Assembly: GCA_016180725.1 (NCBI GenBank)
Contig: JACPAR010000014.1
Location: forward strand, 1-58,345
From: Candidatus Levyibacteriota bacterium
Lineage (GTDB): Bacteria > Patescibacteriota > Microgenomatia > Levybacterales > UBA12049
DNA length: 58,345 nucleotides
Direction of reading: 5' to 3'
Part shown: in pieces, positions 1-58,345 of the stretch
How the letters are laid out: every line of letters starts with the position of its first letter
Numbering within the stretch: the stretch's first letter is position 1
Position numbers and translations under genes: made by a program
Notes under the pieces: generated by a model
Told to the model about the DNA's origin: nothing
The model's database searches: none
What the model saw: the letters and a program-made list of their open reading frames with translations, nothing else

Positions 1-815
1 TTTTCTAAAAGCATTGCAACGTTGACAGGGCCGACTCCTCCAGGAGTAGGGGTATAAAAGGATGCGATATTTTTTACTTTTTCTTCATCGTAGTCTCCAT
101 GCAGTTTGCCATCAGCTCCTCTATGTATACCAATACTAACCAGAATTGCATTTTGATTTATCATCTTGGGTTTTAGCATGTTTGGTTTACCGATTGCCGA
201 AATTATAATATCAGCTTTTTTTGTAAGTTCTTCTGGGTTTACCGTTTTGCTGTCGATAACTGTTGGATTTGCTTCCCATAGTTTTAGCACTTGGGTAACC
301 GGTTTGCCACCCGTTTCTCCCTTGCCCATTACAGCAATATTTTGGTTTTTAAGCCATTGTTTAAAATCCATATTTTTTTCGTTTGTTTGATGTTGGACTC
401 TTTTGAGAATTTCCAAAATAGCTAGACCTAAAGGCATGAGGAAAGGAGAATTGGCATGAAAGCCATCTACGTCTTTTTCCGGTTTTACAGCTAAAATAAT
501 TTCTTTGCCGTCCAAATGTTTCGGGACAGGAAGTTGAACAATTATGCCGTGAACATTCTTGTCATTGTTAAATTGTCCAATTCTTTTTAATAGCTCTTGT
601 TGTTCAGTTTCCGCCGGTAGTCTAAGGATGGTTGTTTTTATGCCAACAAGAGAAGTTTTTAATTCTTTTTGTCTAACATATGCGGCAGAGGCCGGATCAT
701 CCCCAACTAAAATAATTACTAAGTGAGGCTCTATTCCTTTTTGTTTATAATCCTGCGTTTTTTGGGCTAGTTTTTGAAGAATATCCTGGGCAATTGCTTT
801 TCCGTCAATTTTCAT
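1..815 (-). CDS. folD: Bifunctional methylenetetrahydrofolate dehydrogenase/cyclohydrolase FolD. The C-terminal end runs off the window edge.
   Basis: Absent from the ORF track because it is open at the window edge. The minus-strand translation from ATG 815..813 reads MKIDGKAIAQDILQKL...GIEPHLVIILVGDDPASAAYVRQKE...HGIIVQLPVP...YTPTPGGVGPVNVAMLLE, which are typical FolD motifs. I saw no stops in the parts I translated. Confidence 0.85.
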   Translation of the reverse strand, partial: MKIDGKAIAQDILQKLAQKTQDYKQKGIEPHLVIILVGDDPASAAYVRQKELKTSLVGIKTTILRLPAETEQQELLKRIGQFNNDKNVHGIIVQLPVPKHLDGKEIILAVKPEKDVDGFHANSPFLMPLGLAILEILKRVQHQTNEKNMDFKQWLKNQNIAVMGKGETGGKPVTQVLKLWEANPTVIDSKTVNPEELTKKADIIISAIGKPNMLKPKMINQNAILVSIGIHRGADGKLHGDYDEEKVKNIASFYTPTPGGVGPVNVAMLLE

Positions 816-820
816 TATTA

Positions 821-3346
821 TTAGCTTTCTTCAACACATGTTGCAGAAGTAATGCAATCGGATGGATTAGAAAACCTCATAAGAATTACTCCTTGTGTTG
901 CTCTGGATAATTTTGGAACAGAATCAATTTCCAGCTTTACTACCTGTCCTCTTTTGGAAGTCATAATAATTTCTTTACAATTGGCGGGAATAATTTGCGC
1001 TGTTGCAACTTTTCCTGTTTTTGCTGTAACTTTCGCTACTTTTACGCCTTGCCCTCCCCTACTCTGCTTGTGAAATTGATTGGCAGGAGTTTTTTTACCA
1101 AGACCTTTTTCCATAAGCGTTAGAAGATCCGGGTTATCTCCTTTGGCAATAACATCCATGCCAACAACCTGGTCATCTGCCGCTAACTTAATTCCTCTAA
1201 CTCCTCTTGTATTTCTGCCTAAGGGTCTTGCAGATTTTTCCGAAAATCTTATTGCTTTTCCGTTTTTTGAAAAGATTAAAACATCATCATCACCTGTTGT
1301 TAAATTACTCCACACGAGCTCATCGTTTTTATCCAGTTTTATAGCCGCAATGCCATTTCGTCTGATATTTTCAAATTCCGATAACTGTGTCTTTTTGACC
1401 GTGCCGTTTCTGGTTGATAAAAATACATAATCACTTTTGTTTCCTTTAAGATTATAGACTACAAATGATTCAACTTTTTCTCCTGCCTCAATATTTAATA
1501 AATTAATAATGGCTGTGCCCTTACTTGTTCTTTGAGATTCCGAAATTTCAAAAACCCGCAGCTGGTAAACTTTTCCTTTATTAGTAAAGAAAAGGATGTT
1601 ATCGTGTGTTTGGGCGCTTCTAATGTTCATAATGCTATCTTCGTCTTTTGTAGTCATGCCTTTTACGCCTTTGCCGCCGCGGTTTTGTGTTCTAAAACTG
1701 TTTAGAGATTGGCGTTTTATGTAACCGGTTGTGGTAAGAGTTACAACAGTTGGTTCGTTTTGAATAAGATCCTCATCGGAAAACTCTCCTACCTTGCCTT
1801 TAAAAACGCGGGTTCGGCGCTCGTCGCCATATTTTTGTTTCAGAAAAGTAAGCTCCTCTTTTATAACGGTTAAGATTTTTTCCGGATGAGAAAGCAAGTC
1901 TTCCAAATAGGCAATTGTTTCTTTAACCATAATAAGCTCGTCTTCTATTTTTTGCCTTTCAAGCGCAGCCAGACGTCTTAATTGCATATCCAAAATTGCT
2001 ACCGACTGAATTTCGGAAAGTTTAAACCTGGTAATTAAATTATGCTTTGCATCTTCCTGGTCTTTTGATTCACGGATTGTTTTTATAACAGCGTCAATAT
2101 GATCAACGGCAATTTTTAAGCCCTCCAAAATATGGAGTCTTGCTTTTGCTTGTCTTAATTCAAATTCAGAACGCCTAACAACAATTGCATAACGGTGTTT
2201 AAGGTATTCAAGCAGTATTGTTTTAAGATTAAGCGTTTGAGGCGTGTTATCAACAAGCGCAACAATATTTGCCGGAAAGATTGTTTGCAAATTAGTATGC
2301 TTATATAGATTGTTTAAAACTTTTTTTGGTACCGCATCGCGTTTAAGCTCTACAACAACTCTAATGCCGTGGCGGTCGGACTCGTCTCTTAGGTCTGTAA
2401 TTCCTTCGATCTTTTTTTCTTTGGCTAAATCTGCAATTCTGGCAACAAGTAAAGCTTTGTTTACCTGGTACGGAAGTTCGGTAATAATAATTGCAGATTT
2501 TCCCTGACCGATATCTTCTATTTCTGCTTTTCCTCTAATTATTACTCTTCCTCTACCTGTTGTATATATATTTTTTATTTCGGCTGAATCGTAAATTGCT
2601 CCATGGGTTGGGAAATCAGGACCTTTAATGTATTCCAAAAGTTCATCAACGGTAACTTCAGATGTTAAAGAAACAGAGGGGCTAAATGAGACAGAGGGGG
2701 CTACTTCGCCATTTGGCTCTTTTGTCTCTCTTAGCCCTTTTTCCACTTTTGTTTTTCCGATCATGTGAACGATTGCGTCTATAACTTCGCCCAAATTGTG
2801 CGGAGGAATTTTGGTTGCCATACCAACGGCAATACCCTCTGACCCCATTAAAAGTAAATTTGGTAATTTTGCCGGAAGAAAAGTAGGTTCTTTAAGTGTT
2901 GCGTCAAAGTTTGGAATAAAACCAACTGTTTCTTTATCTAAATCATAAAGCATTTCGGAGGTAATAGCTGCCATTCTGGCTTCTGTATAACGCATGGCAG
3001 CCGGCGGATCTCCGTCCATGGAACCAAAGTTTCCCTGTCCGTCAATAAGCGGATATCGCATTGAAAAATCTTGTGCCAAGCGAACCAATGCATCGTAAAT
3101 CGGCATGTCTCCATGAGGATGGTATTTACCCATAACCTCTCCGACAATTTTTGCCGATTTTGAATATTTTGCGCTGTGTGTGAGGTTTAATTCGTGTAGA
3201 GCAAAAAGAATTCTTCTGTGAACCGGTTTTAGACCGTCTCTTACGTCCGGAAGCGCCCTTGAAACAATAACACTCATTGCGTAATCAAGGTACGCCTTCT
3301 TCATTTCTGTTGATATTTCTGTTTTTTGTAATTTACCAATATTCAT
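821..3346 (-). CDS. gyrA: DNA gyrase subunit A
   Basis: 841 aa. N-terminus has [23 protein letters not shown] and YHPHGD, with active-site AAMRYTE. C-terminal beta-pinwheel repeats are present. Confidence 0.97.
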
Positions 3347-3410
3347 AATTAAATCTCAAAACTCAAATGTCAAAGCTCAAATCTACAAATTAGATCTTAA
3401 ATCATCAATC

Positions 3411-3596
3411 CTACTTTACTTCCGTTGTCAATTCAATTTTTCCGCATTTAGGACACTTGTAAGCAAAAACTCGCTTGCCTATCTTTGGAAACATATTTGC
3501 TACTTTCATTAGTCCTTGATTTACGGAACTCCAAGAAGTTCCATAATCAGATAAAGAACCTTTCTCCATACCACTTTTACAAATTGGACAATTCAT
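3411..3596 (-). CDS. Small zinc-ribbon protein with two CxxC pairs; function unknown
   Basis: 61 aa, with CPIC near the N-terminus and CPKC near the C-terminus. Compact ORF between gyrA and ppa. Confidence 0.5.
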   Translation of the reverse strand: MNCPICKSGMEKGSLSDYGTSWSSVNQGLMKVANMFPKIGKRVFAYKCPKCGKIELTTEVK

Positions 3597-3617
3597 AATA
3601 AATTCACCACTTTTTTA

Positions 3618-3702
3618 GTCATTGCGAGGAATCCCGAGCTTGTCGAGGGACGACGAAGCAATCTCAATTCCGATTGGATTGCCGCGCTTCGCTCGCAATG
3701 AC
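3618..3702. repeat. GC-rich palindromic intergenic element of 85 bp
   Basis: Terminal inverted arms are gtcattgcgag (3618-3628) and ctcgcaatgac (3692-3702). The interior is much more GC-rich than the flanks. It lies between the ppa stop and the zinc-ribbon gene start. Confidence 0.7.
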
Positions 3703-3708
3703 AAGAAA

Positions 3709-4224
3709 TCATTTCAAAGATTTCTTTATTTCTTCCAACGCCGCTTCTCTGCTTTTCCACTCTTTAATCTTTACCCATTTGCCCGGTTCTAATGTTTTGT
3801 AATTCTCAAAAAAGTGCTTGATTTTGTTTTTTGTCGCATCCGGAATGTCGTTTACATCTTTGTATGAACCGAACAACGGGTCAATCTTAACAGATGGTAC
3901 AGCAACAACTTTTGTATCAATACCCGCTTCGTCTTCCATCTCGAGCATGCCGATTACTGTGCTTGGGATCACAACTCCAGACTGTACGCTGTATTCGCTT
4001 AAGACCAATACATCCAGAGGATCGCCATCGTCTGCTAATGTATTTGGCACAAATCCGTAGTTTGCCGGAAACAGCATTGCTGTATGTAAAAATCGATCTA
4101 CCATAATAACACCACTGTCTTTATCCAATTCGTATTTAACATTGCTGTCTTTTGGAATTTCAACAAAAATATTTACTTGTCCTTCTGCTGTATTTTTACC
4201 TGCTGGTATTTTTTTAATATCCAT
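3709..4224 (-). CDS. ppa: Inorganic pyrophosphatase, family I
   Basis: 171 aa, with VNIFVEIPKDSNVKYELDK...DRFL...YGFVPNTLADDGDPLDVLVL, the family I PPase signature. Confidence 0.93.
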   Translation of the reverse strand: MDIKKIPAGKNTAEGQVNIFVEIPKDSNVKYELDKDSGVIMVDRFLHTAMLFPANYGFVPNTLADDGDPLDVLVLSEYSVQSGVVIPSTVIGMLEMEDEAGIDTKVVAVPSVKIDPLFGSYKDVNDIPDATKNKIKHFFENYKTLEPGKWVKIKEWKSREAALEEIKKSLK

Positions 4225-4315
4225 CTTTTATTCACCCCCTTTAATTAGTTCAAAGTTTAAAGTGCAAAGTTTAAAGTTAAAGAATATTTATATAAAATAA
4301 AGTACCTTCACTTTT

Positions 4316-4434
4316 AATACTTCGACTTCGCTCAGTATTATCTCTTCAAGAGCCTGAAATATGCTTTCAGAGCCGAAGGCCTGAGTACAATCGAGTACAA
4401 TCGAAGGATAACTTTTAATTTTGAATTTTGAACT
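4316..4434. repeat. Structured intergenic repeat, copy 1: the 102-bp unit plus internal 10-bp and 7-bp tandem duplications
   Basis: The reverse complement of 13354..13455 matches base for base, apart from the duplicated gagtacaatc (4383-4402) and attluttga-type unit attttga (4418-4431). It lies between the gyrB stop and the ppa start. Confidence 0.9.
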
Positions 4435-4437
4435 AAA

Positions 4438-6414
<1,977 letters not shown>

Positions 6415-6461
6415 CTATAGAGATATTATACCAAATTTTGCTGAAATTTTCCAGAAGAAAT

Positions 6462-7721
6462 TTATGTTCCTTCTTGCCAACTGGAGAGATATTTTTTTTG
6501 TTCGCCTGTTAGCCTATCGATGCTGACTCCCATTGCCTTTAACTTAAGCATTGCGATTGTTTGGTCGAGTTTTTTTGGCAAAACATAGACTTTGTTTTTT
6601 AATTTCCCTTTGTTTTTAACAAGCCATTCTGCTGCTAGTGCTTGGTTGGCAAAACTCATATCCATAACTTCTGCAGGATGTCCCTCGGCTGCTCCCAAAT
6701 TTACCAATCTTCCTTGAGCTAAAAGATAGATTTTTCGTCCGTTTGGCAATACATATTCTTCCAAATTGTTTCTCATGGTTCTTTTTGACTTTTTTATTTT
6801 TTCCATGTAGGCAACATCAATTTCAACATCAAAATGGCCGGTGTTAGATAAAACAACGCCGTCTCTCATGTTTTCAATTTGGCTTGAATTAATAACGTGT
6901 TTGTTGCCGGTAGCAGTTATTATAATGTCCGCAATTTTTAAAGCAGAACTTAATTTCATTACTCTAAATCCATCCATAACAGCCTCTAAAGCTTTTACCG
7001 GATCAACTTCGGTTACGATAACATTTGCTCCCATACCTTTTGCTCTTGATGCTACTCCACGAGCACACCAGCCATAGCCAACAACCACAAAAGTTTTTCC
7101 GGCCAAAAGCATATTGGTTGCTCTTATTATTCCATCGATTGATGATTGACCTGTTCCATATCTATTGTCAAACATATGTTTAGTATCGCTATCGTTTACT
7201 GCAATAACCGGAAACTCCAGTTTTTTGTCTTTTTCCATTGCTTTAAGCCTTATAACTCCGGTTGTTGTTTCTTCGCTTGAGCCGATAATTTCTTTATTCT
7301 GGTTTTTTCTGTCTTTATGAAGAAGCGTTACCAAATCTGCACCGTCATCCATAGTAATTTGCGGATGGAAATCTAAAACCTGATTAAGATGTTTGTAATA
7401 AGTTGTATTGTCCTCCCCTCTTATAGCAAAGGTTGGAATATCATAATTTATTGCTAAAGAAGAAGCCACTTCGTCTTGGGTAGAAAGCGGATTTGAAGCA
7501 CAAAGCGCAACTTTTGCGCCACCTTTTTTTAGGGCAATTACTAAATTTGCCGTTTCTGATGTTACATGTAAACAAGCGCCGATTGTTAATCCTTTTAAGG
7601 GTTTTTCTTTTTCGAAGCGCTCCGAAATTAATCGAAGCACACGCATTTGCTGCATTGCCCACTCAATCTTTAGTTTTCCTTTGTCTGCAAGCTTAATGTC
7701 TTTTACGTCGTAGTTAGTCAT
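6462..7721 (-). CDS. ahcY: Adenosylhomocysteinase
   Basis: 419 aa, with DVKDIKLADKGKLKIEWA, the NAD-binding VVGYGWCARG(V)A, and the C-terminal LTGEQKKYL. Confidence 0.93.
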   Translation of the reverse strand: MTNYDVKDIKLADKGKLKIEWAMQQMRVLRLISERFEKEKPLKGLTIGACLHVTSETANLVIALKKGGAKVALCASNPLSTQDEVASSLAINYDIPTFAIRGEDNTTYYKHLNQVLDFHPQITMDDGADLVTLLHKDRKNQNKEIIGSSEETTTGVIRLKAMEKDKKLEFPVIAVNDSDTKHMFDNRYGTGQSSIDGIIRATNMLLAGKTFVVVGYGWCARGVASRAKGMGANVIVTEVDPVKALEAVMDGFRVMKLSSALKIADIIITATGNKHVINSSQIENMRDGVVLSNTGHFDVEIDVAYMEKIKKSKRTMRNNLEEYVLPNGRKIYLLAQGRLVNLGAAEGHPAEVMDMSFANQALAAEWLVKNKGKLKNKVYVLPKKLDQTIAMLKLKAMGVSIDRLTGEQKKYLSSWQEGT

Positions 7722-7726
7722 TAATT

Positions 7727-8668
7727 TTACAATTCTACCATCTCTTCAAATGCTTGTACATACCTTTTTTTGAATTCATCAATTGTAAACTTATGCTTTT
7801 GTGTTCCGTATTGTTCTATAGCATAAACTGCGGCTGTTGCGCCGATTTGTCCGCAAACTTTCAATTCAAGGTTTTTTAGATATCCTGTTAAAAATCCTGC
7901 AATGTAAGCATCCCCTGCTCCAGTGGGATCAACAATTTTAAGCGGTTTGGCAACGCCAACATTATATTTCTCACTCTTTTTTTCTATCAATGATCCTTTC
8001 TCGCCAAGTGTTGTAATAACGATTTTATTTTTTCCAAGCAATTGTTCTTTAGTTATTCCTGTTTTTTTAGAAATTAGTGCTAATTCATAATCATTTCCAA
8101 TAAGTATTTCTGCGCCGTCTACGCCATTTTCTAACTGTTCTTTAGTTATTCTTGGAATTTGTTGGGCAGGGTCATACAAATATGGTATGCCAAGTTTTTT
8201 TGTCTGATTTACAAATTTATTCATGGCATCGGGCATGGTTGGAGCAATAACTACAAAATCAGTATCTTTTTCTATCGATAAATCAACGTCTTTACGCATG
8301 GCTCCTGGATAAAATCCGGCTATTTGGCAATTATTTTTATCGGTAATCATAAACATATTTGCCGTGAATTCATTTCTAACTTCATTTATATAATGTGTTA
8401 AAACTTCGACTTTTTCCAGATGTTTTTTGTAGGTTTCGAAATCATTTTCTCCGGCTGAAGAAAGAATAAAAGATTGTTGTTTTAACAATGCAAGATTGTA
8501 AGCGATGTTGCCTGCAACTCCGCCGAAATTTTTGGAAAAATTGTGAGCTAAAAAAGAAACAGAAAGGGTTTTTAATTTGTCGGGCAAAATATTTTCCTCA
8601 AAGCTTTGAGGAAAATCCATAATATAATCAAAGGCCAAAGATCCGGTGACAACAATTTTTTTCATCAA
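7727..8668 (-). CDS. PfkB-family carbohydrate/nucleoside kinase, probably adenosine kinase
   Basis: 313 aa. Carries the PfkB signature DPTGAGDAY and an N-terminal GG motif (FGGVAGNIA). It lies 5 nt downstream of ahcY, which suits removal of the adenosine released by AhcY. Confidence 0.75.
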   Translation of the reverse strand: MMKKIVVTGSLAFDYIMDFPQSFEENILPDKLKTLSVSFLAHNFSKNFGGVAGNIAYNLALLKQQSFILSSAGENDFETYKKHLEKVEVLTHYINEVRNEFTANMFMITDKNNCQIAGFYPGAMRKDVDLSIEKDTDFVVIAPTMPDAMNKFVNQTKKLGIPYLYDPAQQIPRITKEQLENGVDGAEILIGNDYELALISKKTGITKEQLLGKNKIVITTLGEKGSLIEKKSEKYNVGVAKPLKIVDPTGAGDAYIAGFLTGYLKNLELKVCGQIGATAAVYAIEQYGTQKHKFTIDEFKKRYVQAFEEMVEL

Positions 8669-8730
8669 CTACTATTTTATCAGAAAATAGAAACTTCTAA
8701 AAGTTTAATTTTGAAATATTTTGAAAATAT

Positions 8731-9551
8731 TCCGATATGGGATCGGAACAAATACGACGAAACGGTACAGCCATTGTTTAATAATATTACTCCAGAATAA
8801 GATGTTTAATGTTTTCCAGTTTTCGAGCATAATCAGCTTGATCATCTATAATCATTTTATAAGATTCTTTGTTTTTAAAATGTGAAAGCACTTCTTCTGT
8901 GTTGCAGAAACCAGATTGTTGACCAAGATATTCAGGATAAGAGGAATATTTATAAGTATGCAGTTTATTAATTTCGATTATATAAGAAGAAACTGGATTA
9001 AGATGTATATATCTGCTAACATGAATTAATTGTTCATCGTCCTCTATTCTTGATGCCCCAAAATTTCCTTGAAAAAGATGTCCTATTCTTTCTTGGCGAG
9101 TGTTAAAATAATGACTAAAGCTATTAGTTATTTTCCCCATAAATTTGGAGACCCCATTATCTAATAATTGTTTTAGAAGAATGTGAACGTGATTCGGCAT
9201 AAGGCAGAATGCAAAAATATCCACAAGTTTTGCTGATGATTTTTGTAAACTGAAGAATATATTTTCTTTTTCCTCTCTAGAAAGTCTTCTAAAGTAAGAA
9301 TATTTTATTGGACAGTTTTTAAAGCGGTAATAATTCATTAATTCAATAAATCTTAAACAATCATTGCTACGTAAAAATATTGGTCTTTTTTCGACACCTC
9401 GATTATAAACATGATAGATTTCATTAATTGCAAGTATGGTTTTTCGACGCGCCATAGTTTTTAGATGTTATTTCAATTAAATCAACAAAATTACCGGATT
9501 GTCAATAGAATAACGATATGGGATCGGAATAGATATAACGATGTGGTACAA
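8731..9551 (-). mobile_element. IS200/IS605-like or RAYT-like unit: a Y1 transposase gene flanked by hairpin-containing imperfect direct repeats
   Basis: About 37-bp flanking repeats at 8733-8769 and 9514-9550. They share cgatatgggatcggaa (16/16) and then 14/21 positions, ending in ggtaca. The left copy forms the hairpin tccgat-atggg-atcgga. Confidence 0.6.
8787..9455 (-). CDS. HUH-family Y1 tyrosine transposase (IS200-like / REP-associated RAYT-like)
   Basis: 222 aa, with YHVYNRG, the HUH motif PNHVHILL, and the catalytic Tyr region RYIHLNPV. Confidence 0.8.
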   Translation of the reverse strand: MARRKTILAINEIYHVYNRGVEKRPIFLRSNDCLRFIELMNYYRFKNCPIKYSYFRRLSREEKENIFFSLQKSSAKLVDIFAFCLMPNHVHILLKQLLDNGVSKFMGKITNSFSHYFNTRQERIGHLFQGNFGASRIEDDEQLIHVSRYIHLNPVSSYIIEINKLHTYKYSSYPEYLGQQSGFCNTEEVLSHFKNKESYKMIIDDQADYARKLENIKHLILE

Positions 9552-9575
9552 AAGTGTCTTAGTTCATGTTTTAAT

Positions 9576-10244
9576 CTAAATAGAAGCAAGTAATTTTGGT
9601 AAATGAGCAATATCTGGAATAATATATTTTATTTTTAATTTTTTTGCTTCATCTTTTGAAAGATGACCAGTTAAAACAATTACAGGTGTTATGCCTGCTT
9701 TTAACGCCATTTCTACATCACTTTTTGCATCAGTAACATATATAGCTTCGTTTTTATGTACTCTGTAACGATCAACGATCATATTCAACATATATGGCGA
9801 GGGTTTTTTGTTATCTGGATTTTCGATATCCGAGTTCGATATTATTATTTTAAAGTACTTTTCTAATTTGAATTGCTTGGTTAAAATCTCTAAGCGTTTT
9901 CGTCTCATTCCTGCCCCAATCACTAATGTATATAATTTTGAAAGACGCGTTAAGACGCCTTTTGCTCCTTTTATTAATTTAATGTTTATACTGAAAAGCG
10001 GTGACCAGTAATATTTTTCGTATATTTTAACAGCTTTTGGAAGAATTTCCGGGTGCTCTTTTAATAATAATTGCAATTGATACTTATATCCTTTTCCCCA
10101 AATTTGAAGTATTCGTTTTCGTTCTTCAGATGGGTCAAGCGAAACCCCAACTGTTTCTAGTGTTTTATGATAACATCTGAAATATCCCTCATTTGAGCCT
10201 GTTATAATAACACCATCAAAGTCAAAAATAACCAACTTAACCAT
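9576..10244 (-). CDS. HAD-superfamily hydrolase (phosphatase, subfamily IA-like)
   Basis: Motif I is VIFDFDGVII; the later DA(K)SD motif is present. I chose the start at Met10 (MVKLVIFDFDG). The ORF-track start 10271 is the alternative. Confidence 0.8.
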   Translation of the reverse strand: MVKLVIFDFDGVIITGSNEGYFRCYHKTLETVGVSLDPSEERKRILQIWGKGYKYQLQLLLKEHPEILPKAVKIYEKYYWSPLFSINIKLIKGAKGVLTRLSKLYTLVIGAGMRRKRLEILTKQFKLEKYFKIIISNSDIENPDNKKPSPYMLNMIVDRYRVHKNEAIYVTDAKSDVEMALKAGITPVIVLTGHLSKDEAKKLKIKYIIPDIAHLPKLLASI

Positions 10245-10758
10245 ATTGGTTTCCTTTTCGTTGCCAATCATTAATTGCTTCTCGATGTTTGTATGCTATA
10301 TGTTCTGGAAGTTCATTTATAAAAAAATAATGCCAACTTTTGTCCTCTTTACCTAATTTAATTTCGCCATTTAATTTACCGTGATAAATAATATCGATAT
10401 GAATTCCCCTTGGGTCATTATCTATTCTATACACGCCTATTAAGCCTTCAACAATTACATCAGATCCTATTTCTTCTTTTGCTTCTCTTTTTATTGCCAG
10501 TTCTGCAGTTTCTTCATGTTTAATAAAGCCTCCTGGTAAAACCCAATATTCTTTAAAAGGATCACTTGCTTTTTGTAACATGAGGATTTTATTATCTTTT
10601 TTAAGAATTATGCTTGTAACAGGTTTTGGGTTATTCCAAAAAATAAAATCACAATTAGTGCACGCTTTAACTTCTTCATCGTCAATTGTTTTAAGAATTA
10701 ATTTGTTTGCACAATACGGGCAGAATGTGTAAAAGCCTTTTTCGTTTTTAGGTTGCAT
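10237..10758 (-). CDS. NUDIX hydrolase with an N-terminal zinc ribbon
   Basis: Zinc ribbon CPYCANKL...CTNCDF, and Nudix box GGFIKHEETAELAIKREAKEEIG. The start is placed at the internal Met (MQPKNEKG), which avoids a 59-nt overlap with holB. Confidence 0.8.
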   Translation of the reverse strand: MQPKNEKGFYTFCPYCANKLILKTIDDEEVKACTNCDFIFWNNPKPVTSIILKKDNKILMLQKASDPFKEYWVLPGGFIKHEETAELAIKREAKEEIGSDVIVEGLIGVYRIDNDPRGIHIDIIYHGKLNGEIKLGKEDKSWHYFFINELPEHIAYKHREAINDWQRKGNQYG

Positions 10759-10765
10759 GAGATAA

Positions 10766-11518
10766 TTATATCTTATCAGATAATCTAAGAAAAAGGTTTT
10801 CGAGAATAAGGCGGGGGGAGACATTGGTAGTGGAAATAATAGTGTGAGTTTTTTGGAAAGATGTTAACAAGTTAAGATATTTAGCTTCCGACCCCTGGGG
10901 CTTCGGCCGTGAGTCCTCGACTCTGAGACTCGGACTCGAAGAGCTCAGCCGAATCGGTTGCCGCACGGAAATATTTTCAATAATCCAATTCCTTAGTACC
11001 AGAATCATCTTCTTAAGCCAAAGAAGTGCTTCTTCTTTATTGCCAGATAAATCTTGAGCGAGTTTTAATTTTTCTCCTATTCCGGCTGACATCAATGTTT
11101 CTAAAACTTTTTGGTATTCATCAAGTTCTTTTTTTGAATATTCACTTTGTTTGTCATTCAATTCAATAATTCTACATCTGGATATTACAGTCGGTAATAA
11201 AGAATCAACATTTGATGTAATTAAAATAATAATGGCGGCTGGAGGGGGTTCTTCAAGTATTTTCAAAAGCGCGTTTTGTGCTTCAATCGTAAGAGTTTCT
11301 GCGTTTTTAATCACAATCGCTTTTAATTTATCTTTTATCGGTGTTAAGTATAAGTTTTTCTGAATTATTCTAATACTTTCTATGCCAACACTCTTTTCCT
11401 GTTCAACTACATTAATATCAAATGGGCTTATATTTTTTTCTTTGTAGAAGTTTGATAAATATTCCTCGGCTAGTTTTTTATTTTTTACCGTAATAATAAA
11501 ACTTTGCATCCTTGACAT
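10766..11518 (-). CDS. holB: DNA polymerase III delta-prime subunit (AAA+ clamp-loader subunit) carrying an in-frame GC-rich insert
   Basis: 250 aa, with QNALLKILEEPP, then SRCR (sensor motif). The C-terminal domain is interrupted by the low-complexity stretch VRQPIRLSSSSPSLRVEDSRPKPQGSEA. Confidence 0.8.
   Translation of the reverse strand: MSRMQSFIITVKNKKLAEEYLSNFYKEKNISPFDINVVEQEKSVGIESIRIIQKNLYLTPIKDKLKAIVIKNAETLTIEAQNALLKILEEPPPAAIIILITSNVDSLLPTVISRCRIIELNDKQSEYSKKELDEYQKVLETLMSAGIGEKLKLAQDLSGNKEEALLWLKKMILVLRNWIIENISVRQPIRLSSSSPSLRVEDSRPKPQGSEAKYLNLLTSFQKTHTIISTTNVSPRLILENLFLRLSDKI
10884..10968. repeat. GC-rich (about 66% GC), partly palindromic element of about 85 bp, embedded in frame in holB
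   Basis: I counted 56 G+C in 85 bp, against a 30-40% background. It contains a cUUCGg-type motif (gcttcggc), ttcggc/gccgaa arms and three GACTC direct repeats. The segment ccgaatcggttgccgc resembles ccgattggattgccgc in the 3618-3702 element. Confidence 0.6.
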
Positions 11519-11548
11519 TATAGCTTATTTTTACTTACTATTAAACTA

Positions 11549-13342
11549 ATGCCCGATTTACAAAATGGTTCTAATCAAGTACAAAATTCGCCTCAACAGC
11601 CAAGCTTAAATGGGGTTGTTCAAGATCAATCAATTTCAACACAACCCCAAACTATAGTTGATATGCTTTTTTCAGATCACCTCGTTACTCCAGAGCAGTA
11701 CGAGGAAATAAAGGTTAAAAGTGCTTCGGAGAATAAGTCACCGGAAACTATTCTACGGGAAATGAATATTGTTTCGGGCGATAAGATTATTCAGGCAAAA
11801 GCTAAGATTCTCGGCGTGCAATTTATTTCTTTAGATACTACCTCTTTTTCTCCTCAAGCCATGAGCTTTATTCCAAGAGCAGTGGCTGAACGTTTTAATC
11901 TTATACCGTTTTTATATGACGAAAAAACAAAAACTCTTTCAATTGCCATGAGTAATCCGGCCGATTTAGACGCGCTTTCTTTTGTTAGGCAAAAAACAGG
12001 GCTTTTGGTCAAACAATTTGCTGCTTCTTTAGCGGATGTAAAAAAAGCAATCGTACAACAATATCGCCAAGAACTTGTAAGCGAAGTTGGACTCGCTCTT
12101 AAGGAAACAGAAGAACAAGACAAGGCAAAAACAATAGACAGTTCTCAAATATCACAAATAATTAAAGATGCGCCTATTGCAAAAATAGTATCTACTATTT
12201 TAGAGTATGCGGTAAATAGCAGGGCTTCGGATGTGCATATTGAGCCTCAGGAAGATAGAGTTAGAGTTCGTTATAGAATAGATGGTATTTTGTATGATCG
12301 GTTGAGCCTGCCGGTAAGTGTACGCGAATCAGTTACTTCACGCATTAAAATCTTATCCAGCATGAAGATAGATGAGCATCGTACTCCTCAAGACGGCAGG
12401 TTTAATTTTAAAGTTGGCGAAAGCGAGGTAGATCTTCGTATCTCTGTTTTGCCAACGGTGTTTGGTGAAAAAATAGTTATGAGACTTCTTAGAAAATCAG
12501 GCGGTATACCAACTCTAACAGATCTTGGGCTAGGTGGTACTGCTTTAAAAAATTTGGAAACAGCAATACTACGTCCGCACGGTATTATTATTGTTTGCGG
12601 GCCAACAGGAAGTGGTAAAACAACTACGCTTTATGCTCTTTTATCCAGACTTAATACAACACGTGTAAATATTTCATCACTTGAAGATCCGGTTGAGTAC
12701 CAAATATCAGGAGTAAATCAGGTGCAAATAAATCCTGGCGTTGGTCTTACTTTTGCTACAGGGCTGCGTGCGTTTTTAAGACAAGATCCTAATATAATTC
12801 TGGTAGGTGAAATTAGAGACAACGAAACTACCGATTTAGCTCTTCAGGCATCTCTTACGGGACATTTGGTTTTTTCAACGTTGCATACTTCAAACGCTGC
12901 CGGCGTACTGCCAAGACTTATAGATTTGGGAGCAGAACCTTTTCTTCTAGCTTCCACTATGAATGCGATGGTTGGGCAAAGAATCGTTAGAAAAATTTGT
13001 CAGCAGTGTAAAGAAGCATATACCCCGCCTCCTCAAATCGTTGAGGAAATAAAAGCTATTTTAGGCAAGCTTTTTCCGAAAGAAAATGCGGAAATAAAAT
13101 TATACAAAGGAAAAGGATGCATCGAGTGTGGAAACTCAGGTTATATTGGCAGGATGGGAATATTTGAGGTATTAACTGTTTCTGAAAAAATTGCGCAGCT
13201 TATTTTAGAGCATCCGGATAGTGCTACAATTGAAAAGCAGGCAGTACTTGAAGGAATGATTACCATGAAACAGGATGGTTATCTTAAGGTATTGCAAGGC
13301 GTTACAAGTATAGAGGAAGTATTAAGAGTAGCACAGGAATAA
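11549..13342 (+). CDS. pilB: Type IV pilus assembly ATPase PilB (GspE family)
   Basis: 597 aa. N-terminal T2SSE_N-like domain, Walker A GPTGSGKTT, and the tetracysteine CQQC...CIECGNSGY. Confidence 0.93.
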   Translation: MPDLQNGSNQVQNSPQQPSLNGVVQDQSISTQPQTIVDMLFSDHLVTPEQYEEIKVKSASENKSPETILREMNIVSGDKIIQAKAKILGVQFISLDTTSFSPQAMSFIPRAVAERFNLIPFLYDEKTKTLSIAMSNPADLDALSFVRQKTGLLVKQFAASLADVKKAIVQQYRQELVSEVGLALKETEEQDKAKTIDSSQISQIIKDAPIAKIVSTILEYAVNSRASDVHIEPQEDRVRVRYRIDGILYDRLSLPVSVRESVTSRIKILSSMKIDEHRTPQDGRFNFKVGESEVDLRISVLPTVFGEKIVMRLLRKSGGIPTLTDLGLGGTALKNLETAILRPHGIIIVCGPTGSGKTTTLYALLSRLNTTRVNISSLEDPVEYQISGVNQVQINPGVGLTFATGLRAFLRQDPNIILVGEIRDNETTDLALQASLTGHLVFSTLHTSNAAGVLPRLIDLGAEPFLLASTMNAMVGQRIVRKICQQCKEAYTPPPQIVEEIKAILGKLFPKENAEIKLYKGKGCIECGNSGYIGRMGIFEVLTVSEKIAQLILEHPDSATIEKQAVLEGMITMKQDGYLKVLQGVTSIEEVLRVAQE

Positions 13343-13353
13343 AATAAATTTAA

Positions 13354-13455
13354 AGTTCAAAATTAAAAGTTATCCTTCGATTGTACTCAGGCCTTCGGCT
13401 CTGAAAGCATATTTCAGGCTCTTGAAGAGATAATACTGAGCGAAGTCGAAGTATT
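13354..13455. repeat. Structured intergenic repeat, copy 2 (102 bp)
   Basis: An inverted, perfect match to 4316-4434 once that copy's two internal duplications are removed. It lies between pilB and pilT and abuts the pilT N-terminal coding sequence. Confidence 0.9.
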
Positions 13456-13498
13456 TCAGGATTTATTAAGTTTAACTATCAAAAATAATGCATCGGAT

Positions 13499-14515
13499 TT
13501 GCATCTGATTACAGGTATTCCACCGTCTGTTAGGATTGATGGTTCACTTACCTATCTTTCAAATTATACCCCATTAAGCGGAGAGGATATAGAATCAATG
13601 GTTTACTCCCTTTTAACACCGGAGCAAAAAGAATTATTGCTTGCAAATAAAGAGCTTGATTTTTCTTTCGGATTTGGCCAGGGAGCTTATGGTGATACAG
13701 GAAGATTTCGTATAAATGCTTATTATCAAAGAGGATATTTGTCTGCGGCATTGCGTTTTTTGCCGCCGGTTATAAAAACTATAGATGATCTTCGTTTGCC
13801 TAAAATTTGTCATAGTTTTGCTAAATTAAGGCAAGGCTTTGTTTTGGTGGTTGGCCCTACGGGACATGGAAAATCGACTACATTGGCTGGTATTATAAAC
13901 GAAATAAATCTTACAAAGGATTGCCATATTCTAACTATCGAAGACCCAATTGAGTACATATATCCTAAAGGTAAAAGTATATTTTCTCAAAGAGAAATGG
14001 GAATAGATACTCATTCTTGGACACTTGCTTTGCGTTCGGCTTTAAGAGAAGATCCGGACGTGGTTTTAGTTGGCGAAATGAGAGACGCAGAAACAATGGC
14101 AGCGGCAATTACCATTGCAGAAACAGGTCATTTGGTTTTTTCTACCCTTCACACAAACTCGGCATCTCAAAGTGTAGATAGAATCATTGATTCTTTTCCC
14201 AGCCATCAGCAGGGGCAAATACGGTCGCAATTGGCCTTAACGTTAAAAGGGATTGTTTCTCAAAGACTTTTGCCTCAAATTAATGGCGGTAGAGTTCCTG
14301 CCGTTGAGATACTTATCGGCACATCGGCTGTAGCAAGTAATATTAGAGAGGGAAAATCTCACCTTATAGATTCGGTCATACAAACATCTCAGGAAGTTGG
14401 CATGATAACTCTTGAGTCATCTCTTGCGCAGCTGGTGCTTTCCGGATCAATTAGTCTTGAGGTAGCAAAAAGTTACGCAATTCATCAGGATGAACTCTCC
14501 AGAATGGTAGGATAA
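13499..14515 (+). CDS. pilT: Twitching-motility (retraction) ATPase PilT; the start codon is uncertain
   Basis: 338 aa from TTG 13499, with Walker A GPTGHGKST and LVGEMRD. The frame stays open upstream to 13367 and encodes ...FQDLLSLTIKNNASDLHL, a typical PilT N-terminus, but has no canonical start codon. Confidence 0.88.
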   Translation: MHLITGIPPSVRIDGSLTYLSNYTPLSGEDIESMVYSLLTPEQKELLLANKELDFSFGFGQGAYGDTGRFRINAYYQRGYLSAALRFLPPVIKTIDDLRLPKICHSFAKLRQGFVLVVGPTGHGKSTTLAGIINEINLTKDCHILTIEDPIEYIYPKGKSIFSQREMGIDTHSWTLALRSALREDPDVVLVGEMRDAETMAAAITIAETGHLVFSTLHTNSASQSVDRIIDSFPSHQQGQIRSQLALTLKGIVSQRLLPQINGGRVPAVEILIGTSAVASNIREGKSHLIDSVIQTSQEVGMITLESSLAQLVLSGSISLEVAKSYAIHQDELSRMVG

Positions 14516-14516
14516 T

Positions 14517-15722
14517 ATGAAGTTGGTCTACAGGGTAACCACAAGAGATGGAAAGATAATGAAAGGGGTCATTGAGGCAAAAGGTATAAACGAGGCAGCA
14601 GCATATCTAAGAACAAAAAACCTTTTGCCGATTAGTATTACGTTAAAAGAAAATACAGGCATTGCTAATTTTTTTAATTTCTTAAATAAATCAAATGAGG
14701 CAGATCTGGTATTTTTTACAAGACAAATTGCATCAATGCTTACATCCGGATTAACTCTAGTACAGTCTCTTTCTATCCTTAAAGACCAGGTTCAAAATCC
14801 TTTTATGGCAGAAACGGTTAGTAACATTTTAAGCGATATCGAGGAAGGAAAAACTTTTTCTTTTGCAATTACAAAATATCCAAACATATTTACCTCGATT
14901 TATGTTTCTCTTATTCAGGCAGCGGAAACATCAGGACTTTTGGATAAAGTACTTTTTCGTCTTGCAGAAAATTTGGAAAAACAGCAAAAACTTAAAAGCA
15001 CAATTAAAGGGGCGCTTCTCTACCCTGCAATTGTAATTACGGGTATGATTATTGTAATGGTTATTATGATGATATTTGTTATTCCCCAGCTCTCTGTGCT
15101 TTATGACAATCTTAATATTCCTTTGCCGTTACCTACCAAGATTGTTGTAGGAATATCAAAATTTACCATTGTATTTTGGCCGTTGGTTTTTGCTTTAATT
15201 GTTTTGTTTATATTTTTGTATAAACGTTGGTATGCAACTGAATCGGGTAAGCTTATTGTAGATGATTTAACGCTTAAAACTCCTGTGTTTGGTAAGATTA
15301 TAAGACAGTCTATTCTTACGGAATTTACCAGGACTTTAGGGCTTTTAATCGGTAGTGGTACTTTAATCGTCGAGTCGCTAAAAGAAACTTCAAGCTCTGC
15401 CGGTAACATATTGTATCGAAGTGCAATAGAAGGAGTTAGTAGGAGGGTTGAAAAAGGCGTTGGAATTGCGGATGCAATGTCTGTGTCCCCCCTTTTCCCC
15501 CCTATCGTGGTTCAGATGGTAAAAATAGGAGAACAAACCGGAAAGGTTGATGAATCGCTTACAAAACTCTCCGAATATTTTGAGCGGGAGGTAGATCAAT
15601 CTGTAAAAACGTTAACAACAGCAATGGAGCCATTTATCATGGTTATTCTTGGAATTGGAGTTGCATTTTTAATTATTTCGATTATTACTCCAATATATAA
15701 TCTTACGACTGCAATCAAATAA
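14517..15722 (+). CDS. pilC: Type IV pilus platform protein PilC (GspF family)
   Basis: 401 aa. Two GspF repeats and three TM segments; FTRQIASMLTSGL.. and FTRTLGLLIGSG.. motifs. Confidence 0.92.
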   Translation: MKLVYRVTTRDGKIMKGVIEAKGINEAAAYLRTKNLLPISITLKENTGIANFFNFLNKSNEADLVFFTRQIASMLTSGLTLVQSLSILKDQVQNPFMAETVSNILSDIEEGKTFSFAITKYPNIFTSIYVSLIQAAETSGLLDKVLFRLAENLEKQQKLKSTIKGALLYPAIVITGMIIVMVIMMIFVIPQLSVLYDNLNIPLPLPTKIVVGISKFTIVFWPLVFALIVLFIFLYKRWYATESGKLIVDDLTLKTPVFGKIIRQSILTEFTRTLGLLIGSGTLIVESLKETSSSAGNILYRSAIEGVSRRVEKGVGIADAMSVSPLFPPIVVQMVKIGEQTGKVDESLTKLSEYFEREVDQSVKTLTTAMEPFIMVILGIGVAFLIISIITPIYNLTTAIK

Positions 15723-15767
15723 ATGTTGACATTACCTTAAGTCTTATTTTAGACTTAGTCTATAGCA

Positions 15768-16550
15768 ATGCAAAATTTTAGCTTGGTTTCCAGTAGATCA
15801 CAAAAAATTTTAGAAGGACTAATTCTTGCTTTATTAACTCTTGTTGTTTACCTATTTACGATAAATCCCCTAACAAAACCTTATGCAATATATGCTTTAG
15901 TTTTGTGTCTTGCCCTTTTAGGAATTATTAATTTTGTATTTATTAAATTTGTTAAAAAACCCGCAGACAAGTTAGTTGAAAAAAATACATTCAGAATACT
16001 TATTTTTACAATAACAACGGCTGTTTTACTGTGGGTTGGTAGTACGGGGTGGTTTTTGTCGCCGTTTTTTTATCTACTTTATCTTCTTGCAATATCGCTT
16101 GGATTTCTTTTTAGTACATCGGTTTCCTTTTCTTTTATTTTGGTCCTTATTGGAGTATTGCTTCCCAATATCGGCTCAATCAGTTCGGGACTCGATCTTG
16201 TTTCGTTATTATCTTTACTCCTTATGGTTCCCCTATCCTACTTTTTGCGAAGAGAGTATTTGCGCAGAATAGAGAGAGAAAAAAAGATTTTAATTTTACA
16301 AGAAGAACATAAAACATTCGAAAATAAAGTTGAAGAAATTTTGTCAAATAAAGTCAGTAAAATTGCAACAGACTTGCGTGAGCCTCTTAATGATATTAAA
16401 CAACTCGCGATTTACATTCAAAAAACGGCGACAAAAAATGAAAAAGAAAAGATAAAAAGAGTTATTAATTCAAGTGAAAAAGCGCTGCAAAAACTAAAGG
16501 ACTTTGAAGAAGAGACAACAGGGAAAATACTTGTTGAAACGAAGCAATAG
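15768..16550 (+). CDS. Polytopic membrane protein with a C-terminal DHp-like (HisKA-like) coiled coil that lacks the phospho-accepting His
   Basis: 260 aa with about 5-6 TM helices. After these, KVSKIATDLREPLNDIKQL aligns with the HisKA box SHELRTPL, with Asp in place of His. There is no ATPase domain. Confidence 0.5.
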   Translation: MQNFSLVSSRSQKILEGLILALLTLVVYLFTINPLTKPYAIYALVLCLALLGIINFVFIKFVKKPADKLVEKNTFRILIFTITTAVLLWVGSTGWFLSPFFYLLYLLAISLGFLFSTSVSFSFILVLIGVLLPNIGSISSGLDLVSLLSLLLMVPLSYFLRREYLRRIEREKKILILQEEHKTFENKVEEILSNKVSKIATDLREPLNDIKQLAIYIQKTATKNEKEKIKRVINSSEKALQKLKDFEEETTGKILVETKQ

Positions 16551-16553
16551 ATC

Positions 16554-16928
16554 TTACTGTTGTAAAGTTTTTTTTACATCTTCGAGTAACTGATCTGGCG
16601 TAATATCCGTTTTTATTATATACGAAGTTGCTCCTTTATCTATCGCCTCTTTTACAATGGAGTCATGAGCAAGATTTGTAAGAAGTAAAATCGGACCGTT
16701 TTTTGTTGCCGGCGGGTTTTGGCTTAGTGACGTTAATACTCCCAATCCGTCCAGCCTTGGCATAACAACATCTAAAAGAGTAAGATCATATCCGCCTTGT
16801 TGTAGTTTTGTTAAGCCGTCAACGCCATCTTCTGCAGTTTCTACGGCGTAACCTGCATCTTTAAGAACTTCTTCATACAGTTCCCGAAGATATTGGTCAT
16901 CATCAACAATTAAAACCCTCTGCGCCAT
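16554..16928 (-). CDS. Single-domain response regulator (CheY-like receiver)
   Basis: 124 aa, with VLIVDDD, the phospho-acceptor context LLDVVMP, and a conserved T/K region. No output domain. Confidence 0.9.
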   Translation of the reverse strand: MAQRVLIVDDDQYLRELYEEVLKDAGYAVETAEDGVDGLTKLQQGGYDLTLLDVVMPRLDGLGVLTSLSQNPPATKNGPILLLTNLAHDSIVKEAIDKGATSYIIKTDITPDQLLEDVKKTLQQ

Positions 16929-16988
16929 AAAAAAACAGTAACATAGGATAATATTAAAGTCAAGGATTTTATAATATATGATAAAATG

Positions 16989-17002
16989 ATGACTTAAGTC
17001 AT
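16989..17002. promoter_or_regulatory. 14-bp perfect palindrome ATGACTTAAGTCAT in a divergent promoter region; candidate operator
   Basis: Self-complementary over 14 bp. It lies between the response-regulator start (16928) and the predicted -35 at 17021. The core CTTAAGTC recurs at 15736-15743. Confidence 0.3.
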
Positions 17003-17020
17003 GAGTATAACAGCCTATAG

Positions 17021-17049
17021 TTGAATTAAGCTCAGGAATATCATATAAT
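17021..17049 (+). promoter_or_regulatory. Sigma-70-like promoter for the acyltransferase-E1 fusion gene
   Basis: TTGAAT (17021-17026), a 17-nt spacer, then TATAAT (17044-17049), 40 nt upstream of the ATG at 17089. Confidence 0.5.
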
Positions 17050-17088
17050 CAATTATTAAATTTTAAGTACTTAAAATTTAGTCTTTTT

Positions 17089-19014
17089 ATGACAAGTAAT
17101 ACTGAATTAAGTTTATTACAGGAATCTGCTATAAATGCTGATCAGGTAATTAGAAATACGAGAGTTTTGGCGGCAACAACGCCTGAATTGCAGCAGCAGG
17201 CAAATAGACTTGTGGCACAAGGTTATCGTAACCTTGCTAATCCCCCACTAGATTTAAATGAAGTATGCAAAGATCTTGTTCTTGATGGTTACAATAGCGA
17301 AGGCCGTTCTGCAACAATAATTACTTTAACAAAAAATCCCTGTACCGGTGAGGAATCGATTTCTGGAACAGTTAGGGTTGTCTTTGGAGCAGAGCAAAGA
17401 AATCCAGGTGATCCTGAGCCAATTGATGCAATGCATTTATTATCAACTCTAAACTGGCCTCATGAAGAACAAGGCTTAAGCGTAGCTCAAATTGCGGAGT
17501 TAGGTAGATTTGCAATTCCTTCTGAATTTAGGATTGATGCTATGTTAAAAAATGGTGTGGATACCGCAATTACCCGAATGCTTTTTGATGAGGCAGTTCG
17601 TGTTGCAAGAGCTCGAGGGATTGAAATGCTTTATGCAATAATGCCAGGCTACGTTAAAAGAATTACGCAGCGAGCCGATATTAATTCCGTTGAAATTGGT
17701 GGTGTTACCCTTAGAGATACCCCTTCTGCTAATGAAATCTTTAACAGATATAACGTTTACTGGCATAGAGGAGGTCCTAAACTTTATTTATTTTCTGATT
17801 TTCCTTTAAGAAATGGCCAAATAAAGGGAGACGACGCAACATCATTTCTTGCAACGCATGTGGAAACACCTGGAAGACAGATTAAAGAAAATACTATTCC
17901 ACATGTAAATCTTTTTCCAATTGCGGAAGCAGAAGCAAGAAAAGTATTTATGGAAGCATTAATTTCTCTTCCTAAGGCTGAAAGCCTTGCGGAATGGAGT
18001 TCTAGCGATCCTGAGGCAATATATAATGAAGCAAAAGTAAGGGGAATAGTTGTTGATAATCTTGATGTTCAATTAAGAGATGCTGTTAAAACTGGAGTTT
18101 TATCTCAAGAAGAAGCTAAAACGCATTATGGTACATTTGTTGAGTATCCTTGGAAAGTTAAAGGGAGGTTTGTAAGAGTTTTAAATCATGAACAATTTTA
18201 TCAATTAGCGTTTTCTCGCAATAGACATGTAATTTCTGAGCAAGGTCAGGAAAGATTAAAAAATGCACGCATTGGAATAATCGGTCTTGGTGTTGGTAGT
18301 GCTTGTGGATATCTCCTTGTGCTTTCTGGTGCAGAGCATATTAAAATATGCGAAGGTGGATTGCAGCAAGTGCACCGTCATAATCGGGCAATAGGCTCTG
18401 ATACTTCCAAAGTTGGTATGAATCAGGGAAAACTTTGGGCAGAATTAGCTTTAAAAGTAAATCCATATATAGAAATTTCTGGTAATACTCAAAATTTGGG
18501 TAACGGTGAAGACGAGGCAAGTATAGAGGAATTTCTTAGTGGACTCGATATGGTTATTGAGGCGGTTGACTCATTGCCTGCGAAACTTCAAGTACGATTG
18601 GAAGCAAGAAGAAAAGATTTAATGGCGCAAAATGACCGTTTTATTCCCTTAGTAACAATGCCTTCTGATTTAGGTTTTGCTGGTTTATATCAAGGTGAAG
18701 ACTCTGGTTCGCCAGTTTTTCAAGGAAGAATGCCAGATGATTTAATTAAATTATTGCAAAGCGGACAACAAGAATTTGACCTTACAACAAAAACTGCGAT
18801 TGCTGCTTCTGTTATAGGAGTAAAAAATATTCCTCCTAGTTATTTACAGGCTTTACAAGAAGGAAACGCTGCTGGAACTCCGTTTTGGCCACAACCTGGA
18901 GTAGCTGCATTTCTTTCTGCATCAATGCTTACAGCAGCTGTTATTAGACGTCTTGAAGGAAAAGCCGTTAAAGACGAGATGATGATAGACTTAGATCGGT
19001 TATTAACACCATAG
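17089..19014 (+). CDS. Fusion protein: an N-terminal FeeM/LuxI-like N-acyltransferase (GNAT-clan) domain plus a C-terminal ThiF/MoeB/E1-like adenylyltransferase domain
   Basis: 641 aa. Residues about 40-240 (GTVRVVFG..., AELGRFAIPSEFR, MLYAIMPGYVKRITQRADINSVEIGG) look like N-acyl amino acid / autoinducer synthases. Residues about 375-480 (FSRNRHVISEQGQERLKNARIGIIGLGVGSACGYLLVLSGAEHIKI...HNRA...KVNPYIEI) carry the ThiF Rossmann signature. Confidence 0.65.
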   Translation: MTSNTELSLLQESAINADQVIRNTRVLAATTPELQQQANRLVAQGYRNLANPPLDLNEVCKDLVLDGYNSEGRSATIITLTKNPCTGEESISGTVRVVFGAEQRNPGDPEPIDAMHLLSTLNWPHEEQGLSVAQIAELGRFAIPSEFRIDAMLKNGVDTAITRMLFDEAVRVARARGIEMLYAIMPGYVKRITQRADINSVEIGGVTLRDTPSANEIFNRYNVYWHRGGPKLYLFSDFPLRNGQIKGDDATSFLATHVETPGRQIKENTIPHVNLFPIAEAEARKVFMEALISLPKAESLAEWSSSDPEAIYNEAKVRGIVVDNLDVQLRDAVKTGVLSQEEAKTHYGTFVEYPWKVKGRFVRVLNHEQFYQLAFSRNRHVISEQGQERLKNARIGIIGLGVGSACGYLLVLSGAEHIKICEGGLQQVHRHNRAIGSDTSKVGMNQGKLWAELALKVNPYIEISGNTQNLGNGEDEASIEEFLSGLDMVIEAVDSLPAKLQVRLEARRKDLMAQNDRFIPLVTMPSDLGFAGLYQGEDSGSPVFQGRMPDDLIKLLQSGQQEFDLTTKTAIAASVIGVKNIPPSYLQALQEGNAAGTPFWPQPGVAAFLSASMLTAAVIRRLEGKAVKDEMMIDLDRLLTP

Positions 19015-19096
19015 TTTTTATCTTATTTATTATAAATCTGCGCTTAGTAAGTTATCTCTTGAAAATAAATTCTAAAGTAAGTAGGCTATAGATAGT

Positions 19097-21253
19097 ATGG
19101 ATTTTTTTGTCGTGCTTTTAACGGCAGCTGTTAATATAGTTCTTGGACTTTTTAGTTATATAAAAAATCCAAAAAGTAATACTAATAAACTCTTAGCAAT
19201 TTTAACTTTTATTTTAGCTTTTTGGTCTATAGCTAATTATTATTCTCTTAATTCTCCGACAGAAGAACAAACACTATTCTGGGTTCGAATGGTAATGCTT
19301 ATTACCTCTCCTTTGGGGCCGGTTATATTTCTTTTTCTTTCAGTTTTTCCAAAAAGTGAATTGCAAATAAAAAAAACGACATTAATTATTCTAATAATGG
19401 CAACATTTTCAGTTGCTTCGATTTCGTTTACTCCTTTAATGTTTTCAAAGGTAGATATAACAAATGGCGTACATCCAACTCCCGGGATTGGTCTTATGTT
19501 CTACGGAATATTATTAATTGGGTCACTTATTGCCGGTTTTAAAGTTATTTTTGAAAAATACAAAAAATCTGCAGGTATAATAAAACAACAGCTACAATAT
19601 TTAGTTTTAGGCGTAATAGTTACATTTACTCTTCAAGCATTTACTAATTTTGTTTTAGTAGTTTTTAATGTGTCTTTTCTTGTAGTATTGGGTCCTACTT
19701 TCTCATTAGTATTAGTTGGATTTATTTTCTATGCAATTATTAAACATAGATTTTTAGATATACGTTTAGTTGTTGCTAGGACAGTTGCGTATACATTACT
19801 TGTTTTATCTATTGCTGTTTTTTATGTATTGGTTGTATTTAACTTTAGTGAATTAATTCTTGGAAAAAGCATTGATGCAAACCAAGCTTATGCATATTCT
19901 GTTGTTACGCTTCTTATTGCCTTTACATTTCAGTCAATTAAACACGTTTTGCAGGGCATAACAGATAAGATTTTTTATAAAGATATTTATGATCCTCAAA
20001 AGCTTATAAAAGATTTTTCCGAAATAATGAATTCTACAATAGATTTAGCTGCCCTTACTTTAAATATTTTAGAAAAAGTTAGACAGGATATGAAGGTAAC
20101 AAAAGGCGCATTTGTGCTTCTGTCTAAGAATAATAACCAGGTAATAGAATACATTGAGCAAAAGGGGTACGATCAGGTTCCGGACATCTCAATAGAAGTT
20201 ATTAATACATTTTATACCGATAAAAGCCTTATTATTCTGGATGAATTGGAGGAAGGCTTTCTTAAAGAATTAATGAGAAACTTAAATGCTACAGCAGTTT
20301 TAAAGCTTGAAGTAAATGCAAAAAGAATAGGTATATTGTTTTTGGGAGAAAAAGCATCCGGCGACATCTATTCTCAGCAGGATGTCGAAATTGCTATACA
20401 AAATTCCCAGGAGTACGAAGAAATTAAACAGTTTAACGTAACTTTAAAAGAAAAAGTCGAAAGAGAAACAAGACAACTTACGCAAGCAAACGAAAAACTA
20501 AAAGAGCTGGACAAGCTTAAAGATGAGTTTGTATCCCTGGCTTCTCATGAATTACGAACTCCCATGACGGCAATTAAATCATATCTTTGGATGGCAATAG
20601 CCGGAAAGGGCGGAGAACTTTCGGAAAAGCAAAAATATTATTTAGACAGAGCATATAATTCGACAGACCGCTTAATTAAACTTGTTAACGATATGTTAAA
20701 TGTGTCGCGAATAGAATCAGGTAGAATTAAATTAGAAGTAATTAAAGTATCGATACAACGATTGTTGCGGGATGTAGTCGAAGAACTATTGCCAAGAGCG
20801 CAGGAATTAGGTATTACTCTGCAGTTAGTTTGTCCTCAGGTATTGCCCGATGTAATGGCAGACGGAGATAAAATTAAAGAAGTAATAATAAATTTAATTG
20901 GTAATTCTCTTAAATTCACACCTCAGGGCGGTTCGATTACTCTTTCCTGTCTAGAAAAAAATGAAATGCTCGAAATAAAAGTATGCGATACGGGAGAAGG
21001 TTTAAGCGGAGACGACATGCAAAGACTTTTTCAAAAATTCGGTATTTTAGGAAATGATATTTTAAAGAAAAAAAACAATCAGGGAACGGGTCTTGGCCTT
21101 TATATTTCTAAATCAATTATAGAACTTCATGGAGGAAAAATATGGGCGCAGTCCGAAGGACTTGGAAAGGGCGCAACTTTTACTTTTACTTTGCCGATAT
21201 TTAAAAAAGAAGGCGTAAATATAGTTTCTGCACCGGTTGCGCCAAACAATTAA
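19097..21253 (+). CDS. Sensor histidine kinase with a multi-TM N-terminal sensor (7TM-type), a central GAF-like region, HisKA and HATPase_c
   Basis: 718 aa with about 7-8 TM helices. H-box SHELRTPMTAI, N-box NLIGNSLKFT, G-boxes DTGEGL / GTGLGL. Confidence 0.9.
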   Translation: MDFFVVLLTAAVNIVLGLFSYIKNPKSNTNKLLAILTFILAFWSIANYYSLNSPTEEQTLFWVRMVMLITSPLGPVIFLFLSVFPKSELQIKKTTLIILIMATFSVASISFTPLMFSKVDITNGVHPTPGIGLMFYGILLIGSLIAGFKVIFEKYKKSAGIIKQQLQYLVLGVIVTFTLQAFTNFVLVVFNVSFLVVLGPTFSLVLVGFIFYAIIKHRFLDIRLVVARTVAYTLLVLSIAVFYVLVVFNFSELILGKSIDANQAYAYSVVTLLIAFTFQSIKHVLQGITDKIFYKDIYDPQKLIKDFSEIMNSTIDLAALTLNILEKVRQDMKVTKGAFVLLSKNNNQVIEYIEQKGYDQVPDISIEVINTFYTDKSLIILDELEEGFLKELMRNLNATAVLKLEVNAKRIGILFLGEKASGDIYSQQDVEIAIQNSQEYEEIKQFNVTLKEKVERETRQLTQANEKLKELDKLKDEFVSLASHELRTPMTAIKSYLWMAIAGKGGELSEKQKYYLDRAYNSTDRLIKLVNDMLNVSRIESGRIKLEVIKVSIQRLLRDVVEELLPRAQELGITLQLVCPQVLPDVMADGDKIKEVIINLIGNSLKFTPQGGSITLSCLEKNEMLEIKVCDTGEGLSGDDMQRLFQKFGILGNDILKKKNNQGTGLGLYISKSIIELHGGKIWAQSEGLGKGATFTFTLPIFKKEGVNIVSAPVAPNN

Positions 21254-21319
21254 TAAAAAATTTTGACCTCTTGACATGCAAAAATAAATATGTTTGACTA
21301 AGTATAGAAGAATTTATTT

Positions 21320-21847
21320 ATGAAAAAAATTAGATCATCTGCTGGTTTTACCCTTATAGAACTTTTGGTTGTTATTGGTATTTTAGGAATTTTAGCTTCT
21401 TCCCTTATTGCCACAATTGATCCTTTTGAGCAGTTAAAAAAAGGTCAGGATGCAAATGTTAAAAATACTGCAGCCGAATTTGTTAACGCCAATATTCGTT
21501 TCTATACTACTCATAATGAACTGCCTTGGGTAAATAATTCAACCTGCTCTTCCGAGGCTGGTGGTACAACACCTTCTGCTAAAAATTTAGCCGGGATGAC
21601 AACAGGGTGTTTAGGAGCATTAGTAGGCGATGGAGAGTTAAAGCCTGGTTTTACAACAGTTACTAATACTCTTAAAGAAATTTTGGTATCAGGTAACGCG
21701 AATGACGTAATTGCATGCTTTAAGCCACAATCAAAAGCTCAGCAAAGAGACGCTAATACAATTTATAACAGCAGCGGAACAGCGACAACCGGATGTGCTT
21801 CAACTTCTGGTTCATCAGGCACATATTGCTACTGGTGCGCAAAATAA
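21320..21847 (+). CDS. pilA: Type IV pilin; candidate major pilin
   Basis: 175 aa. Prepilin leader MKKIRSSAG | FTLIELLVVIGILGILA with Glu5. Ser/Thr/Gly-rich, Cys-containing C-terminus. Stand-alone, with an upstream AT-rich region that contains TTGAC motifs. Confidence 0.85.
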   Translation: MKKIRSSAGFTLIELLVVIGILGILASSLIATIDPFEQLKKGQDANVKNTAAEFVNANIRFYTTHNELPWVNNSTCSSEAGGTTPSAKNLAGMTTGCLGALVGDGELKPGFTTVTNTLKEILVSGNANDVIACFKPQSKAQQRDANTIYNSSGTATTGCASTSGSSGTYCYWCAK

Positions 21848-21854
21848 ACATTGA

Positions 21855-23903
21855 ATGTCAGGACTAGGTAAAATAAAAAGGTGGAGTATAATAGCTCCAC
21901 TTATTTTATTTTTAGTAACATTTTTAATATACCTTCATAACTTATCTTCTAGTGTATATGGTGGAGATGTAGGAGACTTTTTAATTGCTGTAGCTGTAAA
22001 AGGTGTTGCTCATCCATCCGGTTATCCACTATTTACAATAATTGGAATTATACTTAGCTATATTCCGCTTAATCAAACCTTAGCCTGGAAAGTTGGGCTT
22101 ATTTCTGCCTTTTTTTCTTCTCTTGCTGTAGTTTTGATGTATTTAATCTCAAAACTTCTTACAAAAAATGTTTTAGTGAGTATAATTACTGCGTTAACAC
22201 TTGCTTTCTATTATACTTTTTGGCTCTATGCAGAAGTTGCGGAAGTGTTTGCTTTAAATAACTTTTTTATTCTGCTTTTATTGTTTTTCTCATTACTTTA
22301 TTTTAAAAAAAAGAAAATAAAATTTTTATATTTTTTGATCTTTTTCGCAGGGTTATCTTTGTCAAATCATGAAGTAATTCTTCTTATTTTTCCGTCGCTC
22401 TTTGTTTTGATGTTAAAAACAGATTGGAAAATTTTATTAGAGCCAAAAACTCTCTTAAAATGCTTGTTGTTATTTTTTCTTGGGTTTCTACCTTATGTTT
22501 ATATTCCATTTGCTGCTTTAAATAATCCTAGCCCCCCATTGGATTGGGTAGGAAAAGTTACGTTCGAAAATATATTGAAAGTAATACTTCGCCAAGACTA
22601 TGGTTGGGCGCCCAGTAAAATCCCCTTTTCTTATATCCATTTATTATCTCTCAAGACTTATTTTAAGGTTTTACTAATAGGTTTGACCCCTGCAGTAGTT
22701 ATAAATTCTGTTTTAGGAATGATTTATTTGCTAAAAAAAAGAAGTATTAATGTATTTTTATTTCTTATTTCAGCATTTATCTTAACAGGGCCAGTTGCAA
22801 TTTTTTATGTTAATACTCCAATTTTTAGCAGCTTTACTTTTGGAGTTTTAGAAAGATTTTATATGATTTCCGCATTAATTTTACTAATTTTTTTTCCTTT
22901 TGGAATTCTTTTTATTGTTGGTGTTATTCAAAAAGTCTTAACACTTTTGTCTTTTGCTGTAAATAAAAAAACTTATTACAAAAATCATTTTTATTTTATA
23001 TTTTTTATTATCCCCATTTCTCTATTTATGAGTAATTATCCTAAAACTGATTTACATAATGTTTGGAATGGTGATTATCTTGCAATGGATGCATTGTTGT
23101 CTTTACCTCAAAAGAGTACGCTTTTTTTAAGTGGAGATACAATACTTTTTGATACAATCTATCTTCAGCATGCTTTGGGAGTACGTAAAGATGTGATTGT
23201 AATTAACATTGGGAGAATAGAAAAAGATAAAAATTACCTTAGAAGAAAAGAGGAAATATCAAGGGAAAAAAATATACCAAAAGATTCATTAGATGCCTAT
23301 ACGCTTGTATCTTTATTAAATAAAAATAATGTTTTTTCAAATGTTTCGATAGGTTATAAAAATAAAAAATTTAAAAATCCAAATTGGATGCCTTATGGTT
23401 TGTTGCTTAAGTCTGTTGTAAATGGTAAAGAAATTAATAAAGCTTTATTCATAAATCAACAAGATAAGATTTTAAATAGTTTTAGATTTGCTGTAAGAGA
23501 AAAAAAGCTTTCTGAAAAAAATAGTACTATTTCTGAGATTCCAACCTTATATTCACAAGCTTATGTAAACACGGGCAATTATTTAGTCTCAGAGTATAGC
23601 GATGAAGAAAAAGCGAGAGAATATTACCAAAAGGCTATCAGTTTTGCACCAGAAGAATCTGGAGGATATATGGGTTTAGGTTATTATTATTTAAGTAAAA
23701 ATGATTGTGAAAATGCCGAAAAAACATTTAATAAAGTAATTTCTTTAAATCCAGGAAATAAAAGCGGATATGTCTTATTATATGCTACTTATGATGATTG
23801 TTTTAAAGACGTACAAAAAACAAAGCTGTTTGCTAAAGATTTTTATTCGTTATTTAAAACTTCAATAATTGAAGAAATGAAAAAAGAGATTACTAAAGAA
23901 TAG
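21855..23903 (+). CDS. GT-C-fold membrane glycosyltransferase (DUF2723/TMEM260-like) with C-terminal TPR repeats
   Basis: 682 aa with more than 10 TM helices. The N-terminal motif GGDVGDFLIAVAVKGVAHPSGYPLF is typical of DUF2723. The C-terminal region has TPR-like repeats (AREYYQKAISFAP...AEKTFNKVISLNP). It starts 8 nt after the pilin stop. Confidence 0.7.
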   Translation: MSGLGKIKRWSIIAPLILFLVTFLIYLHNLSSSVYGGDVGDFLIAVAVKGVAHPSGYPLFTIIGIILSYIPLNQTLAWKVGLISAFFSSLAVVLMYLISKLLTKNVLVSIITALTLAFYYTFWLYAEVAEVFALNNFFILLLLFFSLLYFKKKKIKFLYFLIFFAGLSLSNHEVILLIFPSLFVLMLKTDWKILLEPKTLLKCLLLFFLGFLPYVYIPFAALNNPSPPLDWVGKVTFENILKVILRQDYGWAPSKIPFSYIHLLSLKTYFKVLLIGLTPAVVINSVLGMIYLLKKRSINVFLFLISAFILTGPVAIFYVNTPIFSSFTFGVLERFYMISALILLIFFPFGILFIVGVIQKVLTLLSFAVNKKTYYKNHFYFIFFIIPISLFMSNYPKTDLHNVWNGDYLAMDALLSLPQKSTLFLSGDTILFDTIYLQHALGVRKDVIVINIGRIEKDKNYLRRKEEISREKNIPKDSLDAYTLVSLLNKNNVFSNVSIGYKNKKFKNPNWMPYGLLLKSVVNGKEINKALFINQQDKILNSFRFAVREKKLSEKNSTISEIPTLYSQAYVNTGNYLVSEYSDEEKAREYYQKAISFAPEESGGYMGLGYYYLSKNDCENAEKTFNKVISLNPGNKSGYVLLYATYDDCFKDVQKTKLFAKDFYSLFKTSIIEEMKKEITKE

Positions 23904-23925
23904 GAAATTATAAGAATCAGGTCTT

Positions 23926-24648
23926 ATGAATCTTAATCATTTGTTTGTATTATTAGATCCAGAACGGTTTTATTTATACATAAATGCCCTATTTTATGCG
24001 GCATTTAAAGGAATATTGTTCTATAAACTTGAGTTTAAAGGAATGCTTAGTTTGCCTGAAGGTACTATTCTCCATAAGCATGCATGTTCACTTTCTAACA
24101 ATTCTGTAATAGTAGAAATAGGTTGCTACGGAGGCTTATCCACTGCCTATTTGTTATCTGGTTTAAATAATACTTCAACTGTTTACTCTATTGATCCTTT
24201 TAATAAAGATATCGATTTTCAAACAAAAGCCGTCCTAAAGGGAAGTAATTCTATATATAAACAGCAAGAGCTTATATCTCTAAACGATAAACCTAATAAA
24301 AAAGACGTAGAGATTGCATTAAAACGAAAAGGTTTTTCACGTTTTACTCTATTGCAGGATTACAGCTTTAATGTAATCAAAAATTGGTATAGAAAAATAG
24401 ATCTTTTATGGATTGATGGAAATCATGAATATAATCAGGTAAGAAAAGACTTTCTTCAATGGTCACCGTTTCTAAAAAAAGGAAAAGTAATTGTTTTTCA
24501 TGATGCAAATAAGACAAGTGCTAATAGTAATTGGGATATGGGATGGGATGGCCCTACAAGAGTTGTAAACGAAAATATAGTGCAGCCTAAGTGGATTAAT
24601 ATCAGAAAGATAGATTCAATGGTCTATGCAACAAAAAATTATGGATAA
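23926..24648 (+). CDS. Class I SAM-dependent methyltransferase (Methyltransf_24-like)
   Basis: 240 aa, with VEIGCYGGLSTAYL (motif I) and WIDGNHEYNQVRKD, characteristic of this subfamily. Confidence 0.7.
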   Translation: MNLNHLFVLLDPERFYLYINALFYAAFKGILFYKLEFKGMLSLPEGTILHKHACSLSNNSVIVEIGCYGGLSTAYLLSGLNNTSTVYSIDPFNKDIDFQTKAVLKGSNSIYKQQELISLNDKPNKKDVEIALKRKGFSRFTLLQDYSFNVIKNWYRKIDLLWIDGNHEYNQVRKDFLQWSPFLKKGKVIVFHDANKTSANSNWDMGWDGPTRVVNENIVQPKWINIRKIDSMVYATKNYG

Positions 24649-25658
24649 TGTTGATTTAGCACAAATATACTTTCTAGAGATTTAACTATATCTTCCCATA
24701 CATATTTTTTTGATGTTTTATAGCCATTTTCTATTAGTTTATTGCGCAGTTTTTTATTGTGAATTAATTTTTCAATTATATTTTCCTCCCATAATTGCGT
24801 AATGTTGTCAAGAATTATTGCATTTTGATAATGTGTAGAATACTCGGATATTCCTCCTGAGCGTGTTGATATCACAGGGCAGCGGCATGTCATTGCTTCT
24901 AATGGCGGAAGAGGAAATCCTTCCGATCTGCTTGTTAAAAGAAGAGCATCTGATTCCTGATAGAGTCTCGCGAGCGTTGAGGGTGTAGGATTTGAAATAA
25001 AATGGTCAAAGATGGCACTATAAGGTTTTTTTTCGCAGCTAACTAACGTAAATAAGTATTCTGGATGAGATTTTTTCAACTCTTGGACTGCTTTATTAAG
25101 GAGATCTGTACCTTTATACCATTGGTACCAGGAAATAACGGATAGAATAAGGGTCTTATTTCCTGTTTTGTTTTTTTTATGTGAGGGAGGTTTAAAAATT
25201 GACGTGTCAATGGCGCAGCCTGGTAATCTAAAAATAACTAGCGAATTATTACTTATATATTCCCTAATTTTTGTTTCTATATATTTACTTATCACTATTT
25301 TCTTAAGCGGAAATCTATGTGTTAGTTTTGCAATTTTTCTTAAAATAATATTTTTATATAGATTTTCTTCCCATCCTTGTACAAAGTAAAATTTTCTTTT
25401 GGCTTTCATAAAATTAGCCAACCATACTGTTGGCCAAAAAGTTGCGACTAAAATATCAGTTTTTGAAATTATGTCCAAAATAGTTAATTTTTTAATCTTA
25501 ACAGCTAGAGGAAACCATTTCGGGTATTTACCAAAAACGGTAATTATCTTTACATCATAGTCTCTTTTTTTTAGGCCGTTTACGTGTTCAAACACAACTT
25601 TATTACCTCCGCTATTTTTTGTGTCCCAGATTAAATAAACTATAGAGGGGCTTTTCAT
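24639..25658 (-). CDS. Glycosyltransferase, GT-B fold (GT4-like)
   Basis: 339 aa, with the C-terminal signature SRSEGFPLPPLEAMTCRCPVISTRSGGISEY. Confidence 0.85.
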   Translation of the reverse strand: MKSPSIVYLIWDTKNSGGNKVVFEHVNGLKKRDYDVKIITVFGKYPKWFPLAVKIKKLTILDIISKTDILVATFWPTVWLANFMKAKRKFYFVQGWEENLYKNIILRKIAKLTHRFPLKKIVISKYIETKIREYISNNSLVIFRLPGCAIDTSIFKPPSHKKNKTGNKTLILSVISWYQWYKGTDLLNKAVQELKKSHPEYLFTLVSCEKKPYSAIFDHFISNPTPSTLARLYQESDALLLTSRSEGFPLPPLEAMTCRCPVISTRSGGISEYSTHYQNAIILDNITQLWEENIIEKLIHNKKLRNKLIENGYKTSKKYVWEDIVKSLESIFVLNQHYP

Positions 25659-25672
25659 AATTAAATTCCGAT

Positions 25673-26428
25673 TTATTTTTCTGCAACCAAAATGAGACCT
25701 CCGCCTAAATTGGTCCAGTTAAATAGTTGGTCAAAGTAAAAGGGTAAAGAAAATAATTGCTTAAACTTATGGTGTGAAAGAATTAGGCCAAATAATGTTG
25801 AAGAGTTTGAATAAGTTTTATTTTGACTTATTTTTTTTTCAATAAGTGTTAAGTAAGCATATTTATGCCAAAAAAAACTTAATGGAAATCCCCAATGGTA
25901 AATTTTTTTTACTGAAAACCCTGCTTTAGAAAATAAATCGATTAATTCTTTTTTTTCATATCTTCTAAAATGAGAAGAGAACTTATCATTTATATCCCAA
26001 AGATACATATGAGCAGGAACACTTATTACGCATATACCTCCTTTTATTAAAGCGTTATAAAAGCTTCGTATAGCTTTTTTATCATCTTTTAAATGTTCTA
26101 ATACTTCACCGGCTATTATTACTTCGAATTTATCTCTTAATTTAGAGAACACATCAACATCTGCTCTACGTACGTGTAGTTTACTTTCTAATTTGTTTTT
26201 CAAAATTTCCATTTTAAAAAAATTAATAGCAGATTCAGAAATATCAACACCGATACCATTAAAACCTAATCTTGCCAGTCGAATTAACAAAGTTCCGCTG
26301 CCGCAACCAAAATCAATAATATTTCCTTTTTCCTTATGTTTCAGTATTTCTGTTAACATTAATGTTTCCCTGAACCAATTGCGTGGACCAGAGAAATTTG
26401 GATCTTCTCCCCATTGCATTTTTTTCAT
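25673..26428 (-). CDS. Class I SAM-dependent methyltransferase
   Basis: 251 aa, with motif I IIDFGCGSGTLL and post-I DVDISE-like; EVLEHL. Confidence 0.8.
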   Translation of the reverse strand: MKKMQWGEDPNFSGPRNWFRETLMLTEILKHKEKGNIIDFGCGSGTLLIRLARLGFNGIGVDISESAINFFKMEILKNKLESKLHVRRADVDVFSKLRDKFEVIIAGEVLEHLKDDKKAIRSFYNALIKGGICVISVPAHMYLWDINDKFSSHFRRYEKKELIDLFSKAGFSVKKIYHWGFPLSFFWHKYAYLTLIEKKISQNKTYSNSSTLFGLILSHHKFKQLFSLPFYFDQLFNWTNLGGGLILVAEK

Positions 26429-27456
26429 ACATGTAATTGAGAAAACTTATGTTTATTTAAAATAAAATAAGAAATGACGATGCTATTTTTATAAATGAGT
26501 TTATTTATTCTTGGATTTTCAATTCTTTTTATTTTAATTCTCTCAAAAATAATTGCAGGATAGAGATATAAAAGAGAGAGCTGACTTAGTATGACTGCCA
26601 GAGCAAAGCTATACCTTCGTTTATATATATAATATAATATGCTTAAGCACTCTAAAAGAATTCTGATTGGAAAGATAAGAATTAATTTATTTAATGGGTA
26701 ATTTTTTATCAATAGAAATAAATTGTTTCTGTGCTCCCAAAACCGTTTTTTAAGCATATGCTTTGAAGCGGTACTTGCGACTTTGTGGTAAATATACGAA
26801 TTGGGCTGGCATACAATTCTAAAACCTGCTTGATTAATTCTATAGCATAAATCAATTTCTTCCATGTAATTAAAAAAACGCTCATCAAAATAACCTACCT
26901 CTTTAAAAATATTATTTCTAATAACCATCGCTGCTCCGCTTGCCCAAAAGATATCACAGGGATAATCATATTGTTTCTTATCTTCTTCTATTGAATCGAA
27001 AATTCTTCCCTTCGTAAAAGTATAGCCGAAAATATCAATAAATCCTCCACAAGCCCCTGCGTAATCAAAATACTTTTTATTTTTTTCCCATAGAATTTTT
27101 GGTTGCACAGCGGCAATTGAATTATCCTTTTCTAATGTATCAATTAATAGCTCTAGCCATTTAGGGGGTACGATAGTATCATTATTTAGTAAGGTAATAT
27201 ATTTTGTTTTTATTGTTGGAATAACAGCATTATTTCCTCCGGAAAAACCAAGATTTTTTGGAAACCTAATAAACTTAATATTTTTAAATTTGAATTCCTT
27301 AGCAAGGATTAGCGCTTCGTTTTTAGTAGAACCATTATCTACAACTAAAATATTGCAATTATTATAAGAGGTTTTGATTAAGCTTTTTAAACATATTCTT
27401 GTATCTCTAATTCCATTGAAATTCAAAATTACAATTGTTACAGCAGGATTCTTCAT
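26425..27456 (-). CDS. Family 2 glycosyltransferase (GT-A) with C-terminal TM helices
   Basis: 343 aa, with VTIVILNFNG, VVDNGSTKNE, LLNNDT and WASGAAMVIR. Confidence 0.85.
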   Translation of the reverse strand: MKNPAVTIVILNFNGIRDTRICLKSLIKTSYNNCNILVVDNGSTKNEALILAKEFKFKNIKFIRFPKNLGFSGGNNAVIPTIKTKYITLLNNDTIVPPKWLELLIDTLEKDNSIAAVQPKILWEKNKKYFDYAGACGGFIDIFGYTFTKGRIFDSIEEDKKQYDYPCDIFWASGAAMVIRNNIFKEVGYFDERFFNYMEEIDLCYRINQAGFRIVCQPNSYIYHKVASTASKHMLKKRFWEHRNNLFLLIKNYPLNKLILIFPIRILLECLSILYYIYKRRYSFALAVILSQLSLLYLYPAIIFERIKIKRIENPRINKLIYKNSIVISYFILNKHKFSQLHV

Positions 27457-27542
27457 TGCTCTAAAATTTTTATTTTATTAATTTTGTTTTCCATATACTA
27501 TAACATAAACACTGCTAAGAATACATATGATATGCTATTTAG

Positions 27543-28323
27543 GTGTATATCTTTTTTCTTTTTATTCTGGGAATTTCGATTGGTTCTTTTTTAAATGTTC
27601 TTATAGATAGAATGCCAAGGAATGAATCAATTGTTTACAAGAGGTCGCATTGCGAATCATGTAAAAAAACACTTTCCTGGTACGATCTTATTCCCTTTCT
27701 CTCATTCATTTTTCTTAAGGGCAGGTGCCGATACTGTAACGTTTCTCTATCTTCTATCTTTGCAGTATCCGGTGGTAGAGCTTTTAACAGGTATTTTATT
27801 TATTGGGGTGATTGGGTGGATTGGTGAGATAAGGGGGATTAGGGAGATAGGGACTCTTGGTTATTACCTTTTTATGGTCTCCTCTCTTATTGCCATTTTT
27901 TTTATTGATCTAAAAAATGGAATTATCCCTGATAAGATTCTATATCCTGCTATTATATTTTCTGTTGCCTACTTACTCATTATTCCTAATTCATTATTCC
28001 TAATTCATGTTTTTTCAGCATTTGGTTCGTTTTTGTTCTTTTTATTAATTTTTCTTGCAACAAAAGGGCGCGGAATGGGATTTGGTGATGTAAAATTTGT
28101 TTTTTTAATTGGCTTGATGCTTGGATCTCCTCAAATTATTATTGCTTTATACATAGCTTTCTTGACAGGCGCAATAACTTCTCTCATACTAGTTTTATGG
28201 AGGAAGAAAAAGTTCAAAGGCGGAACTGTTCCTTTTGGTCCGTTTCTTGTAGTAGGGACATTAATAAGTTTATTTTTTGGAAAAATCATTCTAGAACAGC
28301 TAATGCTGGTTTTACACTTGTAG
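27543..28323 (+). pseudogene. pilD: Prepilin peptidase / N-methyltransferase PilD (A24 family), split by a frameshift caused by a 7-bp tandem duplication
   Basis: Frame 1 (27543-27827) gives GSFLNVLIDRMP...CESC...CRYCNVSLS. Frame 2 (from about 27751) gives LSLQYPVVELLTG...IPDK...GMGFGDVKF...FGPFL. Removing one tctatct unit restores a continuous 257-aa PilD. Confidence 0.85.
27746..27759. repeat. 7-bp perfect tandem duplication (tctatct x2) inside pilD
   Basis: Read directly from the sequence: 27746-27752 equals 27753-27759. Confidence 0.95.
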
Positions 28324-29096
28324 AGCTGCTTATTGATCTTGCTATTTTAGGAATACTCATTGCTTTTATTGTTTTTCTTATCGATCCGGTAAAACAGCTT
28401 AATAAGGCTAAGGATTCACAAAAAAAACATAATTTAATACAAATAAAAACCGCTCTTGATACTTATTATAATGACCATAATTGTTATCCTAAGTCAACAG
28501 ATTTTACTTTTGGAGGAGAATTCAAAGATTTTTTAAATGCAAGCGTTGTATACATGAAACAAGTGCCGCAGGAGCTAAATTGTCTTGGTAGTAAAACTTA
28601 TTGCTACGCTTATCAAGTTAATGAAGACGCAGATTGTCCTCAATGGAATGTAATTTATACAAAACTTTATGATCCTACGAGCGACAGTTACGCAGCTTGT
28701 CCTTTAACAAAGATGTCAGAGCCTTGCCTTCCTCTAAATTATTTAGAACTTGGTTATAATGGCTGTACATTCTCCGGTAGCATAGACTGTTCTTATATTA
28801 GTTCACATGTTTTGCCGACTCAGCCAATCGTTGTTCCAACTCAAGCGCCAACTGCAGTTATTCCAAGTCCAACTGCCATTCCAACAGAAACACCTCTTCC
28901 TACAAATATATCTATAACCCCTTCGCCTACATTAACTCCAATATTGCCTTTATCTACTATAACACCCCATCCAACAGAAGTATGTTCAAGTTCCCGGAAT
29001 TATGCCTGCACCGGAGGTCCTCCAGCTCGTTGTAACCTTGTTTATCCCGGGACAGGCACATTCTGCAGTTCGAATTGTAATGGAGAATGTTTATGA
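28197..29096 (+). CDS. Pilin-like protein (GspG/PilE-like head) with a Pro/Thr-rich linker and a C-terminal Cys-rich module
   Basis: Contains GFTLVELL with Glu5, then KDSQKKHNLIQIKTALDTYYNDHNCYP, a PT linker (PTQPIVVPTQAPTAV...) and CSSSRNYACTGGPPARCN...CSSNCNGECL. The only in-frame ATG gives a 38-aa leader that overlaps the pilD 3' end. Confidence 0.75.
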   Translation: MEEEKVQRRNCSFWSVSCSRDINKFIFWKNHSRTANAGFTLVELLIDLAILGILIAFIVFLIDPVKQLNKAKDSQKKHNLIQIKTALDTYYNDHNCYPKSTDFTFGGEFKDFLNASVVYMKQVPQELNCLGSKTYCYAYQVNEDADCPQWNVIYTKLYDPTSDSYAACPLTKMSEPCLPLNYLELGYNGCTFSGSIDCSYISSHVLPTQPIVVPTQAPTAVIPSPTAIPTETPLPTNISITPSPTLTPILPLSTITPHPTEVCSSSRNYACTGGPPARCNLVYPGTGTFCSSNCNGECL

Positions 29097-29575
29097 AAAT
29101 AAAATTAAATAAGGGCTTTACACTAATTGAAATGATTGTTGTGTTTGGAATAATTGGAGTAATAGTAGTTTCTCTTATGGGGTCTATAAAGCCCTTAGAA
29201 CAACTTAATAAAGGAAAAGATACGCAAAGATTAAGTGATTTAGCGCAGATTAAAACTGCTTTGGATATCTATTACAATGATCAAAGTAAATATCCCCCAT
29301 CTCTTACTTTTGGCGCGGAATGGAAAGTGAATTCAACTATATATATGAAAAAAGTTCCAAAGGATCCCAACGGTTCATCTTCGTACGTTTACTATATTGA
29401 TGAGTTAAATCCGCAATGGGCGGTTATATTTGCAAAATTATCAAAACCAACCAACTCTTGCGCTTTAACGTCTCTTCCAAATAACTGTCTTCCTGATAAT
29501 TATAATAGCAATTGGTTATGTGTATTGTTAGGAGATGTAGATTGTACTATTATTAAATCAAAGTCATTGCCTTAA
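29093..29575 (+). CDS. Pilin-like protein; paralog 2 of the tandem pilin array
   Basis: MKIKLNKG | FTLIEMIVVFGIIGV, then KDTQRLSDLAQIKTALDIYYNDQSKYP. The ATG at 29093 overlaps the upstream stop (ATGA) and lies 7 nt after GGAG. ATG 29087 is the alternative. Confidence 0.8.
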   Translation: MKIKLNKGFTLIEMIVVFGIIGVIVVSLMGSIKPLEQLNKGKDTQRLSDLAQIKTALDIYYNDQSKYPPSLTFGAEWKVNSTIYMKKVPKDPNGSSSYVYYIDELNPQWAVIFAKLSKPTNSCALTSLPNNCLPDNYNSNWLCVLLGDVDCTIIKSKSLP

Positions 29576-29585
29576 TAAAATTATT

Positions 29586-30098
29586 ATGGAGTACTTAAAA
29601 AATAAAAAAGGGTTTACATTAATTGAACTAATCGTTGTAATTGGTATTATTTCCATTTTATCCGCCGCAATAATTGCGATTATAGATCCGCTTTCACAGT
29701 TTCAAAAAGCAAACGACGCAAGAAGAAAGTCTGACCTTTCCCAAATACAAAAAGTATTGGAACAGTATTATCAGGACAACGGTAGATATCCAGATTATGA
29801 CCTATCTAGCTTTAAGTTAAAGAACTTGGATGGAGATATAGTCGACTGGGGTAGCTCCTGGTCTCCGTATATGGATGTTTTACCTAAAGATCCAAGTGGT
29901 TCAAGAAACTACGTTTATTACAGCGAAAATGGACAATCATATTGGCTTTATGCTAGTCTGGAAAGAGGAGCAAAAGATCCTCAAGCTTGTAGCGGTGGAG
30001 TTTGTCCTAGTCTTGGTAAAAAATCAGGCTTTCCTATAGCAAACAGTTGTGGTCAAACATGTAATTATGGAGTGTCAAGCCCAAATGTATCACCATGA
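29586..30098 (+). CDS. Pilin-like protein (GspG-like); paralog 3
   Basis: MEYLKNKKG | FTLIELIVVIGIISILSA, then NDARRKSDLSQIQKVLEQYYQDNGRYP. Confidence 0.85.
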   Translation: MEYLKNKKGFTLIELIVVIGIISILSAAIIAIIDPLSQFQKANDARRKSDLSQIQKVLEQYYQDNGRYPDYDLSSFKLKNLDGDIVDWGSSWSPYMDVLPKDPSGSRNYVYYSENGQSYWLYASLERGAKDPQACSGGVCPSLGKKSGFPIANSCGQTCNYGVSSPNVSP

Positions 30099-30099
30099 T

Positions 30100-30621
30100 A
30101 TGAAAAGTAGAAAAAGTAGATTAAGTAGTAAAAGTAGAAAATTGAGTTCTATTTTTGGTTTTACTCTTATTGAGCTTTTAATAGTTATTGCCATTATTGG
30201 CGTTCTTTCTGCGCTTTTAATGGTAAATTTTATCGGCATTAGGCAAAGAGCAAGAGATGCACAGAGAAAAGCAAATTTAAGACAAATTCAATCTGCTCTT
30301 GAACTATATAGAGCAGATATCGGAAGTTATCCCGAGTCCTCCTCTGCTAAATTACCGGTAAATTGTCCTCAAGGGGCTTCAACTTACTTGGGCTCATCTG
30401 ACTGCAGTTCAACTTATGTGCAAAAAATTCCCACCGATTTGATGGGAGCTAGTTATTACAATTCCGGTAATTATTACTACTCCAGTAGCGGTACAACATA
30501 TACCTTGGCCGCATGTTTGGAAAATAGTAGCGATAAAGATTCTGAGGTAACAAATACTAATCCGGATGCATCAGTTAGCCCTGCCTGTACAACAGTTTAT
30601 TATGTTCTGCAAAATCCATGA
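30100..30621 (+). CDS. Pilin-like protein; paralog 4, with a long Lys/Ser-rich leader
   Basis: The start at ATG 30100 comes directly after the upstream stop. The leader is MKSRKSRLSSKSRKLSSIFG | FTLIELLIVIAIIGV, followed by RDAQRKANLRQIQSALELYRADIGSYP. Confidence 0.8.
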   Translation: MKSRKSRLSSKSRKLSSIFGFTLIELLIVIAIIGVLSALLMVNFIGIRQRARDAQRKANLRQIQSALELYRADIGSYPESSSAKLPVNCPQGASTYLGSSDCSSTYVQKIPTDLMGASYYNSGNYYYSSSGTTYTLAACLENSSDKDSEVTNTNPDASVSPACTTVYYVLQNP

Positions 30622-31744
30622 GGAAAAATAGAGATGGTTTTACTTTTATAGAGCTTCTTGTTGTTTTATCGATTATTGGTATTTTGTCTGTAGTTGGTAT
30701 TGCTGCTTTTGTTGATTATAGTAGAAAACAGGCATTAAGTACGGCTACTTTAGAATTATCAACTGTTTTACAAGTTGCAAAATCACGTTCTCAATCGCAA
30801 GTTAAGCCAGAATCAGGGTGGCCATGTTCGGTAAATTCTCTTGACGGATATAGAGTAACTATAACATCTGATAAGGATTACAAACTCAGTGCGGTATGCG
30901 CAGGTAACGATCAAACATTGGATACTAAGTCTTTACCAACAAATATTACATTTTCTCAAGATAAACCAACATTTTTCTTTCGGTCAGTTTCCGGAGGAGC
31001 AGACGAAGGCACCATAACCATTTATGGCTATGGGCAAGCAAAGTGCATTGGAGTAACCAGCGCAGCCGTTATATCGTTGGAAACATGCGCTATACCAACA
31101 AGTGTTCCTCCGACTCCAACGGCTATGGGCAAGCAAAGTGCATTGGAGTAACCAGCGCAGCCGTTATATCGTTGGAAACATGCGCTATACCAACAAGTGT
31201 TCCTCCGACTCCAACCCCAACCCCTACCCCAACACTTACTCCTACCCTAACGTTATGTCAGGGGTATAGAGATGAAGACGGTGATACATATGGAGCAGGT
31301 AAAGGAACGGGGTACCAAAACGGAACACTTGTATCGGTAACATGCGCCCAGGGAGGCGGGTTACCGGCGGGATATGCTTCTAGAGCCGGAGACTGCTACG
31401 ATAAAAACGCAAATGCAAAACCTGGAAATAATACATGGCAAACAACTACTCGTGGAACTTCTGTATTGGGTAAAGATTCTGAAAATAATACCTGGAGCTC
31501 CTATGATTATAATTGCGACGGATTAGAAACAAAAGAAACTAGTAGCGTACGTCTTTATCGTACTTATAGTCCATGTGATGATGATTCCGGCAATCAAAAC
31601 TATGCTTGTGAATGGTCGGACGAGACCAATTGGGCATGTGGTGCAAGCGGATATACAGGATGCAGCGATAGCAGGGGTGAATGTAATGGTGCGCACTGGT
31701 CAAGTCCGTCTCGGAGTGGTTATATTACCAATAGATGCTACTAA
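30618..31744 (+). pseudogene. Minor pilin (FimT/GspH-like N-terminal domain) with a PT linker and a Cys-rich MopE-like C-terminal domain, split by a 95-bp tandem duplication
   Basis: MRKNRDG | FTFIELLVVLSIIGIL. ORFs 30618-31151 and 31043-31744 share the duplicated peptide GYGQAKCIGVTSAAVISLETCAIPTSVPPTPT. Deleting one 95-bp copy joins them into a 343-aa ORF. Confidence 0.8.
31026..31215. repeat. Perfect 95-bp tandem duplication (2 x 95 bp)
   Basis: 31026-31120 is identical to 31121-31215 (ggctatgggcaagcaaagtg...cctccgactccaac). Since 95 is not a multiple of 3, it causes a frameshift. Confidence 0.95.
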
Positions 31745-31760
31745 ATAAGTTATATTAAAT

Positions 31761-32207
31761 ATGAAAGGACAAACGTTAATAGAGGTATTAGTGGCACTCG
31801 GTGTAGCAATTGTTTTAATTTTTGCAATTACTATAATTGTTATTAATACATTAAATAACTTGGCAACTCAAATTGCGCAGGAAGGAATGGAGCTAGTTAG
31901 AAAGCAAAAACAATCTAATCAAGCCACATTTAATTCTCTGTCTGGGGATTATTGCTTGGGAAAAGAACAAACAATATTAAGCCCTAAGGTTATAGATTGC
32001 AGCCAGAACGTTGATATTTTTAAGCGTGAGATTAAAATAAATCGATCAGATTTGGGTTCTTGCGATACACCTTCTGCAAACGACGCAAAGGTAATAGTAA
32101 CTGTTTTGTGGTTTGATAATAAATGCACGAGCACCGCTAATCTTTTTTGCCATAATGTAAAACTTATCTCTTGCTTTTCCGATGTTGCAAATATACCAAC
32201 ACCATGA
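31761..32207 (+). CDS. Minor pilin-like protein (PilV-like) with a prepilin-type N-terminus
   Basis: MKG | QTLIEVLVALGVAIVLIFAI, 148 aa, with four or more Cys residues. Confidence 0.65.
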   Translation: MKGQTLIEVLVALGVAIVLIFAITIIVINTLNNLATQIAQEGMELVRKQKQSNQATFNSLSGDYCLGKEQTILSPKVIDCSQNVDIFKREIKINRSDLGSCDTPSANDAKVIVTVLWFDNKCTSTANLFCHNVKLISCFSDVANIPTP

Positions 32208-32752
32208 AAATATTAAATATCAAAAATCAAATATCAAATATTCCAAAAGGGTTTACTCTTATAGAGCTTTTGGCAGCAATAATTGTGCTTATTGCTGTTG
32301 GAACAGTAATAGGAGCAATTCTTTTTTCAACGTTTCGGGGAACAAATAAAACTAATACATTAACCTCTGTTAGACAAAACGGTTATTTTGCAATTGCTCA
32401 AGTATCTAAAATGTTGAGGGGCGCAACAAGATTGGACTATCCTTACCCTTGTCTTACTCCCCAACCATCTTATTCGTCCATAACTTTTACTTCTGCGGAT
32501 GGAGGCCAAACAAAATTTGAATGTAGTGGTTCAACAATAGCCTCAAATAATGCTTCACTTTTGGATACAAGTGCGGTTACTCTTGATTCATGTTATTTTA
32601 CATGTACTCAAGACCGGGCAACGGAATTACCAACAATTGGTATTAATCTTTTCCTTAGACAAAAAATAATAACCTCTCTTACCGATTTTACTGCTTCTGC
32701 AACTGCAATTCCTTTCCAAACGTCTATTATCCTACGCAATATTAATAGATAA
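32204..32752 (+). CDS. Minor pilin-like protein (PilW-like)
   Basis: The ATG at 32204 overlaps the upstream stop (ATGA). The leader is MKILNIKNQISNIPKG | FTLIELLAAIIVLIAVG. Confidence 0.7.
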   Translation: MKILNIKNQISNIPKGFTLIELLAAIIVLIAVGTVIGAILFSTFRGTNKTNTLTSVRQNGYFAIAQVSKMLRGATRLDYPYPCLTPQPSYSSITFTSADGGQTKFECSGSTIASNNASLLDTSAVTLDSCYFTCTQDRATELPTIGINLFLRQKIITSLTDFTASATAIPFQTSIILRNINR

Positions 32753-32839
32753 ATTTGTAAATTAAAGTTAAAGTAGGTTGACAGAGATAGAAATGACTGC
32801 TACGCTATTTATATATAGCTTCTAGAGCTTGTTTTTAGT

Positions 32840-33763
32840 ATGTTTAATAAAAAAAGAATAGATTTTTTTAATTTATTTCAAAGACAGGAAGGACAAGCTC
32901 TTCTAATAGTAGTACTTGTAATGGTTGTTTCCTTAACAGTAGGATTATCTTTGGCATCCAGATCAATAATAAATCTTCGTAATACCGAAGATGAAGAAAG
33001 TTCTCAGCGGGCCTTTTCGGCAGCAGAAGCAGGCGTTGAGCGTGCGTTAAAAGCAAACTGCACAGATACTCAAGGTTGTTCTTTGACGGGAGCTTTTGCC
33101 ACAACAGAAAATAATTCACAATTTTCGGCTATAGCAACTCCAATCTTAGGAGATGAATTTTTATTAAAAGGCGGCAATCCTACTTTAAAAGATGACGGTG
33201 TAGATCTTTGGCTTGTTAATCATAATGCAGATGACTCACTCGATTATGCAAGCGGATGGCAGACTTTAAATGGTGCAAGCCATATAACGTTTTATTGGGG
33301 AAAGTCGTCCGATGTCTGCTCAAACAGTTCTTCAAATACAATGGCGGCGCTTGAAATAATTGCTATTACAGGAACTGCTTCGTCTCCACAGTCCACTCGT
33401 TACTCTGTTGATCCGTGTGATGGCAGACGAACTATAAATAACTTTAGCGATTCGGAAAAAGGCTCACCAGGTCCATATAGTGTTGGAGGAGAGACATTTG
33501 CTTACAAAAAGTCGATTACTATCAATGCTTCCAGTAAGGGTATAGTTGTACGGGTAGTTCCTCTTTATGCAGATGTCAAGATTGCAGTAAAGGGGTGTGA
33601 TACTAACGGTTCTCCATCAAGTTGTACAGCATTACCTTTACAAGGCAGCGCTATTACCTCGACCGGTACATCCGGAGATACGCAGCGCAAAATTGCCTTA
33701 GTTCAAGGATATCCGGAATTACCAGCAGAGTTTTTTCAATATATTTTGTTTGTAACTAAATAA
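32840..33763 (+). CDS. PilX-like pilus assembly protein (non-cleaved hydrophobic N-terminus)
   Basis: 307 aa. GQALLIVVLVMVVSLTVGLSLASRS resembles the PilX_N motif. It sits at the end of the minor pilin array. Confidence 0.6.
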   Translation: MFNKKRIDFFNLFQRQEGQALLIVVLVMVVSLTVGLSLASRSIINLRNTEDEESSQRAFSAAEAGVERALKANCTDTQGCSLTGAFATTENNSQFSAIATPILGDEFLLKGGNPTLKDDGVDLWLVNHNADDSLDYASGWQTLNGASHITFYWGKSSDVCSNSSSNTMAALEIIAITGTASSPQSTRYSVDPCDGRRTINNFSDSEKGSPGPYSVGGETFAYKKSITINASSKGIVVRVVPLYADVKIAVKGCDTNGSPSSCTALPLQGSAITSTGTSGDTQRKIALVQGYPELPAEFFQYILFVTK

Positions 33764-34797
33764 TGAAATACAATCCTTTTGGTCTTGATATCGGCGCAAA
33801 TAGTATTAAAGCTGTTTGGCTTTCCGAACAAAAAAGCGGATATCAATTATTAGCTGCATTAACTCTTCCTACGCCTTCAAAAGGCATGTTGTCTGAGTCT
33901 CCTCTTGATCAAGAAGAGATGGTTCAGGCAATTAAAAAAATCGTAACTGATGGAAAAATTACATCTCAATACGTTAACATTGCGTTGCCTGAGAACCAGG
34001 TGTATACGAGAGTTTTGGAAATGCCAATTCTTTCTGATAAAGAATTATCGTCTGCAATTTATTGGGAAGCAGAACAATATATTCCTGTTCCTCTTCAAAA
34101 TGTAACACTGGATTGGAAGGTTTTACAAAGACCTGCTAATTCTTCCGGGGAAACAAAAATGGAGGTATTTCTTGTTGGTGCGCCAACTTCCCTTATTGAT
34201 AAGTATCAAAAAGTATTAATGATGAGTGGACTTACTATATCTTCTATAGAAACAGAAATTATTTCTATTATAAGAGCTTTGGCAAGTAGTAATAAATTTC
34301 CAAATTCTCTTATTTTAAATATAGGTGCCGTAAGTACGTCTCTTGCCATTATTAAAGAAAATGTAATTGTTTTTACATATTCTATTTCAATTGGAGGTAT
34401 TGCAATTAACCGAGCTATAGCAACTGACTTTGGATTTACAATGTCTCAGGCAGAGGAGTACAAAAGAGCATATGGAATATCGCAAGATACACTGGGCGGT
34501 AAAATTGGCCAGGCAACTGCGCCGGTGATTACTTCAATTGTGGTTGAGGTAAAAAAAGCCCTAGCTCTTTACAACGAAAAATATAAAGATGCAGCTCCAA
34601 TACAACAAATTTTGCTTTGCGGTGGAACAGCAAAGCTTCCCGGTATAGATCTTTTCTTTGCTAAAAATTGTGGAGTTGAAACTGTTATAGCAAATCCTTG
34701 GAATATATTAGCCAGTCAGCAAGTACCTAAAGAAATATTAGATAATGCGGTCGATTATACAATTGCCGTTGGGTTGGCAATGAGAAATTATGAGTGA
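33763..34797 (+). CDS. pilM: Type IV pilus assembly protein PilM (actin-like ATPase fold)
   Basis: 344 aa, with GLDIGANSIKAV, and GGGTAKLPG-like LCGGTAKLPGI. Confidence 0.9.
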   Translation: MKYNPFGLDIGANSIKAVWLSEQKSGYQLLAALTLPTPSKGMLSESPLDQEEMVQAIKKIVTDGKITSQYVNIALPENQVYTRVLEMPILSDKELSSAIYWEAEQYIPVPLQNVTLDWKVLQRPANSSGETKMEVFLVGAPTSLIDKYQKVLMMSGLTISSIETEIISIIRALASSNKFPNSLILNIGAVSTSLAIIKENVIVFTYSISIGGIAINRAIATDFGFTMSQAEEYKRAYGISQDTLGGKIGQATAPVITSIVVEVKKALALYNEKYKDAAPIQQILLCGGTAKLPGIDLFFAKNCGVETVIANPWNILASQQVPKEILDNAVDYTIAVGLAMRNYE

Positions 34798-35323
34798 AAT
34801 TAATTTGCTTCCTCAAAAAAGATACGATCCCGCAAAATCAAGAAATATTTTTTTAATATTTAGAATAATTTCTTTTACTTTACTAATATTATTGTTTATC
34901 TCTTCCATGGTTATTTTTTTCATTAAATTGCAGTCTCCTTTAAATTCTCTCAAGGCAGAAGAAAATATGATTATAGCAAATATAGATTCCATGAAAGAGA
35001 AATCAATAAGAAACTTTATCATTCATGATAGATTGTTAAATATTTCAAAAGTCATTTCTCAAAGAACGTCCTATAATGTATTAGTTAATCAGATTGTTCA
35101 AAATACTCCGGTAAGTGTAAGCATCAATTCTTTTTCCCTTGATAAAAAAGCAGTGTTGTTAACAATTTCATCCTCGTCACTTTCCTCGATTAGTACTTTT
35201 TTAGATAATATGGTGGATTTAACAATAAAGAAAAAATTTTTCTCAAAGATTACTTTAAGTAGTTTGTCTCTTGATGGTAGAAATGGAAAATATTTTCTTT
35301 CAATTGAGGGAACGTTATTATGA
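34790..35323 (+). CDS. pilN: Type IV pilus assembly protein PilN
   Basis: 177 aa. N-terminal INLLP motif followed by a single TM helix. Confidence 0.8.
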   Translation: MSEINLLPQKRYDPAKSRNIFLIFRIISFTLLILLFISSMVIFFIKLQSPLNSLKAEENMIIANIDSMKEKSIRNFIIHDRLLNISKVISQRTSYNVLVNQIVQNTPVSVSINSFSLDKKAVLLTISSSSLSSISTFLDNMVDLTIKKKFFSKITLSSLSLDGRNGKYFLSIEGTLL

Positions 35324-36030
35324 TTAATAGAGAAATTAGTTTTGATGAAACAACGGTAAAGATTTTATTTAATAAGTATAAGATGTTTCTTATGCCTTTA
35401 GGCATAATTCTTATATGCATAATTGTATTTTTTAGTTTCATTGTTCCACAAATACAAGAGTTATCTTCCATGAACGATGAAGTAAAAGCGGTAAAGGAAA
35501 AAATTTTAATATTAAGACAAAATTTAAATCTTTTATCAAACTTAAACAGTGATAATCAAAATATAATGCTGCAAAAAGTCTCAAAAGCTCTGCCTATGGA
35601 AAAAGATTTTATCGGTGTTTTAAATGCAGTTTCGAATGCTTCTATTAATGCAGGTGTTAAATTAGATGATTTTTCATTTGCAGTAGGAGATCTATCTACA
35701 AAATCTACTCAAGTAAATGCAATTCCCTCGTTTAAGTTAGTTGTAACTGTTGATGGTGGAATAGATGGTGCAAGGAGATTTTTGGATGGGCTTTCTGAAT
35801 CTTCGCCTATTTCAGAAGTTCAAACCGTAGATATTTCCAACAGTTCTTCTACGGTTGCGATATCATTTTATTACAGAGTAGTGTCTCCAATAAAAATAGA
35901 TTATATCTCCCCTTTTAAATCTATATCTTCGGAAGAAAAAGCTTTAATTGACAAAATAACAGCTTGGCAGTTAAATATTCCAAATTTTTCTCCAAAAAAT
36001 GCATCTTCAGGCTCAATATTAAAATTATAA
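35320..36030 (+). CDS. pilO: PilO-like pilus assembly protein
   Basis: 236 aa. Single TM helix, a coiled coil, and a position directly after pilN with overlapping stop and start. Confidence 0.6.
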   Translation: MINREISFDETTVKILFNKYKMFLMPLGIILICIIVFFSFIVPQIQELSSMNDEVKAVKEKILILRQNLNLLSNLNSDNQNIMLQKVSKALPMEKDFIGVLNAVSNASINAGVKLDDFSFAVGDLSTKSTQVNAIPSFKLVVTVDGGIDGARRFLDGLSESSPISEVQTVDISNSSSTVAISFYYRVVSPIKIDYISPFKSISSEEKALIDKITAWQLNIPNFSPKNASSGSILKL

Positions 36031-36036
36031 TCAGTA

Positions 36037-36735
36037 TTATTTAAGTAGGTCGGGACGTCTTTCTCCGGTTTTTTTTAAAGCTTTCTTTGCTCTCCACCCT
36101 GCAATTTTTTGATGATTGCCGGAAAGTAAAATATCTGGCACCTTTAAGTTTTTAAACGTTTCAGGTCTGGTATATTGGGGATATTCCAAAATTTGCCCTC
36201 TTTTTCCAGACTGATTTTCGTATTGCTGAAAAGATTCATATTTGTTTGACTCATCTTTCCCTAAGACATTAGGAAGCAAACGCATAATAGCATCCGTAAG
36301 TACCATCGCAGGTATTTCTCCGCCGGTTAGGATATAATCCCCAATAGAAACCTCTAAGTCAACAAGTTCTCTTACTCTTTCATCAAATCCCTCATAATGT
36401 CCGCAGACAAAAATCAAGTGATCCATGCTCGATAAATCAAAGGCTAATTTTTGATTAAATTTTATGCCCTGAGGATCAAGAAGGATAACTTTTTCTTTAC
36501 AGTTTTTACACTTCACATATTCGATTGCTTTACTTAATACGTCAACACGCATAATCATACCCACCCCCCCTCCGTAGGGTTTGTCATCAACAGCCTTATG
36601 TTTTCCAATACCAAAATCGCGAATATTTACAAGTTCAATTGTTATAATTTTTTTCTCCTGAGCGCGTTTAATAATTGATGAATTAAATACGCATGTAAAC
36701 ATTTCGGGGAATAAGGTTAAGATGGTAATTTTCAT
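36037..36735 (-). CDS. trmD: tRNA (guanine37-N1)-methyltransferase
   Basis: 232 aa, with ITILTLFPEMF, DKPYGGGVGM and ILLSGNHQKI..WR. Confidence 0.93.
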   Translation of the reverse strand: MKITILTLFPEMFTCVFNSSIIKRAQEKKIITIELVNIRDFGIGKHKAVDDKPYGGGVGMIMRVDVLSKAIEYVKCKNCKEKVILLDPQGIKFNQKLAFDLSSMDHLIFVCGHYEGFDERVRELVDLEVSIGDYILTGGEIPAMVLTDAIMRLLPNVLGKDESNKYESFQQYENQSGKRGQILEYPQYTRPETFKNLKVPDILLSGNHQKIAGWRAKKALKKTGERRPDLLK

Positions 36736-36782
36736 ATCTTAAATAGAATTTCGGGGAATTTAATTTAAGCTGGTTTTAATTA

Positions 36783-37016
36783 TTAAGATTCTGCTAGTGA
36801 AATATTAATTCTTTTACCTTGTTTTATAGCGGGGATTTTCATAACGTTTCTTATTGCTCTAATTACTTTTCCTTCTTTTCCGATAATTTTCCCCATATCT
36901 TCCGGAGCTAATTTTACTGTAAATTGTATATTGCCGTTTTCCTCTGCTTCGTCAACGATAATCTTATCTGAGTTGTCAACAATTGAAGCAATTATATAAA
37001 AAAGAGCATCTTTCAT
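36783..37016 (-). CDS. KH-domain RNA-binding protein (YlqC-like)
   Basis: 77 aa, with the GKIIGKEGKVIRAIR GXXG motif. Conserved position after rpsP. Confidence 0.85.
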   Translation of the reverse strand: MKDALFYIIASIVDNSDKIIVDEAEENGNIQFTVKLAPEDMGKIIGKEGKVIRAIRNVMKIPAIKQGKRINISLAES

Positions 37017-37032
37017 AAATTTTACAAATCTG

Positions 37033-37260
37033 TTACGACATTAATCTTTCTACAGTTGAGCTAGGTTTTGCACCTTTAGAAACCCAGTAATTATAGCGTT
37101 CTTTATTAATTTCTTTTTTTTCTGTGGCTTCATCCTTTTCATACCAGCCAAGAGATTCAATTGCGGTTCCGTCTCTCCTGCTTCGTTTTTCTTTGACAAC
37201 CACGCGAAATTTTCTTTCACCCTTTTTTCCCGTTCTGGTTAATCTAATAACAACGGACAT
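37033..37260 (-). CDS. rpsP: 30S ribosomal protein S16
   Basis: MSVVIRLTRTGKKGERKFRVVV..., 75 aa. Confidence 0.95.
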   Translation of the reverse strand: MSVVIRLTRTGKKGERKFRVVVKEKRSRRDGTAIESLGWYEKDEATEKKEINKERYNYWVSKGAKPSSTVERLMS

Positions 37261-37277
37261 ATTTGATTATTCTATCA

Positions 37278-37937
37278 TTATTTGCTAATTTTCTCAAGAG
37301 CATGCTCTGCAGCGCTTTCTTCTGCTTGCTGCTTTGATTTTCCTTTACCTTCTCCATGCAAAGTGTCGTTAATGTACACGCCTACGGTAAATTCTCTGGC
37401 ATGCGGTGGACCCTCTTCTTTCAAAACTTTATAAACTGGAGAATTTTGTTTTTGAGCTTGGACGTATTCCTGGAGAAGACTTTTAGGATCTTTAAAGGCC
37501 TTTTTTTGTACAAAAACTTCTGTTTTATTTAGTAATATTTCGGAAAGAAATTTGCTAACAATATTTATGCCTTGATCAAGATATAATGCTCCCGTGAAGG
37601 ATTCAAAACTATCTGCCAATAAACTCTGATTTTGTCTGCCTTTGGACTCTTCTTCTCCCTTGGATAGCTTTAGCATATTTCCAAAACCAAGCATATCTGC
37701 GCTTTCGGCAAGACTTTTGGTGTTAACTAAAAGAGAGCGGAGGTTTGTTAGTGTTCCTTCAGCGAAACTTGGATATTTTGTATATAAGTATTTCGATACT
37801 ACAAAAGATATTATGCTGTCGCCTAGAAATTCCAAACGTTCGTTAGATTCAAGTCTTTCTTTAGCCTCATTTAAATATGAGCGATGAGTAAACGCCTGAT
37901 CAAAAAGTTTTTTATTTTTTAGTTTTGGTAGGTTCAT
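37278..37937 (-). CDS. rnc: Ribonuclease III
   Basis: 219 aa, with the signature [11 protein letters not shown] and a C-terminal dsRBD (PKSLLQEY...[16 protein letters not shown]). Confidence 0.93.
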
Positions 37938-38280
37938 GTTTAATTATATTACCAAGCACACCATTTATAAAAGATGAGCTTGTTTCGCCTCCATATTCTT
38001 TTGCTAGCTCGATTGCTTCATCAATAATTACCTTGGGCGGTTCTTTTTTTTCCACTAATAATTCGTAAACAGCAAGCCTTAATATCGCAAGATCAACCTT
38101 ATTTATTTTCCCTATAGGAAAGTCAACAGCTACTTTTTGTATAGCTTGGTCTATAAAATCTTTATGGGAAAGAATTTCTTTAGTTTCTTGGGTAACAGGT
38201 TGATTATGAAATTCTACTTTAAATAAATCTTCAACCAATTTTTCCCGTTTTTTATGTCGAGGGTCAAGAGGAGTTTTCAT
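37912..38280 (-). CDS. nusB: Transcription antitermination factor NusB
   Basis: 122 aa, with [13 protein letters not shown]....[16 protein letters not shown]. Confidence 0.85.
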
Positions 38281-38282
38281 CG

Positions 38283-38507
38283 TTACTTTTTAGATTTATT
38301 TTCCGTTTCTGTTTTTTCTTTTGTTTTGGATGAAACTTTTATTATTTGTTTACCTTTATAATATCCGCATTTTTTGCAAATTGTATGAGGTAGGTTCATG
38401 GTGCCGCAATTTGGACACAAAATACCTGCAGAAGTTGCTTGTTTTATGCTTGACCTTCTTTTTCCTTGTCTTTGTCTGGAATGTCTTTTCTTTGGTTCGT
38501 GCGGCAT
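38283..38507 (-). CDS. rpmF: 50S ribosomal protein L32 with a Lys-rich C-terminal tail
   Basis: [15 protein letters not shown]...CPNCG...[10 protein letters not shown]. Confidence 0.92.
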
Positions 38508-38615
38508 AATAGTTATATCAAAAATTAAATATTAAATAGCAAAAATAAAATTTTTCTTTTGTGCTATATTCATTATATCTAATTTTGGTGTGTTTATCAA
38601 TAGAGCAGGCAGTGA

Positions 38616-40664
38616 TTAATCTGGAGACACTTGTTTAATGGTTATTGTTTGCAATTTCTCTAAAAGTTTAGAATATTGTGACAATTTTGGAAATATTTTT
38701 TCCGCTTCCAGTCTTGCTTTTTCGATAAGTGAAATATCTGAGAAGTTGGCCACTTTAAGCTGAGCCATGCCATGTTGCATTGTGCCATACATTTCTCCGG
38801 GCCCTCTTAATTTTAAATCAAGTTCTGCCAGTTTTGCGCCAACATGTAAAGTTTCCATCGCTTTAAGTCTTTGTAATGAATGATTAGATGTGCTTTCGGT
38901 AAAAAGTAGACAGTATGATTGCTTATCTCCCCTACCCACCCTTCCTCTTAGTTGATGTAATTGCGCAAGGCCAAACCTATCGGCAGCTTCTATAAGCATA
39001 ATAGTTGCATTTGGAATATCAATACCAACTTCTACAACCGGGGTTGTGACTAAGATATCAAATTCTCCATTCCTAAAACGCATAAGCACATCGTCTTTTT
39101 CCTTTGCTTTTATCTTTCCGTGTAAAAGTCCAAGACGAAGATTTTTAAATTCTGTATTTTTTAGTCTATCAAACTCTTTGGTTGCAGCCTTGATGGTTTG
39201 CATACTTTCTGATTCTTCTATAAACGGACAAATAATAAATGCCTGACTTTTTGTTTCTAGAATTTGTTTTTCTATCCATCTATAAGCATTTTCCCGTTTT
39301 ACAGGCGGTACGAGCCATGTTTTTATTTCTCTTCTGCCTTTTGGCATTTCATCTAGATAAGACAGATCCAAATCTCCATATAAAGTTAGTGCAATCGTGC
39401 GAGGAATTGGTGTTGCGGTCATGGTTAAAAGGTGCGGATTATTACCTTTTTTCCTAATCAGCGTTCTTTGTTCAACGCCAAAACGTTGCTGTTCGTCGAT
39501 AACAACAAGACCCAGCTTTTCAAAATTAATTTTATCCGATAAAACAGCATGAGTACCAATAAGAATATCAAATTTCCAATTTTCCCCTTTTTGATTATTT
39601 ACTTGAGATTTATTACTTCCGGTTACTAGCTCAACCTTGACTCCAAGCGGTGATAAAAGATTATTTATTGTTTGATAATGTTGTTGGGCTAAAATTTCTG
39701 TTGGTGCCATAAGCACCGATTGATAGCCGTTAAGACAAGTTACATACATGGTGATAGCAGAAACAACGGTTTTCCCGCTTCCAACATCTCCTTCCAGCAA
39801 TCTGTTCATTGGTCTTGAGTAGGCCAAGTCAGCAAAAATGTCTTTTACTGCCCTTTTTTGCGCATTTGTTAGCTCAAAAGGTAATTTCGACCAAAACTCT
39901 TCTATTTTTTTGCTAAATTTTGTTATAGAAAAAGGTGTACCTGTTAATTTTTTTTCCCATTCATTTCTGCGGGAAATTGCAGCTAGTTGAAGAAGAAATA
40001 ATTCATCAAACGCAAGTCTTAATCTTGCTTTATTTACTATATCCTTTGATTTTGGAAAATGAATTTGTTCAATTGCGTCATAAATTTCCATAAAATTGTT
40101 ATTTTTAATAATTGAGTAAGGAATATATTCGAGTAAATTATTTTTTCTTTCTTGCAGAATCTTATATATTTGGCGGCGTAACCATTTTGATGATAATCCT
40201 TTTGTTTCTGGGTAAATCGGTACCAGTCGTCCGGTATGTATAGCTGTATATTGTGTATTATCTTGTCTCAGTAATTCGTATTCGGGAGACTCCATGTAAG
40301 GCTTTCGATTAAATATTCCAATTTTTCCGGAAAGAGATATATTATCTTCCTCATGTATTACTTTGGTAAGAAAAATTTGGTTAAACCAGGTAACATCAAT
40401 AATTCCTGTATCATCTGCAACCTGTGCCTTTTGTAATCTGATGCGCCTTGTATAGTCGTTTTTGATATTAACCACCTTTCCTAAAATAGTCACAATTTCT
40501 CCCTGTTGGACTTGATTAATTTTAGAGATAATCGAGTAATCTTCGTAGCGGGATGGAATATGAAACAATAAATCTTCAAGTTTTTTAATACCTAACTTTT
40601 CAAACTGTCTTAAGTATCTGGTATATATCCTGCCCGCTTTTTGAATAGGCGTTTGTAAATCCAT
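38616..40664 (-). CDS. recG: ATP-dependent DNA helicase RecG
   Basis: 682 aa. Wedge/OB N-terminus, GDVGSGKT, DEQQRFGV, TATPIPRT and QLRGRVGRG. Confidence 0.95.
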   Translation of the reverse strand: MDLQTPIQKAGRIYTRYLRQFEKLGIKKLEDLLFHIPSRYEDYSIISKINQVQQGEIVTILGKVVNIKNDYTRRIRLQKAQVADDTGIIDVTWFNQIFLTKVIHEEDNISLSGKIGIFNRKPYMESPEYELLRQDNTQYTAIHTGRLVPIYPETKGLSSKWLRRQIYKILQERKNNLLEYIPYSIIKNNNFMEIYDAIEQIHFPKSKDIVNKARLRLAFDELFLLQLAAISRRNEWEKKLTGTPFSITKFSKKIEEFWSKLPFELTNAQKRAVKDIFADLAYSRPMNRLLEGDVGSGKTVVSAITMYVTCLNGYQSVLMAPTEILAQQHYQTINNLLSPLGVKVELVTGSNKSQVNNQKGENWKFDILIGTHAVLSDKINFEKLGLVVIDEQQRFGVEQRTLIRKKGNNPHLLTMTATPIPRTIALTLYGDLDLSYLDEMPKGRREIKTWLVPPVKRENAYRWIEKQILETKSQAFIICPFIEESESMQTIKAATKEFDRLKNTEFKNLRLGLLHGKIKAKEKDDVLMRFRNGEFDILVTTPVVEVGIDIPNATIMLIEAADRFGLAQLHQLRGRVGRGDKQSYCLLFTESTSNHSLQRLKAMETLHVGAKLAELDLKLRGPGEMYGTMQHGMAQLKVANFSDISLIEKARLEAEKIFPKLSQYSKLLEKLQTITIKQVSPD

Positions 40665-40675
40665 AGCTAAACTTC

Positions 40676-40783
40676 TTAGTTAAGAAGAGTAAAATAAGGA
40701 AGAAATGATGTAATAATTAAAGCAAGTGACGCTATTATAACAATAACCGTCCAAATCCACCTATGTTTTCTAAACATGTCCAT
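40676..40783 (-). CDS. Possible 35-aa single-pass membrane peptide
   Basis: Hand-translated as MDMFRKHRWIWTVIVIIASLALIITSFLPYFTLLN*. It fills most of the recG-purH spacer. There is no homology evidence. Confidence 0.25.
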   Translation of the reverse strand: MDMFRKHRWIWTVIVIIASLALIITSFLPYFTLLN

Positions 40784-40816
40784 ATAATTATTATATTATT
40801 TTAGCATATTTTAAAG

Positions 40817-42385
40817 CTAGTGCCAGAAGGCGCGGCGGTGAGTGAGCACCATGGGAATTCCTGCCTTATTTGCCGCCTCGATAGATGCTTTATCGTTTAT
40901 AGAACCCCCTTGTTGAATAATTGCGGCAATGCCATATTTTGCCGCAAGTTTTACCGAGTCATCAAACGGAAAAAAACTATCGCCGGCTAAAATCGCGCCT
41001 TTTGCATTTAGTCCTGCTTGTTTAAGTGCAATTTTGGTTGATCTTACTCTTGATGTTTGTCCACAACCTATTCCTCTTGTCATGGGTTCTTTTTTATCTA
41101 TAACAATTACGGCGTTGGATTTAATTCTGGTTATGAATTTCCAAGCAATCTTCATTTGCTCAAGTTGTTCGTTGGTTGGTTTCTTATCTGTAACAATTGT
41201 CCAATTTTCAAATGATCTTTCAATATCCCAATTATCATTAGTTTGCAGAATAAATCCGCCCTCTATCCATTTTGTATTTAGGGCATTTTTATTTATCGGA
41301 GGAATTCCCCCAAAAGTATATAAGCCCATGGTTCTTCTGACTTGAGAAAGATATTCCACTGCTTCTTTTTCTATTTCTGGTGCGGCTACAATATCGATAT
41401 TTGCTCTTCTTTCATCTTTAAAGGCTCCGATTACCTTTGCCGCGTTTATATCAAATAAAGTATTCAGAATAACAGCTCCACCAAAGGCAGATTCCGGGTC
41501 AGCTTCTATTGCTCTTTTCAGAGCTTCTTCGGCAGTATTTCCAAGTGCTATACCGCATGGACTGTTATGTTTAATAATTACGCCAGCAGGTTGATTAAAC
41601 ATTCTTACCGATTCAATGCCGGCATTGATATCAGTAATATTAACTAAAGAAAGATCTCTGCCAAAAAGCTTAATTAGGTTTTTTAAAGGCTCATTATTAT
41701 TTGGATATGTATAAAAAGCTGCTTTTTGATGGGTATTTTCGCCATAACGCAGATTTGTTGTTAGTCTTCCCGGAATAGTAATTTCCTTAGGGAAAAGATC
41801 AGTATTCAAAAACTTAGCAATTTGAGAGTCGTAAAAAGATATATGACTAAAAGCTTTTGCCGCCAGTTCTTTTCTAAATTCAAATGAATCTTTGCTTGTT
41901 TTGAGTGATTCAGTTACTTTTTGATAGTCACTTGGATCAATTATTATCAAAACGTTCTCAAAATTTTTAGCCGCAGCTCTTATCATTGTAGGACCGCCAA
42001 TATCAATGTTTTCTATAGCATCCTCTAAGCTTACTTTTGGACTATTTATTGTTTTTTCAAATGGATAAAGATTGCAAACTACAATATCAATTGCTTTAAT
42101 ACCTAGCTCTATTGCTTCTTTTACATGAGATGGTTTAGAGCGGTTGAACAATATTCCAGATTCAATCTGAAAACTAATTGTTTTCATTCTGCCGTCAAAA
42201 CTTTCTGGATTTCCTGTAATTTCTTGAATGGGTACAATACTTACTCCATTTTCAGTAAGCTTTTTTGCAGTTCCTCCGGTTGAGATTATTTTATGACCTA
42301 AAGAAGAAAGGTCTTTGGCAAATTCAACAATACCTGTTTTATCAAAAACACTTATTAATGCATATTTATCTGTTTTTTGAGTCAT
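40817..42385 (-). CDS. purH: Bifunctional AICAR transformylase / IMP cyclohydrolase
   Basis: ALISVFDKTGI (MGS-like domain) and the C-terminal AICARFT domain ending HRRAFWH-like. The start is placed at Met15 (42385), downstream of the tyrS stop. Confidence 0.92.
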   Translation of the reverse strand: MTQKTDKYALISVFDKTGIVEFAKDLSSLGHKIISTGGTAKKLTENGVSIVPIQEITGNPESFDGRMKTISFQIESGILFNRSKPSHVKEAIELGIKAIDIVVCNLYPFEKTINSPKVSLEDAIENIDIGGPTMIRAAAKNFENVLIIIDPSDYQKVTESLKTSKDSFEFRKELAAKAFSHISFYDSQIAKFLNTDLFPKEITIPGRLTTNLRYGENTHQKAAFYTYPNNNEPLKNLIKLFGRDLSLVNITDINAGIESVRMFNQPAGVIIKHNSPCGIALGNTAEEALKRAIEADPESAFGGAVILNTLFDINAAKVIGAFKDERRANIDIVAAPEIEKEAVEYLSQVRRTMGLYTFGGIPPINKNALNTKWIEGGFILQTNDNWDIERSFENWTIVTDKKPTNEQLEQMKIAWKFITRIKSNAVIVIDKKEPMTRGIGCGQTSRVRSTKIALKQAGLNAKGAILAGDSFFPFDDSVKLAAKYGIAAIIQQGGSINDKASIEAANKAGIPMVLTHRRAFWH

Positions 42386-42398
42386 ATTTAAAAAAATT

Positions 42399-43607
42399 TT
42401 ATGAGGCAGGTATTTGTACTTTAACAAACTTTCTTTTTCCTACTTTAATAATTGTTCCGTTTTCTGGCGCAAAAGTAGCTTGGGGATTGTCAATTAACTT
42501 GTTATCAATTGTAACTCCTCCCTGCTCTACCAATCTCTTAGCATCGGATTTGCTTTCTGCCAGTTCTAAGCCAGCTAAGGCATCAATAATAGTTGCGCCG
42601 GACACGAGAGACTCAGGAAGATTAATCGTTGGAATTTCTTCTGGCGTTTCTTTCTGTTGGACTGTTCTCTCAAAATTTTCTTGTGCTTTTAACGCTTCTT
42701 GTTGGCTATTTAATTCTTTAGTGATCTCAAATGCCAGTTTTTTCTTGTATGTCATGGGGTTTTCTCCATTATCGATTGCTCTTTTAATATTTCCTATTTC
42801 TTCCATTGGTATATCTGTTAGATATTCAAGCCCTTTAATAATTACATTGTCAGGAAGAGTCATTAATTTGCCAAAAAGACTTTCCGGTTTATCTGTTAAG
42901 CCAATGACATTTCCTTCTGTTTTACCAATTTTTTTACCGCTAGCATCGGTTAATAATGGAGTGGTCATTACAAATTTCTCTTTATTTTTTATTTTATGCA
43001 TCAGATCCCGTCCTGTCATCATATTAAATAATTGGTCACTTCCCCCTATTTCCAAATCAACATCCATAGCTACGCTGTCGTAACCCTGAAGTAAAGGGTA
43101 AAGAAATTCGCTAAGGGAAATATCTTTTTCGTTTTCTAAGCGCTTTTGAAACATGTCTCTTTCTATAGTTTGTTGAACAGAAAGGTAAGCCGTGAGTTTT
43201 AAAAGGTCAGCAGCAGATAATTTATTTAGCCATTCGCTATTATATTTAATTACAATTGGATTATTTCCATCAAATCTTAAGATTTTAGAAGTTTGTGTTT
43301 GGTAGGTTTTTGCGTTTTCTAAGACTTGTTCGCGTGTTAAGAGAATACGAGACTTATCTTTTCCGGTTGGATCACCAATCATGCCGGTAAAATCACCAAT
43401 AAGAAAAATTACTTCGTGTCCTAAGTCTTGCCACTGTCTGAGCTTTTTAAGCCCCACCATATGTCCAATATGAAGTTCTGTAGAAGTTGGATCAAATCCC
43501 TGGTAAATTTTTAATTTTTTTCCGCTTCGAAGCGTTTTTTCTAGCTCTTCTTTTGAAGGGTAGATTTTATCTACTCCCCTTCTAAGCAATTCTTCGATTG
43601 CATCCAT
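42399..43607 (-). CDS. tyrS: Tyrosine--tRNA ligase
   Basis: 402 aa, with the HIGH motif (ELHIGH), KMSKS-like KIGKT, and a C-terminal S4 domain. Confidence 0.93.
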   Translation of the reverse strand: MDAIEELLRRGVDKIYPSKEELEKTLRSGKKLKIYQGFDPTSTELHIGHMVGLKKLRQWQDLGHEVIFLIGDFTGMIGDPTGKDKSRILLTREQVLENAKTYQTQTSKILRFDGNNPIVIKYNSEWLNKLSAADLLKLTAYLSVQQTIERDMFQKRLENEKDISLSEFLYPLLQGYDSVAMDVDLEIGGSDQLFNMMTGRDLMHKIKNKEKFVMTTPLLTDASGKKIGKTEGNVIGLTDKPESLFGKLMTLPDNVIIKGLEYLTDIPMEEIGNIKRAIDNGENPMTYKKKLAFEITKELNSQQEALKAQENFERTVQQKETPEEIPTINLPESLVSGATIIDALAGLELAESKSDAKRLVEQGGVTIDNKLIDNPQATFAPENGTIIKVGKRKFVKVQIPAS

Positions 43608-43667
43608 GATATGAGTATATCATAATTTTATTAATTAGGTTAAATTTGCTATACTTATAGAATAAAT

Positions 43668-46022
43668 ATGGCTGAATATAGTAGAAGGCGACGTAGATAT
43701 TACAGCTCTATTAACATTTTTCTTCTCAGTCGTCTTGCAAGATTTGCCTTTTTTGGCTTAATAGGTGCAGTTGTTCTTTTAATCATTCTATTTATTTGGT
43801 ATGGTCGTGATTTGCCAACACCCGGAAAACTTTCGGCAAGTAATCTTTCGCAATCAACCAGAATTTTAGACCGCAATGGAATTGTTTTATATGACATTTT
43901 TAATCAACAAAATCGTACTTACGTAGAACTAAGTGTCATACCAAAAACTTTACAGCAGGCAACAATAGCGATTGAAGATAAGGACTTTTATACAAACAAG
44001 GGCTTTTCTATCACCGGTTACTTAAGAGTTGTAAGAAATTTGCTTTTACTTCAGGGATTATCCGGAGGGTCGACCCTAACACAGCAATTAGTAAAAAATA
44101 CGCTTTTAACTTCGGAAAGAACAATTCCCAGAAAAATTAAAGAGTTTATTTTGGCTGTACAGGTTGACAGGAAATATACAAAAGACCAAATTTTAGAGCT
44201 TTATTTAAATGTTGCTCCGTATGGGGGTACAGCGGTTGGTGTTGAAACAGCTTCCGAAAGCTATTTTGGAAAAAAAGCTAAGGATTTAAATCTTGTAGAA
44301 TCTGCAATTTTAGCAGGGCTTCCGCAAAGGCCTTCTTATTATTCCCCCAATGGTGCTCATCCAAAAGCTTATGTAGACCGGGCAAAAGATGTTTTAAGAC
44401 GCATGCGGGAGGATGGGTACATTACAAGCAAGCAGGAAAAGGATGCAGATAATTCACTTGCTAGTGTAAAGTTTGCAAAACAAGCGCATTCGATAAAAGC
44501 ACCGCATTTTTCTTTTTATGTTAAGGATCTGTTAATAAAACAATTTGGGGAAAATATGGTTGAGCAAGGAGGGCTGCAGGTTTATACAACGCTTGATTAT
44601 AAACTTCAGGAAAAAGCAGAAGAAATTGTTAATGAGGAAGTTTCTGCAGCAAGATATTTAAAGGTGGGAAATGGCGCAAGTGTTGTTTTAAATCCTAAAA
44701 ACGGCGAAATTCTTGCAATGGTTGGAAGTAAAGATTTTTTCGCAACAGAAAGCGCATCTACCGGAAAAAATAAGGTTGCTTTTGATGGGCAATTCAATGT
44801 AATAACGCAGGCTCTTCGTCAGCCCGGTTCGTCAATAAAGCCTGTAACTTACGCAACTGCTTTGCAGCAAGGATATACAGCGGCAACACTTCTTATGGAT
44901 GCGAAAACTGTTTTTCCAAACCAGGGGGAAAAAGATTATACTCCGGTAAATTATGATGGTAAGTATCATGGGCCGGTACAAATGCGTTTTGCTTTGGGAT
45001 CATCGCTTAATATTCCGGCTGTTAAAATGTTGGCGATGGTTGGTATTAAAAATATGCTGATAACTGCAAACGATATGGGATTAACAACTCTTGCTCCAAC
45101 GTCTGAAAATATAAGGCGTTTCGGTTTATCACTTACTTTAGGTGGTGGCGAAGTACACCCCTTAGATCTTGCTTCTGCTTACTGTGCTTTTGCAAATGGA
45201 GGTTTTAGAGTAGAGCCTATTGCAATTTTAAAAATAACTGACTCTAAAGGAAACGTTTTATACGAACACAAAGATGTTGTAAAAAGAAAAGTAATCAGTG
45301 AAGAGGTTGCTTTTATTATTTCTCACATTCTTTTGGATAATAATGCAAGACTATTAACTTTCGGTGAAAACAGCTATCTAAATATAAGAGGAAGAACGAT
45401 TGCTGTTAAGACAGGAACAACCGATGATAAAAGAGATAACTGGACAATAGGTTGGACACCAAGTGTTTTGGTAGCGACATGGGTTGGGAATAACGATAAC
45501 AGCGAAATGGGAAATGTTGCATCGGGTGTAACAGGCGCTGCTCCAATTTGGCGACGGATAATTCTCGAAGCTTTAAAAAATAAGTCCAGTGAAGATTTTC
45601 CAGTACCGGCTAATGTAGTTGCTTTAACTATTGATTCGTATGGTGGCGGAGCACCAATAGATGGGAAGCCTACTCGTTCGGAATACTTTATAAAAGGTAC
45701 AGAACCGCAGGGTCCCAGCCAAATTTATAAACAACTAAAAATTTCTAAGGAAGATAATAAAAAACTGGCAAGCGATAGTGAGGTTGCAAAAGGCGAATAT
45801 GATACTAAAAAGTTTATTGTTCTATCAGAAAATGACCCAATTTCTACTGATGGTAAAAATCGCTGGCAGGATGGAATTAATGATTGGATTAACGAAAATT
45901 ATAAAGACGATTCAATGTATCACCCGCCAACCGAAAAATCTAATCGTGTTGTTTCCGACAACCCAACTCCAACCCCATCGCCGACTCCAACCCCTACAAT
46001 AACGGTGACCCTAACCCCTTAG
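43668..46022 (+). CDS. Class A penicillin-binding protein (glycosyltransferase GT51 + transpeptidase) with a Pro/Thr tail
   Basis: 784 aa. N-terminal TM helix; GT51 motifs EDKDFY and GGSTLTQQL; transpeptidase motifs SSIKP and KTGTT; C-terminal NPTPTPSPTPTPT. Confidence 0.92.
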   Translation: MAEYSRRRRRYYSSINIFLLSRLARFAFFGLIGAVVLLIILFIWYGRDLPTPGKLSASNLSQSTRILDRNGIVLYDIFNQQNRTYVELSVIPKTLQQATIAIEDKDFYTNKGFSITGYLRVVRNLLLLQGLSGGSTLTQQLVKNTLLTSERTIPRKIKEFILAVQVDRKYTKDQILELYLNVAPYGGTAVGVETASESYFGKKAKDLNLVESAILAGLPQRPSYYSPNGAHPKAYVDRAKDVLRRMREDGYITSKQEKDADNSLASVKFAKQAHSIKAPHFSFYVKDLLIKQFGENMVEQGGLQVYTTLDYKLQEKAEEIVNEEVSAARYLKVGNGASVVLNPKNGEILAMVGSKDFFATESASTGKNKVAFDGQFNVITQALRQPGSSIKPVTYATALQQGYTAATLLMDAKTVFPNQGEKDYTPVNYDGKYHGPVQMRFALGSSLNIPAVKMLAMVGIKNMLITANDMGLTTLAPTSENIRRFGLSLTLGGGEVHPLDLASAYCAFANGGFRVEPIAILKITDSKGNVLYEHKDVVKRKVISEEVAFIISHILLDNNARLLTFGENSYLNIRGRTIAVKTGTTDDKRDNWTIGWTPSVLVATWVGNNDNSEMGNVASGVTGAAPIWRRIILEALKNKSSEDFPVPANVVALTIDSYGGGAPIDGKPTRSEYFIKGTEPQGPSQIYKQLKISKEDNKKLASDSEVAKGEYDTKKFIVLSENDPISTDGKNRWQDGINDWINENYKDDSMYHPPTEKSNRVVSDNPTPTPSPTPTPTITVTLTP

Positions 46023-46041
46023 CTGATTTTTTTAAATTAGA

Positions 46042-47997
46042 TCATGCTATTTTTACTTTCAGTTCTTTTTTGAGAGCAGAATAGATTTTGACCCGTTCTT
46101 TAGATATTTCTTCATTAGTTAAAGTCTTTTGCGGATGTTGATAGGTTACTCTAAAAGTTTTTTTGTTTTCGAAAACATCAAGCAAAGAAACATTAACCAC
46201 CAATCCACTTTGTTTTTTAATTACAGAAATAATTTCCTCATATAATATTTTTGGATCAATTAAAAGCCTGACGTCTTCGATGATCGGCGGAAATTTAGGA
46301 ATCGGTTTATATATCTTTTTAAGAGTTGCAAATTTTAGAATTGTTTGGAAATTTAATTCAAAATTTATTATATATTGATCTAATATCTCAATATTACCAA
46401 GATTATTGTCTCCAATATAAATTTCTGCACCTGCTCCTCCGTTTTCTCTCTTTTTAAAGTTTAAACTTTTAATACCAAGGTCGGTCAGCAATTGTTCGAT
46501 AGTCCCTTTTACCTCTAAAAACGAAACATGCTCTTTTTGAATTACTCCGGCAATTATAAGTTCTTCTTTTGGAAGAGAATTTTCTTTCTTTTTATACACA
46601 TTTGCAATCTCAAAGATTTTTATTTCTTCACGATTTTTATTGTCTTTTAAAACTTGCAAAAGACTTGGTACAAGAGTTGTTCGCATGTACGTCATATCTT
46701 CTGTTAAAGGATTTGATAGCTCTACTGCTTTTCCTATTGGACCTTCCAAAAGTTGTTCAGAGACCATTGAATAGGTATAAACTTCGATAAACCCCCAGTA
46801 TTTTAATGCGTTTTTAATTCGTTTTTCCCAATAGAATTCATTGTGTTCCAAAGAGTAGTTTTCTACTCCCGTTAGAGGTGGAGTAATACTGGGAAGTAGT
46901 TGATAACCAAAAACTCTTGCTATCTCTTCTATAATATCTTCTTCTATAGTTACATCTTTTGTTCTCCAGCTTGGAACTTTTGTTGTTAGACTGTAATTTT
47001 CTATTTTTGTTTCAAAACCAAGACTATTTAATATTTGAATAGAAGTAGTAGCTGGAACTTTTATACCAATAACTTTATCTATTTTTTCTAAACTAATAGA
47101 AATTATATTTGTTTTTATTTTATTTGGGTAAATATCAACAATATTGGAAGCAAGCTTTGCGTCAGCAATTTTTTTATAAAGTTCAATGCCTTTTAATAGA
47201 GCAGTCATTGCTAACTCCGTGTCAATATCCTTTTCGTTTAAAACTGCTGCTTCTGTTCTAATTGCCAAAAACATGGAAGTTTTTCTAATTCTGTGTGAAT
47301 CATTATTGTCGATAAACAAAAGTATTCTTTTTGTCTTATTGGTAACAGCACTATTAGCGGTTCCTATTACTCCTAAAAGATCAACAATTTCTCCTTTTCC
47401 GTTATCCGCGACTATATCTCCTCCTTGCAGAATATGTGTTTTTCCATCCAGAGTAGTTACTTTTTCTCCTTTTTTTGACTCGCGGATAATAAGGGTATGG
47501 GTTATAAGTCTATCGTAATCAAAAACATGAACCGGGTGTCCGGTTTCTCTCATTACAAAATTAGTTACATCAACTAAATTATTAAGCGATCTTATTCCGG
47601 ATGCTTCGAGCCGATTTTTTATTATTTTTGGAGAGTCTTTAAGATTTACTTCCATAACAGCTGCACATATTCTATTAACAAGCGAAGGATCGTTTTTAAT
47701 ATGAATGGGCAGAATTATTCCAGGTTTTTGTTTTACTTGAGATACCTTAAGAGGTATAAAAGTAGCGGGAATCTTAAATTTTGGAAGCACAGTTGCCGCT
47801 TCTCTTGCCAATCCAACTACAGACATTAAATCCGGCCTGTTAGTTGTGACCTCAATATCATAAATATAATCAGTTTCAAATCTTTCAATTTTTTCTACAG
47901 AAACACTAGTTAAAGATAAAACTTCAGCAATTTTTTGAGGAGTTGCTTTTGTTTTAACACGTTCTCTTAGCCAGCTATCTAATATTTTAATATTCAT
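46042..47997 (-). CDS. pheT: Phenylalanine--tRNA ligase beta subunit, short form without the N-terminal tRNA-binding domain
   Basis: 651 aa. The B3/B4 domain lies at the N-terminus (NRPDLMSVVGLAREA). B5 and the FDX-ACB-like C-terminus are present. It directly follows pheS. Confidence 0.9.
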   Translation of the reverse strand: MNIKILDSWLRERVKTKATPQKIAEVLSLTSVSVEKIERFETDYIYDIEVTTNRPDLMSVVGLAREAATVLPKFKIPATFIPLKVSQVKQKPGIILPIHIKNDPSLVNRICAAVMEVNLKDSPKIIKNRLEASGIRSLNNLVDVTNFVMRETGHPVHVFDYDRLITHTLIIRESKKGEKVTTLDGKTHILQGGDIVADNGKGEIVDLLGVIGTANSAVTNKTKRILLFIDNNDSHRIRKTSMFLAIRTEAAVLNEKDIDTELAMTALLKGIELYKKIADAKLASNIVDIYPNKIKTNIISISLEKIDKVIGIKVPATTSIQILNSLGFETKIENYSLTTKVPSWRTKDVTIEEDIIEEIARVFGYQLLPSITPPLTGVENYSLEHNEFYWEKRIKNALKYWGFIEVYTYSMVSEQLLEGPIGKAVELSNPLTEDMTYMRTTLVPSLLQVLKDNKNREEIKIFEIANVYKKKENSLPKEELIIAGVIQKEHVSFLEVKGTIEQLLTDLGIKSLNFKKRENGGAGAEIYIGDNNLGNIEILDQYIINFELNFQTILKFATLKKIYKPIPKFPPIIEDVRLLIDPKILYEEIISVIKKQSGLVVNVSLLDVFENKKTFRVTYQHPQKTLTNEEISKERVKIYSALKKELKVKIA

Positions 47998-47999
47998 AA

Positions 48000-49034
48000 T
48001 TAAAATTGTTCTAGAAAATCTAAATTATTTGAGTACAATAATCGTAGATCGTCAATTTCTAATCCTTCTTTCATCATAACAACTCTTTCTACTCCCCAAC
48101 CAAAAGCAAAACCAATGTATTTTTTTGGATCTATTCCTCCGAAACGCAAGACATTTGGGTGAACCATTCCCGCACCGCCCATTTCAAGCCAACCAGCTTT
48201 GCAAAGCTTGCAACCTTTACCTTCGCAAACGCCACAGGAAACATCAACTTCAAAAGAAGGTTCTGTAAATTGGAAATGATAGGGTCTTATTCTCGATTTT
48301 CTGTTTTGACCAAAATAAGATCTAACAAAATAATCAAGCGTTCCTTTAAGATGGGTTATAGAAATATTTTTATCAACTACCAGTCCTTCAAATTGATGGA
48401 ACATTGGCGTATGGGAAACATCGGATTGCCTTCTGTAGCATTTAGCAATATTAAGCATTTTAATTGGAGGTGTTTTCTTTCGTTCCATCTCTCTTATTTG
48501 ACCAGAGGAAGTGTGGGGGGTTAAAAGAACAGACCCTTTTTTTAAATTGGGTTTTTGTTTTACAAAAAACGTTTCCCAATCATCGCGGGCCGGATGATTT
48601 TGCGGGAAATTAAGCGCTGTAAAAGCATACCAATCCCATTCTACTTCCGGATATCTAACTCTGGTAAAACCTATTTTTTCAAAAATAGCACTTATTTCTT
48701 CGATTGCCTGGGTAATAAGATGCAGATGCCCAAGAGAAGGTTTTATGCCAGGCAGGGTAATATCAATTATTTCTTCTTTTTTGTACTCCAACTTTCCTAA
48801 TTGGGCAACTTTTTCTTTAATTGTTTCCTCGATTGTTAGTTTTACTTCATTTGCGAGTTTTCCAATTTCCGGCCGTTTTTCTTTGGGTAATTTTGAAATA
48901 TCTTTTAAAGCAAGAGTAAGTTTTCCGTTTTTTCCTAAGAATTGTTGTTTGACTTCCTCCAGAGATTCTAAATTCTCTGATTCGAGGATAAACGACATTG
49001 CAGTATTTTTTATATTAATAAGCTCTTCTTCCAT
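48000..49034 (-). CDS. pheS: Phenylalanine--tRNA ligase alpha subunit
   Basis: 344 aa, with class II motifs: HPARD, FRRQSDVSHTPMFHQFEG-like, GFAFGWGVERV. Confidence 0.95.
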   Translation of the reverse strand: MEEELINIKNTAMSFILESENLESLEEVKQQFLGKNGKLTLALKDISKLPKEKRPEIGKLANEVKLTIEETIKEKVAQLGKLEYKKEEIIDITLPGIKPSLGHLHLITQAIEEISAIFEKIGFTRVRYPEVEWDWYAFTALNFPQNHPARDDWETFFVKQKPNLKKGSVLLTPHTSSGQIREMERKKTPPIKMLNIAKCYRRQSDVSHTPMFHQFEGLVVDKNISITHLKGTLDYFVRSYFGQNRKSRIRPYHFQFTEPSFEVDVSCGVCEGKGCKLCKAGWLEMGGAGMVHPNVLRFGGIDPKKYIGFAFGWGVERVVMMKEGLEIDDLRLLYSNNLDFLEQF

Positions 49035-49312
49035 TATTTTTCTATTTTATAAGACTCCTTAAAAATTATTTTCCAGATTTTATTTATAAAAGCCTTATCT
49101 ATATTATAACCTTTTACTTTATTTTTTAGAGATTCAATTTTTTCATATTCTCTTTTGTTGTCTTTAATCTTTAAATTGTGCTGTTTTTTATATTCTCCAA
49201 TTTTTGCAATAAGCAAAAACCTTTTAATTAAAAGATTTAAAATACCATTATCAATTTTATCAATTTCTTCTCTGTATTTCCGTAGCTGATCCATAAATTT
49301 AAGTTTGTCCAA
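49034..49312 (-). CDS. Chorismate mutase (AroQ class, monofunctional)
   Basis: 92 aa, with LRKYREEIDKIDNGILNLLIKR....KIGEYK. Confidence 0.85.
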   Translation of the reverse strand: MDKLKFMDQLRKYREEIDKIDNGILNLLIKRFLLIAKIGEYKKQHNLKIKDNKREYEKIESLKNKVKGYNIDKAFINKIWKIIFKESYKIEK

Positions 49313-50969
49313 GTATTCTTATTACAGGGCAATATACTTCTAATTCTTTAATAGCTTTTGTAAAAGAAGGATCTTTAGATTCTTTTTCTACTTCAACAAA
49401 GAAATGATAATCCCATAACTTTTCACTGCTTGGTCGTGATTCTAACTTTGTTAGATTGAGATTATGATTTGCAAATACGTTTAGTAAATCCCGTAATATA
49501 CCTACCCTGTTATAAACGGTAAGAAAAAGAAGAGTCTTTTTATTACTAATACCAGGAATTTTTATAAGATTTTTTGCAACGATATAGAATCTAGTTGTAT
49601 TTGCCGGATTATCTTCGATGTTTTTTGTAAGTATTTTTATTTTATACTGTTTCGCAGCTATATCTGAAGCAATATAGGCATAACCTTTTTGGGGAAAATT
49701 TAGCGCAGATGTTGTGCTAACAGCAGAAACTCTTTTGGCATTGGGAAGATTTGTATTAAGCCACTGCTTACATTGTGCTAGAGCTTGCGGATGAGAAATT
49801 ACAGTGTGAATATCTTTTAGATCTTTTTGGTTTGATAAAAGTTGTTGGTGAACAGGAATAGTAACAGAACCAATTACAGAAAGTGAAAATTCAATCAAAT
49901 AATCGAGAGTTTCCCTAACAGTTCCTTCAATTGAATTTTCTGCAGGAACTACTGCAAAATCTGCCTCGTTATCCAATATCTCTTTAAAGAGATCAAAAAA
50001 CGTTTCGGCAGGAATTTTTTTCTGCGTTACTTTGGAAAAAACAAGAGATGCTGCCTGATGAGAAAAAGTTCCTTCGGGTCCAAGATATGTTATCTTTGCT
50101 TTCGAAGGGGTGATTACTAAAGGAGCTTTTGTAGGAATTATTACCGTTATTTCATTAACAAGCTTAAGAATTTTATCTGTCTGAAGAACCGAAAAATTTG
50201 AAAAGTCATTTGCGAATTCTTTTTCTTCGGAAAACATATCTATAAAACCTTTTTCATCTTCATTCTCTAAAATATTAAGGAGGTTTTTTCCTTGTGTTAA
50301 CAATGCTTTTAACACTGGTTCAAAATATGGATTATAAAATTGAATATCGCTCATGAGTTTTAAATCCTGATGTAAAACTCTTCCCATAATTAGTGACTGA
50401 AGAGCAAAAATTGGCGTATGAAGTTTGTTTTTTAACACATTTTTTTGCTCAAAGATAATTTTTGAGTACAAAAGATTTATTGCATGTGTAAATGCTTGTA
50501 TATAAGCCATCTGGTAGTCATGTTCCTCGGCAGTCATATTAAATATTTCGATACCTGCTTTTGTGAATAAATTTTTAAGGAATAAAACATAATCATTATC
50601 ATTTTGTTTACAAAAAACTATTTTTAGACCTTGGTTAATTTGTGCGCTTGGGCCAAAGAGCGGATGCATGCCAAGCGTTGCGCATTTAGCTCCTTTCATT
50701 GCTTCAGCAGGCATAACTTTAAAAGAAGTCAGGTCGGTAAGAAGCGAATGTTTGTCTATATGGGGAAGAATATCTTTTATTACTTTTTGAGTTTCGGAAA
50801 TTGGTACAGAGATAATAACGATATCAGATTTTTTTGCAAGTTCTTTCGAAGTTAATTTGGTATTTCTTCCGGCAATAAGTACCGGTAGATTTTGTGTCTG
50901 AAAGAACGAAGCAAACCACTGTCCCATTTTACCGGTGCCGCCAATAATGCCGATTGTTGGTTTTTTCAT
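49299..50969 (-). CDS. Fusion of prephenate dehydrogenase (TyrA) with prephenate dehydratase (PheA) and an ACT domain
   Basis: 556 aa. The N-terminus has IGIIGGTGKMGQWF...MHPLFGP (TyrA). The C-terminal half has YLGPEGTFSH, VVPAENSIEGTV, NTTRF and an ACT domain (LESRPS...WDYHFFVE), which is PheA. Confidence 0.85.
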   Translation of the reverse strand: MKKPTIGIIGGTGKMGQWFASFFQTQNLPVLIAGRNTKLTSKELAKKSDIVIISVPISETQKVIKDILPHIDKHSLLTDLTSFKVMPAEAMKGAKCATLGMHPLFGPSAQINQGLKIVFCKQNDNDYVLFLKNLFTKAGIEIFNMTAEEHDYQMAYIQAFTHAINLLYSKIIFEQKNVLKNKLHTPIFALQSLIMGRVLHQDLKLMSDIQFYNPYFEPVLKALLTQGKNLLNILENEDEKGFIDMFSEEKEFANDFSNFSVLQTDKILKLVNEITVIIPTKAPLVITPSKAKITYLGPEGTFSHQAASLVFSKVTQKKIPAETFFDLFKEILDNEADFAVVPAENSIEGTVRETLDYLIEFSLSVIGSVTIPVHQQLLSNQKDLKDIHTVISHPQALAQCKQWLNTNLPNAKRVSAVSTTSALNFPQKGYAYIASDIAAKQYKIKILTKNIEDNPANTTRFYIVAKNLIKIPGISNKKTLLFLTVYNRVGILRDLLNVFANHNLNLTKLESRPSSEKLWDYHFFVEVEKESKDPSFTKAIKELEVYCPVIRILGQT

Positions 50970-52090
50970 ATTTTTATTTTTAAGTTTTTTTGATAACTTT
51001 CAAAATTTCTTTTTGTTTCCTCAATACTATCTCCGCCAAATTTATCTAGCATCGCATCTGCCAAAACAAAAGCCAGCATGGCTTGCGAAATAACACCTGC
51101 TCTTGCCACGACGCAAACATCAGATCTTTGGATTGTTGCAGTTGCCGGTTCTAAAGAAGAAATGTCTACCGTTTTTAACGGATCATAAAGGGTTGATATA
51201 GGTTTATGAAAAACTCTGCAGAAAATATCTTCTCCATTTGTTATTCCTCCCTCAATTCCGCCCATATTGTTTGTTGATCGTGTTATTTTTTTGTCTTTAA
51301 CAATTATTTCATCCTGAACTTCTTTTCCGGTTTTTCCGGCTGCTTCTATGGCATTGCCAATTTCTACTGCTTTTACAGACGGAATACTCATTAGAGCTTG
51401 TGCAATCCTTCCGTCAATTCTTCTGTCAAAAGCAACATAACTGCCAAGCCCAATTGGTACGTTATGGGCAATAACTTCAAGTACTCCTCCAAGTGTATTT
51501 TTATTCATTCTCGCATTGGTAATTTCCTGTTTCATTTGTTCGCGTGATTTTTCGTCAACGCAATGAACATCCGGATCAATTTCGTTAATTTCTGCAATTT
51601 CTTCAAAAGAATAATTTTGTTTTGATGATTTTATTTTTCCAATTTGAATTGTATGACTGGCAATTTGTGTACCAAATTCCAAAAGTAATTTTTTACAAAT
51701 AGCACCAATTGCAACACGCATAACAGTTTCGCGGGCAGATGCTCTTTCTAAAACATTTCTAACATCATCAAAACCATATTTTAAAACTCCAGCCAAATCT
51801 GCGTGTCCTGGTCTTGGGCGGGTAACTTTTTCTTCCCATTTTGCCTGATCAACAGTTTCAACTAACAAGGCAATAGGACTTCCTAGTGTTTTTCCAAATC
51901 GAACACCCGATAAAATTTTTACCTCGTCTTTTTCAATTTTTTCTCTTCCTCCACGGCCAAAATCATGCATTCGCTTTTTTAATTCAGTATTAATTTCAGA
52001 GGTACTAATTGGTAGTCCTGCCGGAATTCCTTCCAGAATTGCAACTTCTGCAGGGCCATGGGACTCGCCTGCTGTTAAAAATCTAAGCAT
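50966..52090 (-). CDS. aroC: Chorismate synthase
   Basis: 374 aa, with LRFLTAGESHGP, GRGGREK.. and RSDVCVV. Confidence 0.95.
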   Translation of the reverse strand: MLRFLTAGESHGPAEVAILEGIPAGLPISTSEINTELKKRMHDFGRGGREKIEKDEVKILSGVRFGKTLGSPIALLVETVDQAKWEEKVTRPRPGHADLAGVLKYGFDDVRNVLERASARETVMRVAIGAICKKLLLEFGTQIASHTIQIGKIKSSKQNYSFEEIAEINEIDPDVHCVDEKSREQMKQEITNARMNKNTLGGVLEVIAHNVPIGLGSYVAFDRRIDGRIAQALMSIPSVKAVEIGNAIEAAGKTGKEVQDEIIVKDKKITRSTNNMGGIEGGITNGEDIFCRVFHKPISTLYDPLKTVDISSLEPATATIQRSDVCVVARAGVISQAMLAFVLADAMLDKFGGDSIEETKRNFESYQKNLKIKI

Positions 52091-52919
52091 TATTCTTTTT
52101 CCTTTCTATTTCTAAATCTAGTGCTTTTTCCATTTCTTTAATTGGTGCTTTATTTTGGGTAAAAAGCTCGAATTGGGGAATTGCGCCATAAAAAAGCATT
52201 TTATCTCCATATACGACTTTTGCGCCTAAATTTTTTGCTGCTTTTAAAAGTTCTGTTTCTTTTGGTACATAAACAATATCGTAAACTATATGGTGCGATT
52301 GTAAGTATTCAACTGGAATAGGTGTTTCGTCTTGTTTTGGTTCCATGCCAACAGACGTTGTATTTATGATGATATCTGCTTTTATTATTATTTCTTTATT
52401 ATCAAGTGTATAAGCACCATTTAAATCAAATTCTTCAACTAATTCTTCTGCATTTTGAATGGTGCGATTACAAACATTAACAATTGCCCCTTCTTTTTTT
52501 AATCCATATACAACAGCTCTGGCTGCTCCGCCGGCTCCTAAAACTACAACGGTTTTTCCGGCTATTGATGTAACTTTTCGTAGAGCTTCCAGAGAACCCG
52601 TCCAGTCGGTATTGCTTGCCGTAAGCATGCCATTGTCGTTTACAATTGTATTTGCAGCGCCGATTTTTTTTGCTGTTTCATCTGTGTTATCAACGTATTT
52701 TAATACTTCAATTTTATGAGGTACTGTTACAACAATTCCTCTAACATTTAAAGCTCTTAAGCCTTCTATTGCCTTTTTTACATCCTTAACATGAAACGCA
52801 ACAAAGGCAAAATTCAATCCAAGCGCTTGATATCCGGCATTGTGCATAATAGGAGAAAGTGAGTGTTCAACAGGATCTCCGATTATGCAGCAAAGTTTTG
52901 TTTTGGCATTTATATTCAT
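52083..52919 (-). CDS. aroE: Shikimate dehydrogenase
   Basis: 278 aa, with SLSPIMHNA, VTVPHK, NTDW.G and GAGGAARA. Confidence 0.92.
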   Translation of the reverse strand: MNINAKTKLCCIIGDPVEHSLSPIMHNAGYQALGLNFAFVAFHVKDVKKAIEGLRALNVRGIVVTVPHKIEVLKYVDNTDETAKKIGAANTIVNDNGMLTASNTDWTGSLEALRKVTSIAGKTVVVLGAGGAARAVVYGLKKEGAIVNVCNRTIQNAEELVEEFDLNGAYTLDNKEIIIKADIIINTTSVGMEPKQDETPIPVEYLQSHHIVYDIVYVPKETELLKAAKNLGAKVVYGDKMLFYGAIPQFELFTQNKAPIKEMEKALDLEIERKKNNA

Positions 52920-52922
52920 ATC

Positions 52923-53429
52923 TTACTCCTTTAATTTTAACATAATTTTTTTCGCTACTTGTTGTGTTGATATATTTTCCGTGTTTATTGTTTCATCACT
53001 CGCCTTAAGATATTGTTGATATCTTTGTTTTAAGGTCTCCTCCATATCTTCTTTTCTTGATTTCTTTCCGGTAAGAGAAGGTCTATTTTGGTCATCGCCA
53101 ATTCTTTTGAGTAACGTGTTAACACTCACTTGTAACCAAAAGAGTTTACCATGTTTTTTGAGCGCTCTAATATTTTCAGGACGCACCACAACTCCCCCGC
53201 CTGTTGATATAACGCTATTGTCTTTTTTGGATATTTCGATAATGACTTCGGATTCTATATCCCGAAAATAGTTCCAATCGTGATTGGCAATAATTTTCGG
53301 TATACTCATTCCCATTTTTTGCACGATAAGTTCGTCCGTCTCCACGTATTTTTTTTGCAGCTTTTGAGCAAGAATTTTTGCGACCGTTGTTTTGCCGGAT
53401 CCCCGCATGCCAATAAGAACAATATTCAT
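52923..53429 (-). CDS. aroK: Shikimate kinase
   Basis: 168 aa, with Walker A GMRGSGKTT and ISTGGG. Confidence 0.9.
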   Translation of the reverse strand: MNIVLIGMRGSGKTTVAKILAQKLQKKYVETDELIVQKMGMSIPKIIANHDWNYFRDIESEVIIEISKKDNSVISTGGGVVVRPENIRALKKHGKLFWLQVSVNTLLKRIGDDQNRPSLTGKKSRKEDMEETLKQRYQQYLKASDETINTENISTQQVAKKIMLKLKE

Positions 53430-54706
53430 GGTAATACCTCTATTTTTGCCCCGATCTTTTGTAGATCTTCAAAAAATGCAGGGTATGATTTTCTAACGAC
53501 TTCCGCATTTTGAATTACCGTTTTTCCTTGTGCTCCAAGAGCCGCAATTGCAAAACTCATTGCAACGCGATGATCATTGTGCGTATCTATTGATGTGCCT
53601 TTTGGATTACCCCCTTCTATATTTAGTGATTTATCATCATAATTAACTTTAACTCCCATTTTTTTAAGTTCTTTTATTGTTGTTTCTATTCTATCGCTTT
53701 CTTTATACCTAAGATGCCCAATATTATTTATTTTTGTAGTGCCTTTTGCAAAAGCTGCAACTACTGTAAGCGTTTGGACAATATCCGGATAGTCGCTCAT
53801 GTCAATTTCTATTCCGTTAAGTTTTTTTCCAACAACGGTAAAGCCATCAATTTCTTTTTTAATATAGCAACCCATTTTTTCTAGTAATTCCAAAAAATAT
53901 TTGTCTCCCTGACTGGAATTAACGCTAAGATTTTTAACGGTAACTGATCCATTTGTTATTGCTGCAGCGGCAAAAAAGTAGGAGGCGGATGAATAATCTC
54001 CTTCAATAGTATAACTTTTACCTTTGTATTGTTGGCCTTTTTCAATTGTAAAGTTTTGAAAATTATTTTTCTGCACGTTAACACAGAATGTCTTCATAAT
54101 ATCTATTGTTAAGGCAACATATGGTTTAGAAACAAGCTCTCCGTCAATTTTAGTCGTTAATGATTCTTTTGCAAAAGGAGCGACTAATAAAAGAGCGCTT
54201 ATATATTGAGAGCTGATGTCGCCTTTTATAACAATATTTCCTCCGCTGATTTTACCTCCCTTAATTTTTATCGGAGGGCAACCGTTGTTATTTACAGAGT
54301 AAGCTTTTATACCAATTTTATTTAAGGCATCAATTAGTTCTCCAACTGGTCTTTGGCAAAGTCTTTTTTCGCCAGTCAGTGTTGTTTCTCCATCCGCTAA
54401 AGCACAAACAGCTGCAATCATTCGCATTGTTGAACCGGAGTTGCCTAAAAAAATAGGTTTAGCGGGAGCTTTAAGTTTGCCGTTGCTACCGTTAATAGTA
54501 ATCTTATTTCCATCTCTTTGAATATCAACCCCCAAAGCCTTAAGGGCGTCGATTGTACGCAAAGTATCCTCTGCAATAAGTGCATTATCGATTACAGATT
54601 TTCCATTAGCTAGAGAAGCAATTATTATTGCTCTATGAGTAACTGATTTTGAGGGAGGAGCAGAAATTTCTCCGTTTACTTTTGATGGATATATTTTTAC
54701 ATTCAT
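53426..54706 (-). CDS. aroA: 3-phosphoshikimate 1-carboxyvinyltransferase (EPSP synthase)
   Basis: 426 aa, with PPSKSVTHRA, LGNSGSTMR, DHRVAMSFA. Confidence 0.95.
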   Translation of the reverse strand: MNVKIYPSKVNGEISAPPSKSVTHRAIIIASLANGKSVIDNALIAEDTLRTIDALKALGVDIQRDGNKITINGSNGKLKAPAKPIFLGNSGSTMRMIAAVCALADGETTLTGEKRLCQRPVGELIDALNKIGIKAYSVNNNGCPPIKIKGGKISGGNIVIKGDISSQYISALLLVAPFAKESLTTKIDGELVSKPYVALTIDIMKTFCVNVQKNNFQNFTIEKGQQYKGKSYTIEGDYSSASYFFAAAAITNGSVTVKNLSVNSSQGDKYFLELLEKMGCYIKKEIDGFTVVGKKLNGIEIDMSDYPDIVQTLTVVAAFAKGTTKINNIGHLRYKESDRIETTIKELKKMGVKVNYDDKSLNIEGGNPKGTSIDTHNDHRVAMSFAIAALGAQGKTVIQNAEVVRKSYPAFFEDLQKIGAKIEVLP

Positions 54707-55143
54707 GAAGTTTTTCTAATATGCTCAACAAGTTTTTCAAGACCAATTATATAGCCTTTTTCTTTAAGTCCCATAATCCGTTTAATAACGATTCCGTCAA
54801 GAACATCCGTTTTTCTAAACTCTTCCCTTTTTTTAATATTAGAAAGGTGAACTTCAACAATAGGTAAATCAGTGTCGACAAGAGCATCTCTTAATGAATA
54901 ACCGTAATGAGTAAGCGCTCCCGGATTAATAAGAACACCATCTGCATGTTTACTTTCTTTTTGTAGAAAATCAATCAATTCTCCTTCGTGATTTGATTGA
55001 AAAAATAAAAGCTCAACCTTGTATTTTTGTGCATGGTTTTCTAATTCAGCATTAATTTCATCAAGACTTTTTATTCCATAGTGATTTTTATCTCTATTCC
55101 CTAATATGTTTAGATTAGGGCCATTGAGTATTAAAATTTTCAT
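54703..55143 (-). CDS. aroQ: 3-dehydroquinate dehydratase, type II
   Basis: 146 aa, with ILILNGPNLN.LG.R....YG and INPGALTHY. Confidence 0.93.
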   Translation of the reverse strand: MKILILNGPNLNILGNRDKNHYGIKSLDEINAELENHAQKYKVELLFFQSNHEGELIDFLQKESKHADGVLINPGALTHYGYSLRDALVDTDLPIVEVHLSNIKKREEFRKTDVLDGIVIKRIMGLKEKGYIIGLEKLVEHIRKTS

Positions 55144-56204
55144 ATGACGACCTCATCTAAGACACTTTGTATAATTTCTTTTTCAACATGATTATTTATT
55201 GTAGTTTCACCAATTTTATTTACTAAAATAAATCTAGGAATTCCATCGACTGCTTTTTTGTCTTGAGACGTTAATAAATATGTATCACTTTTTGATATTT
55301 TTGAAATTTTAGTTGGTAAGCCGTATTTTTTTATTAGTGAAATCATGCGTTGGGTAATTTTTTCATCCAGCAGTCCAATTTTTTTGCTTAATTTTATTGC
55401 AAATACCATTCCTATCGCAATTGCTTCTCCATGTGATAATTTACTATCTAACTCAATTGCGTGTCCGAGAGTATGGCCAAAATTTACTATCATGCGAATA
55501 TCCTTTTTGTCCTGCGAGTCTCTTTCTACTTTCTCCATTTTGAGTTTAACACATCTTTTTATAATCCAATCCATAGTTTTGTCATCTAAAATTTTTGTTG
55601 TTTCAAGCTTTTCGAATAATTCTTTATCTATGGCAATTGCGTATTTGATGATTTCTCCCATTCCAGAAATTATTTGTTTTTCTGGCAGACTTTTTATTAT
55701 TTCTGTGTCAATTAAAACTATTCTTGGTTGCTTAACTGTGCCAATTGTATTTTTATGTTTTCCAAGATTTATTGCGCCTTTTCCTCCAAGTGCCGAGTCA
55801 ACTTGGGCAAGTAGAGTAGTTGGAATTTGTATGCAATCGATTCCTCGATGGTAGAGGGCTGCAACAAGCGTTGCAACATCTCCAACAACTCCTCCACCCA
55901 CTGCAATTACAGCTGCTTTTCTATCCATTTTCCGGTCAAGCATTTTTTGTAATATTTTTAAAATTACAGATATATTTTTTGCCTTTTCTCCAACAGGTAT
56001 TACGTGAACATATATTGGAACAGAAAGAGATTTTAAAGAAGCGTTTATTTTATTTCCAAATATTTCATTAGTTTTAGAATCACAAAGAATCAAGTAACTA
56101 CTATGTTTAAAACGCTTTAAGACTTCGGTGATATTATTTAAAACGCCTTTTTCAATAATAATATTTGTAGTTTCTTCTTGTTTTATGCAATAAGTTTTTT
56201 TCAT
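55140..56204 (-). CDS. aroB: 3-dehydroquinate synthase
   Basis: 354 aa, with GGGVVGD.A, IPTTLLAQVDS and GHT.GHA.E. Confidence 0.93.
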   Translation of the reverse strand: MKKTYCIKQEETTNIIIEKGVLNNITEVLKRFKHSSYLILCDSKTNEIFGNKINASLKSLSVPIYVHVIPVGEKAKNISVILKILQKMLDRKMDRKAAVIAVGGGVVGDVATLVAALYHRGIDCIQIPTTLLAQVDSALGGKGAINLGKHKNTIGTVKQPRIVLIDTEIIKSLPEKQIISGMGEIIKYAIAIDKELFEKLETTKILDDKTMDWIIKRCVKLKMEKVERDSQDKKDIRMIVNFGHTLGHAIELDSKLSHGEAIAIGMVFAIKLSKKIGLLDEKITQRMISLIKKYGLPTKISKISKSDTYLLTSQDKKAVDGIPRFILVNKIGETTINNHVEKEIIQSVLDEVVI

Positions 56205-56219
56205 AGTTTTGATTAAGGT

Positions 56220-56972
56220 TTACCAGGGTTTAACCAATGTATCAAATTGCTCCCAGGTTAATTGTTGTTTAGCATCTGTAATAGCAACTTTTGGATTTGG
56301 ATGGACTTCTACCATAAACCCGTCAAAAGAGTAATTTCGCGCTTCCTGTGCAATCTTTAATACATTCTCTACGCTTCCGCCCGTATGCGAGGGATCAAAA
56401 AGCATGGAAAGTCCTGTTTTCTCTTTTATTCTCATTGTCATTTCAAAATCCGGGACATTGCGATATCCGTTAGGATTATGACCATTAGGAGAAAAACCCC
56501 GATGGCAAATAAATAAATTACTTTTTTTAATTCCTCCCTGCAAAACATGATCGATTATTCCTTCCCAGTGTTCTTCATTTTGCCAGGGTTGATTTTTAAC
56601 CATTAAATAAACGCGATTATTACTAGATGCAATTTTTGAAATTTCCTGCTGAATATAGTGGTTTTGATTTCTTGCTCCAATCCAAACCAATACTTTTCCA
56701 TTTTTTGTAGCTTTCAATACTGCACTTATTACTTTTTCTGCATGCTCGGGAAGAATTACTTCGGTTGACGGGTTAATGCCTTCTTTTGCTGCTTCTACAA
56801 GTAGCGGAATACCTTCTTCTTTTAGCCCGTCAAATCCGGGTTTTGTACGTGGTTTCCACAAGCTTATACGCATGAAATCTATAGTTCGCTTTTTTGCGAG
56901 TTTGATTGATTCTCTGATTTGTTTTTTTGATTCTGCGGCACACGGCCCGGCGATTAGTATTGTTTTTTTCAT
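56220..56972 (-). CDS. aroF: 3-deoxy-7-phosphoheptulonate (DAHP) synthase, short type I-beta form (bare TIM barrel, no regulatory domain)
   Basis: 250 aa, with IAGPCAAES, LWKPRT, DPSH..G. It has no N- or C-terminal extension and is the first gene of the operon. Confidence 0.85.
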   Translation of the reverse strand: MKKTILIAGPCAAESKKQIRESIKLAKKRTIDFMRISLWKPRTKPGFDGLKEEGIPLLVEAAKEGINPSTEVILPEHAEKVISAVLKATKNGKVLVWIGARNQNHYIQQEISKIASSNNRVYLMVKNQPWQNEEHWEGIIDHVLQGGIKKSNLFICHRGFSPNGHNPNGYRNVPDFEMTMRIKEKTGLSMLFDPSHTGGSVENVLKIAQEARNYSFDGFMVEVHPNPKVAITDAKQQLTWEQFDTLVKPW

Positions 56973-56997
56973 AAAAAAACCTCCCTTTTAGGGAGGT
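56973..56997 (-). terminator. Intrinsic terminator hairpin that also sequesters the aroF Shine-Dalgarno sequence
   Basis: The minus-strand RNA reads ACCUCCC-UAAAA-GGGAGGU followed by U6 and then AUG. That is a 7-bp stem, a 5-nt loop and a U-tract. Confidence 0.75.
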
Positions 56998-57023
56998 AGT
57001 TCTTGCATTGCTAACGCACTAAC

Positions 57024-57080
57024 TCACCTCCCGGTTAGGGAAGTAAAGTAAAAATAAAACCAAGCTTGTGCGCTACTCAT
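57024..57080 (-). CDS. Candidate leader peptide MSSAQAWFYFYFTSLTGR (18 aa) with six consecutive aromatic codons
   Basis: Hand-translated: AUG AGU AGC GCA CAA GCU UGG UUU UAU UUU UAC UUU ACU UCC CUA ACC GGG AGG UGA. It starts 13 nt after the rplT stop. Confidence 0.65.
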   Translation of the reverse strand: MSSAQAWFYFYFTSLTGR

Positions 57081-57093
57081 TAATATAATCTTA

Positions 57094-57444
57094 TCAGATA
57101 TTTTTTACGGAGTCAACTATTTGCTTGAAGGAGTTAATGTCTTTATTAATTAATTCGCTTAAGATTTTGCGATCAAGTTCGATATTTGCTTTTTTCATCT
57201 TGTTAATAAAAACGCTGTAAGAGAGACCTTCTTGTTTTACTGCTTCGCCAATTCTTGTAATCCACAATTGTCTAAAGTCTCTTTTGCGTATTTTTCTTCC
57301 ATGATAAGCATAAGCACCTTTATGAAGCGCTGCTTCGTGAGCAACTCTAATTAATTTGCTCTTTGTGCCGCGAAATCCTTTTGTTTTACTTAGTAATTTT
57401 TTGTGTTTTCTTCGAGATACAATACCTCTTTTTACTCTTGCCAT
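57094..57444 (-). CDS. rplT: 50S ribosomal protein L20
   Basis: MARVKRGIVSRRKHKKLL...GFRG..S.., 116 aa. Confidence 0.96.
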   Translation of the reverse strand: MARVKRGIVSRRKHKKLLSKTKGFRGTKSKLIRVAHEAALHKGAYAYHGRKIRKRDFRQLWITRIGEAVKQEGLSYSVFINKMKKANIELDRKILSELINKDINSFKQIVDSVKNI

Positions 57445-57586
57445 ATGGTTATAAATTAAATTTTAACAAATTTATTAAACTTCTCTTTTATGTATTTACC
57501 AAAACTTTTATACGAATTGGTTGCAGAACGTTCTGAGCGCGTTTGCCTAAAATTAATATTTTTTCGAACCCTCTGTTTTACCATAT

Positions 57587-57784
57587 TTATAAAGCTCCAA
57601 GCATTTTTTTTACTTTTTTAGCAAATGTTCCGACTAAAACTCCGGGTTCGGCTTGTCTTCTTTTCCTTTTTGCGGATTTTTTTCGTCTTAAATGACCGGT
57701 ATTTTGGTGCGAAAAGATAACTTTGCCCCTTTTGGTTACTTTAAATCGTTTGCTTGCTGATTTCTTGATTTTTTTCTTCGGCAT
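57587..57784 (-). CDS. rpmI: 50S ribosomal protein L35
   Basis: The start is at the internal Met (MPKKKIKKSASKRFKVTKRGKV...), 65 aa. The longer ORF-track start 57817 would overlap more of infC. Confidence 0.9.
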   Translation of the reverse strand: MPKKKIKKSASKRFKVTKRGKVIFSHQNTGHLRRKKSAKRKRRQAEPGVLVGTFAKKVKKMLGAL

Positions 57785-58331
57785 GTGCTTTTTTCCTTTC
57801 TGGCGATATAATAACAATTAGCTGTTTACCTTCAAAGTGCGGCTCTCTCTCGATTTTTGAAATATCGGAAAGCGCACTAATTACCTTGTTTAATGTTTCT
57901 CTTCCAAACTCCGGATGTGTAATTTGTCTTCCTATAAATTTTACAACCAGTCTTACTTTGTCGTTATCATTCAAAAAATCCCTTGCTCTTCTAGTCATTA
58001 CTTCCAAATCGTGTTGATCGATAAAGGGACTTAGTCTTATCTCTTTTGTTTCGGACGCTTTACTTTTTTTCTTTTCTTCCTTTTTTTTCTTTTCCTGTTG
58101 GTATAAGAATTTATTAAAGTCTATTATTTTTGCGACCGGAGGTTTTGCCTGCGGCGCTACTTCTACCAAATCAAGCCCAAGTTCTTTAGCCTTATTTAAT
58201 GCTTCAAACTTAGAAAACACTCCTAGCTGTTTTCCTTCGCTGTCTAATACCCGAAGAGTCAAAGCAAAAATACGCTCGTTTCTTCTGTAAAAGACTCTAT
58301 TTTCTGATTGTTTCTTATATCTTTTTATCAA
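57741..58331 (-). CDS. infC: Translation initiation factor IF-3; the start is uncertain and the frame is open to the window edge
   Basis: LRVLDSEGKQLGV...LDLVEV...PPVAKIIDFNKF, then a Lys-rich linker and the C-terminal domain. The track start is TTG 58331, and no in-frame stop lies between it and the window end. Confidence 0.9.
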   Translation of the reverse strand: MIKRYKKQSENRVFYRRNERIFALTLRVLDSEGKQLGVFSKFEALNKAKELGLDLVEVAPQAKPPVAKIIDFNKFLYQQEKKKKEEKKKSKASETKEIRLSPFIDQHDLEVMTRRARDFLNDNDKVRLVVKFIGRQITHPEFGRETLNKVISALSDISKIEREPHFEGKQLIVIISPERKKAHAEEKNQEISKQTI

Positions 58332-58345
58332 TTTCTTCTTGTAAC

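Follow-up and report, generated by a model that had tools for sequence, protein, structure and literature searches.

The closest described systems belong to the acyl-oxazolone pathway, represented by OxzAB (bioRxiv 10.1101/2020.06.11.147165), TyzACB (PMC10404671) and TrzAS (PMC12856293), in which the first enzyme is an N-acyl amino acid synthase and the second, a ThiF-like cyclase, adenylates the product of the first and closes it into a ring. All characterised acyl-oxazolone systems include a flavin desaturase (PMC10404671; PMC12856293; bioRxiv 10.1101/2020.06.11.147165). In the acyl-tyrazolone systems TyzACB (Rv2336/Rv2338c/Rv2337c) and OxzAB (Pseudoalteromonas rubra), acyl-CoA and an amino acid give an N-acyl amino acid that undergoes ATP-dependent cyclisation by ThiF, the desaturase is TyzC or the C-terminal domain of OxzB, and the products are conjugated aromatic oxazolones. 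In the mycobacterial N-acyl tryptazolone pathway, a LuxI/FeeM-fold synthase, TrzA (Rv1356c), is paired with TrzS (Rv1355c), in which a ThiF-like, ATP-dependent cyclase and a flavin oxidase of the nitroreductase type form one protein (PMC12856293). The LuxI/FeeM-type GNAT fold has also been reported for TyzA and OxzA (PMC10404671). The physiological role of acyl-oxazolones has been called "a major unresolved question" (PMC12856293).

In the window (the whole stretch of 58,345 nucleotides that was analysed), the same two-step logic appears to be contained in a single ORF (17089..19014, forward strand, ATG start, 641 aa), in which an N-acyl amino acid synthase-like domain precedes a ThiF-like cyclase half; HMMs for the two parts each matched solely this ORF. 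The original prediction, an acyltransferase fused to a ThiF/E1 domain, was borne out by profile searches and, for the acyltransferase, by AlphaFold2 with Foldseek, and both of its domain assignments were right. It had added that it knew of no characterised enzyme built like this one, which stands for the fusion and the missing flavin oxidase but not for the domain pairing, which is that of the published acyl-oxazolone pathway. Architecturally, solely the fusion itself and the absence of a flavin oxidase are new, and to these is added, beside the known pathway, the fixed gene order acyltransferase-cyclase-7TM histidine kinase; neither the acyltransferase-cyclase fusion nor the kinase neighbour is described in the papers on OxzAB, TyzACB and TrzAS.

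The reading that we favour, with a probability of roughly 0.55, is that the gene encodes a bifunctional acyl-oxazolone-type synthase whose product, or the N-acyl amino acid precursor of that product, is the ligand of the 7TM kinase encoded downstream. By homology with the characterised pairs, the N-terminal domain would N-acylate a free amino acid from an acyl thioester (acyl-CoA, possibly acyl-ACP), and the ThiF-like half would bind ATP and adenylate the alpha-carboxylate of the resulting N-acyl amino acid; attack by the amide oxygen would then close a 2-alkyl-oxazol-5(4H)-one ring.

Domain layout and fusion of the 641-aa protein

The predicted GNAT-fold acyltransferase domain of the LuxI/FeeM type occupies aa 1-240 (17089..17808; alignment A2, AlphaFold2 and Foldseek) and is followed by the fusion junction at about aa 241-262 (17809..17874), which was placed from the split relatives and alignments A2 and A4. 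The cyclase half begins with an N-terminal subdomain (aa ~263-375; 17875..18213), delimited by alignment A4 and by hhalign of A4 against A7, and continues with the ThiF/E1 Rossmann adenylation domain and a C-terminal region (aa 376-641; 18214..19011) recognised by Pfam ThiF and by the NCBIfam Rv1355c family; all four segments lie on the forward strand. What had been taken for a linker of ~130 aa is not a linker, since only about aa 240-262 belong to the junction and the remainder is a conserved N-terminal subdomain of the cyclase family, which is also conserved in stand-alone cyclase proteins of ~400 aa. The motifs quoted earlier were all found, i.e., GTVRVVFG (aa 93-100), AELGRFAIPSEFR (aa 136-148) and MLYAIMPGYVK... 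(from aa 180) in the N-terminal part, and the Gly-rich loop IGIIGLGVGS, HNRA and KVNPYIEI in the C-terminal part.

The fusion is real, because the same 641-aa protein, identical throughout, was found on 7 contigs from at least 5 sequencing runs and because a second fused gene (P0005, 42% identity) came from a different sample. Such fusions are rare in the clade, with 2 fused genes against 5 split loci (L001, L011, L012, L016 and L017), and these two seem to have arisen by separate fusion events. The acyltransferase gene lies directly upstream of the cyclase gene in all five split loci; in the split relatives the former terminates at ...LYQ(Y/F)... and the latter begins 0-13 nt after it (in L001 a stop and a restart separate acyltransferase and cyclase, and L011 and L012 likewise have split genes). 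TyzB resembles these split relatives in being a stand-alone ThiF protein.

Homology of the two halves

The E1 assignment of the C-terminal half was upheld by Pfam ThiF (PF00899), which matched aa 376-502 with 56.4 bits (cut-off 28.1) and scored 58.7 bits when the C-terminal segment was searched in isolation. The adenylation site is intact, comprising the Gly loop G399-G403, R377/N378 (SRN), N432/R433 and D494/K499 (EAVDSLPAK), and G399/G403, R377/N378, N432/R433, D494 and K499 are invariant in alignments A4/A5. D494 aligns with D130 of MoeB and with the Asp of EECDSLDIK (residues 207-218) in TrzS homologues of Mycobacterium and Mycolicibacterium, and we infer from these alignments that it is equivalent to D217 of TrzS, the mutation of which (D217A) abolishes cyclisation (PMC12856293).

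Homology to TrzS extends over the full length of the cyclase half including its N-terminal subdomain, with the catalytic Asp kept: hhalign of A4 against A7 aligned 346 columns with the cyclase half of TrzS (Rv1355c) at a probability of 100% (E=7e-51). Identity to TrzS is only ~23%. The motifs YPW, SRN/DRN and WPQ are common to the C-terminal half and TrzS-like proteins, the distal part of the N-terminal subdomain (EYPWK..GRFVRVL..FSRNR) is common to TrzS-type enzymes, and the C-terminal region carries the clade motif FWPQPG. The best NCBIfam match was the Rv1355c family (98.5 bits), with all others at or below 56 bits (ThiF 41.6, MoeB 34); the full-length cut-off of the Rv1355c family (476 bits) was missed because the flavin oxidase half is absent. 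The tRNA ct6A synthase TcdA is likewise a ThiF-like enzyme that forms an oxazolone ring after adenylating a carboxylate (PMC12596934), but its substrate is a tRNA nucleoside and its sequence similarity is weak (E=0.08-0.17, PDB search). Judged by sequence, the C-terminal half appears to belong with the oxazolone-forming ThiF cyclases (TrzS/TyzB/OxzB), nearer to them than to MoeB, ThiF or TcdA.

That the ThiF half might be an E1 of the RiPP or ubiquitin-like type (MccB, PaaA, MoeB class), activating the C-terminus of a peptide or protein, with the GNAT domain as a modifier or immunity enzyme, is hardly credible beside this homology, which takes in the N-terminal subdomain, whereas the matches to PaaA and MoeB are weak and restricted to the Rossmann core. 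PaaA is nevertheless the best PDB sequence match (E=0.002), and MccB and PaaA carry a peptide clamp before the Rossmann fold, in the place that the N-terminal subdomain occupies here. This subdomain, however, has no relatives in the PDB or Pfam and no RRE match, neither a conserved Cys nor a CxxC motif occurs in the family alignment of the cyclase half, and the gene maps of the seven loci of the clade show no conserved extra small gene, so that no candidate for a precursor peptide or ubiquitin-like protein stands out.

The acyltransferase domain differs from TrzA in representing a separate, very divergent family. It had no match in Pfam (Autoind_synth, FeeM and Acetyltransf_5 included), and weak FeeM or Acetyltransf_5 matches appeared in 3 of its 37 relatives. 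TIGR03694, an exosortase-associated acyltransferase model, was the only curated sequence model matching the query domain (E=2e-5 to 3.5e-4, 20-24 bits, cut-off 112 bits); it matched 23 of the 37 family members, all under the cut-off (best E-value 1.2e-7). The domain thus falls under the threshold of every curated acyltransferase family compared and is a distinct, undescribed family inside the GNAT clan. A PDB search with the 38-member profile returned only acyl-homoserine lactone (AHL) synthases, EsaI (E=0.005) and TofI, and aligned the strand motif of the domain with ESSRF of EsaI and ELSRF of TofI; the AHL-synthase pattern E-x-(S/G)-R-(F/L) is present. In alignment A2 (38 sequences), Y46, E137 (within AELGRF), Y224, W225 and P230 are invariant and D66, R96, W123, R140 and P186 nearly so, R140 being conserved in at least 90% of the sequences.

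The AlphaFold2 model computed from the 38-member alignment has a pLDDT of 92.6 and a pTM of 0.89, and Foldseek assigned it to the GNAT fold with a probability of 1.0, with FeeM (2g0b), LasI (1ro5) and TofI (3p2h) among the top matches; the TM-scores are moderate (0.41-0.49, with a query TM of up to 0.49 for FeeM), and generic GNATs score alike. The model thus points to a GNAT fold of the LuxI/FeeM type, and the LuxI/FeeM-like assignment made earlier is upheld by profiles and Foldseek at scores below curated cut-offs. FeeM (PDB 2G0B) and the TIGR03694 proteins have the same fold and E-x-G/S-R-F strand motif as the domain but are stand-alone proteins, and FeeM uses acyl-ACP. Remote homology was also detected between the family and the acyltransferase partner of the TrzS-like genes of Bacteroidota (hhalign probability 84%, E=7e-6). 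Another copy of the domain is fused to a 2-oxoacid dehydrogenase E1 and FabH, which generate an acyl donor.

In AHL quorum sensing (LuxM with the membrane kinase receptor LuxN, or LuxI/LuxR), a GNAT-fold synthase likewise stands beside its receptor and makes a small, N-acylated, ring-containing product from an amino acid, as proposed here. Ring closure differs, being SAM lactonisation there and a predicted ATP-dependent ThiF reaction here, and the N-terminal domain is below the LuxI/FeeM thresholds. The structural resemblance of oxazolones to AHLs has been remarked in the oxazolone literature (PMC12856293).

Since both domains are present and, from sequence and model, appear catalytically intact, and fusion implies channelling between them, one could also imagine a self-contained amide synthetase, as was proposed originally, in which the E1 domain makes an acyl-adenylate from a free acid and the FeeM/LuxI domain transfers the acyl group to an amine. 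We consider this very improbable, because it reverses the order of the reactions: the characterised homologous pairs all begin with the acyltransferase, which uses acyl-CoA, and ThiF acts on its product, and LuxI, FeeM, TyzA, TrzA and OxzA take thioester donors (acyl-ACP/acyl-CoA), not adenylates.

The missing flavin oxidase and the predicted product

A flavin oxidase of the nitroreductase superfamily was not found by tblastn across the 58-kb window, nor in the flanks of the related loci L011, L012 and L015-L018. In TrzS the cyclase is fused to such an oxidase, whereas here its fusion partner is the acyltransferase; the oxidase is also absent from 10 of the 36 Bacteroidota cassettes described below. 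A flavin desaturase could be encoded elsewhere in the genome, outside the 58 kb. With no nitroreductase-type oxidase in the protein or its vicinity, the enzyme would be expected to release a saturated oxazolone or a derivative of it, rather than a conjugated compound of the tyrazolone/tryptazolone type. TrzS does form the saturated cyclised species enzymatically when its oxidase is disabled (PMC12856293). The fused, oxidase-free form may represent a natural minimal oxazolone synthase (as predicted) and could show what a ThiF cyclase alone releases. Saturated 5(4H)-oxazolones are reactive and prone to hydrolysis, which makes them odd as diffusible signals and counts against a signalling role.

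Sensor and pilus genes around the synthase

The surroundings of the gene are as originally described, with a divergent CheY-like regulator, a 7TM kinase, a pilin and pilus genes all present. The sensor histidine kinase (718 aa; 19097..21253, forward strand; Pfam HisKA_7TM, HisKA and HATPase_c) begins 83 nt downstream of the synthase and is a candidate cognate sensor, and a single-domain CheY-like response regulator (124 aa; Pfam Response_reg, 88 bits) is encoded divergently at 16554..16928 on the reverse strand. Type IV pilus genes lie upstream (11549..15722, forward strand); PilT-like and PilC proteins were recognised from precomputed Pfam matches on identical contigs (T2SSE, T2SSF), and the first ORF (11549..13342, forward strand) was called PilB-like from its sequence only. 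A type IV pilin of 175 aa (21320..21847, forward strand; Pfam N_methyl) follows directly after the kinase. Going by the conserved gene order, the 7TM histidine kinase would bind the product, or the N-acyl amino acid from which it is made, and would signal through the adjacent response regulator, and such a circuit, embedded in the type IV pilus locus of this organism, would probably tune that locus.

The order acyltransferase, cyclase, HisKA_7TM kinase on the same strand was found in all seven loci of the clade (which may be CPR/Patescibacteria), namely the one in the window and six related metagenomic loci. In Bacteroidota we found a homologous, unannotated cassette with the same components and order: a divergent response regulator, ThiF (with or without the flavin oxidase), an acyltransferase of ~230-270 aa, a 7TMR-DISM kinase, a hybrid histidine kinase/response regulator and a response regulator. 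Its ThiF halves are homologous to the one described here and its acyltransferases remotely so, but none of the loci examined has the two genes fused, pilus genes are lacking, and the sensor is a 7TMR-DISM protein with an extracellular DISMED2 domain instead of HisKA_7TM. In 33 of the 36 homologous Bacteroidota loci the synthase genes are followed downstream by a kinase that has five or more TM segments (7TMR-DISM in 6 of 6 tested by Pfam and in both with precomputed Pfam, L013 and L014), and the divergent response regulator lies upstream of the synthase in 29 of the 36. The genes for TrzA and TrzS are also adjacent, co-oriented and followed by a sensory gene, which in Actinomycetota encodes a GAF-GGDEF-EAL protein (downstream in 17 of 32 loci) and not a 7TM histidine kinase as here.

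Strongly conserved kinase synteny in the relatives therefore backs the synthase/sensor pair that had been proposed as pure inference, while its coupling to pili is kept in only three of the five assessable loci of the clade. In the relative L012, which sits on an 858-kb contig, PilB and PilC come after the module; in L011, PilB does.

The pilin, together with a TMEM260-like glycosyltransferase and a methyltransferase that also lie downstream of the kinase in the window, would fit a different outcome of the same enzymology, in which the activated N-acyl-aminoacyl adenylate or oxazolone is captured by a nucleophile (a pilin amine, a lipid, peptidoglycan or a second amino acid), the envelope or pilus is modified with a lipo-amino acid or lipopeptide, and the two-component system only regulates expression. 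Saturated azlactones are acylating agents, and no desaturase is at hand to stabilise the ring. ThiF-like enzymes are moreover known to pass activated carboxylates to varied nucleophiles (review PMC12596934). We nonetheless regard such capture as unlikely: across the 7 loci the sensor kinase is the sole constant partner of the module and no gene for an acceptor or a transferase is conserved beside it, L016 and L017 lack both pilin and pilus genes, and the characterised homologues release free oxazolones.

Another possibility is that the product of the synthase is a non-signalling metabolite, for instance a lipid that protects against stress or acts as an antimicrobial, roles that have been discussed for tyrazolones, and that the kinase senses something else and controls the synthase operon. 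Antibiotics induce oxazolone production and the tyz genes are tied to oxidative stress (PMC12856293; bioRxiv 10.1101/2020.06.11.147165), N-acyl tyrosine derivatives can be antimicrobial (PMC12856293), and bacteria exposed to oxazolones showed no phenotype (bioRxiv 10.1101/2020.06.11.147165); conserved adjacency, too, could reflect regulation of the synthase by the two-component system rather than sensing of its product. Against this, in every locus of the clade the synthase immediately precedes the kinase on the same strand, and adjacency persists across phyla although the transducer family varies (HisKA_7TM, 7TMR-DISM, GAF-GGDEF-EAL), a pattern more usual for a ligand and its receptor than for a generic regulator. 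We find a non-signalling product decidedly unlikely. The conserved synthase-sensor order supports, without proving, a role of oxazolone-type products as ligands for sensors dedicated to them.

Tentatively, and as a conjecture that we would not expect to hold in full, this reading may be widened: oxazolone-type N-acyl amino acid derivatives might be an unrecognised class of bacterial signals, each sensed by an adjacent dedicated transducer (HisKA_7TM here, 7TMR-DISM in Bacteroidota, GAF-GGDEF-EAL in Actinomycetota), and the oxidase-free, single-polypeptide synthase described here might make an autoinducer (a saturated oxazolone or an N-acyl amino acid) that controls type IV pili. If this were true, a ligand class would be nominated for HisKA_7TM and 7TMR-DISM, two large 7TM sensor-kinase families that are orphans, and the mycobacterial oxazolones would gain a function; a self-made signal wired into a type IV pilus locus would be notable for an organism that maybe has a reduced genome. 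The fixed order of synthase and sensor makes the role of oxazolones testable in culturable Pedobacter, Chitinophaga, Dyadobacter and Algoriphagus. Our literature search found no paper joining oxazolone, ThiF and histidine kinase, and the term "histidine kinase" is absent from the ThiF review (PMC12596934) and the OxzAB preprint.

Two minor points concern the DNA itself. The near-consensus promoter pointed out earlier, TTGAAT-17-TATAAT (10 of 12 matches), does exist at 17021..17049 on the forward strand, within the 160-nt divergent intergenic region, but it carries no evidential weight, as such sites are fewer in this AT-rich region than in its shuffles (10 found against 18.2 expected). The GC content of the gene, which had been given as ~40% in a 100-nt sample and as no different from that of housekeeping genes, is ~37.5-38% against ~34% typical of the window (1-kb GC profile).

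Architecture of the fused protein

The fused gene (17089..19014, + strand) is an ORF with an ATG start encoding 641 aa, and since seven contigs from no fewer than five sequencing runs carry the identical protein, the long ORF is not an assembly artefact. The motifs quoted in the original prediction were all found in this protein, its ThiF domain was recovered by Pfam (PF00899 at aa 376-502, 56 bits; cut-off, 28), and the neighbours agreed with the earlier description: a divergent single-domain response regulator (16554..16928, - strand), a HisKA_7TM histidine kinase (19097..21253, + strand) and a pilin with an N-methylation motif (21320..21847, + strand; all by Pfam), with T2SSE/T2SSF pilus genes upstream of the fused gene (precomputed Pfam). 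The proposed promoter (TTGAAT-17-TATAAT) is present as a site at 17021..17049 but has no statistical support as a promoter; promoter-like matches were rarer than in shuffled sequence (10 observed versus 18 expected), so the site proves nothing. No Rfam RNA families were found in the window.

With the query alone, the N-terminal acyltransferase domain (N-domain, aa 1-240) matched no Pfam family and gave a weak match to TIGR03694 (exosortase-associated acyltransferase). Word-indexed searches returned very few family members, and family size is based on an exhaustive search of 1.84 billion representatives (E<=1e-3), in which the 641-aa protein gave 1,685 matches that fell into three sets by match range: proteins of ~240 aa aligned to aa ~15-238 only, proteins of ~400 aa aligned to aa ~264-640 only, and one further fusion aligned over the full length (P0005). 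When 38 N-domain proteins were aligned, Y46, E137, Y224, W225 and P230 were invariant and R140 nearly so; the profile of this alignment matched no solved structures other than AHL synthases (EsaI, E=0.005, followed by TofI), over the E-x-x-R-F strand and the next helix. The AlphaFold2 model of the N-domain built with this alignment was confident (pLDDT 92.6, pTM 0.89), and Foldseek assigned the model to the GNAT fold, its top matches including FeeM, LasI and TofI. From the profile matches, the model and Foldseek, the N-domain is assigned by its fold and motif to the LuxI/FeeM-like acyltransferases; it lies outside every curated family. Single-sequence AlphaFold2 of the full 641-aa protein was unusable (pLDDT 35), and a full-length alignment of N-only and C-only relatives was discarded (N-only sequences were smeared over the whole length).

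An acyl-transfer role of the N-domain is supported by its context in L007 and L008, where a stand-alone N-domain gene adjoins the gene of a giant protein (L007:8805-12791 and L008:1988-5986; 1,329 aa or more). In this protein a second copy of the N-domain is fused to 2-oxoacid dehydrogenase E1 alpha and E1 beta, a lipoyl domain and FabH (KAS III). ECF-sigma, FecR-TonB-receptor and CHASE2 Ser/Thr kinase genes also adjoin the giant protein. In another locus (L009:4508-6959), a member of the N-domain family adjoins a VAO-type flavin oxidase (Pfam FAD_binding_4) with no ThiF, and in P0041 and P0042 the N-domain is apparently fused to such a FAD_binding_4/VAO-type oxidase (judged from sequence only); such a pairing might offer another way to make desaturated N-acyl amino acids.

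The best curated match of the C-terminal half was the "Rv1355c family" (98.5 bits, aa 320-639), far above ThiF, MoeB and TcdA. The supposed 130-aa linker between the domains turned out to be the N-terminal subdomain of this cyclase half, because the stand-alone ~400-aa relatives start ~20 residues past the end of the acyltransferase domain and because in three split loci (L001, L011 and L012) the acyltransferase gene ends in ...LYQ(Y/F)... and the ThiF gene begins 0-13 nt further on. The true fusion junction thus lies at about aa 240-262. This subdomain had no PDB or Pfam relative. Profile-profile comparison of the C-half with 14 TrzS-like proteins, in which ThiF is fused to a nitroreductase-type flavin oxidase (FDO), gave a probability of 100% (E=7e-51) over 346 columns, the alignment beginning inside the N-terminal subdomain. 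Throughout the family alignments the adenylation residues of the C-half are invariant, and D494 aligned with D130 of MoeB and, in mycobacterial TrzS homologues, with the Asp of EECDSLDIK (positions 207-218). The C-half alignment contained neither a conserved Cys nor a CxxC motif; for this reason, and given the homology to TrzS, an E1 of the RiPP or Ubl type was rejected. In ThiF-FDO proteins of ~900-970 aa (P0131 type), the N-terminal ~250 aa showed no detectable relation to the N-domain, so these proteins are not claimed as triple fusions of acyltransferase, cyclase and FDO.

Relation to the oxazolone pathways and absence of an oxidase

Three known pathways combine these activities. OxzA converts acyl-CoA to N-acyl tyrosine, from which OxzB, in which ThiF and nitroreductase domains are fused, forms an oxazolone in a reaction that depends on ATP (bioRxiv 10.1101/2020.06.11.147165); according to a 2025 review, no ThiF-like enzyme other than OxzB is known to use a small molecule as its substrate (PMC12596934). 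The Tyz pathway comprises TyzA, whose fold resembles those of FeeM and BjaI, the stand-alone ThiF cyclase TyzB and the flavin oxidase TyzC (PMC10404671). In TrzAS, Rv1356c is the acyltransferase, and Rv1355c (TrzS) joins a ThiF cyclase and a flavin oxidase in one protein; D217A in the M. smegmatis TrzS abolished cyclisation, which precedes desaturation, and with the oxidase disabled the saturated cyclised intermediate accumulates (PMC12856293). On the basis of this chemistry and of domain homology, the window protein is predicted to unite in one chain the two activities with which a known pathway begins. The originally proposed order, in which the ThiF domain activates an acid that the GNAT domain then transfers, is reversed in the known pathways, where the acyltransferase acts first; the ThiF domain would thus activate the carboxylate of the acyltransferase product itself.

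Many split pairs but only two fused genes (that of the window and P0005) were found. In the ThiF half, P0005 is most similar to the split genes of L011 (57%) and L012 (52%) and the window protein to that of L001 (47%), and the two fusions share only 42% identity, which suggests that they arose independently and, therefore, that the two enzymes are tightly coupled in function.

No flavin oxidase was found in the 58-kb window (tblastn) or in the sequence flanking each locus of the window's clade, although an FDO could be encoded outside the 58 kb. Versions without an oxidase are not confined to this clade, because 10 of 36 Bacteroidota cassettes (L049, L059, L062, L065, L066, L068, L070, L075, L080 and L092; match at ~6001-7100 in each) carry a TrzS-like ThiF protein of ~360-440 aa that lacks the FDO domain, with no FDO gene within 6 kb and otherwise the same layout of acyltransferase and 7TMR-DISM kinase. 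Since no flavin oxidase was found, we infer that the product is a saturated 5(4H)-oxazolone or a compound derived from one; alternatively, the activated intermediate could be passed to another acceptor. What is new here is a fused, oxidase-free and kinase-hard-wired form of a known kind of system.

A sensory transducer beside the synthase

The order acyltransferase, ThiF, HisKA_7TM kinase was found in every examined locus of the window's clade (the window, L001, L011, L012, L015, L016 and L017/18), with identity of the ThiF half down to 27%; response regulators usually lie downstream of the kinase. Pilus genes surround the module in the window and lie downstream of it in L011 and L012; none were found around it in L016 and L017. 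The window's family was met in metagenomes only: scans seeded with the close C-half set recovered one locus from the JGI metagenomes and no relative from 185,579 species genomes. This restriction, the low GC and a relative located on an 858-kb contig would all fit the assumed CPR origin of the window.

Because the two nearest TrzS-like matches (P0003, and P0004 from Panacibacter) were arranged in much the same way, with a 7TMR-DISM kinase, the reference genomes were scanned with the TrzS-like alignment, and the resulting 80 loci were annotated by purpose-built HMMs (gene calling and counting of transmembrane (TM) segments followed simple heuristics; a kinase was scored if it had at least 5 TM segments and lay within 3 genes downstream). 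In the window's clade, excluding the window and L001, all five assessable loci had the kinase and an adjacent or fused acyltransferase. The kinase was present in 33 of the 36 assessable Bacteroidota loci (35/36 for any kinase); 29 of the 36 had a divergent response regulator upstream, as in the window, and 32 of the 36 an adjacent partner gene of ~230-270 aa; all six kinases tested by Pfam were 7TMR-DISMED2 plus 7TMR-DISM_7TM. Culturable carriers of the cassette include Pedobacter nyackensis (L034), Dyadobacter luteus (L048), Algoriphagus yeomjeoni (L042) and Solitalea longa (L068). Among 32 assessable Actinomycetota loci none had such a kinase, and 17 had a GGDEF-EAL-type protein directly downstream (GAF-GGDEF-EAL in 3/3 tested by Pfam, the count of 17 coming from an HMM of the GGDEF-EAL region of these three). 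One of three assessable loci of Myxococcota/"delta" had the kinase, and none showed the other features. The survey therefore indicates that the immediate neighbour of the synthase stays a sensory transducer while the transducer family changes.

The Bacteroidota partner family had no Pfam or PDB sequence match. Its profile was remotely homologous to that of the N-domain (hhalign, probability 84%, E=7e-6), the alignment pairing invariant Glu residues and setting the LYAIMP block against LF.LCAP; single-sequence hhalign of the partner genes against the N-domain alignment was not significant.

The reading with the best support is that of a bifunctional oxazolone-type synthase, with the adjacent 7TM kinase sensing its product or the N-acyl amino acid that precedes it; in the window's organism this circuit would be placed inside the pilus locus. 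The predicted enzymatic part is backed by strong homology and the putative signalling part by synteny; alternatively, the two-component system could merely regulate the synthase operon. Within the literature that could be searched, no paper was found to link oxazolones or ThiF with histidine kinases, and the main value of the system is a testable hypothesis on what oxazolones are for.

Further genes around the modules

In the window, the gene between PilC and the response regulator (15768-16550, + strand) encodes a 260-aa multi-TM protein. Towards the C-terminus it is similar to a histidine-kinase H-box minus the His (…IATDLREPLNDIKQL…), it has a weak GGDEF match (E=0.03) and nothing in the precomputed Pfam annotation; it could be a degenerate sensor or an accessory of the same circuit. 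Directly 3' of the pilin (21855-24648, + strand) are a 682-aa TMEM260-like/PMT_2 membrane glycosyltransferase with TPR repeats and a 240-aa Methyltransf_24 protein, which may be a pair for pilin glycosylation or modification.

In L013-L014 and most Bacteroidota loci in L019-L092, the 7TM kinase is followed by a ~360-aa soluble hybrid receiver-kinase and a ~135-aa receiver protein, which suggests a multi-step phosphorelay downstream of a putative oxazolone sensor. In L011 (4680-4865) and L012 (12392-12577), the two response-regulator genes downstream of the kinase flank a conserved 61-aa ORF; it has no Pfam match, starts H-box-like (…NSHDLLGKL…) and reads as helical, and may encode a mini phosphotransfer (DHp/Hpt-like) protein, the module then being a phosphorelay. 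In L017, the clade's most divergent locus, the kinase is followed by Trp-repressor family and anthranilate-synthase-like (Chorismate_bind) genes (11471-13270), which hints faintly at an aromatic or tryptophan-related amino acid as the possible substrate, as for TrzAS.

Follow-up and report, generated by a model that had tools for sequence, protein, structure and literature searches.

In the window (the whole stretch of DNA analysed in this study, 58,345 nucleotides), the ribosomal protein gene rplT is followed on the minus strand by an operon of eleven tightly packed genes. The operon begins with a DAHP synthase gene, aroF (Pfam DAHP_synth_1, ATG at 56972), and continues with aroB, aroQ, aroA, aroK, aroE, aroC, a tyrA/pheA fusion, a chorismate mutase gene, pheS and pheT; the same order was found in the complete Levyibacteriota chromosome CP066685. 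The nearest named homologues belong to Levybacteria and Daviesbacteria, in agreement with the initial annotation, which regarded the genome as CPR-like. No terminator belonging to rplT itself was found in the window, and no comparable minus-strand terminator was found inside the operon (56972-46042). The 121-nt spacer between rplT and the operon, with its surroundings, contains the following features:

57444-57094, minus strand: rplT (L20; Pfam Ribosomal_L20), the upstream neighbour, with its TGA stop codon at 57096-57094
57116-57111, minus strand: predicted -35 hexamer TTGACT, from a consensus scan, inside the 3' end of rplT
57096-57088, minus strand: predicted extended -10 element TGaTAAGAT, of which the TG belongs to the rplT stop codon TGA; 7 nt separate the hexamer from the leader ATG
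57080-57024, minus strand: leader ORF of 18 codons plus stop, MSSAQAWFYFYFTSLTGR, with homologous short ORFs at 52 further sites
57062-57045, minus strand: putative regulatory codons UGG UUU UAU UUU UAC UUU (W F Y F Y F), read from the sequence
57044-57026, minus strand: hairpin 1:2 (anti-antiterminator), ACUUCCC-UAACC-GGGAGGU, -9.1 kcal/mol, covarying in relatives
57032-56991, minus strand: antiterminator 2:3, a 42-nt hairpin of 17 bp (7+4+6), about -21.3 kcal/mol (-21 to -23)
56997-56973, minus strand: intrinsic terminator 3:4, ACCUCCC(U)-AAA-(A)GGGAGGU and seven T, -12.3 kcal/mol
56972-46042, minus strand: the putatively controlled operon of eleven genes, from the ORF list and Pfam

The genes downstream of the spacer represent exactly the pathway whose products the leader codons specify.

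Leader ORF, alternative hairpins and predicted promoter

The leader ORF starts with ATG at 57080, 13 nt after the rplT stop codon, and ends with TGA at 57026-57024; its codons are ATG AGT AGC GCA CAA GCT TGG TTT TAT TTT TAC TTT ACT TCC CTA ACC GGG AGG TGA. The initial annotation had described an 18-codon frame with six aromatic codons at this distance from rplT, and all of its elements lie where they had been placed. Runs of at least six consecutive aromatic codons occur four times in all six frames of the 58-kb window, the leader run included, and the chance expectation of such a run in the 121-nt spacer, on one strand, is about 0.004. The codons of end products stand in frame in a short ORF preceding a shikimate/Phe/Tyr operon, and the frame is kept in the 53 leaders described below.

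Four segments of the transcript account for the alternative pairings, namely segment 1 (ACUUCCC, 57044-57038), segment 2 (GGGAGGU, 57032-57026), segment 3 (ACCUCCC, 56997-56991) and segment 4 (GGGAGGU, 56985-56979), all on the minus strand. Segment 1 follows directly upon the last Phe codon, and segment 2 overlaps with the stop codon; hairpin 1:2 is encoded by the codons T-S-L-T-G-R, and the stop codon starts at its last base. The final three to four regulatory codons are 3-12 nt from segment 1, and a ribosome stalled there would mask this segment. The Trp codon lies 18 nt 5' of segment 1, which is probably too far for a stalled ribosome to mask it, making the sensing of Trp doubtful. Both the 1:2 and 3:4 pairings and the U-run terminator of the initial annotation were recovered at the same positions. 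The antiterminator helix 2:3 is, as had been proposed, mutually exclusive with 1:2 and with 3:4, the 5' arm of the terminator being used by it, but its size of 11 bp was an underestimate: beyond the 7 and 4 bp it includes a 6-bp apical helix formed by UGCGUU (57018-57013) and AAUGCA (57009-57004), giving 17 bp. The seven T at 56979-56973 abut the DAHP synthase ATG, and the GGGAGG of segment 4 (56985-56980) is 7 nt upstream of it.

For the transcript 57080-56979, the terminator state (1:2 together with 3:4) was calculated at -22.4 kcal/mol versus -22.7 kcal/mol for the antiterminator state, so that the two states are effectively isoenergetic in the window. The 134-nt leader folds with -39.6 kcal/mol (z = -4.1), and none of 200 dinucleotide shuffles was as good. 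In the unconstrained minimum free energy fold, segment 1 pairs with segment 4 around the 2:3 hairpin; the terminator state is therefore not the structure expected at equilibrium. All of these folds are thermodynamic while attenuation is kinetic, and the constrained folds given below serve as a thermodynamic proxy.

The promoter scan detected TTGACT-17 nt-TAAGAT with an upstream TG. Promoter-like matches are no commoner in this AT-rich window than in shuffled sequences (48 vs 42.7), so the promoter call draws on conservation in relatives. There, TTGACA-like -35 hexamers are located 16-19 nt from the -10 box and in the corresponding position with respect to the leader ATG; the hexamer is a perfect TTGACA in 25 of 43 loci, and the distance from the -10 box to the ATG is mostly 7-13 nt across the 43. 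The element is thus predicted to have its own conserved promoter, embedded in the window in the 3' end of rplT. Such a short distance between the -10 box and the ATG implies a leaderless or nearly leaderless mRNA for the leader peptide. A Shine-Dalgarno-like tetramer precedes the leader in only two of the 43 loci; judging from the promoter geometry, translation would consequently depend on leaderless or short-leader initiation. The missing Shine-Dalgarno sequence was considered as an argument against translation of the leader and was rejected, because only 9 of the 52 genes in the window have such a motif.

Distribution and conservation of the element

Of 80 related DAHP synthase loci returned by a genome scan, 50 carry the element, comprising 42 loci recovered by ORF scan, seven recovered by a covariance model and one locus from Bacteroidota (L080). 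The window and two second copies in tandem bring the number of leaders to 53. The carriers are Microgenomates (Levybacteria and Daviesbacteria), metagenome-assembled genomes (MAGs) labelled Saccharimonadia, and Vampirovibrionia, all of them uncultured organisms. The layout occurs in front of this DAHP synthase subfamily with or without rplT upstream.

The small ORF and its run of Phe, Tyr and Trp codons are kept in frame among relatives. Of the 333 codons that make up the runs of the 53 leaders, 321 are aromatic when read in the ORF frame, compared with 110-115 in the other frames, and the synonymous codons and the order of residues differ among loci. The runs comprise 4-9 aromatic residues, often including Trp. 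Outside the run the peptides are not conserved: the N-termini vary freely, the C-termini track the sequence of the hairpin, and the length varies from 14 to 29 residues.

The covariance model, R1, was built from a hand-annotated seed of eight relatives from which the window was left out. In the window it gave a single match, at 56972-57062 on the minus strand, with 79 bits and an E-value of about 1e-11, and therefore no second copy of the element. MAFFT followed by RNAalifold on 43 cores yielded no consensus structure, because differences in loop length misalign the stems and the two states compete; the route through the eight-sequence seed, the covariance model and a model-based alignment was used in its place.

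On the model-based alignment of 36 sequences, 91.7% of the cells of 1:2 and 3:4 are paired and 9 of the 14 pairs are changed on both sides. The covariation score of these helices is 0.274 versus 0.146 in shuffles, none of 500 shuffles reaching the former value, and in slid registers at most 70.6% are paired. Helix 3:4 taken separately is paired in 98.8% of cells, with 4 of 7 pairs changed on both sides; in helix 1:2 this applies to 5 of 7 pairs. All 43 analysed loci have an intrinsic terminator with a T-run.

The 7-bp core of 2:3 behaves differently in fixed columns: 84.3% of cells are paired and just six cells are changed on both sides, so that its covariation is weak or marginal, owing to the near-invariance of the core and to shifted pairing registers in some lineages. 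Duplex energies of cognate and non-cognate halves and z-scores from shuffled linkers were used instead. A 2:3 hairpin closing on segment 3 was found in all 43 loci, with a median of 17 bp, and the 2:3 linker is more helical than its shuffled versions in each of them (z < 0 in 43/43, mean -2.44). Cognate 2:3 halves pair with -19.1 kcal/mol, whereas halves taken from different loci pair with -14.4 kcal/mol, and 0 of 20,000 permutations were as good; the antiterminator pairing is locus-specific.

When a ribosome footprint was placed at the stop codon in constrained folds, the terminator formed in 43 of 43 loci, and when it was placed on an aromatic codon the terminator was lost in 41 of 43. The aromatic leader of a short (~250 aa) DAHP synthase subfamily in CPR bacteria and Vampirovibrionia is proposed here as a new family, to which the R1 match assigns the site in the window.

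Predicted mechanism and alternative explanations

The site is best read as a classical ribosome-mediated (leader-peptide) transcription attenuator for aromatic amino acids, a prediction to which a probability of about 0.85 is assigned. Transcription would start from the sigma-70-type promoter in the end of rplT, at the leader AUG or a few nucleotides before it, and a ribosome coupled to the polymerase would translate the 18-codon leader. With plentiful charged tRNAs for Phe, Tyr and possibly Trp, the ribosome would reach the UGA overlapping segment 2 and cover this segment; segments 3 and 4 would then pair and RNA polymerase would terminate at the U-run that directly precedes the DAHP synthase gene. 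If charged aromatic tRNAs become scarce, the ribosome would stall on the last Phe/Tyr codons and mask segment 1, and the free segment 2 would nucleate the 17-bp antiterminator, blocking the terminator and allowing polymerase to enter the eleven-gene operon. The response to the amino-acid supply would then comprise the shikimate pathway, chorismate mutase, prephenate dehydrogenase/dehydratase and PheRS. If the leader is not translated, for example in read-through transcripts from rplT, hairpins 1:2 and then 3:4 would form and transcription would stop; since rplT lacks its own terminator, read-through from infC-rpmI-rplT should end at the attenuator. The trp/pheA logic put forward in the initial annotation thus fits the ORF, the terminator, the covariation, the locus-specific 2:3 pairing and the constrained folds, which all agree.

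It is improbable that the element is mainly a translational switch of the ermC type, in which 3:4 would hide the GGGAGG of DAHP synthase and stalling on the leader would free it through 2:3, termination being secondary. Segment 4 is the sole Shine-Dalgarno-like sequence before aroF in the window, where the T-run abuts the ATG, and loci L007, L008 and L021 have a similarly tight arrangement, the ATG being 5-6 nt from the terminator. However, in the other approximately 39 loci it lies 10-168 nt upstream of the start codon and the hairpin and T-run are still kept (43/43), which argues for termination as the conserved output. Given the rarity of Shine-Dalgarno-like motifs in the window (9/52 genes), GGGAGG is better explained as stem sequence. 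Accordingly, the initial annotation was right in placing this motif 7 nt before the aroF ATG, but the Shine-Dalgarno lock that it proposed would apply to only about 4 of 43 loci and to a rarely used motif, and amounts to a local addition at most.

A functional aromatic micropeptide, or a terminated RNA of ~105 nt acting in trans, besides or instead of action in cis, would have precedents in the trans-acting attenuator products rnTrpL and peTrpL of Sinorhizobium. Conservation of the peptide in its aromatic run only is the pattern of a regulatory leader rather than that of a folded or targeted peptide, and such a function is considered highly improbable.

In Firmicutes, genes for aromatic amino acids are regulated by T-box and TRAP mechanisms, and here, too, the hairpins might respond to a factor acting in trans, be it a TRAP- or PyrR-like protein, a T-box tRNA or a metabolite, with the short ORF being incidental. 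The leader measures, however, only ~100 nt, no T-box or riboswitch of Rfam matches it, and its sole strongly conserved feature outside the helices is the in-frame aromatic run directly 5' of segment 1, a location needed by a ribosome sensor but not by a ligand sensor; this explanation is accorded hardly any likelihood.

The least credible proposal, a plain terminator of the infC-rpmI-rplT operon next to an aromatic ORF arising by chance in a T-rich spacer, would suit the lack of another terminator after rplT and a genome of 35% G+C, in which TTT and TAT codons are common, but is contradicted by the comparative data, as the ORF, the aromatic run and helices 1:2, 2:3 and 3:4 precede DAHP synthase without rplT nearby in Daviesbacteria (L084) and Vampirovibrio (L033-L043), and as both the 321 of 333 in-frame aromatic codons and the run expectation of ~0.004 speak against a chance ORF.

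A scan of all the collected loci for further types of attenuator produced a single case, Ile/Thr codons in MNKNQIITITTIPS before ilvA of Levyibacteriota CP066685. A T-box upstream of trpE in L084 had been suspected from the motif GGUGGCAC, and was set aside as lacking Rfam support. A speculative and on balance unlikely extension of the attenuator reading is that the CCUCCC/GGGAGG scaffold forms a modular cassette with a promoter for leaderless mRNA, the regulatory codons being swapped according to the amino acid (aromatic for aroF, Ile/Thr for ilvA), and that it moved with its gene between CPR lineages and Vampirovibrionia. If this were so, the likeness to pheL and pheM of enterobacteria could be due to shared ancestry instead of convergence, and the Shine-Dalgarno-like GGGAGG arms might engage the ribosome directly.

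If the attenuator operates as predicted, some CPR bacteria would not only synthesize aromatic amino acids but also adjust the entire pathway, and PheRS with it, to the charging of tRNA. CPR bacteria are usually pictured as auxotrophic symbionts. Close coupling of transcription and translation would be required in the carrier organisms, and leaderless or near-leaderless initiation would have to be good enough for a regulatory switch. The new RNA family, for which there are a seed alignment and a model, would count over 50 members; it could be taken into annotation pipelines and would correct annotations of a 'hypothetical small ORF' or an empty spacer in hundreds of MAGs.

Comparison with known attenuators

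A survey in 2010 considered leader-peptide attenuation to be shown only in Proteobacteria and Actinobacteria, and added cases from Firmicutes (PMC2965389). Full-text searches of the literature found no report linking it to CPR/Patescibacteria or Vampirovibrio, consistent with the initial annotation, which knew of no description in CPR-like small genomes. The attenuator does not reveal a new principle of regulation: the mechanism is classical, and the novelty lies in the lineage, in an RNA family that had not been annotated and in the layout of the promoter.

No family of Rfam 15 reaches its threshold at the site. The best matches, both below threshold, are Phe_leader (RF01859), with 26.1 bits against a gathering score of 55 and a match spanning the full model, and Trp_leader (RF00513), with 24.3 bits against a gathering score of 41, likewise over the full model length; of the Rfam matches, the latter has the lowest E-value (0.0055, from a search of 251 nt). 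Membership in either family was rejected on score.

The order infC-rpmI-rplT-leader...pheS-pheT, which the initial annotation had likened to the thrS-infC-rpmI-rplT-pheM-pheST locus of E. coli, is real in the window and in the complete Levyibacteriota chromosome. The chromosomal neighbourhood shared with E. coli comprises thrS-infC-rpmI-rplT-leader...pheS-pheT. PheRS lies downstream of the attenuator in both systems, and the end of the E. coli pheM peptide, which the initial annotation had given exactly, resembles the ...FYFYFTS of the window leader. In E. coli, however, rplT has a separate terminator and a gap of 122 nt follows, whereas in the window the promoter overlaps the rplT stop codon and nine biosynthetic genes stand between the leader and pheS, as they also do in L085. 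The R1 score of pheM is only 28.4 bits. The 'pheM position' is apt as a location in the lineage of the window, but not as evidence of orthology. In Daviesbacteria L084, the leader stands before aroF while rplT is missing upstream and pheST downstream; in Vampirovibrio and further loci it likewise stands before aroF, and the 3 kb of upstream flank that the loci comprise contain no rplT. Since it is the DAHP synthase gene that the leader accompanies, and not the rplT/pheS junction, orthology with pheM was rejected.

The trpL-trp system of E. coli shares the 1:2 / 2:3 / 3:4 logic with the window, but relies on two Trp codons only and controls another operon. In Tannerella (L080, Bacteroidota), MKGLFGTYFYFYFYFNR and a terminator precede a pheA-aminotransferase operon that ends in a distant DAHP synthase homologue; this locus differs in its first gene and in its stems, which are of the GCCUGCC / GGGCGGGA type, and its R1 match is weak (29.6 bits). 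A possible use of pheL in Bacteroides has been predicted in a few cases (PMC3082878).

The four segments of pheL-pheA of E. coli and those of the window are alike in being built on CUUCCC/GGGAGG and CCUCCC/GGGGGG stems. The pheL and window leaders end in ...F-T-F-P followed by the stop codon or in ...F-T-S..., the stop is in or next to 1:2, and the terminator has a U-run. R1, which is derived from CPR sequences, gave pheL as its top match at the E. coli pheL locus, with 30.3 bits. The E. coli system differs in having a Shine-Dalgarno sequence, Phe codons only and a single controlled gene, pheA, and shared constraints (UUU/UAC codons, a G+C-rich stem and a U-run) could give rise to a likeness of this degree.

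The aroR-aroF system of Corynebacterium glutamicum resembles the window in its mixed Phe/Tyr leader peptide, in the control of the first gene of the common pathway and in ribosome-mediated attenuation; the aroR leader has Phe-Tyr-Phe before a DAHP synthase gene (PMC4046766; PMC11802643). Corynebacterial leader peptides can form without a ribosome-binding site, according to Morbach (2000) as cited in PMC4046766. The two systems, likened here by description, belong to Actinobacteria on the one hand and to CPR/Patescibacteria and Vampirovibrionia on the other. The aromatic run is longer in the latter, and the operon of the window, unlike aroR-aroF, adds the terminal enzymes of Phe and Tyr synthesis and PheRS.

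The leader region and the operon behind it

The initial annotation had placed an aromatic leader peptide and four pairing segments (seg1-seg4) between rplT and the DAHP synthase gene (aroF), and every element was located where it had been placed. Seg1 and seg2 form an anti-antiterminator (1:2), seg2 and seg3 an antiterminator (2:3), and seg3 and seg4 an intrinsic terminator (3:4).

Features of the leader region (rplT and DAHP synthase from Pfam, the others from reading the sequence)
57444-57094, minus: rplT (Ribosomal_L20), stop TGA at 57096-57094
57080 (ATG) to 57026-57024 (stop), minus: leader ORF MSSAQAWFYFYFTSLTGR, 18 codons
57062-57045, minus: six aromatic codons of the leader
57044-57038, minus: seg1
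57032-57026, minus: seg2
56997-56991, minus: seg3
56985-56979, minus: seg4
56979-56973, minus: run of seven T, abutting the DAHP synthase ATG
56972 (ATG), minus: DAHP synthase, 250 aa

On the minus strand, read from 57500 to 56700, the leader ATG (57080) follows the rplT stop by 13 nt. Only four runs of at least six aromatic codons occur in all six frames of the window, from which about 0.004 would be expected in the leader spacer. The nearest named homologues of the DAHP synthase belong to Candidatus Levybacteria, Daviesbacteria and other Microgenomates (65-76% identity), and the G+C content of the window is 34.6%; the original guess of a CPR-like genome was therefore right.

DAHP synthase is followed on the same strand by aroB, aroQ, aroA, aroK, aroE, aroC, a prephenate dehydrogenase/dehydratase fusion, chorismate mutase, pheS and pheT; these genes overlap or abut, and the block ends convergently with a penicillin-binding protein gene. 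No comparable minus-strand terminator was found within this block of the window, so the element fronts an 11-gene unit, predicted to make chorismate, phenylalanine and tyrosine and to charge tRNA-Phe.

A consensus scan revealed, on the minus strand at 57116-57088, TTGACT-17 nt-TAAGAT with an upstream TG that is part of the rplT stop codon, the -10 hexamer ending 7 nt before the leader ATG; promoter-like matches in this AT-rich window are no rarer than in shuffled sequences. A TTGACA-like -35 and a -10 box occupy the equivalent place in relatives, with a perfect TTGACA in 25 of 43 and a distance from -10 to leader ATG of mostly 7-13 nt, and only 2 of the 43 leaders are preceded by a Shine-Dalgarno-like tetramer. 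From this we infer that the leader has its own promoter and that its mRNA is leaderless or nearly so. Lack of a Shine-Dalgarno does not argue against translation of the leader, since only 9 of the 52 larger genes of the window carry such a tetramer, rplT and infC being among those without. A passage in PMC4046766 cites a Corynebacterium precedent for a leader peptide made without a ribosome-binding site.

As no terminator of its own was found for rplT in the window, read-through from the ribosomal operon would be expected to end at the attenuator as long as no ribosome translates the leader. The 142-nt rpmI-rplT spacer (57445-57586, minus) contains a 42-codon ORF (57584-57456) with no Pfam match, and the spacer has no Rfam match. 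In other bacteria, L20 regulates its own operon by way of RNA structures.

Conservation of the leader and its pairings

A profile of 30 DAHP synthase homologues retrieved 80 loci from species-representative genomes, and in each of them the 330 nt ahead of the DAHP synthase gene were scanned blindly for ATG-started ORFs. In 42 of these loci such an ORF was found, 14-29 codons long and with 4-9 consecutive F/Y/W, for example MNRSWFYFYFTSQTGR, MKQFNNRKITFWFYFTS, and MKNTRWQNSFYFFYFYGFPVGVVC (Vampirovibrio chlorellavorus). Eight of these leaders, the window's not among them, served to build a covariance model, which matched a single site in the 58 kb, the leader site, with 79 bits. The model recovered seven further loci (L024, L026, L029, L042, L049, L050 and L065, at about 2000-3000 in each) where a PfkB-family carbohydrate kinase gene (about 305 aa) stands first behind the attenuator, before DAHP synthase, and by this order the kinase would be the first gene under the predicted aromatic control. 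It also detected tandem second attenuators at two loci (L061, 2712-2935; L063, 2673-2948), with two aromatic leaders in series upstream of DAHP synthase, each with one terminator; in L061 the second leader ATG lies immediately 3' of the first T-run. A weak match precedes pheA in a Tannerella sp. MAG (locus L080, 666-800), where a leader MKGLFGTYFYFYFYFNR and a terminator lie before a prephenate dehydratase-aminotransferase operon whose last gene is a distant DAHP synthase homologue, a predicted Bacteroidota aromatic attenuator with different stem sequences.

Among 53 leaders, 321 of 333 run codons are aromatic in the ORF frame; each of the other two frames gives 110-115. TTT and TTC interchange, as do TAT and TAC, and F, Y and W follow one another in different orders from locus to locus. 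Trp occurs in 29 of the 53 leaders. Since the excess is frame-specific while codons and residue order vary, the pattern indicates selection on codon identity, hence probable translation, rather than on U-rich RNA.

A hairpin and T-run follow the leader in all 43 loci analysed, with lineage-specific stems (CCUCCC/GGGAGG, UCCCCC/GGGGGA, CCCCGC/GCGGGG, CAGCUCCC/GGGAGCUG). When 36 sequences were aligned with the model, 91.7% of the 1:2 and 3:4 cells were paired versus at most 70.6% in slid registers; the alignment was fitted to this structure, which inflates the pairing and leaves the contrast with the slid controls unaffected. Both sides changed in 9 of 14 pairs (31 cells), and the covariation score of 0.274, versus 0.146 in shuffles, was reached by none of 500. 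The 2:3 core varies little, with 84.3% pairing in fixed columns versus at most 70.7% in slid registers. All 43 loci form a hairpin between the end of the aromatic run and seg3, with seg3 as its closing arm (for the whole 2:3 hairpin, median 17 bp and -18.9 kcal/mol), and its linker adds more stability than dinucleotide-shuffled linkers in every one (mean z -2.44; z below -1.65 in 31). Cognate 2:3 halves score -19.1 kcal/mol versus -14.4 for halves from other loci, unequalled in 20000 permutations.

Folding and predicted mechanism

ViennaRNA gave -9.1 kcal/mol for 1:2, -12.3 for 3:4 and -21.3 for 2:3 in the window. The last hairpin is larger than initially drawn, a 6-bp apical helix being added to 7+4 bp for a total of 17 bp. 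Over the transcript 57080-56979 the terminator state (1:2 plus 3:4) comes to -22.4 kcal/mol and the antiterminator state to -22.7, so the concern that 2:3 cannot compete falls away. Compared with dinucleotide shuffles, the fold of the whole 134-nt leader has z = -4.1. Seg1 is similar to seg3, and seg2 to seg4, so that without constraints the MFE structure (56979-57044, minus) nests 2:3 within a helix of seg1 with seg4. Once the polymerase has read through and the ribosome has left, this structure could again hide the stretch directly ahead of the aroF start codon.

Masking of ribosome footprints had the effects expected of an attenuator: with the footprint at the stop codon the terminator formed in 43 of 43 loci, and in 41 of 43 it was replaced when the footprint lay on one or more of the aromatic codons, this masking being an equilibrium proxy for a kinetic process. 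From the geometry, the decisive codons would be the last three or four of the run (possibly Y, then F, Y, F), 3-12 nt from seg1. Trp sensing by the window leader is doubtful, since its Trp codon lies 18 nt from seg1.

Classical leader-peptide attenuation, with its predicted start site, translation and starvation response, is the favoured explanation and is considered very probable (roughly 0.85). This interpretation, first made from the sequence, proved essentially right. The further proposal that seg4 doubles as a Shine-Dalgarno and translational lock could apply to the window and to three relatives, in which the terminator likewise directly adjoins the start codon; this layout is not conserved among the 43 loci. 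GGGAGG before aroF is the strongest Shine-Dalgarno-like motif in the region, and the same bases form the terminator arm.

Genomic linkage and comparison with known systems

A complete Levyibacteriota chromosome (CP066685) shares the window's order, thrS-infC-rpmI-rplT-leader-aro...-pheS-pheT. The proposed pheM position holds for these two and fails as a general trait: because rplT precedes the element in no more than about 15 loci, and because on a Daviesbacteria contig (L084, JACPKL010000010.1) the leader lies 3' of trpEGDCFBA-tkt-tal and the operon ends without pheST, the leader belongs to aroF, the rplT-pheS position being a trait of one lineage.

Vampirovibrionia and a few cyanobacterial MAGs (L033-L043, L046, L048, L051) have the same short DAHP synthase subfamily, 51-60% identical to the CPR enzyme, and likewise share the leader architecture with the window. 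Gene and regulator may therefore have been transferred together, or both may go back to a very old common ancestor. 'Binchicken' MAGs titled 'uncultured Gammaproteobacteria bacterium' (L001, L004, L008 and others) share 70-74% identity with the window in L20 and DAHP synthase and have the genes in matching order, and their taxonomic labels look unreliable.

Other signals were seen in these genomes. At 6134-6270 of the chromosomal locus L085 (CP066685.1), the scaffold recurs in another type of attenuator directly upstream of the threonine dehydratase gene ilvA, with a promoter TTGACA-17-TAGTAT, a leader MNKNQIITITTIPS with an Ile/Thr run, a hairpin CCUUCC/GGGAGG and a terminator ACCUCCC-AUAAA-GGGAGGU followed by six U. 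In L084, the roughly 270-nt leader region of trpE (580-850) ends in a strong hairpin and T-run at about 785-845; no W-rich short ORF or Rfam match was found in it and a T-box was not confirmed, and this trp operon may use a different attenuation signal.

A 2010 survey (PMC2965389) noted leader-peptide systems as shown until then only in Proteobacteria and Actinobacteria, and added Firmicutes; a pheL study (PMC3082878) mentions possible cases in Bacteroides. No paper linking leader peptides or attenuators to Patescibacteria, Candidate Phyla Radiation or Vampirovibrio turned up in literature searches. The best Rfam matches of the site are Phe_leader and Trp_leader, and it lies outside both families, since its scores (26.1 and 24.3 bits) are below gathering (55 and 41). 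The stem sequences and ...FYF(T/S)(S/T) ending of E. coli pheL and pheM resemble those of the window element, and the CPR-derived model ranked both attenuators top of their own loci with only 30 and 28 bits, respectively, a likeness that shared constraints could produce. The closest known case in function is the Corynebacterium glutamicum aroF (aroR) leader, with Phe-Tyr-Phe (PMC4046766, PMC11802643). The finding is real. It reveals no new principle of regulation and represents a new and sizeable family, hitherto unannotated, within a well-known class of regulators that had not been described from these lineages. What sets the family apart is the arrangement of promoter and leaderless mRNA, together with the unusual length of the operon, in which PheRS is included.
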